Shown here: positions 1-64,000 of the stretch, in pieces
Numbering within the stretch: position 1 is the stretch's first letter
Layout of the letters: every line of letters starts with the position of its first letter
Assembly: GCA_965649825.1 (NCBI GenBank)
Contig: OZ287699.1
Coordinates: 434,001-498,000 of the forward strand
Direction: 5' to 3'
DNA: 64,000 nt
Origin: Penicillus capitatus
Taxonomy: Eukaryota; Plantae; Chlorophyta
The notes under the pieces: model-generated
The model's input: the letters and a program-made list of their open reading frames with translations, nothing else
Told to the model about the DNA's origin: nothing
Database searches by the model: none
Program-made: the position numbers and the translations under genes

Positions 1-405
1 GCTCCAAATATCGATACAGCTGTCGGTGGATACGCAACTTACCTGACGACGCTGACCCTCTACTGTGGATTCTATATAAGAACGGACGATATGCCGGATT
101 ACTTGGTTTGGTATTCCAAGATCTCGTTCATCAAATACAGCTTTGGCGCCTTGGTCATCAATCACTTTGACTGCGAAGAGGGCAGAAATCTTAAGATCCA
201 ACCAGGAGGTAAACACTTACTTGCCTACATTGAAGAGAGCATCTAGTGTTGTGATGGTGTAGAGGGAGAAGTGTCGGCACTGGATTTTTACGCATTGGAT
301 GACGTGGATAAATTCGCCTACGCAGGATATGTCTTTCTCTTTTTTCTGGCATATGCGACGCTGGCATTTTTGGCAATGCAGTACGTGCGCCACGAAAAAC
401 GTTGA
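1..405 (+). CDS. ABC transporter G family (ABC-2 type) C-terminal transmembrane region, 5'-partial, 2 exons
   Basis: Frame 1 reads APNIDTAVGGYATYLTTLTLYCGFYIRTDDMPDYLVWYSKISFIKYSFGALVINHF, matching the ABCG pattern GF(Y/F)I...P..W..ISF.KY.F.AL.IN.F. A GT-AG intron at about 209-262 is followed by ...FLAYATLAFLAMQYVRHEKR* (TGA 403-405). Confidence 0.85.
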
Positions 406-927
406 GATCGATTGGACGACAATGTTTTCGGGCGCTGATCGCTTGATGCTCCGACATGTTGGCGTGGGGATATTTTTTTGAATGCTTGATGAAGAAGTGC
501 TTGGTAATATCAGATGACTTGGATAAAAACTGTGTGCCATGCGCCATCGTCCGCGATCGAACAGAACAATGCGCAAAACTCAACCTGAGCCATCACAGGC
601 TCCGATGAGCGTCATACCACGTCTCGTTACGAACTGCGCTCGATGCCAAGAAAGCTAAGAACAGTGGATCGAGATCGATGATGGATGTCCATAGGAGATA
701 GACGATTAGCGAGCAGTGAGTCGGTCCTATGTGATCGTCACCGATCCATACGACGTATTTCGGTCAGAGGTGACGGTTAGTAATGGTCTGTGCTTTGTGA
801 ACAGTCTACAGGACGCTGCGAACTGAGGTTGTTTGTTGTATTATTTTGGAAAGATTTGATGATGCCTTGGCAAATTGATTACACGTATCTGACAATGATG
901 CAGGTATTCTGGCGTAAGGACAGATCG

Positions 928-3900
928 ATGTGCGCATTCCTACACTTGGCGTTGTACGTGGTGCTGTTTGTATCGCCGTCATCGCTATGCAGTCAAGGTT
1001 GGCGACCGCCATCCGACGTCGGTTTACTGTGTGTGGCAGATTATGGCAACAGCGTCTTTCCAGCTTTATTTCGTATTATTAAGATAACAGTAAGCAAAAC
1101 GATTGCGCTCAACCACACAGTCGATTCTGCGCCGTGGTGATACAGGGAGGGGGAAGGGCTCCACGTGGACGATTTCCTTACATGTGCAGTCTCCGAGAAC
1201 GCGGCACTCGAGTCCACAAATGCGGAGCGACGCTCTTCCGACCGAATTGGATCTTGACGGCAGCGCATTGCGTGGACCCCAATCAACACGGAACCGTTGG
1301 TCTTACGCCGATCGTCTACTGCGGCATCTACAAAGTCAACAAAATCGACGATGACAAAGTGATCTCTGTGTTTCTTCAACGACGAGTCCATACCCTCTTC
1401 TGTTGTAGGTGTTCGTCACAGTGGATGCCTATATACATGAGAAATGGAGCGGCAGTGTCGGTGATGGCTATGACATTGCTGTGTTGAAATTAGATAAGGA
1501 AGCGAATCTGACGCTGCCACATCTGGGATCCGCCAATGTCCCTATGGACGATGGGACATTTTTTACCGCCACGGGATGGGGTACGACCAAAAAGGTTCTC
1601 GCCCCCAAATATTTGCACGTGACGGACGAACTTACGAAAGAATCACCTGACAAGTGCAAAGAACCGCCAGTCCACGTCGACCCTGGCAGTTGGATCTGTG
1701 CAGGAGGAAGCGGAGAAGACACATGCAGAGGCAAGCGATCGACTTTGCAAAGTTATGTGCGTTGATCAACATGCGCGCTGCATTGCAGGCGATTCGGGAG
1801 GGCCTCTTATGCTTGCAGACGCTCCAGGCATTGCTAGAAACCTCAGCGCAGGGAAACCGAAATACGATCTCATCGTCGGAATTACATCATTCGGCTACGC
1901 AGACAATGAAACCAAAGAGTGCTCCGGAGACGTACCCGCTGTCTACACAAGTGTCGATTATTTCTTGGAATGGATAAAAGAGAAAGTTTCGGATCTCCCC
2001 ACCGTGAGATGCTGCGATCGAGTGCAAAAGAAATCACCGCGTCGTATACGTAGATGCCAGAAACCGAAGATCCAGGGCATCAAAAAGTGGATGTCCCTAA
2101 ACAAATAGAACCCAGTTCGACACAGCTCCAGATGATGACCGTGAGTCCAGTCACAGAAGAGCTCAAATGCCATCCGTCGTTGATCTGTGAAGGAAATGAT
2201 GTCTGCCATTCGAAAAGACAACGCTCCCAACGTTGAAGAGCTCCTGTCGGCTGGGCTGGACGTCAATGCTGTCCAAGGAAACGGTGCCAGTATCAGGGGA
2301 TTTCCGGTGGCGGCGGGATCGACGTTGCTCTATTGGACGGCTGTGTACAACGCTTTGAAATGCGCCCTGGTGAGTGATCTTTCTGTCGAGATTGAAACGA
2401 TGACGATCCACGGAATCTATCATCGCCTCTTGTTCCATCTCAACGGCGGGATGTGTTTGTCCGAAGGTGTTGATCGATCACGGAGCAAATGTCAACGCTG
2501 TCAATAAGGATGGACAAACCCCGCTTCACGCAGCAGCATTTCGAGGACTGTTGGAGATTGTGAAGGTGACCTGTTAAGCTGATAGCTGTGTTTAAAGACG
2601 TCGCCGGATGAAGGTTCTTATCAATCACGATACTGATCTGGACATTGCGGCAGTGGATGGATGGACCCCATTACAAGGGGCGGTTCGATACAAACACGTC
2701 GACGTTGTAAAGGTGACCTCCTTGATCTTTCTGGATTTAATTGCATGACAGACAGATCGACAGGTACTCCTCGGGGGCGGCGCAAATGTGAATGTCGTTG
2801 ACAAGACGGGATGGACGCCGTTGCGCTGGGCAGCAGAAGCCGGGGACGTTGACCTCACAAGAGTACTCTTGAGCAGGACTCTCGTAGTTGATGCGTCATA
2901 CATTGTTTCGCAGATTCTGCTAGAGAACAACGCCGACGCAGATATTGGGGACAACAGCGGACGGACACCACTTCATTGGGTCACAATTGCGAAACGCGTT
3001 GAAGTCGCGAAGGTGATCTGATCGCACGCATCGTTTTCGATGACGACAGCTCGTGATCTCGAAGACAGATTCTCTTAAAGTACGGTGCCAATGTGGATGC
3101 CATCGATGCAAGTGGACGGACTCCACTTCATTGGGCAGCAGAACTTGGAAACGCGGACATCGCAAGGGTAATGCCCAGACTCCATTTCGGTGTCGATTGC
3201 ATGACATACGCATCAACAGGTCCTCATCGATCAAGGAGCTGATGTGAACACTGGCGACAATAACGGCTGGACGCCGCTTCGATGGGCAGCTAACACAGGT
3301 CGTGTCATGATCGCAGAGGTATGTGACCTTTAAGCACGTCATCTACTTTTTCCTTGTGTTTTGGCCTAGGTTCTTCTCAAAAATGGCGCTGACGCAGATA
3401 TCGCGGACAACAGCGGACGAACGCCATTGCACTGGACAGCCATTTCCAGATACCCAGAGGTCACAAAGGTCACGTCAAAGTACCCATCTGCCTCTCGCGA
3501 CAACACAGATCAATGGACAGGTCCTACTTGACGGAAATACGAATGTGGACGCTATTGATACGACCGGGCGGACAGCACTTCATTGGGCAGCTGGAAGAGG
3601 ACACGACGATGTTGCGAAAGTGAGTTCCTAACCGAGATGCGTTCTCGTTACAGAGCATCTGTATCCACAGGTCCTTCTCGACGGAGGAGCCGATGTCAAC
3701 GTTGCTGACAACAGTGGATGGACGCCGCTTCGATGGGCAGTCAGTTCTCGGCACATCGACACCACACAGGTGAAGCCGAATTCGCATCTGGTCGTGGCCG
3801 TACTGTGATCGATAGATCCTCGTTGATCACGGTGCAAATGTGGACAGCGCTGACAACAGTGGACGGACGGTTCTCAGTTGGGCAGCGATCGCCGGCTATG

Positions 3901-4244
3901 GCGAAATTATCAAGGTGATGTTCGAGACAGCTTCTGTTCTCCGTCGTATACAAGTCGTTCCGCAGGTTCTTGTAGATAGAGGTGCCCACTTAGACGTTAC
4001 CGATACGAGCGGACAGACGGCACTTCACTGGGCTTCGCGTTTTGGCCGCTTGGATGCTGCTACAGTAAGCACGATTCCCACATGTCGCAATTCTGATCGC
4101 ATGGCGCAGATTCTTATCGCCGCTGGGGCATCGAAAACCAAAAGAAACTACAATGGACTTACTCCTGTCCAGGTTATCTGTGTCGAAACATCTTCATGTT
4201 CTGAAGACACTCGAGCTGCTCTCCTTACCTTGTTGATGCCTTGA
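928..4244 (+). CDS. Multi-exon gene: signal peptide + trypsin-like (S1) serine protease + about 12-13 ankyrin repeats
   Basis: N-terminus [23 protein letters not shown] is hydrophobic. Protease motifs IQGG, LTAAHC (His), YDIAVLKL (Asp) and DTCR/GDSGGPL (Ser) lie across exons. Phase-0 introns at 2004-2053 and about 2142-2193 link KVSDLPT to MPETED...QMMT to EMMSAIRKD. Ankyrin exons follow (G.TPLHWAA...LL..GAdvn), ending at TGA 4244. Confidence 0.8.
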
Positions 4245-4863
4245 TCGTCGCCTATATAATAATAATCTTGGGTTTTTTGTTCGGTTTCTTGTCTATATGG
4301 ACGCGTTTATTTGTCGAAATCACATAAGACTGAGGATGGGGTTTGGCTTTAAGTTTGCCAGCCATGGTTCTGGCTTATCGTTACGTCGACGTCAAAAAAT
4401 CGCGATCATCGAGTTCGCCTATCGCAAAGGAAGATTTGAAAACGGGATCATGGTATGCGAATCGTATACCGACCAACAACTCACGTCCGTTGTCCTGTCT
4501 TGATGATGATGACTGTTGACACAGACGACTTCGACATCGGCGGCTACAAGGATCGTCATCCTGTCCACTCGCGAAACATAACAGAGTCATTTTGGCAAAC
4601 GCGTGGATCGCATCCCGATGGATCACGTCGCCAACACGAGAACTATTGGGACCGAGAATGCAGCTGTCTGAGCGCATCGATGCCGGATCAAGACGAGAGT
4701 CGACAGGATATTCTACTGTCTTCTGCATAGTAGTGTCATCCACTTGTCTCCAAGAGTAATCGAGAGCTGAGCATCACTTGCAACAACCTTGGCGTCCTCT
4801 AGCGAACTCTGAAGACGGTCTTCAGGAAGAAGAACAAAACGAAGGTGAACCGGTCGAGGCAGG

Positions 4864-5042
4864 TGTGGACTCCTGCAGACAGTATTAAGCGATGACTCAT
4901 CATGGCACTTGTAGTCATCGCATCAACGACGTATTAGTCGCCCCTCCTGATCGGGAGGTACTTAAGGAGGGGCGTAAACAACGGAAAAGACTCTCGTTCT
5001 TTTGTAAGCAATCGTTTGTTTACAACGTCTGAAGTAATGACA
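4864..5042 (+). repeat. 5' LTR of element 1
   Basis: TGTGGACTCC...GTAATGACA, direct repeat of 9786-9964 (177/179 identical). Confidence 0.97.
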
Positions 5043-5645
5043 TCTGGTTTCGGAGCGAAGGAGACCGACCGGACGGTCATGGCTGTGTTGGTGGCAATCC
5101 TCCTTTATTGCGACGGAGGCGTTCAAACAGAAGCAGCGACAAACGACGATACGTCCAACGAAGGCTTGGAGATGACTGCCGGGCAGAACATGGCGGATAT
5201 AATGCGGACCATCAAGCTCTTGCGACGAGAGAACGCGGAGTTACGGGAAGACAAAGACCAGCTGTTGGGAGAGTCCATTAGACTGCGCAAACGTCTGGCT
5301 GCATGCTGTCCATGTCGCGAAGAAACGGCAGAGTCCACGACGGGGGGCCGATGGAAGTTCTAGAAGACATGGTTCTCGGCCAGCGATCACTCCAAGGCTG
5401 AAGATGCGCCGACGGCGCCGGAAGCCGCCGCGGACGAAAGCGGGATGTGGCGGTCAACCTTCCATCGGATCCGAAACTCAATCGTCGACTTCATCGCAGC
5501 GGCGGCGACGGTCACAGGCACGTCGCTCCGCATCATGTGGACGATCTTCTGGCTGTGCGTGGCATTCATCGTCACAAACGTGCTCTGCCTGATGTGGCTC
5601 AAGGCGACGGTCATGTGGAAAGGATGTAAGGCCGTTGACGGGTAG
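5037..5645 (+). CDS. Upstream ORF of element 1: hydrophobic N-terminus, coiled coil, C-terminal TM helix; one in-frame TAG at 5361-5363
   Basis: ATG 5037 lies inside the LTR end. Reads VMAVLVAILLYC, then IKLLRRENAELREDKDQLLGESIRLRKRL (heptad-like). The same frame continues after the TAG to IMWTIFWLCVAFIVTNVLCLMWL and stops at 5645. Confidence 0.6.
5045..5058 (+). promoter_or_regulatory. Primer binding site TGGTTTCGGAGCGA
   Basis: Starts with TGG 2 nt after the LTR. Identical to the 14 nt after the 5' LTR of element 2. Resembles the plant tRNA-iMet PBS TGGTATCAGAGC with 2 substitutions. Confidence 0.8.
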
Positions 5646-5844
5646 AGGACAACGGTTGCGGCCCTGCGGACCGGACAGGCTGCCCACTTCCTGATATGAC
5701 AGCGGTCCGCAGGCGCCGAGGGTACTTAAGTGACTGGACTCGCCATGTAATCAGTCTCTGCATTGACTCTTTACAGCTCCTCCGTTTCTGCACACGCGTT
5801 GGCGCGTTCGCGTCGCGCCGAAGTCCGACGAATCCCCGTCAGCC

Positions 5845-8800
5845 GTGGTAAAGTGGTACTTCCATCTGCCAATCTGGGTGGTGTTGGGAATAGCCGTCCA
5901 ACAGTTTATCCAACTCCTTCGACGACTGCAATGGGAAAGCGAGCCAGAAGGCAATGACGATGACCTCAGACAAGAACTCAGGGAGGTAAAGAATGCCCTG
6001 AGGGAGTTAAGGCGGGCCTCGGACGAAAAACGAGGCACCAGGGTCGACAAATCCGACACGCATGCTCGCCGACGCTCGTCCGATTCTCCCGGACCCTCTG
6101 CTTTTCCGAGAAAAGACGGAGGAACTCCGAGAGGGAAGCGATGCAAACGATGTGGGGGAGACGATCATCCGATTTGGGCCTGCCCTGCCAGGCCTAGCAA
6201 GCCCAGCGCTCCGTGTCCTATATGCCGTGGGATGCACTGGAAGGATGAGTGCCCCAAACAGCGAAAAGACAGAGCTTATGCAGCGTCCACCTGTATGGGA
6301 TCGGACATTGACGATGAGTTCAGTTTCAGAAGTGGCCGGTCCTCTCCCAGAGGAGGCGAAGTTCAGACAGATGAAGGGTGCTCTCATCAGCCGACAACGG
6401 CGGCAGTCAGTGGAACGGAAAGGGACAACGGGAGACCTCTCCTCCACGTGCAAGGGCGGATCGAAAACGAGCCTCGGGCCCGGGAGTTTCTCATTGACTC
6501 CGGGTCGTCCGCCAACTTGATCTCCAGGACGATCTGTGAAGAGATCGGGCATTCAGCGGTGCCTTGCGATGTGACTGAGGTTTACGGAGTCTCAGGAGAG
6601 GGTCTACCCGTCCTTGGGCAGACTACCCTGAACACTCACCTCGGGAGCTCAGAGAAGAAGGTGACGTACTTGGTTGTTCCCCAACTGGGGAAAACGATAC
6701 TTGGCACTCCTGCCTTACGTCAGTTTGAGTTCAGCATCAACTGCAGCGAGGAATACCTGCAGAGACCATGCGGAGAGAGACTCTTCTGCCATGCAGCCTC
6801 AAAAGATCAGCTGCAAAAAAAACTTCTAGATCTGGGGACCTCTGCCCCAGGGCCAAGAATCCAGGGGAGATCTGCCGCTTACCATACAGTGGAGATCTCC
6901 ATCCTCGGCCAAAGAAAAAAGGCGGCGCGTGTCGCAGTCGTGGGCAACCGTGCTCACTTGCCCCTCGGAAGGTCCACCGTGATGGGCCCTAAGGAAACAA
7001 AAATCCTAGTTTTACCGTTCAACGTGGTAGGAGACGGGATCCAAGGCGTGCTGCCAGTGCTACAGGTCCGTAACCTGCTAGCTTCCGTTTCCCTGTCCAA
7101 TGAAGGAACGGTCAGAGTCCAAATATATAATTCTGCCGGCGAAGCCAAATTGTTGAGTCCGAAACTCAAGGCAGCGGCAATCATCAAGACACCGGAGAGC
7201 CGATTCGACATCAGCGAGCCGGAAGCGTCTCACGAAGCAGACGAGAGCCCTTCGATGAGTCTCGTCTCGGCATCAGCACACACGGAGAAAGCCGATCTGG
7301 ATCACTTTGTGCAGAAATACCCAGCGGTATTCTCCAAAGGCATATTCGGCGTGGGCAAACCGATCGCGCGATTGAAGATATGTCACAAAGAAATCGAGTG
7401 GCTGAAAGACGTGGCAGACATTCCAAGCTGCAATAGAGGCGCTCGATACGAGACGGGGGACGTCTCCACCAAAGAAGCCGACGAAGTGCTTGCCGATATG
7501 GAGGCGCGTGGGGTGATCAGAAGAGTGAGGCCTGGTGAAAGGGTCTTTCTGAGCCCCACGATATGGGTCAGAAAGCCCAACGGGAAAGCACGCAAGACCC
7601 TCGACTTCCGGCTCTTGAATACATACTGCCGAACGTGGAAAGCTCAAATGCCGAGCGTGAGAGAGACAGTATCGTCTATACCGGCCGAGTGGGACAGGTT
7701 TACTGTCCTAGACTTAGACTGCGGGTTCTTTCACCTACAGGTTTGCGATGCCCTCCAGAAGCTATTCGGATTCGAGCACCAAGGAAAGAGGTGGACATAC
7801 AAATGCCTTCCGATGGGATGGCCATGCAGTCCTTCGCTGTTCCTTAGCCGTCTGCGCTCGGTCTTCGAGACCACCAAAGCAATCATCTATCAAGATGACA
7901 TCTTGATTGGCGGACGCGATCAAGGGGAACATGACAGCAATGTGGAAGAAGTATTAAGAGTGATGGAGGCCCACTGCCTTCACACCAATCGACAGAAGAT
8001 GCAGTTCTGTGAAAAGCAAGTGATTTTTCTGGGGTACGATGTCCGAGAATCAACGTTCAGCCTCGAGAGCTACATTCGCAAGCAATGCACCCAAGTGCCC
8101 ATATCGACGTCGAAGCATCAACTGCAGAAGATGATTGGAATACTGAACGTCTGTCGACCCACATGTCACAGACTAAGCCAGTGGCTGGAGCCCTTACAAG
8201 AAGAACTGAGTCTCCCGAGAAAGGATCGATCAGATCTGGCCACACTGCAGAGGAAGACAAGGGAAGTATGGGAACTGGTGCTGCGTAACTCGATGTCACT
8301 GCATCGACTACCAACCAATGCGACGAAGGAATCGCACCTCTACGTCGACTGGAGCGGCGTAGGAACCGGATATGCTCTGTTCTCAGGACCGATGAGCGAA
8401 GGACTGTTGATCGGAATCAACAGTCGTCGTGAAGCCAACGGCGCTGTGAGCAGCATGCTTGGAGAACTGAGAGGGCTTTGTTGGGCCCTCGAGCAAGTGA
8501 AGGTCATGACAGCGGGGACGCGAATAGTGGTGTGGACAGATTCCCAAAGCGCATACCAATGCGTAATGGGAACGCCACGAAGCCGGTCACTCCTCGACGC
8601 AAGGGTGTCTCGACTGCTCGATTGGCTTTGGACGAATTTCGAGATCCCCTCCAGACTTGAAGTGCGCTACCTTCCCGGTGCATCTAACGGGGTGGCAGAC
8701 GTCTTAAGCCGGTGGCCATCATTGGAAAAGGCAGCAACGACATTTCTCACAGAGCAACAGACCGAACGCCTGAGAACAGCCCACGACGGTCATTGGAACT

Positions 8801-9726
8801 CCCGCCGAACATGGGAGCACCTCAAAAGGGACGGAAGCACATGGCCATCGGCCCGAACGGATGTTGAAGAGTTCGTGCGAAGATGCGAGGGTTGTCAAAG
8901 GGGAGCCAGACCCCGTCTTAGAGATGAATGGAGAGGCATCGAATGTCCCGTGGCAAACCACATGTTGTTCCTCGACTTCCTAGGACCAATCAAGCTTGGA
9001 AGATATCAAAAGAAGAACAAGCATGTCTTAGCAATCGTCGACGGGCTAACCAGGTTCTGCCAGTTGACGATAACGACGCAACCAAACGAAGAAACCGTGA
9101 TCAAGACCCTCACGAGATGGTGGAATGCCACCGTGGCAAGACATGGAGGCATAGAAGCTATATTTTCAGATCAAGGCCAAGCATTTTGTGGTCGTCGATT
9201 GCGTGCCTTTTGCACCGAGCGGCAGATCACACATTACTATTCTCCCACCTATACCGCACATACGAATGGCCGTGTGGAGCGCCTTGTCGGGAACATCAAG
9301 AAAAGAGTGGAAAAGATGACCGCGAACCAAGAACTTCCGATCGACAGCAAACGCCTTGAGGATGTAATCAATGATGCCGTTCATGGCGTGACGAAATATA
9401 CGCCCAATGAGCTCTTCTGGGGCGTGACACGAAATGGAGAACAAATCGACGACGAGAGACTAAAGACATGGAGGGCAAAGGCGATCCAAAATTGCAGAAA
9501 ATCAAGGGAAGCCACTACGAGGCGAAGCCACAGAAAAATCGCAGCCTCATCGCCACCCTTAAGAACTGGAAGAAGAGTGCTGGTCTTTTACCCAGAAGCT
9601 GGCAAACCTGCAGCCTGGAGAGGTCCATACATGTTAGCAGAGAGAGTAGGAAGATGCAGATGGCGTATTCAAGGGCCAGTGAGGAATCCAGTTCACTCGA
9701 GCCGAATTAAAGAATACTATGATTGA
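5845..9726 (+). CDS. Gag-Pol polyprotein of element 1 (TM-like helix, coiled coil, 2 zinc knuckles, aspartic protease, RT, RNase H, integrase)
   Basis: 1293-codon ORF, open from 5767. Motifs: CKRCGGDDHPIWAC and CPICRGMHWKDEC, LIDSGS, YQDD, LYVDWS...ELRG...TDSQ...ADVLSR, HDGH...CEGC, FLDFLG/SDQG/VERL (DDE) and WRGPY. Confidence 0.95.
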   Translation: MVKWYFHLPIWVVLGIAVQQFIQLLRRLQWESEPEGNDDDLRQELREVKNALRELRRASDEKRGTRVDKSDTHARRRSSDSPGPSAFPRKDGGTPRGKRCKRCGGDDHPIWACPARPSKPSAPCPICRGMHWKDECPKQRKDRAYAASTCMGSDIDDEFSFRSGRSSPRGGEVQTDEGCSHQPTTAAVSGTERDNGRPLLHVQGRIENEPRAREFLIDSGSSANLISRTICEEIGHSAVPCDVTEVYGVSGEGLPVLGQTTLNTHLGSSEKKVTYLVVPQLGKTILGTPALRQFEFSINCSEEYLQRPCGERLFCHAASKDQLQKKLLDLGTSAPGPRIQGRSAAYHTVEISILGQRKKAARVAVVGNRAHLPLGRSTVMGPKETKILVLPFNVVGDGIQGVLPVLQVRNLLASVSLSNEGTVRVQIYNSAGEAKLLSPKLKAAAIIKTPESRFDISEPEASHEADESPSMSLVSASAHTEKADLDHFVQKYPAVFSKGIFGVGKPIARLKICHKEIEWLKDVADIPSCNRGARYETGDVSTKEADEVLADMEARGVIRRVRPGERVFLSPTIWVRKPNGKARKTLDFRLLNTYCRTWKAQMPSVRETVSSIPAEWDRFTVLDLDCGFFHLQVCDALQKLFGFEHQGKRWTYKCLPMGWPCSPSLFLSRLRSVFETTKAIIYQDDILIGGRDQGEHDSNVEEVLRVMEAHCLHTNRQKMQFCEKQVIFLGYDVRESTFSLESYIRKQCTQVPISTSKHQLQKMIGILNVCRPTCHRLSQWLEPLQEELSLPRKDRSDLATLQRKTREVWELVLRNSMSLHRLPTNATKESHLYVDWSGVGTGYALFSGPMSEGLLIGINSRREANGAVSSMLGELRGLCWALEQVKVMTAGTRIVVWTDSQSAYQCVMGTPRSRSLLDARVSRLLDWLWTNFEIPSRLEVRYLPGASNGVADVLSRWPSLEKAATTFLTEQQTERLRTAHDGHWNSRRTWEHLKRDGSTWPSARTDVEEFVRRCEGCQRGARPRLRDEWRGIECPVANHMLFLDFLGPIKLGRYQKKNKHVLAIVDGLTRFCQLTITTQPNEETVIKTLTRWWNATVARHGGIEAIFSDQGQAFCGRRLRAFCTERQITHYYSPTYTAHTNGRVERLVGNIKKRVEKMTANQELPIDSKRLEDVINDAVHGVTKYTPNELFWGVTRNGEQIDDERLKTWRAKAIQNCRKSREATTRRSHRKIAASSPPLRTGRRVLVFYPEAGKPAAWRGPYMLAERVGRCRWRIQGPVRNPVHSSRIKEYYD

Positions 9727-9785
9727 AGTGCGAAGCGAAGAATGATGGTTTTTTTGTTGTTTTCGAAGTTTGCAGCCGAAGCGTA

Positions 9786-9964
9786 TGTGGACTCCTGCAG
9801 ACAGTATTAAGCGATGACTCATCATGGCACTTGTAGTCATCGCATCAACGACGTATTAGTCGCCCCTCCTGATCGGGAGGTACTTAAGGAGGGGCGTGAA
9901 CAACGGAAGAGACTCTCGTTCTTTTGTAAGCAATCGTTTGTTTACAACGTCTGAAGTAATGACA
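9786..9964 (+). repeat. 3' LTR of element 1
   Basis: Direct repeat of 4864-5042, followed by TSD GCAGG. Confidence 0.97.
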
Positions 9965-10989
9965 GCAGGTCCGTTAAAAAAAGCCCGCGAGGAGATTGTC
10001 CTGCGACAACACCTTTGGGAAGTCCTTCTACAGCAATCATCGGCAAGGCGTGGATTGCAAAGACTGTTCGAACAATAATTGTAAGAATTTATGCAATTCG
10101 TTGGACAGCTGCACGAAGGTGGATAGCTGTCCACTAACACTGTTTACTCTCTTCGGTGTCCGTCGATAATGATGACTCCGGACGTCGTAAAACGTTTTGT
10201 CGCCGTAATGAACAATAGATATCGCTTTAAAGCACATTCTCGCTGCAGCAAAGACAATGACGCCGTCTGACCCATCGCAACGGAGGACCGATAGGGCAAG
10301 CGCGGTCGTAATTCAGAGGCGCGTCAACGAACGGTTTATCTTTAACTAAATCACGTCGTTTGTGTGGGGCAGCAGTCACGTCATGTCACGTCCATTATCG
10401 TAAGGAGAACCGCAACTGTCCGTGTCAACAGCGGCAAGAACGTTGTTTTAAAACAGTTGCACAAGTTTCAGTTTGTTCTGCGTCTGTATCATCGAACTTC
10501 GAAGACCCTTGTACCCAGACGGTTGCATCGAGGAGACGCCGAACACGATTGCCTCGATGCAAGGACTTGTTCCATCGCGAGCAAAGCAAGTCGTCCACAA
10601 CATCCACATCTTGGATAGCAACGAAACTCCGAATGCAAGAACTCCTGAACTGCTGGTTCGATCGTGCAGTTCAAATGTATTTGGGACTGACTACTGGCTT
10701 CGCAATAATCTGCACCGAGAATACCGTACTTGTGCAGCAAACAGTCAGATGTCCTGCTCTTGTTTCCTTGCTTCTTTCTCCCGCCATTCGAGGCATCTAA
10801 GTTTGGTACGCATCTCAGCAACGTGTTTATATCACCCAGCACACGGGGCACATCTCCTAGCGCTCATCCTTTTTCGCCGAGCGCAGTCGCCCACTCGGTG
10901 CGCTAACCGAAAGAGCCGGCAGCGGAAGCGGTGATGATGCGACAGGAGACTCTTTGTTGGGTCGGTCGCACGCATTCGCAATGGCGGTG

Positions 10990-11205
10990 CGTTACCTCCA
11001 AACACTCGTGCCATGAGCTGGAGTCCCACGCGGACACCCACGATTGGAATTTCTGGTCCGAGTTCTTTGACGACATCCATCGATGCCACCGAATCTTAAG
11101 GTCGGCCCAATCATGCTGATCGCGCTCATGCAGAAGTAGCTGCTAGGGAATTCTCAGCGAAATCAGGTCTGGAAGAGATAAGGATTCCACGCGGTTTCAT
11201 TTTCT
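10990..11205 (-). pseudogene. Anthranilate synthase beta subunit / class I glutamine amidotransferase fragment
   Basis: KPRGILISSRP and DSVASMDVVKELGPEIPIVGVRVGLQLMARVFG resemble the plant ASB motifs PRGVLISPGPG and DSGIS...ELGP..PLFGVCMGLQ. The nucleophile Cys position is Arg and the flanks are degenerate. Confidence 0.65.
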
Positions 11206-11285
11206 CGATCTCGCTGGCTGATATTGCAGTCCCCTTCGATCGTATAGCCCTTCAATGCAGTCTGTGTCGATCGATCGACCGACTG

Positions 11286-11440
11286 GAGAGCGTTTCGAAT
11301 GCCGATCGGTAGACTCGAGAGCGTTTCGAATGCCGATCGGTAGACTCGAGAGCGTTTCGAATGCCGATCGGTAGACTCGAGAGCGTTTCGAATGCCGATC
11401 GGTAGACTCGAGAGCGTTTCGAATGCCGATCGGTAGACTC
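11286..11440. repeat. Minisatellite, 5 exact copies of 31-bp GAGAGCGTTTCGAATGCCGATCGGTAGACTC
   Basis: Direct count; head-to-tail with no spacers. Confidence 0.97.
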
Positions 11441-11854
11441 CCATCGATTTGCATTGTCATAAGGAGTCGACTCGCCAAGGGAGTGATCTGCGTCGTACAG
11501 CGTCATGATGATAAATACACAATTAGTCGGATCGATTTTGATAACGGTAAACAAGGATTCGTGGTAGCTTGATTTCGACGCATCGATGCATTTGTTTAAC
11601 GTATCGTTCAACGACACTGCGGCGGCGAGCTGCAGGAAGAGCTGTCCTGATTCATCAATGGTTTTTAACACTATTCAAGCGGCGATCGAATCGACAGGCG
11701 TTGCTCGAGACGACATCACCGACAGCAGCAGGACCTCTGGTAGGCCGCGGACGATGATGATCGATGGCTGCTGCCGTTCGATCGGAAACGATCGAGCTCC
11801 AATAGCAGAGACATGGCGATTGATTCCTATGGCTCCTAAAACAAACTTATTGAT

Positions 11855-11887
11855 ATCCGATCCGATCCGATCCGATCCGATCCGATC
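11855..11887. repeat. (ATCCG)n pentanucleotide microsatellite
   Basis: About 6 tandem copies seen directly. Confidence 0.9.
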
Positions 11888-13029
11888 GCCCAATCACTCA
11901 AAGTTTCAAAATCCTCGCACCTTTGATACGCCTGTGCTGGGCACGAAGCTGATCCTACGGTTCGCTTCCTATCATGTCCGGCGCGATCTCCGGGTATGTA
12001 TTGACGTGTGTCGACGTACTTGTAGATGCTGTCGCAGGTCGGGTCGGACGAAAAGATTCACAGCGGAAGACTTCTTTGTTGTTTACAGAGCAAGGTCAGA
12101 TAAGGTTTAAACTGTTCATTATATACTCGCATGGTGACGTAACCCTTCTAGAATGGTGAGTCAGCTCGTGTTCAGGGCCAAAGAAAGACGTCCCAAGACG
12201 CAGTTGACAAGACAGGCAGCGCCCCCTCGCACGGCTGACCCCCACAGAACAAGGCAGTGTCACATCGCTCGGCGACAGATGCATCCATTTTTTAAAAAGG
12301 AGCGATCGACCCGACGCTGAGCTTCGAGGCAACGCGGAAAGTTAGACGACAGAGTGCGCGAACAAAAACAATTGCATTGCGTCAGACGCGCAATGTACGC
12401 GTCCGACGCGACAGATGAGAGGAGTCCCATCGTCGACGCGACGTTTGCATTCTCGCGCGACCCACACTTACTGTGATCCTATCATCTGCCGAATGATCGA
12501 GACGATTGATTATTGTGGTTTGATTTTCGACTGCGTTCTGACCGGTTTTGTGTGCGTCTAACGTTTGCGACGAAGACCAACGGCTTCCGCCAACAGCTTC
12601 TGTCGACGCTTACCAAAGCGAGATTGCATAGAGTCTTCTCATCGACACGCACGTCCCCGTTGTCGAAGCGTACGCTTTCCTCACCGCTTTTCGCGGTTTA
12701 TCGCCGCCGTCCCTTGCTTTAGCCTCGACATGGAACGTGCACTACTCAAGAACCTTGGACGAGACGTCGCCGATGTGAAAATATGGCGCCATTCGGGCGG
12801 AACGTTGTCACGCACTCGGTCAATCGAACGGGTTGGGAGGCGGTCGATGACGAAGGCTTATCGCTTACAGAAGACTGTCAGACAAATGAAGGGTCGAGGT
12901 TAAATACCCGAGGAACGAAGTAACAGGTCACATCAAGTGTTCCTGGGACACTCGTTGGTCCACTGCGCGGAGCTCGGCATTACGTAACTGTGACAAACGT
13001 CGATTGAACATGACTGTAATTAGTGGCAT

Positions 13030-13860
13030 TTGTTTGCCGCTTATCGTTTTTTGCGCCACTTGTTGCGCGACGACAAGGACCGAGAACTACTGGCGGGTTT
13101 CACGTCAAAGTTCTTTACAACCTTCTGGAATCTCCTTGGAAACTCGCTCTTGAACTTCGCGGCGTCTTCCTACGTTGTCTTGTCGGTCCCGTCACCGGAG
13201 GAGTACACCATCGAGAGCTGGATGCGTGAATCATCTTTCGGTTCACAACGGAGTTTACGCTTGTGTGCATGCAAACGTTGTTCAAACCATCTGTTGTCCA
13301 TCGCTGCCGCAACAACTTGTCGCACTTGGCTGCACCTTTGCGTCGGTCTTCGTCATCCTCCCTGCTTTGTTCATCTTACCTCAAGACTTCCGCTGCGCTT
13401 GTGAGATGAGTCAACCCAGAGACGGGTATGGTTCCCACTCTCCCGCTCCCCGGGGAGGTCTCACCAGACGCCACAGCGGGGGAGAGATTCGTGTCCGCGC
13501 CGAGGACATCTTGGGGGTCGCGGCGGGTGAGGGAGCCGACAAGCAATCTTCTCAGCCTGCATCCGGAATGGGCCTTCGCTTCCGTGCCCAGACGAGAGTG
13601 TGTGTTCACCTTCTACGCCACACAAGCGTACGCTCGAGCGGTCATCCCCGGTGATCGCGTAATGCTGCCGTTGGTTGTGTCACTGGTCGTAGGCCCGCAG
13701 CAACGCGTGATGAAGGTCTCGCCGTAACAAGTCACGGGGAATGGCGTTCGTGGTATTCTTCCGATCTCCCAGCCCACCGGATTGATCGTTGGAGCGACCC
13801 TTTTCGACAAAGGAATCATCACGACGACCATACGGAATGCGACACACGTGCGGCCAACAG
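13030..13860 (+). mobile_element. Decayed, internally deleted Ty3/gypsy relic related to element 1
   Basis: AYARAVIPGDRVMLPLVVSLVVGPQQRVMKVSP*QVTGNGVRGILPISQPTGLIVGATLFDKGIITTTIRN aligns with element 1 AARVAVVGNRAHLPLGRSTVMGPKETKILVLPFNVVGDGIQGVLPVLQVRNLLASVSLSNEGTVRVQIYN. There is an internal TAA, and no LTR or RT was found. Confidence 0.6.
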
Positions 13861-14194
13861 AAGTGCGAAAGCGTGTTCGAAATGACGTCAAGCAACAGCC
13901 TAAGCGCCTCAAGTCTTCATGGCCTCGAACGATCACGCCACGATCCTACATGATTTCATTCTTTTCAAACGTGCTATGTGCGAAAGAGGTACTCTCGCTC
14001 CGATCGCATAGCCGCTTTGCGGATGCGTCGCCAGATCGCATCATACGAGACGCGCACACCGTCCAAGCCGCTTCGAAATCGCGACGAGATCTCTTTCTCG
14101 CTTTGCCCCTTCAGATGAAAAGACCTGTCTGGCGTTGCATTGTCTAGGCAATGTGAATGGCTTAGTCGTTTACCAACCGTTCGATACGTGTTCG

Positions 14195-15202
14195 ATGACC
14201 GAGTCATTCCTTCCACTCCAAGACTTGGCGACGTTCTTCAAGGCATGGAATGCAGATTTCTGCATATTCTTGCACTGTTGCTGGGCTGCGTCTCAAGCAA
14301 AGCAGTTCAGAGGTTACTTTCTCCTTCACTTTTGGGTATGTCTTCTCTCGATTTCATTCCCTTTAAAAAGCAACACAAAACCAGATGACGTATCTATGTG
14401 GATTTGGCGGCGCGCTTGTTACCTCCATTCTCTTTATGGTACTGCCGTTTGCTTCGTTACCCTCTTGATACAGTGGATGTCGACAGAGACCTGAAGAAAG
14501 CAACATCCTGATCTTGGGAAAGAATCGACATGCACTGACATGGATTCTTGCTTGGTTATCCATTCATCGTTTCTTCCTGCTATGTTCATTCCTGATAGGT
14601 GGTCTATGAACTACTTTCCGTTTGGTTTGGTCGAAAGATGCATGAAGATCAAGCCAGTGTGGGTGATCGTCACTGTAGGATCGGCATTCTGTCGTGCGAC
14701 GATGATCGCCTCGAGGGTCACTCGCTATAAAACTCCTCCCTCCTTCTGATGTTATGTCTTGCAGGTTAACCTCTCTGTCAAGTTCTTCCCAGGAAATCAT
14801 GTTGCCCCGGTGGTCATGGCCACCATGACGAGCATGTCTGGTAAATTTCTGTTACAGATCATTGCTCGCTGTTTCGTACCACACTCTCAACCCAATGAAC
14901 TCGAACAGCCCAGTTTCGTTTGGTGGTCTGGATTTCAGTGTGCCCTGTTTTATTACCTCGTCGCATATCTCCTACCATTGATCCACCCATCTGAAGCTTG
15001 GGCGTTGATCTGTTTGGTGTTGATCTCCCATGCCATTGTCCTAAACGCGACTGGCTACAACATCGATTTCACTGTTCCTTTCAGAACTTTCGTCGTCTTC
15101 GTTGCTAGACTTTCCTCTTTTCAAACGCCACTGACAGGGAAGGTTCAATCATCAAATGTTGATCCGTCCGAAGATGGAAAGCAGTCTAAGAAAAATAAAT
15201 GA
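14195..15202 (+). CDS. TRIC (TMEM38-like trimeric intracellular cation channel) family protein, paralog A, multi-exon
   Basis: Exons read MTESFLPLQDLATFFKAW..., YLCGFGGALVTSILF, WSMNYFPF, FCRATMIASRV, FFPGNHVAPVVMATMTSMSGKFL and several TM segments. These fit the TRIC FGGG / YxP / R / P...G motifs. Confidence 0.7.
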
Positions 15203-15223
15203 AAGACTCCTTTACAATGAGGT

Positions 15224-16330
15224 TTAAGGAATACAGAGCCGACGAATTCTCTCCAAATCCCTTTCACTCGGAGATTCTTTGGGTGTAACCTTAATTTCGA
15301 AGACTAATGGCCACCATTTGCCAGTAACAAAGAGTCGATCATTCTCGGCGTCGTATGCGATACCTACAATGCGATCGCGTCATCTCCACATAACACGGTC
15401 GATGCGAAAATGCGCCAACCGTTCAAAACATCCATCTTCCACGTAGGAGTCTGCGTTTCTTTGGCTGCTTCTTTTTTTAGTCCGTGAAACAGAACCCATC
15501 CATGAACCAAACCGTCTTCAGGATCTATGATGGCAACACAGTCTTTCTGCCACACATTGGACCATACCATTCCATCTATGTATTCCAACTGAAAAGCAGA
15601 ACATGCATGGATGGGTATGGATGGAGAAAGACACTGTGAGCGCAGACCTCATTGAGGTCCTGTACTTCGCGACCTCCATCCGTGACAGTTTTCTGGCGAT
15701 GCAGTTGAAATGTCTTGGGGTCAATCCAGTACAACACACTGCCACTGTCTGTCATGATGAGATATTCTTCATCGGTCGTGAGACCCCAACCATCCTTGAG
15801 TGGCGTATACCGAACATCGATCTAAAACCACGTGCAGGCAAATCGAATACATTGCCTGATTGACTGTTTACTTCAGTCAGATTTTCATTGTAGACGAAAA
15901 CAGATGGTGTTCGCCACGTGAGCTGATAGACGTGCTCTCCAAACCGAGTCGACCCTTCTCCAAAAAATCTTCGAAGAATCAAATCGTCCGTCCATGAGAA
16001 ATACGGATGGGTACTTGCTGTCCAAAGACGTCATGTTCACGATCTCGCCGCTCTCCACGATCGATCTTCTTACCGATGATTCTCCATAGAGTCCTGACAT
16101 GCACAATAACATCAAAAACGAGGGCCTACTATCTATTACCTGTAGATTCGAGAAAAACATCCAAACAACGACGTTCTGCATTCTCATCGCCACACAGCCG
16201 TTCGAATTGGAAACCTGAGCCAGACGCTGCGCATTTGCATCTTTATGCATATGGTCTACCTTGTGTAAAAGCAGAAGGGTCGTGTGGAAAGCGATTCACC
16301 ACTTCGTACGTATACACGACTGGCGGTTTC
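15224..16330 (-). CDS. Plant/bacterial-type glutaminyl-peptide cyclotransferase, paralog A (5' end not fixed)
   Basis: YEVVNRFPHDPSAFTQG, SGLYGESSVRR, FGEG, YQLTW, DGWGLT, MTDSGS, DLNE, EYIDGMVWSNVWQKDC, VLNG, IAYD and LFVTGKWWP. Confidence 0.88.
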
Positions 16331-16499
16331 AGTTTTTTGCTCGGAATTCGCCACCTATTCTCTGTCTTTAGAGGCTGCTGTGTGTTGATAGCTGGTATAC
16401 TGCTCCCTGAACTCTGGAACAGTAAAAGCAGAACGACCTATACGACATATGAAACCGAGCACTGTGAGCAGTTGGATACTTCACCAAGGTTATGACCAA

Positions 16500-18257
16500 T
16501 GCCACAGCATTCCTGAGTATTTTGTTTCTTTTAGATGGTCTTGGGTTGGGAACAGCGTCATACTGCGTGGGGACTGCCAGACGTTTCTGAGACTTCATTC
16601 TCTGGCGTGATAGCATTTGTGCGCGTTTTAATAATCGCGCTATCTTGTGATTTGATCTCGACTGCATATATCAAAGGGACTCGTCCCGAGTGAGGTAATG
16701 CTTCGCGCTTTGAGGGCATTTGACAAATCGGAAGATGGGGTCCGGCGTTTCTTCGAGCATTTTGGTCCGGGAAGCGATGCGACTGGGAGATATCGTGCGA
16801 TTGCTGCCCCTCTGCCTTTGGCTGAATTTGCAGAGGGTCGCAGCCGTAGCGACGATGTCCATTACTGGTTTTGCACTCAGAAACGCGGGTGGTTTGGTCG
16901 CTATGAGGTGCTGTGTGATTTTCAAAAGTTGCTGTCATGTTATCATGTTTGCTGCAGTGTCATCTCAATTCCTGCTTTCTCGACACTTATCCTAAAGAAT
17001 TCTGCACTTATGAGTTCGAAATGGCTGATTGCATGTGGTCAGGCCATTCAGATCAGTGATCCTGCTTGAGCCTTTCTTCGTTTAGGCAACTGAAGCTTGT
17101 TACCCGGCGCAATGGACAGATTTCTAGTTATCTTGTATCGAAAAACAAAGCCCGTGTCGACGCGCACTTTAGCATTACTCTGGTCCATAGACTTGACTCG
17201 AGGAAGAATATTGTATTAGGTGATGCGAAACACCGATTTCTCTGCAAAGACGGATACTGTGGCTTAGGGTCCAGAGACACTTTTGAACCGGATGGCGTTC
17301 TAGGCTTTTCGAACTTTACAACGATTTTTGACATCAAGCCATACGATTCTGGGTTTGTTCGAAGAGAATCCATCGTTTTGCAAGTCGACATCCGGCGAAA
17401 TTTGCCGGAGAATGAAGATTTCTCTGTCCTCTGTCGGGGAAGGTCATGCACCTGTACGGTGCGTCCGGCTACCCACTGCCTTTTGACACATGGCATCACA
17501 TCTCTGTGTTTCGCAGTGGAAACTGTTGAATGCGTTGGAGTGTAGTCCATACGCATTAAAGAGCAAGGAATTCCGCATCGGTCCATCGACATGGTAGTCG
17601 TGCTGATACATGTTCGGAAAGAGCATCTGTTGTTAGGTATTTATCGTTTTTACCCAATGGGAGCATCGAAGATCGGCAACACTGTGAAGCTTATGTCTAC
17701 TGCACGAACGCCGTCTATCTGCAGGCAAAGTTTCGTCTTACCGTTCAGAACCATCGCTCTCACCGACGAGACCGTTCATCAGGTTTGGGCCTCTGTGGAG
17801 ATTTTTCCGACTCTGACGCCTTTTCCTGCAGAGCTCGTGCATGATTTCCGACAGGGGCTGGATTCTCAAGGCTGGTCTCAATTCATGCCGAAAAGGATGC
17901 TTCAAAACTGGAAGCTCGGTTATTTGGAAGATGGTTGGATGACACTGACAGCTCACATGTCCATTTACGACAGTCTATGTCCTATGCCATTGCTATCGAA
18001 TGAAAGTCTCGGCATTAGTAGTCCACTTGAAGAAACACCAAAATGTGTTGTCTGTCTCGACAAAGAGCCGACTGCTGGATTTGTTCACGGAAAGACGTAA
18101 GGCGTTTTGTGTGGCCTCCACGACAGACCGTGAATGTTTTGTGTTTAGAACCCACAAATGCGTTTGTGCACAGTGTTGTGAAATACTGTTTCGTCATAAA
18201 CGAAAGTGTCCAGTTTGTGCACAAGAAGTAGATTCTATTATCACAGGCTATTACTGA
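16500..18257 (+). CDS. MATH-MATH-RING protein, paralog A (start approximate)
   Basis: MATH-like ISSYLVS...VDAHFSITLV...GFSNF...GFVRRESIVLQVDI and QGWSQFM...GYLEDGWMTLTAHM. C-terminal CVVCLDK...FVHGKT-HKCVCAQCC...CPVC is an Mdm2-type RING. Confidence 0.75.
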
Positions 18258-18527
18258 GGAACGATCTGAGAAGTTACACATACCACAAGATTGTTGCTGG
18301 GGTTTATCTTCGTATTTCGTTTGGTTGCGAAGAACGCATGAGAATTTTGGATAAAGATATGATGAGTTGACGACTTGGGAAATGATGCTCGCTGAGAGGG
18401 AACTTAACGTATGATCTCTGACGAATTTGCGCTGTGTGTGAAAATGAGACGCGTCTTATTTTACATGATAACGCATCTATACGGCGTCTCTCTGTGACAA
18501 GCTAGACACCGTTGGCGACATCTCGCA

Positions 18528-20188
18528 ATGGGAAAAGCGGAGAAGTACATTCGATTCCTATCTCCAACGGCATAACTCTCGAAGCACCGGATTGCAGATT
18601 AAAAGAGATAGAGCTCGAAATCAGCCGAACGCAGAAAAACAAAGTACTGCGCTGTCCGTCCGCGGTCGGCCTCTCCCTTAGCTGACGAACGGTTCTTAGG
18701 CAACAGAATATCATTTGGGTCAGCTCAAGGCAAAACAAGCCAAGCTTAGAAAAGAACTTCAGGAACCATCCAAGGTATGGATGCCTCTTGTCAAGAGAGT
18801 TCAGATCTTGCGTTTCAGGGAGCAGGTGGACCGTCAGAAGGTTTTGCTGTCGCCCGTTACGGTGCCGGTTCAGTTGCCTTAATCGGTTCGTTCGTGCGTT
18901 CTCGGCTGTGGTGCCACTCCTGTACACGACAGGATTTCCATCTGTTGGCAAATCCACACTGCTGACACTGTTGACTGGAACCGACTCAGAATCTGCCGAA
19001 TACGCCTTTACGACGCTTACATGCATTCCTGGCGTCATTCATTACAATGACGCTAAGATACAGTTGCTCGATTTGCCGGGTATCATCGAGGGAGCTGCCG
19101 AAGGAAAGGGTCGCGGGAGACAAGTTCAGCAGCTTCGCTTCATCTCATCTGCTCCATGCATTGCTGCTTAGGTCATTGCTGTGTGTAAAAGCTCGGATCT
19201 GCTGCTGATGGTGTTGGACGCCACAAAACCTCACAGTCATAAAGATATCTTGACGAAGGAACTGGAAGCTGTGGGTGTGCGCTTGAACCGAGATCCGCCA
19301 GACGTCAAGATCACAATAAAGAAAACAGTAATCTTATCGGAATCGAACGAATCGCCGTCATCATCGATGGCGATTTTCAGGGTGGAGTCCTCTTTAATGC
19401 CACGGTGCCCCTGAGTCATATGGACGAAAAAATGGCCATGACGATTCTGAGCGCTTACAAGATTCACAATGCAGACGTCTTGATCCGAGAGGACATCACC
19501 GTGGACGATTTCATAGATGCCCTCGAGGCGCTCCAACTTCAAAAAATGGCGGCGTTTCGGAGAATGTGTGTCTAGGGTGATCGGCGTTATCTCAAATGCC
19601 TTTATGTGTATAACAAGACCGATATGTGCTGCATTGAGGAAGTGGATGCCATCGCACGGATGGAGAATTCCATACCCATCTCTTGCCAGCTGCGACTAAA
19701 TCTGGAAGGACTGCTGGAGAAGATATGGGAAATGATGGCCCTCGTCAGGCAATGGTTGACCACCATCCGATGCACATCTTTTTGTTTAGGTGCGCGTCTA
19801 TACGAAGAAGCCGAATTCCCCTCCGGACTTCGAAGACCCCGTCGTGTTGTCCGAAGATCGAGGCGGCGTCACCATCAAATCTCTGTGCGGGCAAATTCAC
19901 AAAGATCTTGAGAAACGTCTAAAGTATGCACGTGTCTGGGGCAGAAGCGCCAAGCACAATCCTCAAGTGTAAGTAAGCTGGCTGATAAGAGCCATCATCA
20001 TAAACGACATCACCTCCTTCTGTGGATGTAGGGTGGGATCTTCGCATACGTTGATGGACGAGGATGTCGTACAGATCGTCAAGAATAACAAAGCAGCTGG
20101 GGACAAAGCTCGAGGACGATTCCGGACGACATCCAATGCGCCACTCCGCATTGCCGATCGCGAAAAGAAACCGCCGCTCAAGACCTGA
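18528..20188 (+). CDS. DRG: Developmentally regulated GTP-binding protein (DRG/OBG family), multi-exon
   Basis: [82 protein letters not shown] region [14 protein letters not shown], ending REKKPPLKT*. Confidence 0.95.
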
Positions 20189-21464
20189 TCGTCGCCGATG
20201 ACGTCCGCGGTGCTCCGGCTGTCACATCACTCGAAGCGTCACGACCCGGAATCGTGCGCTTTGCTCGCTGTCCATTGTGTGGCATTTCTTGCGTTTGTAG
20301 TGAACCACGTCTTTGTTAGTTGTCGGGAAGAAATCGTATCAAGGCAATCGTGGGCTTTTCTGTTCATCTTCGGCATACGTTTCTTCTGCGATGCGTTGGG
20401 CATTGAGCTGAGTCGGACGCCGAGTGTACGGACTATGTGCGATTTGATGAAAGGGATTGTGTGTGCTCTGTGGGTCAGATGCTCTTCTTCGATCACACCT
20501 TTCTCGCATCCTATAACGAATCGGCGTCGACAGTAACGGGCGGTTATATGCGGAAATGCTAAAGGGCTTCAGAGTTGGCAATCTGGGCGTGGCGTCGATC
20601 GAATGACGGGTTGTTGCGGACTGATTCGTAAACGAAAGTTCGATTCAAATTCGTTGGCTCTGTCGAGTGCCGACGCTAACGAGGCAATTCCGGATGAGCC
20701 GAATAACGGTTTTCCTTTCTGTGCGATCTGCGATCTCGAGAGGTTAATCGAAACGCTACGATACTTATACCGACATCGCTTCTCGACAGTGCGTCTCGGC
20801 GAAATATCTCCGTGACTTTTAAGAAATCATTCAACGTGAGAACGGCAGGCAGGAATGGAGATAGTTGAGTGCCGCTCTTGGACACGAAGACGCCGTCGTG
20901 TTTCCAAACGATGTCGCATCGACTAGGCTTTCTAGACTGGGTTCTGCACAAACCGTATCTCGCTTTTTACCATCGAAACGTAGAGCGATTAAATGCTGCA
21001 GCTCCGCGGATCACTTAGATCTGTGCTGGCAATGCAAAGCGTGTGCGATAGGGTTGGCCTTTTTGGATGACGCCTGCTGGGTTTCTCTCGATCGTCTATT
21101 GGTATATAGACTCCGATGGATCGAATCCAGTTGGATGAAAGCATGCGGTGATCAAGTATTGCTTCGACAGGATGGGGCAGGATATCTCAGACTGGTACGA
21201 ATGCTCATCGAGAGTGAGACCTTTGGATTCTGCTGATCATGGCTATTGCATTTGCAAGTATGCCGACAAGACTTTTGATCCTAGGCGACACAGATCTTCA
21301 ATTTTACAACTCTAGTTTGAACCTTCCCTGTAACGTGTCTAGTAAAGAAGAGATCATGTAAATGAGTCTGTCGGCCATCAGAAACGCGGATTTGAAATCC
21401 GAATAGGTAAGAGAATAAACCGCGTTGGCCACAGGTAAGTACAAAGCTGAGAGGGGATGGATGC

Positions 21465-21613
21465 TGTGCTATTTGCACCGCGAACGCGAAAATCGCGGTG
21501 AAACACAAAACCCTAGCGAACTTTTTTAAAGGGACGCTCTGTCGTTTTTCGCGACAATTTATCTTCTATCATTATGTCCCATCCGTCTCTGTCGCGAGCG
21601 TCTGTCGCTCACA
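21465..21613 (-). repeat. 3' LTR of element 2
   Basis: Identical to 27727-27875 by direct comparison; TG...CA ends. Confidence 0.97.
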
Positions 21614-24335
21614 CGCTTCCCTGCGCCAATACTTCACTAAGTCGTCGCCATGCACTACTTGGCTTCTTCCATTCTTAGAAACCAAGTATCGTCGGGAGGA
21701 GAGGCGAGCGGTGATGACGTGCGGACCGCTCCACCAGGGATCCAGTTTGCGACGTCCCTTGTGAAGGTAAATCAACACCTCGGATCCGATCTCTAACGGC
21801 ATCTGGCGCCTCCCTTGTCGACGGCTATTTCGATATGCCCTCTGTTGTCGCGTACGAACCACAGCTTGTTGTCGGGCTTTATCCAATGCCATACCCGGAT
21901 TCCCTTCCGACTGTCCCAATCCGAACATAAGCTCTTTCGGCCTATATCCAGTCACGGAATGTTTTGTAGTGTTGTATATACCCACAGCTTCGGAAATCGA
22001 ACGGCGCCAGGGCGAGTTGCTCGTGCTCATCATTCTCCTTATCCTACGTAGAATGGTCTGGATCGCACGTTCCACTAGTCCGTTCGAAGCTTGGTGATGA
22101 GGGGCGGCCATCACATGTCGAATCTGATTTCTGCCACAGAAATTACTGAATTCGCTCGAACGCAGCGCGGCTCCAGCATCTGATATGATCGTTTCCGGAG
22201 TCGAATGTCGATTGATCCAATGTCGAACGAGCTTCATCACGGATCGGATGCTAGTGTCCGGCACAATCACTGTTTCTACGAAACGGGTTAATCCGTCAAT
22301 CGCCACCCCGACGTATCCTCCAGCGCTTCGGCTCTGTGCCGGGAACGGTCCCATAAAATCGATCCCCACGACTTGAGCGGGGCGAATGGCTTCAACGGAA
22401 CCAAATGACTCCTGTGGGACTCGCTTCTGCCACTTCTGGCAAGCATCACAAGACTTGAGAATAGTCCTAATGTCCTTGAACATTCCCTTGTATGACTTCC
22501 CTCGCCGGCGAAGCTCATCCGCGACTGCGGCGGGTCCTACATGGCCTCGGTTGTGTACGTCCTCAATGAACCTTCTGCGCTCTAGTGTCAATGTCGGTAT
22601 CTTTCCCGTCGGAACCTCGGGGGAATCGATTGCGTGTATCCTTCGTTGGAGATAGGTGGATCGTGACAGAAGGTCCGCAGCAGTGTTCTCAACGCCTGGG
22701 ATGAACTTGACACTCGGGTTAAACTGCAAAATCTGATCCAGTCTGCGGAGGACAATCGGGCTGCAATTGTCAGGAGACATGGCGCGAAAGGCTGCCCAGT
22801 TGTCGGTGTACACCTCGACGGGGCAGTGTGCGATGTAGCCCTCAAACGCACGGAGGGCCAGCAAGATAGCGTCGATTTCTGCCTCGCTGGAATGTGCCCA
22901 AGTCTTCGACGAAGACTTGCTGAACATCGCCACAGGTTTGTCATCCGATAAAAGAACAGCCCCATACCCCGTTGAGCTAGCATCAGAAATCACGGTCCAC
23001 TTCCCATTCTTTTGGGGGAAGCTAAGCACATGCCACTCAGTCTGGGTCCTCTCTATTACTTCATTCCACACTCTGCGAAACTCTTCTGTTCTGAAGGCAT
23101 CCGGAGGCTTTCCTTGATACTGTCGCAGCGGGGCGACGATGGCATGCTGATGACCTTGGAATCTGACCAGTTGGTTCAACAGACCAAACACGACCCGCAA
23201 CTCTTTTGTGTTGTTCGGTATACAGAGGTCTGAGAGCTTTTTAATGAGGCCCGAGGATGGTCGGAGGCCGTCGCGCCCGATCTCAATCCCGAGGAACTCG
23301 ACAGCCGGACGTTTTAAACGGATTTTCTGCGGGTTGCAACACCATCCGTGAGCCGATAAGGCCTGAAAAATCACCCCCAACGCAGTATCATGAGATTCCT
23401 CGGTCTGGGTACCCAGTAATATGTCGTCAACATAGGCTCGAATCACTGCATCCGGAGGCAACTTTGGAGCTATTTCGGCCATCGTCATGTTGAGAGCCGT
23501 CGTGAAATGCGTCCCCGAATGAATCCAACCGAACGGTACTCGCTTAAATCTGTACCATTGACCTTGCAGCTCGAAACCGAAATACTGTCGAATTGACTCA
23601 TCGAGAGGTATCTGCATATATCCCTTCGCCAGGTCAATTGTACTCCAAACCTCTCGTTCAGGTACTGATTCGATTGTCTTCATTCTGTCTAAAGCGTTGG
23701 CTTGTAGTGCGAGCGAAGCTGCATTCAATAGACGAAAATCATGGACCAAACGGGACTTCCCGTTTGGGGACGTCACTATGATCATCGGGGTGACAACTGT
23801 TGGCCGGGTCTTGACCGTCTCGATAACGTCTAGGTCAAGGAGATCTCTTACCATCGGTCGCATTTTGTCACACTCTGCTTGCGAATGAAATCTCAGCTTA
23901 AGTCGGCTCCAATCGACATTTTCGCGCAATCCTGCATCTGTGACTGCATAGTGGGTCGTCATCCCGATGCCGTCGCGAAGCACCTCCGGAAACTTCTTCT
24001 GCAGCTCTTCCATGACCGTACAGGTGGCGATAACCGCCCGCTTTGCTGGGCGATTGCGTTCAATGGGAACTATCTCTCCTGACACTCGGTGAAGGAACAC
24101 TGACGTCTCTTGGGGGACTAGAAAGCCGACGGCTCCGTTCTTTGCTCCCAGTTGCTGGGGTTCGCTTGAAAGATTGATGAAATGAACTTTCAAAGGTACC
24201 CCTCGCTGTCTCGTGGCTCCGATGACGGCTATTCCGGCCGGCAGATTTCCGGAACCCGATAGGAGCACTTCTCCGTTCATGACACTATATGGCAACTGGA
24301 CTGTCGTCATGTCCATCGGCTTGAGCACTAACGAT
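21572..24335 (-). CDS. Pol portion of element 2 (RT, RNase H, integrase)
   Basis: RLVHDFRLLN, IDLAKGYMQ, PFGW, YVDD, SDASSTGYG...EIDAI...TDNWA...ADLLSR, HNRGH...CDAC, IDFMG/SDAG/VERA and WSGPH. The stop lies inside the 3' LTR. Confidence 0.95.
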
Positions 24336-25964
24336 TTTTCGTACGACACTTTCGTTTTGCTACGTCAAAACCCTTGCCGAACGAAGGTGCCCGAACACGC
24401 GCTTTACGTATGATGCAGCCCTCCGGTTCGTCGTCCGCAGGCCCTGACACCGCCCCCGACCCAGTGCGCACGGCGGTGGCTCAAGCGGCCCACACGGTCA
24501 GGTACCGCCGCGATCTGCGCCGGACCCCCGAGGTGCTCGAGGCAATGAGCAAGAAGGAGCTTATCCTCGTCAACACCGCTCTACAGGCCTGCCCTACCCA
24601 CATCGCTGCGACCGTGGAACCAGCTACGCTTGTCTCGAAGATTCGCGCCTACCTGGCGGCGCACTCAGAGAAGGACGCAGCCCAGCTGATGCTAGTGCAC
24701 AGACTCGAGAACATGCGCAACCAGCTCCTCCTGGCGCCCGAAGCCCCAGAACTGCCACGATCGGGAGAATCGCACACGTCTGCTCTCTGCCGCACCCGCC
24801 ACTCCGTTCCGCCGAGCCAACTCCTTCGAGCATGCTCAGATGACATCCGCGCCTCCATCAGACAACTCGAGCACATCACAGAGACGCTCGATCTCGAAGC
24901 CCTTGAGAAACCGACCATCCAGGCCATCTCCAAGCTACAGGAGGTCCAGAACTGCATGCTGTTCTACCACAGCATCACGGATTGGTCACCGCCCGCCGAC
25001 CACTCCACGCCCCCTGCGCCTGCGGTCAGAGTCCAAGCAGCGACAGAAGCTAGCAGCGCTGCCCCCAGATCGTATCGGGAGGCCGCCCGAAAGACCCTGC
25101 CCACGAAGACCCCTGAACAGCAGCAACGGAACGCCCATGCAAGAGAACTGAGGAAGAAAACTCAGGAGCTCAAAGCGCAGATCAGATGCGATGAACGCAG
25201 CTTTCAGCTGTGTCCAGTGAAACTGCAGGGAGATCGACCGTCGTTCCGCCAGCTCGGCATCAGTCTGGAGCGAAAGCTCCAGATCAGGAATCTCAAGGAA
25301 TACGTGGAAGACATCCGCACAGATCACGGAGGCCGCTACTACGTGCAAATCCGTGCTGACCTGCGAGAGTCCTTCGAGAAATCACTTGATCGCTGCCTGG
25401 AATGCGCCGGTGACACTTGGGATCTGGAACTGGACGACCTGGGTACCTTTACTGTCAACAATCCGTATCTCTCGCCCACCAAAGACAAGGTCCCAGTGGT
25501 CATCAGCAACGTAGACCTGGACATTGACCCGGATGATGCCATCACTGCCATTGCGGAACAGAATGCTTCCCGTTGGAAAATTCCGGCGGATGAACTGGAA
25601 GGAAAGCACCTCGCAGCTCCACACCGATTGAATCGCCGCAAACGCGATCCGGCCGGACAGCCCCTCCCGGAATGGACACCCAGCAGGAACGTGAAGGTCT
25701 TCGTGTCGAAGACCCTCTTCGAGCTACTGAAGGATCCCAAGACCGCGTTCGCTACGCTAGACTACATGGTACTACCAATCCGTTCATTTACACGGCCTCC
25801 CAGGTCCCATCAAAGAGTTCCCTGAATCTCACTACAGTTCATTTCATGCATGCTTCTGCTCTGGTCTTGCTCTGCATCGCCTAAACTTGGTTTAAGACCT
25901 CTCCTCTGATGTTTAACTTGAAAAGGGGATGTAAGAAGCGCCAATTTTATTATTATTATTATTA
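24336..25964 (+). mobile_element. Non-autonomous LINE-like element (ORF1 only) inserted antisense into element 2
   Basis: 13-15 bp TSD (TT)GAGCACTAACGAT at 24321-24335 and 25965-25979, an (ATT)n 3' tail, a single long ORF, and no APE or RT. Confidence 0.88.
24410..25825 (+). CDS. Non-LTR retrotransposon ORF1 (Gag-like nucleic-acid-binding protein), apparently truncated before the zinc knuckles
   Basis: Helical/coiled N-half, then VPVVISNVDLDIDPDDAITAI...HRLNRR...WTPSRNVKVF...LDYMVLPIRSFTRPPR. This pattern usually precedes CCHC knuckles in I/Jockey/R1-type ORF1. Confidence 0.65.
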   Translation: MMQPSGSSSAGPDTAPDPVRTAVAQAAHTVRYRRDLRRTPEVLEAMSKKELILVNTALQACPTHIAATVEPATLVSKIRAYLAAHSEKDAAQLMLVHRLENMRNQLLLAPEAPELPRSGESHTSALCRTRHSVPPSQLLRACSDDIRASIRQLEHITETLDLEALEKPTIQAISKLQEVQNCMLFYHSITDWSPPADHSTPPAPAVRVQAATEASSAAPRSYREAARKTLPTKTPEQQQRNAHARELRKKTQELKAQIRCDERSFQLCPVKLQGDRPSFRQLGISLERKLQIRNLKEYVEDIRTDHGGRYYVQIRADLRESFEKSLDRCLECAGDTWDLELDDLGTFTVNNPYLSPTKDKVPVVISNVDLDIDPDDAITAIAEQNASRWKIPADELEGKHLAAPHRLNRRKRDPAGQPLPEWTPSRNVKVFVSKTLFELLKDPKTAFATLDYMVLPIRSFTRPPRSHQRVP

Positions 25965-25979
25965 TTGAGCACTAACGAT

Positions 25980-27727
25980 CGGCCGAGGGGTAAGAAAACA
26001 GCGTTCTCCCGTCGGAATGGCTTTGCCGTCCTAGTCTCATCTTCCCGTATCACCAGATCATTTTTGTCAGGTCGTCTTTGTCGATCTTCGGATTCCACGT
26101 CGACTTGACTCTTAACCGCAGAGCATGGAATAAGTTCCCCATTCTCAATGCGTAATGCATCGGATACACAGTCAATGATGGCACCAAATGCAGTGAGAGT
26201 TGGTTTCCCAATCAAAGGCTGCGATGCTGAGGATGAGACTTCAAATTGCACCTTTCTAGTCTCACGGCCGATCGTAGTCCATAAGTCCGTCACACCCGAT
26301 GTCCTCTCCACTTGACCATTGAAGGCTTGGAGAGACTTTGCTCCGGAGGGATCGACGGGCCACCCTTGCTTTCGAACCAAGCGCAAAGGTATCACACTGC
26401 GAGCAGCGCCAGTATCGACCAGCATCCGCGTCTTCCTTTGAGTATCCCGGGTTTGACCAAGATTGACGGTGAGATGCAAGAGTGGGAGCCCCTCTTCAAC
26501 GGCAGAACTCTTCATCGTCGCCGCATTAGTCGCCGTATGCGTCGAAGGCATGGTATACTCAGAACCACTCTTCTCCTTACAATCGCGTTTACGATGTCCG
26601 TATTTTCCGCATCTAAAACAATGTCCGTGAAACTGCTTTGCTTTGCCGGCAGTATCGTCCATCTTCTTCGTCATGTTCACAACTTCGCCCTCGCGTTCTT
26701 CATACGCTGGATCTTCGGGATCGACCAGATCTGCGTTGTACGGATCGACCACGGAATCTTCCTCCTGTCCGATGTGCCCGATGTGATGCCTGTGACCTGA
26801 TCTTGGTCTCTTCACATTACTCCACGTGTGGTATCGAGTCGCTAAGGCTTGTAGTTCTTCGAAATCGAGGAGATTGTAATCCGCGTTGTTCCTGAGGTAG
26901 CTTACAAACTCTGGTTCGAGCTTCGCCATCACCACATTCATGGCGCGCCTCATGCTCACTCCTTCACACTGTCCGAAATAGACGACTCTGCAACGGTTGA
27001 CAAAGGCCAAGGCCGATTCGGTCTCCCCGCGGCGCAACTCAACCAAGTATTGCACGCGGTCTGGCACGTCCTCCACTCCCCCATGCAGACGCTCCAAGCG
27101 CGCGGCTACAGCCTTCCACATCTCCTCACCGCGCGATGCAACGTCAGCTCTTGCTCCCTTTGTGTTAGGAGGTAAGGGGCCACCTCCTGTATATGCCACA
27201 CAGACCGAACGAATATCGGCGGTCACTGAGTCGCCGAATGGCGTCGTCTCATCGAAATGCGCTGTCAAGGCTCTAACCCGTTGAAATGGGTCCACTATCT
27301 CAAATTCCAGCTTCGCGATAGTCTGCCGATGTGTTCGGACTGTCCATTCGCTCAATCGTCGGTTCCTACCGACGCGGCGCTCTGAATCATAAGGCCATGG
27401 CTGCGATAGTGCAAGCGCGACTCCGTCTTCACGATTACAGGTCGCCGGCTCGAAAGATAAATCTTTCCGTCTCCATCTCCATATAACAAGCAGTGCGCCT
27501 CCGATGGAGAGGATAGTCATAACCGTCAAAGCGCTAAACACCCAAAGCAGCCATTTTGCGTTCGCCCAACGAGACGACATAAATTCTTCGTCCTCATCGA
27601 CCGGGCAGTAGTCTTCGTCGCCGCCTCTAGGACTATCGGCCGGCTCCCAGAGCCAACCGACGAAGAGTCTCCCGAGGGTAGTGGCTACTAGAGTGGCCAC
27701 TACAGTTACAACTCGCTCCGAAACCAT
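25980..27727 (-). CDS. Gag-protease portion of element 2 with N-terminal hydrophobic and TM segments
   Basis: ATG is formed at the LTR/PBS junction. TM-like WLLWVFSALTVMTILSIGGALLVIW followed by RWRRK, gag-like LRRGETESALAFVNRC, CFRCGKYGHRKRDC and LVDTGA. Removing the insert and one TSD rejoins LGRSLVL-KPMDM in frame (about 1503 aa). Confidence 0.92.
27713..27726 (-). promoter_or_regulatory. Primer binding site TGGTTTCGGAGCGA of element 2
   Basis: Immediately follows the 5' LTR on the minus strand; identical to the element 1 PBS. Confidence 0.82.
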
Positions 27728-27875
27728 GTGCTATTTGCACCGCGAACGCGAAAATCGCGGTGAAACACAAAACCCTAGCGAACTTTTTTAAAGGGACGCT
27801 CTGTCGTTTTTCGCGACAATTTATCTTCTATCATTATGTCCCATCCGTCTCTGTCGCGAGCGTCTGTCGCTCACA
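27727..27875 (-). repeat. 5' LTR of element 2
   Basis: Identical to 21465-21613; flanked by TSD GATGC. Confidence 0.97.
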
Positions 27876-28686
27876 GATGCGTTGCAAGAGATGATTGGCG
27901 TGAGGAGCTTTGTATCGATGCTCGATTCTTTTTAGGTTCATTTCTTTCTTCGAAACGCGTACACACTCTAGACAGCCATTGCAAATCACTCCCTATCAGC
28001 TCAAACATAGGAGGCGTCGTGTTGGCCGGATTTATTGGGGTCCCAATGGAATTTGCGGCATGCGCTGTGTCGACGCCGTGGAGAGACGCTCGAACGAAAG
28101 TGTGCAGAGGGATGTGACTAAAGGAAGGTGTACTTTCGACGACAATTTTTTTCGCCGACTGTGCCCGATCGGCAACGATGCCACGTCGATTCAATCAACG
28201 GTATGTCAGATGGTTTTCGGCCTCCGATACGGGCACGTCTTTCACCCCAACCACTTCATCTCTGGAATCATCAATGTCAGTAAAACGCTGAATTCATAAA
28301 AAGCGTACAGACACGATAGCGTACCTTGCAGGCGATGCATAGAGTACGAACAGCATTTGTGCGTACATCAATGTGTTTACCGGAGGAATGAAATCCCTGT
28401 ATTGCGCGACCTGGAGCAATCCAGGCTGTAAAGGATGTGACAGCACGGAAGGGAGAAGATGGGTTACTTACTGCATCATGGTGCATGTACGGTAAGAAGA
28501 AACAGAATCGACGACGCCCTGGACAATGAACATCCAGAATCGTCAATCAACGCCATCGGCATGCCATCCACTCGACACTCAGCCGCCGCTTTTTCTTCCG
28601 TCGCCGCTGTATCGACCATCCCGACATTGTACGAGATCACGTTTTGTAGACGACGACTGTACGCACCGGCGACGGTTGGCCTCTTC

Positions 28687-29604
28687 ATGGAGCTCGATGA
28701 ACGACAGAAGGAAGGAGACGTCCACACGGCGAAGGTCATACTGCTCGGTGACGGCGGAACAGGTGTCGACCCTATCATCCACGAGACGTGTCCCTATCAC
28801 GCGTACAGGAAAAACGACGTTCCTCAGGCGCTTCGTCGTCAAAGACTTTGAACCGACCTACGAGCGTAAGAAGATAGATCGCCTAAGACGCGGCATTAAT
28901 GTCCGAGTGTATCCGTGTGGGTCTAGCAACGATTGGCGTCCACGTCACGCCAATCACCTTCGACACGTCCGTTGGCCAACGGTTACGCTTTGACTGCTGG
29001 GATTCTAGTGGACAAGAACGACTTGGAACAAACAGAGATGCCTACTATCGCGAAGCGATCTACGCGATACTCTTTTTCGATGTTCAGTCCAGACTGACCT
29101 ACAAGAATTGCCCTGCATGGTATCGTGATGCCAAGCGGTTCAGTCAATTCTATCCAAGCACATTTCTGATCTGACTATGTCGTGCCTAGAGTCGAGAGTG
29201 ATGTTGAAATTGTCTTGGTCGGAAACAAAGTCGATGTATCTCAGCGTCAAGTGAAGGCCAAACAAGTCGCCTTTCACAGGTAAGATCGAGACGTGAGAAA
29301 GGGCCCGTCTGAGAGGCCCCTTCCATGAAGGAAAGTAGAGATTCCGTACATAGAAATGTCTGCCAAGAGCAACTACAATGTGTACAAGCCCTTTCAGCAT
29401 TTTGCAAAGAGTTGGCTAAAGTACTGAATGAACATTCATGAACCATCGGGCGACACAGATGCTGACAGGGACGAGAGTGTGGAGCTCTGCGAAGGAACAG
29501 CACTGGTGGAGCCCGATATCGAAATAGATGTTCAGATGTTGAGGAAGGAGGGAGAGGATCGCGAGGGTCGCTCCTCTGGCGAGATGCCCGATGTCAGCAC
29601 CTAG
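28687..29604 (+). CDS. Divergent Ran-like small GTPase, multi-exon
   Basis: [72 protein letters not shown] and [14 protein letters not shown], which is Ran-type architecture. Confidence 0.85.
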
Positions 29605-30711
29605 AAGGAATTTTTGAAGGATACTACAGTTGCTGTTTCGTTATGCCTCGAGGCCATTTGATCGTAGAGCATCTATGACGTGAGGATTCCTTCAATCTAA
29701 AAGAGGTCAAACATGACAACAACATTGAAAGCAATTGGTCTGCTTCGCCCGTCGTGGAATCGGAAGTGACATCAACCGAGCGTCCTTTTGAATGCCTAGC
29801 CGCGCTTAGACGCTGGAGCGCCGGTTATGTAACCGGCGTGTATGCCTCCGCATCATCCATTTGCGTTTCGTACTTTAAATTCAAGCGGTTGACAGACAAG
29901 ACAGACGAGGCTGCTCGCCAGCGACGATGGAAGCGGCCGATTCGCCAACGATGCAGCGAACGGAGGCGATAATGACGACGCTCGGAGATCGAACCTCCTC
30001 TAGGTTTCTCGAATCACTGGACAGGATTCTTCGTACGATAGATTGGCCCCGAATCATCAAGGTCACCGAGGCAGTACTTAAACTAAACGTTCGATTCGTT
30101 TCGATGTTTGGACCTTTTTGCTGAGACGCATATACTTTCTTCACGTCGTTGATTCGGACCGTCGCTGTCGTGAAGCGGACCTACCATCCAGAGGCTGAGT
30201 CTATAGAGGCGTCGCGCAACCTTCTTCAGCAACATCGTCGCGCGAGTAAGGGCAAACGCAATCCTCCACCACACCATACGAGTGGGTAGGAAACACCGCG
30301 TCCAACAGATAGCAGTCTGCTGCCCTCTGTGCTGTTGGTGTTTAACGTGGCTGTCTGCGTTCTTCGATGCCTCTTCACCACGCGTTGCTAGGCCTGTCTT
30401 GTCCGTTTTGCGCGTGGTCGAAGCATGACAGCCTGTCGTCTATTTAACGAACCGTCAAATTCCTGCTTCACGTCCGACTCAGGGTTCTTCGCGTTTTACT
30501 ATTCAATACATCCACTCGCGGGCTTTGTTTTCTTTTCGTGCTCCAACGCCTCGTTTATTTTTCGAGATGTCTTCAAGCAGCGACGCGGGTTCTAGGTACA
30601 CGTCTTGTCCTGTGTCTTGTTTACGTGGATGCGCTTTTTTGGTACGACGTTCGCGTGTGTAGGCGTGTTTCGGAGTCTACTGCAAGCAGCATATCCGACG
30701 AATTCTTCATC

Positions 30712-32410
30712 ATGTCAGAAATCACAGTAGAGGGCGATGGGCAACTTAAGACACCAAAAGCTTCAGGGAGTCAAGAAACATGCGAAGACAAGTGAAATGG
30801 CGTAAGATCGTAGACGCGTAGTGCATATGCTGTCTGCGTAGGTCAATTACTCGGACGAACTCGGAACAAGGTGACAGCGATGGCGACGCCGTTACACGAG
30901 TAAGCTTGACAGCCAACGAAACCCTTTTGCCAACAACACTGTTTAGCAAACTCGCACGCTGTTGTCTCGAATTGATGACTTCCGACAAAGCTATAACAGA
31001 GTAAGGCCGGAGATGTACTGGGCTGTGTCCAGTCGTCTGTGCATCTGTTTTAGACACATGGGCAAGTTTGTGAGTTCTTTGAACGTGCCCGCGTCGTTCA
31101 GAAACTCGGCCTGTTGGATCCTACTCAGGCAGCACAGCTGGTTGCGTTGTCTGGCGACGAAGCGGACGAAGATGATTGTAACTCTCAAATTGATTGCAAC
31201 TATGCTGACGGTCAGAAGACGACCGGGATGAAGAGGAAATTGCGAAAGTGGCGTAAAGTGATGCGTTCGGCATTGGTTGAAATCTGCCCAGATCTTCCAC
31301 TTGACAGTCAGCCAGACATCGTATGGCAATATCACACAGGCCACCCACCCGCCTCTCATGACGATCGATTTTGATGTAGAATCCTGGGTTGATGAAGTAC
31401 ATCCTAGATGAGGTGAGAAATCTAAAATCTCAGCTCGCCTTTCAACACAGCAACATTATGCAGCTTGCTCATAAGACAGAGGTGTACAGAGTAGGTCACG
31501 CGTTTTCCTGTCGCTTTCTCACACAGTGCTGTTCGTGTCCTTGCAGTTAGACAGTGAACAGAAAGAACAGTTTATTGCGGATCTTTTGCAAAACTGCAAA
31601 GGCATACGTTTGGATACGGTGGGACAAATGGGTCTGAAAGACCTTTCGGGGGAAGCAGCGGCAGGTTTTGCCGCGGCGAGTTCGAAGGAACCCCAGATGC
31701 CATTGCCGGAATCGGTGGACGATATTCAGGTAAGAAAGACAGACAGACATGTCCGTGTCTAACACGCATCTCTCTACCTACAGTTTGGTCAGTCGAAGGA
31801 ACTGATTACCTCGCTCAAACTGGATCAGAGTGCAATGCCATGCGTCGATGCAGAACAGTTGGTGGTCGAGCCCCTAGATTTTGCGAGTGCTCAGAAGCAA
31901 CTGCAACTGCAAGACAGACAGACTCATATGTCGGCGAGAAACACGATGAACAAAGAGGGTCGGTGCCTCGGCGTTTGTTTTTCGTTCTCTCTCATGTCTC
32001 TTTGTTTAGGCGACTCTCATGCTGCGTCGTTTCTTGACGGTGTGAATTCGATGCGTCAGAGAGATTTGCTCGCTCTGGATCTCCAATCTCGCTTAGCATC
32101 ACACGAGTATTCAGCTCCGGATCGCCAAGTCGCGTCTACATCAACATTTTCCGGCACCAATCCCGTCGCAATCGCATCGTCTGTGAGTTCCTGTTCAACT
32201 CTCAACAGCAGCGACTGACCGGTGAGTGTGTTCTGGATTTAGCGACCTGTAGGGGTCAGGGCTCCTAAGCGACGTCAATTTTTTATGAATTTGGGAGGTA
32301 GTTTGACAATCGCTGTCTTGGGAGGTTTAGCACTTAACAACTCCCTGCAGAGAAAAGGGCAACGTTAATCGAGTCTCTGCAAATGTATGATCATACGCGC
32401 GGGTACGTCT
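30712..32410 (+). CDS. Hypothetical multi-exon protein, family not recognised
   Basis: A series of short open exons bounded by GT/AG (MSEITVEGDG..., ...KRKLRKWRK, PDIVWQYHTGHPP, LDSEQKEQFIADLLQNC...). The structure is tentative. Confidence 0.4.
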
Positions 32411-33147
32411 AGGCAAGAGGTTTACTTTGATATTTTGGTCGTTACCTCAAAGGTGGTAGTTTTCCAATGGTCTTCTTTAGCTCGATTCTTTATATGATGT
32501 GGGGGATATCTAATTACTGTTGAACTGCACGCTCAGCACCGTTTCACAATAAGACCTCATTATCAATTCTCGTTTCGGTCAAGCAGTTCATTTTTAGTTG
32601 ATGGGAATCGAGATATGATACAGCAGAAGCAGCAGCGCGATGTATATACGCGACCACTTAGGTGCAAAAAGTTGATGTCGATCTCCTCATCAACAACGGA
32701 CTACTGTTCCTTTCGACGATGTACAAACCCGGATGATAAAGGGACACAAGATACCTACCCCACATGTTTACGTATACATATGAATTCAAGAAGCATGCAC
32801 AGAAGACTTGTTATTTGGAGGGTCTGCTCATTGAGTCGTAGACATCATTATTGGGTGCCATTTTTATTGACAGTTTGGGTGGCATTAAGAAACACAAGTC
32901 GAATATCCCACGTGGCACCAGAGGGCAAGAGGCAGTCTTGGATCGGTATTATTTGGCAGTTTCAGTTGTCGCATGTTCGCCATGACTGTGGTCGAATCTT
33001 CGATGGACTTCTTAATTCGGGGGTCACTGTGCGTTGAGTTTTTTTCTCTGTCCCACGCAGACAGTGTTTATGAGCTTGTTTATACTGTCTGTCAGAATTG
33101 ATTCAACGCAGTGGGAACTGATGATGATCTTGATGTCAGTCAGGTCG

Positions 33148-34151
33148 ATGCGTTTCATCTCGTATGATTCGTCGTGTAACGTGCGCATGTGGCGGATAAG
33201 CTTCGGACGTTGTGCATCGCAGACGACGACGACGTCCTTCAAACCTATTAGCCACCGCCACCGCGGCCGAGACACAGCAACGCATCGCGTCCAGAGCAGC
33301 TTCATCGATGGTGTCCGAAAGTTCTTCGACGACATCGCCTTCGAAAACTGGGCACCGAGATCCTCACGCATGTGGCGGTTGAATCTTCCACCCCGAGAAT
33401 CGAAGAACGTCGAAACAACGTCGAATGACGAAGACAAAGGTGAGAACGGTCCATACACGACGAACAGACACCATCCATCGATCGCCATAGTGAAACTGTG
33501 GGAGTCCCTCGAACAGGACGTCGCTCAATCGCAGAAAAACGACACCCTAGTCGCAGATGTCGGCCCTATGGGCGACGAAGAAGAAGAGAAACAGACAATG
33601 TCGTTTACGGACTCCTCGGACAACGATCTGAAAGAGGCGCTCGATGAACGCATCCTCGAAATCGCGGACACAGATGAAGATCGACTGCCTCAGATACCGC
33701 TCACAGGCAGTGAACTCAGAAATCTGATCTTCTCCAAATACAGACGCACCTATGACATCTCTTTCGCACGGAGAGATCTGTGGGGCAAGACACATGTCAT
33801 CCGCCCTCTCGTGTTATCGTCGATTTCTTGACGCGGATGAGGTGATGTAGGTGTCGCTGAATATTATGTGGAATTACTTGGAGCAGTCATCTTTCCCGTT
33901 GACGGAGGGTCAGTTGATGGACAAATACGATCGGTATGCTGTTTATCTGAATTCCTGGGAACAGGCAAATGAAGTGCGTGCGAGGCTGGGAGGATACATT
34001 GTGTGAAGATGCTTCCTAGGTGCGTGCGTTTCTCGTGGCGCCGAGAAAAGCGAAAAGTGGATTGCCGTCGAGGCCCATCATGGGCATCGCCGTGAGTTTT
34101 CAATTGAATCTTCCGCAGCATGTTATTTCGGAATGGTTTGACAAAATTTGA
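33148..34151 (+). CDS. DUF3067 family protein with probable plastid transit peptide
   Basis: GSELRNLIFSKYRRTYDISF...SLNIMWNYLEQSSFPLTEGQ...WEQANE...RPIMGIAVSFQL matches the DUF3067 pattern (LNVMWKY.EQ.SFPLTE; RP..GKAVSI). The N-terminus is Ser/Thr/Arg-rich. Start approximate. Confidence 0.8.
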
Positions 34152-34174
34152 AAGGGACCGTATTCTTTTGTACA

Positions 34175-35209
34175 TCACGCAGGCACTTTACTTTCCTGAT
34201 CTTCGTGATCCATCCGCGCATGCGTAGCAGATGAAAGAAAGACGTGAGACGGTAGCGCCTTGAAGCACAGCGTTTCACGATAGCAGACAACACACCATCG
34301 TGCACGACCTCTATAGAGAGCCGCTTCTTGGGCGATACGTTCAGGAGCTTCTGAATGACGTCTGCCAGATCGGTGTCCATTTCTTCAGAGGAAGGAATGT
34401 GTGAGGATCATCGGAATGGAGTGGGCAGATGGGAACCTGTGAGCAGGGAGGCATCGAGAGAGAAGCGTCTGTCGAATACAGGTTTCCTTCCAGTTGCCAT
34501 GAAATACAGTAAACATCCCAGACTCCAAGCATCGCAAGCAGGGCCTGTCACTGAGCGTCTTCCTCGCATCGCTTCTGGAGCAATGGCAAAGATCTGCCGT
34601 TCCTTATGCACATCCACCTTCAGCGCGGAGCGGTCGATTTCATATCTGCCAGCGAGAGGGACGCCGTGCTTTAAGCTTATGTCCTTTTCTTGCCGCCCTG
34701 CCAAATCCAGAGAGTCTCAACTGTCCTTGTGTATCGAGCAGAATGGTTTTGGGATTTAGATCCAAGTAGATGATATCCCGATCGTGAAGGTATGAGAGAC
34801 TTGAGCTCAGCTGACGAGCAAATCCAAGTATCGTCTGCGTCGGAAGACATCTTTCCTGGACAATGAGATCCTCGAGATTCCCACCCGCACAGTATTCCAG
34901 AAGCATCCACAGATGATTGTCCGTTTCATACCAGTCGTAGAACTGCATAATATTCGGATGATTCAGCCCATGCAGGAGCTTAATCTGTAACCGTAGGTTT
35001 ATGTTGTACCGTCCGAAGAGTGTGCACCTTTTTGAGCAGATAAGGCTTCTCGGATTTGGACGTCCGCTTGACAGCACAGAAGTCAATCGTCTGCTTCTTT
35101 CTTCCCTTGTAGACGATGGAATGATTGCCCATGCCAATCTTGTCGTAGATACTGAAAAATGGTGAAGTTGCTGATTGCGCTTTGCGTGAGCTCACTGGTA
35201 ACGATGCAT
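34175..35209 (-). CDS. RUNKEL/ULK4-like protein kinase domain (stand-alone, probable pseudokinase)
   Basis: MHRYH/IYDKIGMGNHSIVYKGRKKQTIDFCAVK, LNHPNIMQFYDWYETDNHLWMLLEYCAGG, IIYLDLNPKTILLD, LSGFG, APE, DAWSLGC and RLSIE/ALPSHVF, with TGA at 34175-34177. Confidence 0.85.
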
Positions 35210-35414
35210 GATCTGAATCTGTCTGGGGACGCTCGCGTCTCAGTCGTCACGAAGGAAATTGAGCATGTCATCGATGCCATTTTCGCCTTTCTTGTCTCAA
35301 ATGTCGCGCGCGTGACGTTTACATGGTCTCGACGTTCCGTTTCGCCTTGCCGTCTGGACAGGCATTCAAAAAGGAAAAACGCTGTCCGAAGCGTTTGTAT
35401 CCAACGCGCAGCAG

Positions 35415-36418
35415 ATGGCTGTGGACAGCAGCGTCGTCATCGGCAAGCCACACGATCGCCATTTAGCGTCAGTGGCGGATCAGAATCGTTGCGGCTGTAG
35501 GAGGCAAAACGCTTTCAGCGCCGTCGGCATTTCACATCCTTTCCAGAACTCATCGATGCTCTCTCATCTGAGCTGCTGCACCGAAAGAGTCTGTTGAGTG
35601 CTGATCGCAGGTTCCCCTTCCAAACACGCATCATCCCTTCGTTTCGCGAGATGGTATCTGGGCTAGATGGATGGTTGGCCTCGCAGGCGCTCCTGGCAGT
35701 GGAAAAACGACCATCGCGACCCATCTCGTTCAGCGGTTACGCATTTCTCTCACTCTATGCGCGTCACCTTGGAGTGGCTGCAGACTGAATGCCGAATCGA
35801 AGTCGGATGACATTCCTTTGTCCATCGTCGTCCCAATGGACGGTTATCGCATAACCGCCGCCGCCCTTTCTTGCATAACCTTCAGATCTGTCCAGGTTTT
35901 CATCGCTATAGGCATGAACTCGAGCAGATGGCCGATCCAGTCGACGCCAGAGAACGTCGGGGCGCGCACTGGACATTCGACGCCGACGCCTTCGTTGCCT
36001 CCATTGAAAAACTGCGACGCAACAGAGAAGACGTCATTTTTCTTCCCTCCTTCGACCACGGCGTCGGCGATCCCGTCGAGAACAGCATCCGCGTTCCCAG
36101 AGCGACACAATTTGTTATCGTCGAAGGCAACTACCTCCTCATGGGTATCTCATACGTCACATCTTCTCTCTGCGACCATCCCCTTTGCGATTGTCAGATA
36201 CTGCACCCTGGAATCGAATGGTGGATCTGATGGACGAGACCTGGTTTGCCGATTGTGATCTCGAAATCGCGATGCAGCGCGTCTATCGCCGTCATCTGGC
36301 AACGGGCAAAGCGCCAGACGTCGCTCGGAGACGCATCACACACAACGACCGTTTAAATGCGAAATTGGTGCATTCCTTTGCGTTCCGCGCCAACCTGCTT
36401 TTCAATTCGGATTTCTGA
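35415..36418 (+). CDS. Uridine kinase/pantothenate kinase-like P-loop NTPase (YggC/Yfh7-like); start approximate
   Basis: VGLAGAPGSGKTT, VPMDG(Y/F)H, RRGAHWTFD, PSFDHGVGDPVE, IVEGNYLL, DETWF and RITHNDRLNA. Confidence 0.88.
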
Positions 36419-38877
36419 TGTCGGTCGAGACGCTTTTGGAATGGCGCGACGTGAGCGACGCCCTCGACGATGCGGCGGCGCAGTTGGGACTCGGCGAACT
36501 TCTCCACGGCGACGACTTCGCGTTACAGCGAACGATGACAGCAGTAGTTGTGGGCTCAGACCGAATGGACACCGGCTCGCGTGAAGAGACGGAAGATCCT
36601 TATCACCTCGCGACCACCGATGCCGCTTCAGTGACGGATTTTACGCCGGAACAAAAATTGGGACTCATGGACAGGCTCTTTACGCTCCAAGCGAGCTATC
36701 ACGAAGGAACGGGTCTTGGAAGGAGTGTCTATACCTGTCTGCTCCTCTTCGATCTCGACAGGTGTCGTTGCATTGGGTCAACAGCCTTGGAGAATCGATA
36801 CCGTACATAGATTACGGAAAGAGGATGCCTTGTTGTTTGAGTTTTGTTCACTGCTTGCTCTTTCTTGCGCAACGATGAGAGATCTGTTGCTCGAAGCTCG
36901 AGTGTGTGAGGTGGGCACTGTGTGACAGACACCTCTTGGCTCCGTCTCTGATGTGCCTGTTCGCAGGATGAGGATTTCAATATCTTAACGCAGGGATTGC
37001 CATCTGTCCAAATGTCCGTCGCTGTGGACGACACTCCCACCAAAGCAGAAGAGAAGCTGATTGATGATCAGAAGGTAACGACACAGAACGTCGTGCTCGA
37101 TGATGATCCCATCGATGGAATGCAGGATCGATCGGTGGGCATCGGAAAGGCTTTGGTGTGTCGTGTGCAGTTTCAGAGGTATCTGCTTCTGGGCACACGG
37201 TGTGTGATGGTCCGGACAAAAGCTTCATTGCTGCAAGCGGCTCGGTACTTTACAAACGCACAAATCGAACTGAAGACCATTCTTTCCACCTCCCATCTGA
37301 AATCAGATCCACCGCGAGGCTTCAGCGCCAACCTCAGCACTTCAGGACAACACATGCGCTTTGCCAGAGTACTGTTGCCCTTAGAGAGACTCTCCCCTGA
37401 TTTGCATACGATGCACAGATCTTACCAGATTCTGAAACAGGTCCACATTTTGAAAGGCTTCTGGAGGAGATGAAGCTGTCGACGAATGTAGTACATCTGT
37501 CGAACTATAGAGAGCTCATGTCTTTTCTTTTGAGATTCACATCTCGGAATCCTGGGGCCGTTGCACGATCTGCTCTGTATCTTCAGTTGGATGATCGCAA
37601 ACAGAAATCGGATCATGAGCTTCCTAAATGGGTCCCCAGCAAACGCATGGTGGCCGACACACTTGGCATCACTCCCGGTAAACTCCCAGCCATCGGAACC
37701 GATGGCCAGTACTTCCTGGAACAGTCCATGATTGGAGTGCGTCTCTCAGTATACAATCAAGGAGAAATCGCTGTTTTCAGGTGCAGAATCTAATTTGCTG
37801 TCTTTGTCTGAATCCCTTTCGTCAAAGAAGACGATTAAAGCGGAGTCTCGAGGATTGGCATCACTTGTATGACCATGCGCAGAAAGTCGATACGTCCAAT
37901 GAGTTTCTGGCGTTTATGGAAATTAACAAGATACAGTGGCCACTGACGAATGCGAGCAACCAGCAATCCTCGAGCACAAACTCGGTCGATCGTGATCGGC
38001 TGGTCTTTGTCCATACACTCAATGCTTCTTCTGCAGGGTCCTTTTACGATCTGGTGCGAAAAAGAGACATGTCACATCATGCTGCGTCATCTGTTGCTGG
38101 GATTTGAACAAGAGCTCTATCACGCAAACGAGTTCTTATCCATCTACTGGTGCGTCCTGTCGCATGAGGTGTCTTCTGTGCACGTGCATGGGTCAGCAGG
38201 TACTGTGACTACCTCCTAACACGAGCCATCATCTGTGCCAGGGAGCTCTTCTCTCTTTGGCCGTCGAGCGGAACGGTAACTAACAAGAAACAGGCCAAGG
38301 CTCACGAACAAGCAGAAATCATCCGCAGTCAGAAACATGCTGTAGAGGTGACATTGCTGGAGATGGAAAGGAGTCTCTGTCAAGGCCTGACACGCGTTCT
38401 CCTTGCACTGCGCCTCTCAAAGGTGCTCGAAGTTCCGCCCTTGCCCTTCAACAAAGAGCAGAATCGATTCGAGCAACGCTTCCTGGCGTTCTGTATTCTG
38501 GATCGACCAGAACCGCTCGATTATCTAACCTTTCAATCGAGCACACTGACAGGACAGGGAGATCCATCTAAGGTGCATCGCCCTTCGATCCATGGCCGCC
38601 ATAAAGTGTCTGTGGTCCACATACGTAGTTGCTGCTGATGGCAGCTCGGTTCTTTGCTGTTGCAAAAGAGCATTGCGTCACACTTATCACACGCTTTACC
38701 AGTTCTGCCGTTTCGGAAGAGACACAGAGCAGAGTGAAACAGCTGGAAAAGGTTGCTAAGACCAACGCCGTTGCCGCGAATGTATTCGAGAAGCTCATCG
38801 CGAATGGTACTGGCATCCAAGTCCGGTTCAATTTTGAAGTGGACCGTCAGTATCCATGTATTGCCATTTCGCGCTGA
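36418..38877 (+). CDS. NAA35: N-alpha-acetyltransferase 35 (NatC auxiliary subunit, Mak10), multi-exon
   Basis: WRDVSDALDDAAAQLGLGELLHGDDF...MTAVVVGSDRMDTG, QASYHEGTGLGRSVYTCL, EEDF, SRNPGAVARS, HANEFLSIYW, LCQGLTR, QRFLAF and FNFEVDRQYPCI. Confidence 0.9.
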
Positions 38878-39091
38878 TACTTAATCGTCCGAGTGTGTAA
38901 CGGAACAAGCGTGTTGTCTTTGAAGACAACATGATTGAATACAGCATGACTGCCATTAGAATGTCTTTGTTCGGATTCCCTTCCTCCAGAGAGAATCGCA
39001 ATCGCTTGGTATGCAATACATATCGTCATCATACAGGCTGTCGTTGAGCAAAGGAACAAAGGGAATGACAAAGTCAAAGACTGCTTTCTAC

Positions 39092-40900
39092 TCAGAAGTA
39101 TTTCAGGACTATGGAGTCTATTTTACGGCAGCAAATAGGGCAATTAAATTTCTTCTGAAAAATGAGCTCGCAGCATGAGGCACACACACATCTATGCGAC
39201 CTAAGCCATTTACCATGAGGAAGATTTCGTCCACAAAGCCGAAGGGGTGGGTACGTTTTGTCATGGACAAAGCCAGAGGTCTGCTTCTTCGATAGACAGA
39301 CGACGCATGGGCGTTCCCAGATGTCTAGGTGCTCTGCTTCGATATCTGACAGTTCAAATTGTGATGATGTGTCACTCGTCTCTTCTTCGCCTTCTTCAAT
39401 TGCGATCTGAGCAACGAGGGTGAACCATCCGTCTTCGAGATAACCACGGACGGGGTTTTCAAATAGTGCCGTATCCAAAAAAGGTCGCAGTCCCCAATAG
39501 GTATGCTCTCCACGAAAATCGCCGACCAGCTCTGGAATGACCACGGTATGAAATCAGATGGTGGAACGGGGTGCCTGTCACCTTGAGTGGATCCGGCTGC
39601 TTGTGTTGGGTAGTGAAAAGAATGAACAACGAGCTTGGCACGAGTGGTTTCCGAGTTCAGAGAGTAGAGATAAAAAGCAGACTGCTGTTTTCCTGCACTG
39701 TCCTTTCCAATTGTCAGCCTTAAGTGCCTAACCGTGCACCCATCGATCATGCGTTTTTAGACAACCACCAGGGGACTGTACCATTTGGAATCTTGAATGC
39801 TGAACAACTCACTCGAGAGTGACCTTGGGCTCATGTCCATGATGTGACGGAGCTTCCACTACGAAATGGGACGTGATTTTCGAGATATGACGCAGTCGAT
39901 GGGTGGATTTACCGTGCACGTGCAGGACTGGCCATGCGAAACGACAGAAAAGCTCTCGTTCTCTGGCAATTTCAATCGTATCTCGACCTGAATGACAAAA
40001 CTATCCCCAGAGAGAAATCCTTGATCGACCGTTTTGATATCATCTGTTCGACAGAACTGTGAATAACCGCGAATCCTATCCGGCTTAAATACACCACTCC
40101 ATCCTGAGTGCATCACACTCCTGATCGGCGTCGATGCAGAGAGGTGAACAACCTTTTGTTTGGCTCTTTTTCTCGTCCGTCTGATGCACAAGCGTCATAC
40201 CATAGTGAAGATGGACAGAGAGGAGGTTGCGAGGGACAAGAAAAACAGAGAGGTAGCCATCTTCTCTGAGCAAGAGCCTCAATTGCCTGGATGCCAGAAC
40301 AGAGACAGAGACAGAGACGATGGTGTGTGGTCCGTCAGATGCATAGCATACCACTTGTATCCGCCGATATCAAAAGGTTCTGTCGAGAATCGTTTGTTTG
40401 CTGCATCGAAGAAGAACTTGTGCACGCGACACTGCAAGCCGCATCAGATGTATCGGAATTGGAGAACGTGCGTGGCCTACTTCGTAACATCCAAACCATA
40501 CATTGTTGGTGAGAGAATACGCGTAGCTAACACCGTCACAAGAGCCAGTTCCCTCTGCGCACACGGCGTTGCTGAGTCGCCGTATGTGGTCACAACGAGA
40601 CAGCACTGTACCTTCCGTCATGGTGTCGGACACCGAGTGCGTTGTAAGAATGTCCTGTGGGTTGGGTGCCGATTTTCAAGGCGACGTATGTTTCATGCGA
40701 GCTTTACTAACCGGTCTAGCGCGATGTCGATGCAGAGGTTGGCATACGAGGTCGAATCAAAGACTATGATGCTGACGCTATTCGATGACGGAGTATCTAC
40801 CAGGAACGCACGAGGCGTCTTTGAAGAGTATGGCCTTGGCTTCTTACTTGGACTGGCGTCTCGTTCAGAGAGCAAAACAGAAACGACGTGCCGTGCAAGA
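39092..40900 (-). CDS. MATH-MATH-RING protein, paralog B (start approximate)
   Basis: RGYSQFCR...GFLSGDSFVIQVEI, YWGLRPFL...GYLEDGWFTLVAQI, and RING CVVCLSK...FVHDKT-HRCVCASCC...CPIC. Mirror of paralog A. Confidence 0.78.
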
Positions 40901-41417
40901 TGTATTCAGGACATTAGGATACCACCCTTTGTTGGAAGACGATGGAAAAGGAAGAATGCGTTGCGAAACGTGAGACGATCGAAGGGTCATGGAGAGGGGA
41001 GGTGTCCTGTGAATAGATCGCGAGTGTTGTGTGTTGGATCTTTGACAGAGTCGGCGTTGTTAGTTGGGCAGATGGTCTGAGAAGTGTTAACTCTGACGTT
41101 TCTCGTCTGAGGATCAGTCTCGGCTGAAAATGGAGCGTTGCAGGACGATGGTTCCTTGTTGGAGATGGAGGATGGAAATTGTTCAGAGTTTTCTGTGATC
41201 GGGGACGGTTGATAGATTGTACAACATTAGCGTCGCGTCGATACCTGCCGGAGTCACGATCTAAAATATCGCGATTCGTTATTGCCGATTCCCAGTTACG
41301 AATACGGGACACTGCTGCCGGATGTTTGGATTTTTTTCGAACATAATAACATTCATGGCCGTTGCGGCAAGAAACGACGCGGTTCTGTCGACCGTCCTGA
41401 CCCATGGGTCTTAGGTC

Positions 41418-42596
41418 ATGACGATCCTCTCCATCGTGCACCTATGGAATGGATTGATGGACGGAATGGAGGGCGCAACAAGATTCGAGCGTCGCCAAGA
41501 AATAAGAGAACCTCTTGTTTACACGTACGAGGTGATCAACCGCTTCCCGCATGACGATAGCGTCTATGTGGAAGGTCTTTATTGCAATTGTGATGGCACG
41601 GGTTTTCATTTCCAAACAGGTTTTCAATACGAAAAGCTGTGCCACGCCAAGAACGCGAAGAAATGCATGGATGTCTTTCTGGAGTCCACAAGTGGCAGCA
41701 CTTCTGAGCATTGCCGACTTGAGTATCAGGGTCTAGAAAACGATAAGGAGTCCACTTTGCGGAGATCGAAGATCAAGACCGGCGAGATCGTAAACATCAC
41801 CTGTCTGCGAGGAAAGTAAGAAACCTTTCAGCAGATGATCATCGGCATCGAGCATCATCGACAGATACTTCGGAGAGGGCATGACACACTTTGGCCGTTT
41901 TATCTATCAGCAGACCCACCAAGTCCCCTCCCTCTTTGTCTACAACAAAGACCTCTCCTTGGCAAGCGTTCAGTCGATCTGCCATCCTTCACCCAACAGA
42001 TTGATGGTGTACAGGAGGATCATCGGATGACGTTTGTGTTATTTGGTACTGGCATCACTGCCAATCAAAACGGTCTCATTATGACAGACGCCACAGGTCT
42101 GCTGCACTGGATCGATCCTTACACATTCTCAGATTCCAAGACCGTGCAAGTGACAGATGGAGGACGCAGTGTCATCTATCTCACCGAGGTTTGAACACGC
42201 TGCGCCCTCTCTTCGTTTTCGTGGAAATCATCTCTTTAGTTGGAATGGATCAACGGAACGATCTGGTCCAATGTGTGGAGCAAGGACTGCATTGCAATCA
42301 TCGACCCAAGCAATGGCAAAGTGCATGGATGGCTGCCACTCGCAAGCCTTCGAAAGAGGGCCGCAAGAGAAGCACATGTACGTCCAGATACATTGTCAGC
42401 TCTACAAGGTCGGCATTGCATCTCCTGTACCTTACTCGACGCGATCGTCTTCGCAGGTATTGCATATGATCCGGTTAGACAAAGAATCTTCGTGACTGGA
42501 GATCTATGGCCGTTTGTATACGAAATCAAGCTCAGATCGGGAAAGTGCCTGAAAGATCAGACGCTTCAGCGTGTTCGTCAAGCGTGTATGTATTAA
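41418..42596 (+). CDS. Glutaminyl-peptide cyclotransferase-like protein, paralog B (divergent)
   Basis: YEVINRFPHDDSVYVEGL, FLEST, YFGEG, IMTDATG, YLTE/LEWINGTIWSNVWSKDC, GIAYD and IFVTGDLWP. Confidence 0.82.
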
Positions 42597-42615
42597 ACGA
42601 TCTGTATAGATGTTC

Positions 42616-43611
42616 TCATCTTTTCTTCTTTGATTCTTTTCCATTGGGTGATGTCTTGGCCTCTGTCGCATCTGGTGTGGACTTGGCCTCTGGATCTGGC
42701 AGATTTGCAACGAACATGGTGAGCTTTCTGATAGGTAATGTAAAATCAAACGCTCGACCCGCTGCCGTCGCTAGAATAGAATGCGAGATGAGAAGCAGGC
42801 AAAGAAGTGCCCGGGCCTCTTCCGGCTGCAGTAGTCCATAGAAATGAGATGTAAAGTAGTAGAATATGGAGCATTGAACGCTGGACCACCAGACGAATCC
42901 AGGCTGCATCATCTCGTTGGGCCCAGCATTCGGCACAAAACACCACACCAAAGCTTCCAAAATGGGCTTTCCTCCCATACTTCCCATTGTTGCCATGACA
43001 ATTGGTGCAACGTGGTTACCTGGGTAAAACCGCACGCACAGATCAGCCTACGAATAAAATTCAAGATGTGTTCCATGATAGCTGGAGAGAGACAGTCCAT
43101 GCAATCATGAAGGCTCGACAGAAGGCAGATCCTGTTGTGATGATGATCCAAATGGGTCTAAATTCGATGATCTTCTCCACGATGCCGTACGGAAAGTAAT
43201 TCACTGTCCACCTAGAAGACCAAATTTAGGACGGATGGCGGTAGAAAAAGAAGTCGACCATGCGAAAAGCCACATCCAGGCCTGAACATTCTCTCCAAGC
43301 AGAGGAAATGCAATTTCATCTGGTCTCTAAATAAACGCGGTTTCTTACGAATCGAGGAAAATTGGGAGCACCATGAAGAACAAAGCGGTTAAGACAGCGC
43401 CGCCGAATCCGTTCAGAAACGTCAACTGTACTTGAGAATAAAGAAAACTATATCAACAGTTAAAACTGACCCAGAAGTGAAGGAGGAATCGGTTTCGGAA
43501 CTCCTTCAGCTGTGACGCAGCCCAAAAGCAGTGCAGAAATATGCATAGGTCAAGATTCCACGCCTTAAAGAACGTCGCCAAGTCTTGGAGCGGAAGTAAT
43601 GACTCGGTCAT
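42616..43611 (-). CDS. TRIC family channel, paralog B
   Basis: MTESLLPLQDLATFFKAW... and RFYPGNHVAPIVMATMGSMGGKPIL...; mirror of 14195-15202. Confidence 0.7.
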
Positions 43612-43944
43612 CGAACACGTATCGAACGGTTGGTAAACGACTAAGCCATTCACATTGCCTAGACAATGCAACGCCAGACAGGTCTTTTCATCCGAAGGGG
43701 CACAGCGAGAAAGAGATGTCGTCGCGATTTCGAAGCGGCTTGGACGGTGTGCGCGTCTCGTATGATGCGATCTGGCGACGCATCCGCAAAGCGGCTATGC
43801 GATCGGAGCGAGAGTACCTCTTTCGCACATAGCACGTTTGAAAAGAATGAAATCATGTAGGATCGTGGCGTGATCGTTCGAGGCCATGAAGACTTGAGGC
43901 GCTTAGGCTGTTGCTTGACGTCATATCGAACACGCTTTCGCACT

Positions 43945-44777
43945 TCTGTTGGCCGCACGTGTGTCGCATTCCGTATGGTCGTCGTGATGATTCCTTTGTC
44001 GGAGAGGGTCGTTCCAACGATCAATCCGGTGGGCTGGGAGATCGGAAGAATACCACGAACGCCATCCCCCGTGACTTGTTACGGCGAGACCTTCATCACG
44101 CGTTGCTGCGGGCCTACGACCAGTGACACAACCAACGGCAGCAGTGTGAGATCACCGCGGATGACCTCCCGAGTGTACGCTTGTGTGGCGTAGAAGGCGA
44201 ACACCCACTGTCGCCTGGGCACGGAAGCGAAGGCCCATTCCGGATGCAGGCTGAGAAGATTGCTTGTCGGCTCCCTCACCCGCCGCGACCCCCAACATGT
44301 CCTCGGCGCGGACACGGATCTCTCCCTCGCGGTGGCGTCGGGCGAGACCTCCTCGGGGAGGGGGAGAGTGGGAACCAGACCCGTCTCTGGGTTGACTCAT
44401 CTCACAAGCGCAGCGGAAGTCTTGAGGTAAGATGAAACCAAGCAGGGAGGATGACGAAGACCGACGCAAAGGTGCAGCCAAGTGCGACAAGTTGTTGCGG
44501 CAGCGATGGACAACATATGGTTTGAACAACGTTTGCATGCACACAAGCGTAAACTCCGTTGTGAACCGAAAGATGATTCACGCGTCCAGCTCTCGATGGT
44601 GTACTCCTCCGGTGTCAGGACCGACAAGACAAGGTAGGAAGACGCCGCGAAGTTCAAGAGCGAGTTTCCAAGGAGATTCCAGAAGGTTGTAAAGAACTTT
44701 GACATGAAACCCGCCAGTAGTTCTCGGTCCTTGTCGTCGCGCAACAAGTGGCGCAAAAAACGATAAGCGGCAAACAA
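43945..44777 (-). mobile_element. Second copy of the decayed gypsy relic
   Basis: Mirror of 13030-13860, with the same internal TAA (KVSP*QVTG). Confidence 0.6.
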
Positions 44778-45918
44778 ATGCCACTAATTAGTCCTGGCCC
44801 ATCGACGTTTGTCACAGTTACGTAATGCACAGCTCCGCGCAGTGGACCAACGAGTGTCCCAGGAACACTTGATGTGACCTGTTACTTCGTTCCTCGGGTA
44901 TTTAACCTCGACCCTTCATTTGTCTGACAGTCTTCTGTAAGCGATAGGCCTTCGTCGTCGACCGCCTCCCAACCCGTTCGATTGACCGAGTGCGTGACAA
45001 CGTTCCGCCCGAATGGCGCCATATTTTCACATCGGCGACGTCTCGTCCAAGGTTCTTGAGTGGTGCACGTTCCATGTCGAGGCTAAAGCAAGGGACGGCG
45101 GCGATAAACCGCGAAAAGCGGTGAGGAAAGCGTACGCTTCGACAACGGGGACGTGCGTGTCGATGAGAAGACTCTATGCAATCTCGCTTTGGTAAGCGTC
45201 GACAGAAGCTGTTGGCGGAAGCCGTTGGTCTTCGTCGCAAACGTTAGACGCACACAAAACCGGTCAGAACGCAGTCGAAAATTAAACCACAATAATCAAT
45301 CGTCTCGATCATTCGGCAGATGATAGGATCACAGTAAGTGTGGGTCGCGCGAGGATGCAAACGTCGCGTCGACGATGGGACTCCTCTCATCTGTCGCGTC
45401 GGACGCGTACATTGCGCGTCTGACGCAATTCAATTGTTTTTGTTCGCGCACTCTGTCGTCTAACTTTCCGTGTTGCCTCGAAGCTCAGCGTCGGGTCGAT
45501 CGCTCCTTTTTAAAAAATGGATGCATCTGTCGCCGAGCGATGTGACACTGCCTTGTTCTGTGGGGGTCAGCCGTGCGAGGGGGCGCTGCCTGTCTTGTCA
45601 ACTGCTTCTTGGGACGTCTTTCTCTGGCCCTGAACACGAGCTGACTCACCATTCTAGAAGGGTTACGTCACCATGCGAGTATATAATGAACAGTTTAAAC
45701 CTTATCTGACCTTGCTCTGTAAACAACAAAGAAGTCTTCCGCTGTGAATCTTTTCGTCCGACCCGACCTGCGACAGCATCTACAAGTACGTCGACACACG
45801 TCAACACATACCCGGAGATCGCGCCGGACATGATAGGAAGCGAACCGTAGGATCAGCTTCGTGCCCAGCACAGTCGTGTCAAAGGTGCGAGGATTTTGAA
45901 ACTTTGAGTGAGTGGGCG

Positions 45919-46090
45919 ATCGGATCGGATCGGATCGGATCGGATCGTATCGTATCGTATCGTATCGTATCGGATATCGATTGGCGATCGAATCGTATCG
46001 GATATCGATTGGCGATCGAATCGTATCGGATATCGATTGGCGATCGAATCGTATCGGATATCGATTGGCGATCGAATCGTATCGGATATC
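45919..46090. repeat. (GATCG)n(TATCG)n microsatellite followed by 4 exact copies of 28-bp GATATCGATTGGCGATCGAATCGTATCG
   Basis: Direct count: 28-mers at 45973, 46001, 46029 and 46057, plus a partial copy. Confidence 0.95.
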
Positions 46091-46609
46091 AATAAGTTTG
46101 TTTTAGGAGCCATAGGAATCAATCGCCATGTCTCTGCTATTGGAGCTCGATCGTTTCCGAACGAACGGCAGCAGCCATCGATCATCATCGTCCGCGGCCT
46201 ACCAGAGGTCCTGCTGCTGTCGGTGATGTCGTCTCGAGCAACGCCTGTCGATTCGATCGCCGCTTGAATAGTGTTAAAAACCATTGACGAATCAGGACAG
46301 CTCTTCCTGCAGCTCGTCGCCGCAGTGTCGTTGAACGATCCGTTGAACAAATGCATCGATGCGTCGAAATCAAGCTACGACGAATCCTTGTTTACTGTTA
46401 TCAAAATCGATCCGACTAATTGTGTATTTATCATCATGACGCTGTACGACGCAGATCACTCCCTTGGCGAGTCGACCCCTTATGACAATGCAAATCGATG
46501 GGAGTCTACCGATCGGCATTCGAAACGCTCTCGAGTCTACCGATCGACGCAGACTGCATTGAAGGGCTATAGGATCGAAGGGGATTGCAACATCAGCCAG
46601 CGAGATTAA

Positions 46610-46820
46610 AAAATGAAACCGCGTGGAATCCTTATCTCTTCCAGACCTGATTTCGTTGAGAATTCCCTAGCAGCTACTTCTGCATGAGCGCGATCAGCAT
46701 GATTGGGCCGACCTTAAGATTCGGTGGCATCGATGGATGTCGTCAAAGAACTCGGACCAGAAATTCCAATCGTGGGTGTCCCTGTGGGACTCCAGCTCAT
46801 GGCACGAGTGTTTGGAGGTA
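46610..46820 (+). pseudogene. Second copy of the anthranilate synthase beta/GATase fragment
   Basis: KPRGILISSRP and VKELGPEIPIVGVPVGLQLMARVFG; the nucleophile position is Pro. Confidence 0.65.
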
Positions 46821-47559
46821 ACGCACCGCCATTGCGAATGCGTGTGGCCGACCCAACAAAGAGTCTCCTGTCGCATCATCACCGCCGCCGGCCCTTTCGG
46901 TTAGCGCGCCGAGTGGGCGACTGCACTCGGCGAAAAAGGATGAGCACTAGGAGATGTGCCCTGTGTGCTGGGTGATATAAACACGTTGCTGAGATGCGTA
47001 CCAAACTTAGATGCCTCGAATGGCGGGAGAAAGAAGCAAGGAAACAAGAGCAGGACATCTGACTGTTTGCTGCACAAGTACGGTATCCTCGGTGCAGATT
47101 ATTGCGAAGTGAGTAGCCAGTCCCACATACAGTCGAACTGCACGATCGAACCAGCAGTTCAGGAGTTCTTGCACCCATCTCACTATTCGCGAGACGCATG
47201 GATCCGAATGTAACACGAATGCGAACAGAAAGCTGCTCGCATTGATAGGAATCCAGATGAGAACAGGAAGACCATAGTCATGGAACGATGACTTGTTGAG
47301 GCGCGTGTCTTCAAGCGGTTCTTTTTGTTCTTGCAACAAAGTTGCCGAATATCGCGCGGGCAGCGAGGGATTTCGTTAACGTGTCGATATCCTTTTTTTC
47401 TATCGTGCACTGCGTTCATCGTTCGTTGCTTGCTTGCGAAGGCAAAGTATCAGCTAAGTTGACAACTGGCATGGACAGTGTGTCTTTTGGTATTTTGTGA
47501 CATCGTGCCAGAACGTTATTGAGGTGACTGACCCACAGCTTTGAGTTCAAGATTTACAA

Positions 47560-49576
47560 GTATTGCGATCATAGCAAACGGGGAAAGTGGCCGCGGCAGA
47601 ATTCTGCCACGATGTGATGTTCCAAAAATAGACACTGGTGGAAGGGATCATTCACACTGTGTACTGCACCGACCGCTGAACCGCGTTCTGTTGGTGCACA
47701 AAAAGAACCTGACACCAAAGAGTGCATGTGTCAATGAAAATTGAACGAAATGTGTCCAAAAAGATATTCCGAATGCTGCGTTGTTTGCTCCATCAACGCT
47801 TTGTTTCATGGCGAAACGAACAGAATCTCGATGACACAAGTGACATCTCTATCAGGTTAGGGGATCTATCGAATGCGAGAATGTCGTTGTTGTTGATGAT
47901 GGAGATGCGTCAGGAGTCATTGACTGCCACGATAGAGACGGTGACCAGCAGACAAAACAAAAAAAGAGAACACGAAGATGGAGCCGAGGAAGTCCATCCA
48001 TTCATCCATATACAATGTCGTCTATCGGGCAAACGAATGCGTCAGGTGCAGCGTACAGATCTGAAGGTTCGTCGCAAAACTCTTGGCATCCCCCTTGTCA
48101 AACATTGCAGCCGTTTGCGTGTCATCCCGAACGTTTTCCTATGTCCTCCTCGGATCTGCACGATTTCTGTAATTACTGTCACCCAACCGTTTCTGACAAA
48201 TCCTAGGGATTCGTCTTCCAATTCTCTCGTCTCCAAGAGCTTGCCTTTTCTCTTTGCGCGATCGGCATTCACCTTGAAGGTATGCTCTGCAAACAGACAG
48301 CCTCCAGATCTGTTCCTTGATCACATTGGCGTACCTTCCACTTTATCCATTTGCGAGGAAAGTTGGTTAAGAACCGTGAAACGGCATTTGACAAGAATCG
48401 AGTGATCACCCAGGTTGCACAGGTACATCGTGGGATCTCCCGATCTCGTTTTATGGCCATCCAAGTAAAGCATCAGTCTCCTGCAATGACAGAAATTCAG
48501 AATCGTGCATGGCACAAGGTCGTCCTTGCAATTTCGAGTTCTCAATTGCGATCTCTTCCGTTGCCAATCTAGAAGGGCCCATCTCCCTCACGTATCGCAG
48601 ATTCCACTACCGCCAGGCAGACAGACTTTAGATGCGGACATGTGCATGACGGCTAAGATTACGATGTAAGTCAGTGTCTCTCTGTCGACGGTTAGCGCAC
48701 TGGACTCGTTTTCTGCCGTCTTGATTCTCATTTCCAGGCGCACACTGAAGAAATCGCTCTCCATATATACCGACGGGGTATTCAGGATATCCGAGACGGC
48801 AACAAAATTATGATATCCCCATTCGTCTCCTGGCCATCGGAAGGTACAGCGACCACCTTTAGACAAACCCACTTTCTATCTGGCCAGCCATAAACTGCCT
48901 GACGATGACCCGCACTCGGGGCACTTCTGTTTTCTTCGGCCATGACGGGTGTGAAAGCCAGCTGAACTGTCACGTGCATGACATTTCCCGACTGTAGATA
49001 GGCACTCAGGTATCCCCCTCTTCTCTTTAATCGCATACGCCTGCAGAGAACATCGATATCTGACAGGCAACCTTACGGCATACCCTCACCAGCGGTGTCC
49101 ATGTACTTCAAACTGCTCTGTCAGCAATGTTCTCCCTTCCTCCTCTAATAGAGAACGATGTACCCGACACTTTGCAGCACCTGTCAGCTCTTTTCGAAGA
49201 CGAGATGCGCGAAACGCACTTCGTAGGCCGCATACCACTGATACTTCCCAAGGACGTAACGGTACTCCACGTCCCCAGACACAGCTCTTCCTTCTACTTC
49301 CACTTTGTGGTTGCCGAACAGCGTGAGAAACGATTACCTGCGACGTGCATACGTGCTGCCCTTTAACGATGTTGATATGCTAAAACCTCTTTCAACTCGA
49401 AAAATGGAGGACCGGCTTAGCGATGCTATCATCTTCAACCGATGATGGTAAAGGATTGAGAAGATTGAAGCATCGTCAGCAATGGCTGGGAGACGGAGAC
49501 GCGAATCGCACTTGTGATAAGAGACATTAACAACAACAGACATTCTTCTTTTTGCATCGGAGTTGACCCATGACAT
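47560..49576 (-). CDS. MATH-MATH protein with Cys/His-rich tail, paralog C (ends approximate)
   Basis: FEVHGHRW, GYLSAYLQ, EWGYHNFV...YMESDFFSVRLEMRI, MYLCNLGDHSILVKCRFTVLN and GFVRNGWVTVITEI. Confidence 0.7.
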
Positions 49577-49821
49577 GAAAGAACAAGGTAAAATTCAGGT
49601 AGGTGTGGTTGCCGTAATGGAAACAACGAATGACAATGCGGTGCAGCTGATATTGAGGAGGTGTAGTTATTATGGCCGTAAAGCAATGAAAATTCTGAAT
49701 GTTCACTAACATTGCAAACATCCAAACCAAGTCGTGAGTCAACAGGAGAACAAAACATCAAAGGCACGGCGGCGGAAGTCCAACATGTCGTGAGCGATAA
49801 AAAAGCACGAGAGACGAATCC

Positions 49822-52800
49822 TTACGGTTCATGTTCGCTCGTAGGAGCTGCGCTGCTCTGTCGCACAAAACGAAAGAACTTTTCCTTAGCAGCTAAGAAA
49901 AAACAGTCAACTATGTAGACCTTAAGAATATGGAGCGTGCCTCTGTTTGTGTTGTAGGGCACTCCTTCGACGTCGAGGACACATCGCAGGTAGGTAGCCC
50001 CGAAGTATAAAAAGATAGCGACAAAAAGAAATAACAGTAAAGCATTGCAGAAACACATACCGGCGCTTATCAAAATCTTCACGACATCAGGAACTCGGTC
50101 ACCGTCGAAGAACATACTCGATACGAAAGTTAGCAAAGAAACTAAAATCGATATACCTTCAAGGTCATTCATACTGCTGAATTCTTCCCTGTAAGGGCGA
50201 TATATAGATTGGAAATATAGGGCAATGGCTAAGACGAAGACGGCAAGTACGGATTGGAGTTTTGCGCCGAGAGGGTAAGAAAGCATGACCACGATTGCAA
50301 GAACGGCTTTCCGCAGGACGATGACCGCTTCCCACACGACGAATCTCTTTTTGTATCCCCGGTACAGGAAACCGGCGACGTTGTAAATCCATCCTTCCCT
50401 ATATTCTTCTTCTACTTGTTTGGCGATCAGACAAGCTATACTCAAGGGAAATCCAAGTGTAAAGATAACGAGGAATGGCCAACCAACGCCGACGGCTAAA
50501 ATGAAATGAGAACCTTCATAGCATTTGATAGTCGAGTCGGCAGTCCAGTAGGCTGTCGTCTTGTTGCTCATTAGACTGAGCTCGTCATATACTTCCACAC
50601 ATGTCAAGATACTGATCAGTGTTTTCGTCAGAGAAATATAATTAATGTAGAAAACAGCGATGAGGCTAAGAAAGAACCTCTTCAGAAAGTAAACTTTGCC
50701 TTTTTTATGAGAGATTGTGACGATGAGCCAAAACAATGAAAACATACAGATGAGGCCAAACGGCAGCAAAACGTCGATGACGCTGCTGACGATGGCCCGT
50801 TCGATCGACGAATTCTGAGATACGAGGCAGTCAATCGAACGATTCATGGTTTCTGTAGTCACGCCACTAGTGAACTCTACAAAACCAATGCGCTTGCTCT
50901 CCTTGCAACGAGAAACCGAGATAGTTCGCACCTGCCGTTTCAAAAAGAGCGACCACGCCGACCGTCCAATGCACATTGACGGCCACGACCACTGCTGTTG
51001 TCTGGAGATAGTTCACCGTGACCTGCATCCAAGATCAAAACGCTGCAGAGAAAAGCGGTCAACCTTGAACAGTTCAACTGCCTGCCACTTGGCGAGTTCC
51101 GCCGTCTGAATGGTGTCTTCTGGACGCGTTCGGTTCTGTCGCGCGCGTCGTAAAATCTCTGAGGACACGAGTCCACTGCACTGCGACTCCATCATCTGGA
51201 AGTCAATTTGAGAGGAGGAATTTCTGCTGGACGGTGTTCCTTGAAGTCGCCGTGTTCTTTCGCGGATCTTTTTCGTGAGAGCTGTCAGGTTGCTGCGGAT
51301 CAGAAAGCCTGAAATGGCGACGAGGATGAGGGTCGATACCACAATGAGCGACGTATTCTGAAATCCGCCGAGACACTTCCGACAAGAAAACGTTTGAAAT
51401 CTGCCGTAACCAGCCTCACACGAACCACACAGCGGACCAGTGTATCCCTAGATCCAAACTGACGAAGCGCAGCCAAAAGCGAAAAACGCACCTCTTTACA
51501 TTCAAGCCTCGTATATCCCTGTGCATATGCAGTGTCGGAGGAGCACGTCTGGATGGAATCTCCAGCTTCTGCTAAACGTTGATCACGTTCTCTAAACTCA
51601 CAAGCCTCCAATTTGAGGCATTTCTGAAGATGTGTTGAGCATGGTGTCCTGTGCCAGTAGCCAGTCTCTGGTCGGATCACTTGAGAAGCGCAGTTTGCGT
51701 GCTTCGGACAAGGGATGCATCCGGTTTCTGGCGACAGACTGTACGTCTCGCCACTGCACTTCTCGCAGAGCAAACCTCCCATTGTCGCCTGTTCGCCAAT
51801 GACGCACTTTCTGATCTGGACACGGACGACAAAGGCCTCCAGCCCAGAGTCACTGAACTCAATTCTTATTATGTAGCTACCCGGTGTCTGATATCCATTA
51901 ATACCAGAGAAGCTACCCTTGCCGTTGACCAGAGTGATCACGACTTCACCTTCGAAAAAATCGTCTGGTGATCTCATGATTGCCTTTACGTTGTCTTCGT
52001 CTGTTCCGATAGCAGGTCCTTGACCCAGAGCATCAACGACCTCGATTTCAATCGTCGGTATGGGTGTACCGCTTGTGTGATTCTCCACAACAAATTCGTT
52101 TTCCATGATCTCCTGCGATTCGTTCTTGTCTTCGTATCTGATCTTCTTCTTCGAAATGCGGGCGTAGGACGCGATGTCTGGACCGTATTTTTCAGCAGTA
52201 TTGGCCGTCCAAGAGACACACGTGTTGACATTTGGATCGAAACTGCTCGCACGGATAAGTTTTGCACGAGGTTCGGCTTCAGACTCTTCTATGTTATTGC
52301 GACACTTCATGACGACTGCATCCAAGTCGCTGCAAAAGATCGTCCCTCCTGCATGCTCTGCTCTATTCTTAATGAATTCAGTATCCTCAAGAACGACCGA
52401 TGCACAGTCGACTGTCGTGTTGAGACAATCGGCATCGACGCTTCCCACGAAATGCAAACTTCCTGGGGAACAGGACAACGATCACGAAGGTATAAGTAAG
52501 AGACGGTGAACGTTACCTCCATATTCGGCCCTGTTGTTTCGGACCTCGCTTCTGTTCAGTGACACGACCGACGAATGCGTGCCATTCGTCTCGACAGAAA
52601 TCGCCCCTCCTTTGCTCTTAGCCACATTGTTCTCAAGGACGCACGCTATGCAATGAACGGTAGCCGATCCGTTTCCCATGATCGCTCCTCCGTGTTGTCG
52701 CGAACGGCAGTTGGAGACACGGAGCTCCCGCGCCTCGAGAGACGACGAGAACAGGGCCACTGCGCCGCCGGAGGCCGCCTCTCCCTTCCTCATTGTCACG

Positions 52801-55800
52801 TTTACACAGCGCACGGCACTGTTGTTGTCGGAGAGGACGAGTCCGCCAGCGGAAACGGCGTTTCCATCTTTGAGCGTCGTGTCGGTTAGCTTTGTCGAAG
52901 AATTGAACGTGCTCAAGCAGCTTCCGGCTTCGGCACGACAACCCATCATCGTGCCGTCCCGGATGCGGAGCGTCGATTCTCTTACGTAGACAGCTCCTCC
53001 GAGACCAGAGGCCAATTGTCTTGCAAAGCGCACTTCGGTAAGCTTTCCGACCGACTCCGTCACCAGTGCCATACCTCCACCGTTTCCTCGAGCTTTGCTA
53101 TCAACGAAAGCAGAGTGCTCGATGTTGATGATGCTCGACTCTTCAGCGTAGATTCCACCTCCATCGAGTCCGGCTGATATGTTACTGAGCTGCAGATCTT
53201 CAGCTGTCAGGCTCGATCCAGTCGCGTAGATAGCTCCTCCTTTGGCACTGGCATTGCAGAACTGGAAGATTGACTCCCTGACGTTGGCGACTGTCGACGT
53301 GCCGAGATGCAAAGCACCGCCGTTTTCTTCAGCCCTTGCGCTCTCCACCATGACAGCCATCATTTCGACATCACTGTTGTTTTCGATGTTGACGCATCCC
53401 CCTCTCGTTGCGACACTGTCGGTCATTTTCGACTTTCTTATGTAGACGCTGGAGTTGTCACGGACATAGAGCACTCCGCCAGATTTGGCGGCGCCATGGA
53501 AAGTATTGCAGTGATCGAGGCTCGCCGTCGAGTCGTCCTGAACAAACCAGATTCCACCGAGTTCCTGGGCTGTGCTCTCCAAAAAAGAACAATTGGTCAT
53601 GTTAGCATTCGTCTTCGTTTTTGCCGCCACCGTTCCTCCTGACAGAGCGAAGGATCTTGAGAAGGTTGAATTGGACACCCACAAAACAGATTCTCCCTTT
53701 GCGAAGATGCTCCCGCCCGAATCTTCGGCTTCATTGTCTTCAAACGTGGCATCGCACATGTGAAGCTGAGATGCCTTCATGTAGATCGCCCCTCCAGAGT
53801 CTCCAGCCGAGCAGTTCTTTAACGTCGTGTTCGTTGCGTTCACAAAGCTTCCGTCCGTGGCGAAGATGCCACCACCACTCAGATTCGATTGTCCGCTTTC
53901 CAGCTTCGACTGTCGTAGATGCAGTGAACCCGCGTGCAAGAAAAAGAATACACCATTGTCTGCGATCCCCCTTTGCATTCGACAATTGTTGCAGCTCATT
54001 TCTGAGTCTTCGATATACATGTGGCCTCCAGACACGGAGGCATCACTGTCCGACAACGAGCAGCTTTCCATGCTCCCGTTCACGCGTTGCTGGAGAAATA
54101 TGGAACCACCGACGACAGCTTTGTTCCGAACAAAGGTCGATTGGACGAGCTCCAGTCTGCTGGATCTCTCCAGATGAATGCTCCCACCATTGTAGCCGGA
54201 TGTGTTGTTTCTGAAAAGAAGATCTGTGCCACGAACTTCGGATTCCAATGAAAAGACAGCGCCTCCCGATATTCGAGCGGCGTTCGATTTAAAAGAGCAC
54301 CGATCGGCAGAGAAGGAACTGTTTCCGTCGACGGAGATAGCACCGCCTGCCTCGGCTGTGTTTTGAATAAAGAACGAATCCTGGACCTCCACGTTTGACT
54401 GGACAGCGTTTATGACGCCGCCGATGTACCCAGTGTTCTTGCGAAACTGTGAATGCTTAATGTTCGCGACGGATCCTAATAAGCGAATGCACACTCCAGT
54501 CGGATTTCTGCCGAGAGCGACGCCATCGGAATGGCGGCGGAATATCGAGTCGGACAGCATCACGGTTCCGTTCAAAACGTCAAACAACACGCCTTGGTTG
54601 TCGAAGGCGACCATATGATCTACGGTCGTGTGCGATCGCGACGGAGCGTAAAAGAAGATTTGGCTCTCTTGCGTCTCCTCCGCCACAAGATTACGCCTGA
54701 GCGTCACTTTGCTGAGAGTGTTCTTCAGGGAGAGCTGAACGCAACCGGCTGCGGAGCAACGATTCTCTCTGAAGGAAACGCCAAACATCTTCACCGTTAC
54801 GCACGAAGGCGACTGCACTCGAAAAAACGCCGACCGACCCACTTGGTTTCGGGAGAAGTGAACATGGTACAGCAAAACACTGCCGCCGAGATCTTCGTCT
54901 TCGCACGTGTCGACATCGACGATACTACTGCTCTGGCGGCCAGAAGGATGAAAAAGACATTCTGCGAATCGAAGGTGTGCAAAGAGAACGTCGCTTGCCC
55001 TGGAATGCACGTTAAGAGGGCCTCTCTACTTCAAACCGACAGACGTACTTGACAAGAAAGACGCCTTCGTTTTCGCTCGGACATATGAAAGTCGCTTTCT
55101 TTCGGCTTGGGCGTAGAACGCCGCCGTCGGTTTCCAGTGTTTCTGTAACGGCGCTCAATGTGAGCGACCACGGGAGGGTCACCCGAGAAGCGAGTCGAAT
55201 GCTGCCGTCGATGTCGAACAGAATTTTGTCCCCGTCCTGAGAGCAATTGATGATGAACTGCAAGTCATTTCGTACTTCTCGGAGAACGACATCGTCCACG
55301 AGCCATGTCTTTGTATCTGAGTTGTAATATTCATTTAGTTGCCTCCTGCTCAGTAAGCACTTGTATACTGGTCAGACAAACCGAAGTCAAGTTAGCACAC
55401 CATACAAGGAGTACGTACGTGCATCTCTGTCTGCCTTGTTGCGTTTTTCTCTCAGAAGATTTCGTTTTGCACTTATGACCTGAACGTGAACAGCTCGGCT
55501 GAGTTCGGTTGCTGGTGTAAAGCAGAGGACGTCTCACTTCGTCGTCTGACGTTTTGTTTATGATGAGCTCGTGGTTAACGTTTCGGGGAGGGATCATGGA
55601 AAAGGTCGTTTGAGTATCTGAACGAGGCAAATGTTCTGAACGTTGTCCAGAAGATTTCAACACAAAGTTGGAAACAGACGCCACAGAGATTCCAACGGCA
55701 AATCTCTGGTGAAGATGGTAAGCGAAAGTCGTGTTTGACACCACATCTGCATGTAAGGCCTGAAAGGAGCAGGCAAGGTAAAGAAGAGAAACGACAAGTG

Positions 55801-55804
55801 ACAT
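49822..55804 (-). CDS. Large secreted/membrane protein: signal peptide, pectin-lyase-like parallel beta-helix (GGA(I/V), FxxN repeats), Cys-rich repeat, C-terminal multi-pass TM domain
   Basis: MSLVVSLLYLACSFQALHA; 842-aa ORF with many F..N.A..GGA(I/V) repeats; CEKCSGETYSL...CIPCPKHANC...GYWH...C; 384-aa exon with several TM helices (YINYISLTKT, GWPFLVIFTLGFP, WEAVIVLRK, YRPY). Confidence 0.85.
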
Positions 55805-56483
55805 AAGGGTCGCTTCCACCGACGATCAGGAAAATGATTCGAGTGCTTATGGGCCTACTATCCTTAAACTCCTCATACACGCATGACGGCAGCCCGAATG
55901 ATGCTAAATATATAGAAAAGGACGGGTGGATTTCTTAACCTTCAAACCTCGCCGACTTGACTGGCGGAGGCGAAACGAGAGAAAACCGTACGAGAGAATC
56001 CATCATGCCAAGCGCAGAGCGATGCATTTGAAGCCAGAGGTCTGTTTAGTGCGTCCGGCGGAATTTGCTGTACACAGGAAAGCGAGTGGACAACGTCATT
56101 TCTTCCTCGATTTCTCTAAGCAGGGCTAGCGCGTAGCTTCTGAAAGACGCGGGCGGGTGATTCGCAGGGTGGACGACGGATGTTTGACCGCAAGGCTACC
56201 TCCCTCCTTGTAAGACGCGTGCGTACTGCAGAAGGCAGAGAAGTACAAAGTACTGAACGCGTTGTTTTGGCTGTCGATTTTAGAAAGAAGAGGCGTCTGT
56301 GCCTTCGGATGCGTATCCATCTGGCCATTGTTCAAAGGACACATAGTTCTCTTTTAGGCACCACTCCGCCAAACAGATGTCTGCCTTTTATCCACAAAGC
56401 CTCGCGCAGGTGACGCAAAATGGGAAGTGCCACGTCAGACACGAGAGATGTAGCTTCATTCATCTACGTGCGATGAAAGCTTC

Positions 56484-58478
56484 TTAAATTGATCCCCGAA
56501 ACACAAGAGGGCCATGGGATGAGCATTTGACAGGACAATCGCGTCGAATCCTTCGTCCTTCGCAAAATTCGTTCACAAAACATCCCCGCCCTTCCGAAAT
56601 CAGCCAACTGATCTTATAAATAGAACAACTGTCTGTCAACACCCCTTCCGATCCTTCAACATCGTGACTACATTTACAGAGCAAAACAATCACTCTGGCA
56701 TCAGCCAATCAATCGAAATGTTCAAGCGTCGAGCGCTATGGACGAAATTCTGTCTCCATAGCGAGTCTTGACGAAATCGCAGGTCTGTCACTGCTGATGA
56801 AAAAATCCCTGGAGAAAATCATCGCTTCTTCATCTGTTATGTATGGTCAGTATGTTTTCTGTTTTCGGTTGCCTCTGCGCTGTTTACGTCCCATCCAATT
56901 TCGCACACTGCACCAACAATGCACTGCTGCTTCCTTCTTTTCTTCGATCATTTCGAGGAGTGTAATCTCCGCAGCAAAATTGATCTGAGCATTCCGGACG
57001 AAACCGCGTGTCTCTTCTTCCATCTCGAAGCATTTTAGAAGCTTCACCCAACCCAATGCCTGACGTGCATCAATCCAAAGAACCCGCTCTTCACACACCA
57101 TCTCAACCACATCGACATTCCAAGTGTTGAATGCAGGATGGATGACCTTTGACACGATCTTTGCACGTCGAGTCATGGTTGAGCGCAGCGATGGCGCATT
57201 TTACGCGAATCGGGTAGTCATTCATGTTATGAAGATAGATCCCAAGATTAGGGGACGTCATTTGAGGTCCGTTTGGACACAGCATCAGCTTCCTAATAAC
57301 ACACAGAGCACAGCTCCACGCTGCACGGAGGCACGCATCGCGAGATGGTACATGTCGGAGTGACCGATCGTAAATCTCTCCGAACACATTCTGGATGGAC
57401 TCATTTCTTTGAGATGCCTCAAGTGCCACTACACACTCAAACGCATCCTCGATAGAGCAACGACTCAATTCTTACAAGCAATGTTGCCATGTTGCCGTCG
57501 ACAGACATAGCGCAGGATTCGTTGTCCGGTTTCCGAATACGCATGTCCAGACGCACATGAAAATAATCATCTGTCAGGTACCCTGCGGATGGATCCTTTA
57601 GAGCCAATGCATGCGCGAGGTCGCCAAATCCCCAACCATCATTGTACGACACAAATGTGTAACAATCACCTACATAACGTCACCCATCACACTTTTCTTT
57701 GCGTCCTTAATCAGCGATGCACCTCGGCTTTTCGTCTTTTCTGACTCTGCCTCGTTTATTATGGTAAAGCTAAAATGCACGGTGACCTTGTTCCAGTTTT
57801 TTGAGACTAGATAGGCCGAGAATTCTCCTTCTCTGTTATGATGAAGGCTCACAGACCTACCGCAGTCGCCTGCGTTAGCAAACCGAGTCTTTGCTCTTCG
57901 TCTTGTACCAGCAGCGGTTATCGACGACGAAGTGTTTGGTAAAGACGAATCTCTCCCTTTCTAACAGACATCGATGAATTCGGCACTACGACAACTATCC
58001 GTCGAGCAGCAAGGACGTCTTGTTGCAGCACACTTCGTAAGTGGCGTGCCATTTGTAACTACTGAGCGAGTACAAATACTCAATTCCACCAGAGACGCCT
58101 CTTCCTTCTACGCTCTGTCATACGGCATCGCACGACGTCGAATTCAACCGCACCTTCTGTCTGCATCGAAGCGGAACAAGACGATAATGAAGATGGGTTA
58201 CAGCGACGGCAGAGAGGGCCAGTTGGTTGAGTCATGACACAGGTGACGCGTCTTTGTTCTGCACGAGGCTTCGATGTTATCATGTGTCCGTCCAGACGGA
58301 ACGAATGCGACGTCGGTACAACGGCATGACGACGTATGAGGACACGCGGTGTCGGCAGAGTGGCAGCTGATTGGGAGCAAGACTCGAGGGATAGCGGAAC
58401 AAGGTCATTGGCGCAGCTGACCGTGGCCTTATTCTCGTCAACGTCGATTGGCGACGAGGTGGCAATGTTTCGTGCCAT
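56484..58478 (-). CDS. MATH-MATH protein with Cys-rich tail, paralog D (ends approximate)
   Basis: EFSAYLVSK...VTVHFSFTIIN, GWGFGDL...GYLTDDYFHVRLDMRI, LGIYLHN...IRVKCAIAALN and GWVKLL...GFVRNAQINFAAEI. Confidence 0.72.
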
Positions 58479-61400
58479 TCAGGTCATCATTCTTTGCGCC
58501 ATCCCCGAACTCGGTCGGCGTTTTTTCTTCGACGCTTTAACGCATTGGCATTGCGCGTTGTGCATTGTACATTGCTGTTATCTTTGTGTGTGCGATTTTC
58601 AATGAGATATGGACTTTTGCCTTTTGTACGTCTGTCGAATCGAGGCAAACGAAGGCGAAGTCAAAGAAAGGAGCTCGAGCTGTGCACGACATCTGCATGT
58701 GGCGAAATGGCAATTAGCCAAGAGGCGTCCGACGACAACTACGAGTTATCTATCGTAAGTCTACATTCGATTGCCGCCAGACGTCGCAATCCGTCACCCA
58801 ACGTCGACCGTTTTCCTCTGTACAGTCGACCGAAAGCGACGCCGATCGGACGCCCGATTTCGAATCGAAGCCTCGGAGTCGATCTCCCGTAATGGAAGAG
58901 AATGCCACAAGCGTATCGAACTGTTGCGATGATGTACCACTCGTCGAGCGCCGTCGAGATTTGCCTCGCGTTTCGGTATCGTATCTGGAGACGGTGGCGG
59001 CCGACGTCTGTCGGTGGCAAACGCAGATCAATTCGATCATGCGATGCGTCTCGCACCGGAGCAGGCCGCGAAGTGACGAAATACAACGTCTCTGGAGACT
59101 GCGAATCGACAATCTACAGCATCAAAACAGAGAGCTCTTCAGTAACGCCCGTCTGCCATTTGGTCCAGCTCGTGCATACGACACACGGCGTTAGATACAC
59201 TCGATTTGATGAGCCACGAAAAAATGTCGGCCCTGAGAGAGATCGATAGATTGCAAGGGGAACTTCAGCGACGGGAGAAAGACGTTTCTGACCTCCATCG
59301 TCAGTGGAGCGACAAAGACGCCCGGCAAAAGAAGGTAGATGTCGGATTGAGTGAGAAAGAGTGTGAGATGACGGGGAGTTTAGGAACTCGAATCGCTGAA
59401 ACGGCAGATCGCGGAATTACAGGGACGCAATGCCAGCATCAAACGCATTGTAGACTCATCGTCAACGAATACCCCCATCCACGCACCGATTGCCACAGAC
59501 ATTCGATTGGCTCCAAAATCGCCGTGCGCTGCCGAAAGCGTTAAAGAAACCCATCACGCAATGCTCTTTAGAAAAACGAACGACGGCGTGGATGATCAAG
59601 ATGCTTCTCGTGGAGATGCATTGACATCTGACGGACGCCCGATCGCCTCGCAGATAGAGGCACTGCAGGTGATGTGGTTGGTGATCGTGGCGTCAACAGA
59701 CGGATTCGATGGCGTAGGCGTCGGTCACGACGATATCGAAACGTATCGAATCGGGAGAACTGCGAGGAAAACGACGAGGCGCATCGTCGAGACCGTCGCG
59801 CGATAATAATATTGATCGTGGCGCGCTGCACCGACCGAACACAAAGGAATCGGTTGAGACGACGCGAGATGCGTCGCGTCCTTCTTCGGCCATCGTTCCG
59901 ACGACGCCGCAGCTTGGAGAGGGGATCGCTGGCGGCGCTGGTAAACATGCAAAGCCACGTCACGTCACCGGAAAGAAAACGCGCCGTACGAATTCCGGTG
60001 TGCGTCATCGCGACACCGTTGCGACGGCAAGGGCCGAGATCCTTAACGCATCGCACCGAAGCCTGAGACTGCAACCCACTTGGCGTCCATGATCACCATC
60101 TATCTCTTCTTTCTTGTGAAAATCTAAACGTTCGACGGACGGTTTGTTTTCAATGATGCGATTGGACTTTGACGTCGTCGACGCTGTGCGCCCCGTCACG
60201 CTCACAGGACACACTCAAAAGGAAACGCAACCGACAGATTTGACCCGAGCGTTCGAAAGCAGCAGCAAATATCTAGACGTCATGGAAGTGGCTGCGATTA
60301 GAGGTGGCGTATCTTCAGCTCAACCGCAGGCAGGTTTCGGATAGGCGCGATGTCGATCGACACGACAGCAGCACGATTCGAAGGATGGAGATCGGTCCGC
60401 CCGGTAAGCACGCGATACCACGATCACTGCAGCGATACGCTCGGCGATCGTGGACGATTGTCTTTTCGTCTGCTCTCAGCGTTACCGACACGACACGCTT
60501 CAGTCCAATATCTTTGAATCGCTTTGCGTTCTTCTGCGTTTTCTTGAGGCTCAAGCAGTGTGGCTAAGTTTTGGTTTTCGCTCTAGATGCTCTGCGTTAT
60601 GTGCTCGGTCTGATGGTCATCGCTATCGGAGTGGTAGGGCAATCGCGATTATTCCACACACACATGACTCTTTCGGTTACAGTTGTTGCCTCTCGTTCTC
60701 GCCCTTGTGCGCCGAGAATCTCCTCCCTCCATGCAAATGTACCGCCACGCTTAGTGTTCGGTGGCGGCGGCGGCGGCGGAAAAGAATGGAGTGCTGGATC
60801 TCCATGGTCCACTGCTGTTACAATAGACGTCATCGATTATGTCTTTGTCATATCGTCAAGAAGGAGCAGGCGATAACGTCTAGACGAACCGCTAAGCAGC
60901 GACAGCTACATCACTTCTACGCGGTCACTAAGTGGTCTTTCAACTTGAAAGCTTCACTCAAAACTAACTTCCGGATTTAGAAAGAGCTGAAATGGTGTTG
61001 AGAATAACAGCAAGGGACTTAGAGGTCATCCACACTTAAGAATAGAAACGGGCGCGTAATGTATGACAGAGAACTGACGGAGGGTAGGCCGCACAGGCGA
61101 ATGTCAAACATGTTTTCAATCATCATGAAATGAGGCCCGGAAGTAAAAAGCTTGCCAAAAAACATTGTTAAGCACAAAGCGGCGAGGTATTGAAAGTCAC
61201 GTTCGACGAAGAACAACATCATTCATGTCTGTATTCGAAGATATGAGAAGGAAGCGTCACGACTTATTACTCGTGGTTCTACACATTCTCCATCTGCTTT
61301 TCAAATTGCCATCTGCACAAAGGCGGCGCCCGTGTGGATTCGACCTGTGTGAGAGATAGGCACGTACTTTACTTTACAGTAATGGCCGTCGCGTTGCATA

Positions 61401-61700
61401 AGGTATGCGGTCAATGTCAATCTTCCCCCGTCTGTGGACACCTCGTAGTTGTCTCGGCGAGTCGCCGCCGCTGGATGGTCCCACGTATAACTAGAGCAAA
61501 CACATCGTCATCGTCTCACTGAGATCATCCCTCCCCTTACATCATGCGCAACCCTCGTCTGTTGGTTTCTATGTGTGCTGACATCACACCGTCATACCGA
61601 TCGACGCGTGGAATTTTTGACATTTCGCCATTGACTGGCACTTCAACATTGTACAAGCCGAAGATCTCGGATTTTACGCAAAACAAATGACCCATCAGTT

Positions 61701-62435
61701 TTATCTGCGCGGCAATCGCAGCGCTTCGAAAGCGATCGAGATGTTTGGCGCACTCACTTCTAGCAAGATGTGTTGTTCGCGCCGATCAATCTCTTCTTTG
61801 TCCAGATCCATCAGTTGACAAAGATTCATGAGATGCACGGGTTCATCGTATCTCAGTTTCCATACAGCTTCCAAACCTTCGAGCCCAGATTTTGACTTCA
61901 ATCGTGTCTCGGAGCGCTCTGCTCTGCGCATGTCATCATCGCAGATCGAAATCTCGGATGTCGCCCTTTTCAGTTTTGGCGTCTGACACATCCCTGTCTC
62001 CTCGTAGCGGGTGTCTTCGCTCTGTTCAGAGAGCGTCAGCGGCTTCGTCCACCAAAGATGATCATCTGCTTCGAAAGGAATGGAACCCGAACACGGCAGT
62101 CCAGAATCGGGTAGGGTTTGGCTCTGGTGGCTGGAAATGGTGGTCATCAGCGACTGTCCGCTGTGATGTGATGCCAAACTCGACGCCTTTCTATATTTTT
62201 CCTTGAGCATTTCATCCACTTGTTGCATATGTATGGTGCCTTGAAGTGAGCGTTTGAGTTCCTTGTAGAGCGGGTTGCTTTCCCAAGTGCGAGGAGGTAT
62301 CGGGGCACTGAAATCGACACTCGAAAGAAATCTGGACAACAACTCCTCGGAGGAACCCCAAGCCGAACAACTCTCTTCATCCGAGAGGCGCTGACTTAAC
62401 ACGCCAACTCTCCGGTTTGACTGCCTCTGAGGCAT
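61701..62435 (-). CDS. Hypothetical protein (about 244 aa, single exon)
   Basis: Uninterrupted ORF, MPQRQSNRR... to ...FEALRLPRR*, with natural-looking composition and no recognised domain. Confidence 0.5.
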   Translation of the reverse strand: MPQRQSNRRVGVLSQRLSDEESCSAWGSSEELLSRFLSSVDFSAPIPPRTWESNPLYKELKRSLQGTIHMQQVDEMLKEKYRKASSLASHHSGQSLMTTISSHQSQTLPDSGLPCSGSIPFEADDHLWWTKPLTLSEQSEDTRYEETGMCQTPKLKRATSEISICDDDMRRAERSETRLKSKSGLEGLEAVWKLRYDEPVHLMNLCQLMDLDKEEIDRREQHILLEVSAPNISIAFEALRLPRR

Positions 62436-62591
62436 AACACGCTCGAAAAGGCAGCAAAACGGATGACACCTCTGTCCGGCGAAACAATGCCCGAAGCGAA
62501 AATGAAAGAACCCGTCCACAAAAGTCGCAGAACGTGTTTAGAGAAGGGACGGTTAAGATGGCATCCGTAGAAGCTCATTATCGGGCAGCGA

Positions 62592-64000
62592 TCACCATTG
62601 GTACTTGGCTTCGATCAGGACCTCGTGATAGCGCACGGCGACACAACTCCAGTCCAATTCCTGAACCATGCCACGCTGACGCAGCAGCCGGAACGACTCC
62701 GGAAACTGATGGTAGGTGTGGAGAGCATGGCCGACAGCCACTCGCAGAGATTCCGACTGCGCCCACTCGAACGTCCATCCCGTTCCGCTCTCTTCAAAGG
62801 GATTGAAAGGCTCTACCGTATCCCGAAGGCCTCCCACGGCATGCACGACAGGAACGGTACCGTAAGCAAGGGCATAGAGCTGTGTCAGGCCACATGGTTC
62901 GAAACGCGATGGCATGAGCAACAGGTCGCATCCAGCAGTGATGCGATGGGCTGTGGCGATGGAGAATCCCACCCAGCTGCGACATTGCTCCGGTCTTCGG
63001 CGCTCCATCTCGCGCAAATCCTCTTCCAGATCTTCACGTCCCTTTCCGAGAAACACGAGTTGAGCGCCTTCGCTCATGAGCCAATCGAAATTGTCGCGTA
63101 TCAAATCGACGCCTTTCTGATGATCGAGTCGACCGATGAATCCTAGCAGGGGTACCTTTGGTCGGATGGGCAGACCCAGTTCTCTTTGTAAGGCGGCTTT
63201 GCATGTTGCTTTCCGATCGAGAGACGTCAGCGAGTAGTTCACGTAGCCATCTCGTTGGAGATAAGGATCGGTAGCCGGATTCCAGATCGCACGATCGATT
63301 CCGTTCACGATGCCGCGGAGTTTCCAGCTTTGGTCTCTCAACACAGCATCCAAACCCCAACCGCCCTCTTCTGTCTGGCATTCCCAAGCATACCCGTGCG
63401 AGACGGCAACGATTCTGTGGCTGTGAATCAGCGCAGCCTTCATTAGATTCATGTGCTCTCCGCCGGTCGGATCGCAGAGACGGAAGGCGTCCGAGTAATG
63501 GTCGGGAATTTCGAACAGGGGTAGCTCAGATAATGGCCCACGTCCCTGAAAAGCAATGTTGTGAAGAACGAAGAGCGATCTGGCATAGAGCAGTTTCCCG
63601 TGTTCTTGATAGTGTGCCTGAACATATCGCCCTCTGTTGATTTGACAGAGAAAGAGTCTGTCTAACTTTTAGGTAGACAGGGAGCAAAGCTGAATGCCAG
63701 TCATTGGCGATAAAGACAAGACTGGCGTCTCCATACACAACGCCGCCACAAGGAACGTGCCACGGTGTTTCCAGAGCTGCTTTGCAGAGCAGGGCACAAC
63801 GAAACGTCACATCAAGTCTAGATCCACCATACAGGTCGTTGCCTCTGTTGTGAAAAGAGGGATGATCGACGAACACAAAATCCACTCCATCTCTAAACGT
63901 GTGATAGTATGCCACCTGGGCAAGAAACGCAGATTGTCTTGGAAGGAATGGTCATTTGGTTCGTGCTTCGTGCAGGGCACCGAAAACACGGTAGTGCATC
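62592..64000 (-). CDS. Soluble starch synthase II (GT5), 5'-partial
   Basis: [83 protein letters not shown], and C-terminal AKYQW typical of SSII. Confidence 0.93.

Follow-up and report, generated by a model that had tools for sequence, protein, structure and literature searches.

Element 1 of the window (the 64,000-nucleotide stretch of Penicillus capitatus DNA analyzed here) is, as read from its sequence, a damaged copy belonging to a diverse group of LTR retrotransposons in whose Gag no capsid is detected, and the Gag of its family is very probably devoid of a capsid (CA) domain. The element spans positions 4864-9964 and bears the marks of the Ty3/gypsy type: direct LTRs, a TSD, a tRNA primer site, PR-RT-RH-IN and a zinc knuckle. 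As the original prediction had stated, the two LTRs are identical at 177 of 179 positions, the TSD is present and the pol domains are uninterrupted, a 1319-codon frame (5767-9726) encoding PR, RT, RH and IN with no stop within; only ~60 bases separate the end of pol from the 3' LTR. The features referred to below are as follows.

4864-5042, + strand: 5' LTR (179 bp, TG...CA), with TSD GCAGG at 4859-4863
5037-5635, + strand: 5' part of gag, its ATG within the LTR end; 95.5% identical to residues 1-200 of P0138
5045-5057, + strand: primer-binding site, identical in element 2
~5070-5117, + strand: gag signal-like segment (hydropathy/model)
~5190-5306, + strand: first coiled coil of gag (hydropathy/model)
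5361-5363, + strand: in-frame stop, present in the window copy and absent in sisters
~5445-5510, + strand: gag amphipathic helix (hydropathy/model)
~5529-5597, + strand: predicted TM helix of gag (hydropathy/model)
5636-5841, + strand: nested solo-LTR-like insert (206 bp, TG..CA, 7-bp terminal inverted repeat, 5-bp TSD GCCGT)
5842-6141, + strand: gag continued (amphipathic helix with conserved Pro, second coiled coil, basic low-complexity linker)
6142-6252, + strand: two zinc knuckles (nucleocapsid, NC)
6448-6790, + strand: retropepsin protease (DSG)
6815-6823, + strand: A-run slippery site; the gag-PR reading frame of the family closes here (..KN) and pol opens in a different one
6925-7176, + strand: conserved region between PR and RT
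7567-8040, + strand: RT
8323-8709, + strand: RNase H
8758-9255 plus C-terminal part, + strand: integrase, stop at 9724-9726
9786-9964, + strand: 3' LTR, with TSD GCAGG at 9965-9969
21465-27875: element 2, CA-bearing, used for comparison only
26819-27328, - strand: CA-like double domain of element 2, which is in the same RT clade as element 1

The primer-binding site is presumably of the initiator-Met type, by resemblance. Weak Pfam matches in the relatives P0204 and P0245 suggest that the region between PR and RT is probably a degenerate dUTPase-like domain. Each gag frame begins either within the LTR end or on the primer site itself (5037-5057; 27714-27727), the primer site being translated (GFGA or MVSER), and these words likewise start several relatives.

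The window copy had been called intact, which it is not: it contains the stop at 5361-5363, the nested insert and a longer A-run at the slippery site. When contigs of four public DNA sets (three studies) were aligned to element 1, the stop was read differently in three of the four (the fourth has no cover there), and contigs skipping ~5633-5844 were found in all four. The A-run at 6815-6822 was shorter in contigs of three sets, in two of them only in part of the depth. Summed contig depth was higher over the nested insert, which contributes the first 25 residues of the long ORF. The placing of the first knuckle cysteine at residue 100 agrees with a count from the GTG at 5845 (~100), but from the preceding stop it is residue 126. 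What had been taken for a second, upstream ORF is the 5' part of the same gag, which in sisters forms one Gag-protease of 526-530 aa. P0138 (526 aa) matches element 1 at 95.5% over 5037-5636 and at 97% over 5842-6825, and P0139 (530 aa) is collinear at 63%; these two are the natural uninterrupted Gag-proteases of two subfamilies, in each of which gag and pol are apparently on one contig (shared listed lengths of 63,818 and 7,009). A 4,591-nt contig from another organism runs from gag to pol and the 3' LTR with no additional segment. An extra CA segment near 5.6-6.1 kb in sisters, set beforehand as the observation that would count against the prediction, is not there; the sisters are shorter near 5.6-5.8 kb.

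The Gag-PR of sisters ends immediately after ..KN in all eight that were aligned and the closest Pol relatives (10/10) start downstream of the protease, which points to a probable family layout of gag-PR with a -1 frameshift into pol. The window copy reads through the A-run in a single frame, whereas the family changes frame there. We take the run at 6815-6823 to be the slippery site according to the slippery-site rule; a hairpin 3' of it is marginal (z -1.8, 10/200 shuffles) and an Rfam search gave no match. Of the 33 CA-less proteins in which a protease is present, 30 likewise end in a KN-like motif. Two other ways of reading the frames were considered. A reassigned TAG code was rejected, the long ORFs being Gln-rich without stops and the sisters having another reading at the stop, and a spliced gag using an intron-like stretch near 5750 was dropped because that stretch sits within the nested insert.

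The Gag-PR is ordered as a signal-like segment, a coiled coil, one predicted TM helix with flanking amphipathic helices, a second coiled coil, two knuckles and the protease. Its center is a module of ~130 residues, aligned in 26 proteins, that consists of CX4C, an amphipathic helix, a TM helix with an Asn, an amphipathic helix, a Pro and a helix. The Asn and the Pro are each found in 25/26 and CX4C in 15/26; the E1 family (element 1 and its sisters) is without CX4C at that place. The helix, coil and linker quoted in the original prediction were found where it had put them, but that helix, there called TM-like, lies downstream of the predicted TM helix and is probably amphipathic: a KD of 1.6 is reached in 4/26 homologues, against 16/25 (KD ≥1.6, median 0 charges) for the upstream helix. 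The module thus probably has a single TM helix. Lysine and arginine are richer after this helix than before it in 22/26, and an N-terminal hydrophobic segment is present in 14 of the 20 rows long enough for testing. From simple hydropathy and charge counts of this kind, a topology is predicted in which the first coil is luminal and NC-PR-Pol cytosolic. In an AlphaFold model of P0138 (26 sequences, pLDDT 70, pTM 0.34) the protease is well folded, and upstream of it lie separate helices of 16, 39, 13, 22, 45, 23 and 25 residues; a trimer prediction for residues 46-265, in which the alignment was not used, scored 0.02. Between the two subfamilies, identity is 71% in the module, 76% in the first coil, 68% in RT and 76% in PR, versus 33-50% in the linkers and second coil. 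Relative to one sister contig, pN/pS is 0.15 for the coil, 0.12 for the membrane part and 0.9 for the linker (34 differences; few sites). The membrane module hence looks to be under purifying selection, on a pN/pS of ~0.12 from these few sites.

The place expected for CA is 5842-6141. A CA profile seeded initially on four CA-only proteins proved too narrow and was set aside. A clade-specific profile was made from 16 CA-bearing proteins of the profile search, held out by group; it finds 12 of the 16 held-out carriers (11.8-49.6 bits) and misses four known or presumed ones. Among 34 CA-less candidates it detected none (best score 3.3 bits), a result that confirms the sorting and is not a frequency, since the candidates had been chosen by hand as CA-less beforehand. 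That the profile family represents CA is consistent with two matches: an overlapping ten-protein alignment of CA-bearing members matches the Arc CA in PDB (E 3e-4), and one CA-bearing member carries a Pfam Ty3_capsid match. In six-frame scans the profile reached a best score of -0.1 bits in element 1, as the predicted absence of CA had it, and 38.4 bits (held out) in element 2. A profile of the CA-less proteins compared with PDB gave 60 best matches, all of those listed falling on knuckles, protease or adjoining linker. Searches with the whole 526-residue P0138 model returned protease-driven matches, which fill the lists, and generic long helices (Z ≤6.6), with no CA among them; likewise, Pol dominates the PDB matches of the Pol-containing alignment A4, the best being Ty3 Pol. 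The long separate helices of the P0138 model are unlike the two compact four-helix CA domains described in PMC6525542. Upstream of the protease, then, a confident CA match, the other observation set beforehand as counting against the prediction, did not appear with the clade-tuned profile, and the model has long single helices there.

Element 2 provides the comparison. It has TM segments, as had been pointed out, together with the CA-like domain that the original prediction did not foresee, and the argument for a family trait that was drawn from it fails accordingly. The trait itself is borne out elsewhere, by the module carriers described below. The pol of element 2 is ~25% identical to that of element 1, Pfam missed its CA, and a single-sequence AlphaFold model of its Gag (pLDDT 38) was unusable as a structural positive control. 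The TM+CA group compared with reference CA by profile-profile alignment gave a weak match (E 0.004, probability 8%). Element 2 is interrupted at 24321-25979 by a ~1.64 kb insert with a 15-bp TSD, an (ATT)n tail and, on the opposite strand, a 497-aa ORF without a real Pfam match; the insert looks like an RT-less non-LTR element. A similar-looking 390-aa ORF, P0115, is fused into P0118 and has no similarity to the 497-aa ORF. The natural sister of element 2, P0252, is one 1503-aa ORF. In P0157 (18 members), the Gag TM region is followed by what is apparently the C-terminal CA domain only (22.5 bits, held out), possibly a single-domain capsid or a helper. The P0157 family and P0144 are apparently on one contig, which places CA-bearing relatives in the same genome. 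When the TM regions of CA-bearers were compared with the module profile, none of 13 scored above 1 bit, so that the series two-CA, one-CA, no-CA is architectural only. A close CA-bearing sister of element 1 was found neither in the contig sets nor among the protein relatives. The TM segments ascribed to a relic elsewhere in the window turned out to be hydrophobic stretches in stop-rich frames, matched by neither profile. That relic corresponds to a small piece of pol, with 70-75% identity to P0004, and lies in an inverted duplicate (10634-14344 / 43462-47173) of ~3.7 kb, whose copies are 94-98% identical and contain tandem repeats of 31 and 28 bp. Host genes lie in 2452-3885, 49822-55025 and 62592-63668; they encode ankyrin-like repeats (identified by eye), a membrane protein with PMP repeats and a starch synthase. 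Together with a GC content near 51%, they point to a green alga as host, possibly one resembling Ostreobium (published GC 52.4%).

How widely is the module carried? A profile search of 1.84 billion representatives yielded 150 proteins, many of them fragments, and those with long N-terminal parts were sorted by eye into CA only, TM plus CA, and TM without CA. In the last class 26 align over the module and P0234 matches too (49 bits), giving 27 carriers, with a median protease identity of 29% among the 22 compared; LTRs and pol were seen in three cases only (E1 family, P0186, P0234), and the remaining carriers are proteins that lack a DNA context. A module profile built without the E1 family scores that family at 15-27 bits, versus ≤5 for reversed controls. 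Seven further CA-less TM proteins with long ectodomains have no module homology detectable by profile, and profile-profile comparison of the module with this group was weak (E 9e-4, probability 23%). Names sought for ten clusters were found for none, metagenome and viral contig scans gave only distant loci or none, two queries of the ESM Atlas gave no usable match, and a word-indexed search with alignment A3 returned four close relatives only. P0186, P0185, P0264 and P0265 are TM-bearing Gags without CA and, by pattern, without a zinc knuckle; P0186 is a single 1810-aa Gag-Pol with an Arg/Ser-rich stretch where CA and knuckle would be.

The RT tree groups elements 1 and 2, P0186, P0218, P0278 and those close Pol relatives that were sampled in a single clade (99/95). 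This clade is separate from the chromovirus and animal gypsy sequences included, in a tree with long branches and a small number of named references. The clade adjoins retrovirus-like rows (87/81) on long branches, which may be an artefact. The CA-bearing element-2 group branches first within it (midpoint root, long branches), so that CA loss is likely the derived state. On the protease tree CA-less and CA-bearing forms interleave and at least three changes are forced. Monophyly of the CA-less forms is rejected on protease (p-AU 6e-10; 5e-4 without P0278) in tests on 130-residue trees from which long rows and the long-ectodomain group were left out, and repeated loss or recombination is therefore needed. 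P0278, which has the CA C-terminal domain (its N-terminus is missing), and P0207, which has none, are close protease relatives; the pair suggests either regain of CA by recombination or recent loss.

Replication in membrane compartments, as put forward in the original prediction, may be how such elements multiply. We give somewhat better than even chances to an autonomous membrane mechanism in which the module stands in for CA, surrounding the RNA-Pol complex with a pocket of the ER. The signal-like segment would target Gag to the ER during its synthesis and place the first coil on the luminal side. Because of the TM helix, everything downstream (the second coil, the knuckles, the protease and the Pol reached by frameshifting) would stay cytosolic, and the knuckles would bind element RNA. 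As the coils oligomerise and the amphipathic helices curve the membrane, an invagination with a neck, or a bud, would form and concentrate Gag and Gag-Pol; the protease would then dimerise and release RT and IN, tRNA-primed reverse transcription would take place in the pocket, and the integration complex would exit to the nucleus. We favour this membrane pocket because a full membrane Gag, amphipathic helices and coils on both sides are kept under selection. Part of the picture has precedent: PMC7828637 describes foamy virus Env lattices that drive release of capsid-less particles, and PMC3945221 has Ty1 Gag passing via the ER and Ty1 retrosomes forming there.

The presence of CA-bearing relatives in the same genome makes a serious rival of a second reading, unlikely though we judge it: CA-less Gag would dock RNA and Pol at the membrane where CA-bearing TM relatives assemble, and be packaged in their shells. 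CA-bearing TM elements do occur in the same window and apparently on the same contig, elements 1 and 2 have a common primer site, and the interleaving on the protease tree, with its three or more changes and rejected monophyly, fits helper dependence. The precedent is BARE2 in BARE1 particles, as reported in PMC3735527, but BARE2 lost Gag translation, whereas in the present group selection has retained a complete membrane Gag in families that are far diverged. The TM regions of the CA-bearers also have no detectable match to the module that would point to a common co-assembly surface; no close CA-bearing sister was found, and element 2 is as distant in pol as stated above. Fairly improbable, in our judgement, is an open patch without enclosure, that is, a membrane-tethered Gag RNP on the ER or nuclear envelope at which local concentration suffices for processing and reverse transcription; its anatomy would be identical to that of the pocket and Ty1 retrosomes at the ER resemble it (PMC3945221), but it leaves the kept luminal coil, the Cys motif and the conserved amphipathic helices unexplained, and unshielded intermediates would be open to nucleases and silencing. 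A CA too diverged to detect, or hidden in the helical region, is very improbable even though the profile missed 4/16 carriers and Pfam the CA of element 2, because from the conserved Pro to the first knuckle P0138 has 91 residues, filled by a helix of 23 residues, a coil of 25 and a disordered linker. A knuckle is present in 23 of the 26 rows, and in these the span is 58-144; CA, by contrast, is a double four-helix fold, which PMC6525542 treats as conserved across Ortervirales, and the upstream part is on the predicted luminal side.

Returning to the membrane pocket, the succession of coil, Cys motif, helix, TM and amphipathic tail is reminiscent of a retroviral Env TM subunit, a likeness that has no profile support (no Pfam Env family was among the best 25 of 32 families); on this likeness, buds might even pass from one nucleus or cell to another as enveloped particles without a capsid. 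The broadest reading is one on which we are evenly divided: a whole LTR retrotransposon branch repeatedly lost the Ortervirales capsid and is autonomous in membrane pockets or buds of a single-pass membrane Gag, and might travel in this enveloped form.

Compared with known systems, the group shares with Ty3/gypsy elements (Metaviridae) the TG..CA LTRs, 5-bp TSD, tRNA primer site, PR-RT-RH-IN and CCHC knuckles, and differs in that the element 1 family has no detected CA and a conserved membrane module in Gag. Like BARE2 (Copia), which PMC3735527 reports as packaged in BARE1 particles, it has no capsid of its own; unlike BARE2, which cannot translate Gag, sisters of element 1 keep an open, selected membrane Gag with NC and PR. 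The sORF2 of the MDG1 group (412, Stalker2) is likewise a small TM protein, with its coding sequence lying 5' of that for the nucleocapsid (10.1101/2025.03.14.642691), but it is a separate ORF beside a normal capsid, whereas here the TM module is in frame with NC-PR and CA is absent. In foamy virus Env subviral particles a membrane-protein lattice also drives budding without a capsid (PMC7828637), but these contain glycoprotein only, and no sequence relationship was found. Troyka is another divergent gypsy-like lineage, but for its Gag PMC12440569 reports CA and NC domains, identified with HHpred, together with a CX2CX8-10HX4C finger. A description of such capsid-less membrane-Gag elements was not found in a literature search that had most subscription journals and Repbase outside its scope.

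If the reading proposed here is true, a diverse, selected and recently transposing group of LTR retrotransposons does without the double CA fold, and the shell would be replaceable. The CA-less group would make it testable what CA serves: concentration, protection or protease activation. The architectures found in the clade (TM with both CA domains, TM with the C-terminal domain only, and TM with none) form a comparative series for the loss or swap of a capsid. Under the helper model, the same elements would represent a new, membrane-based kind of capsid parasitism.
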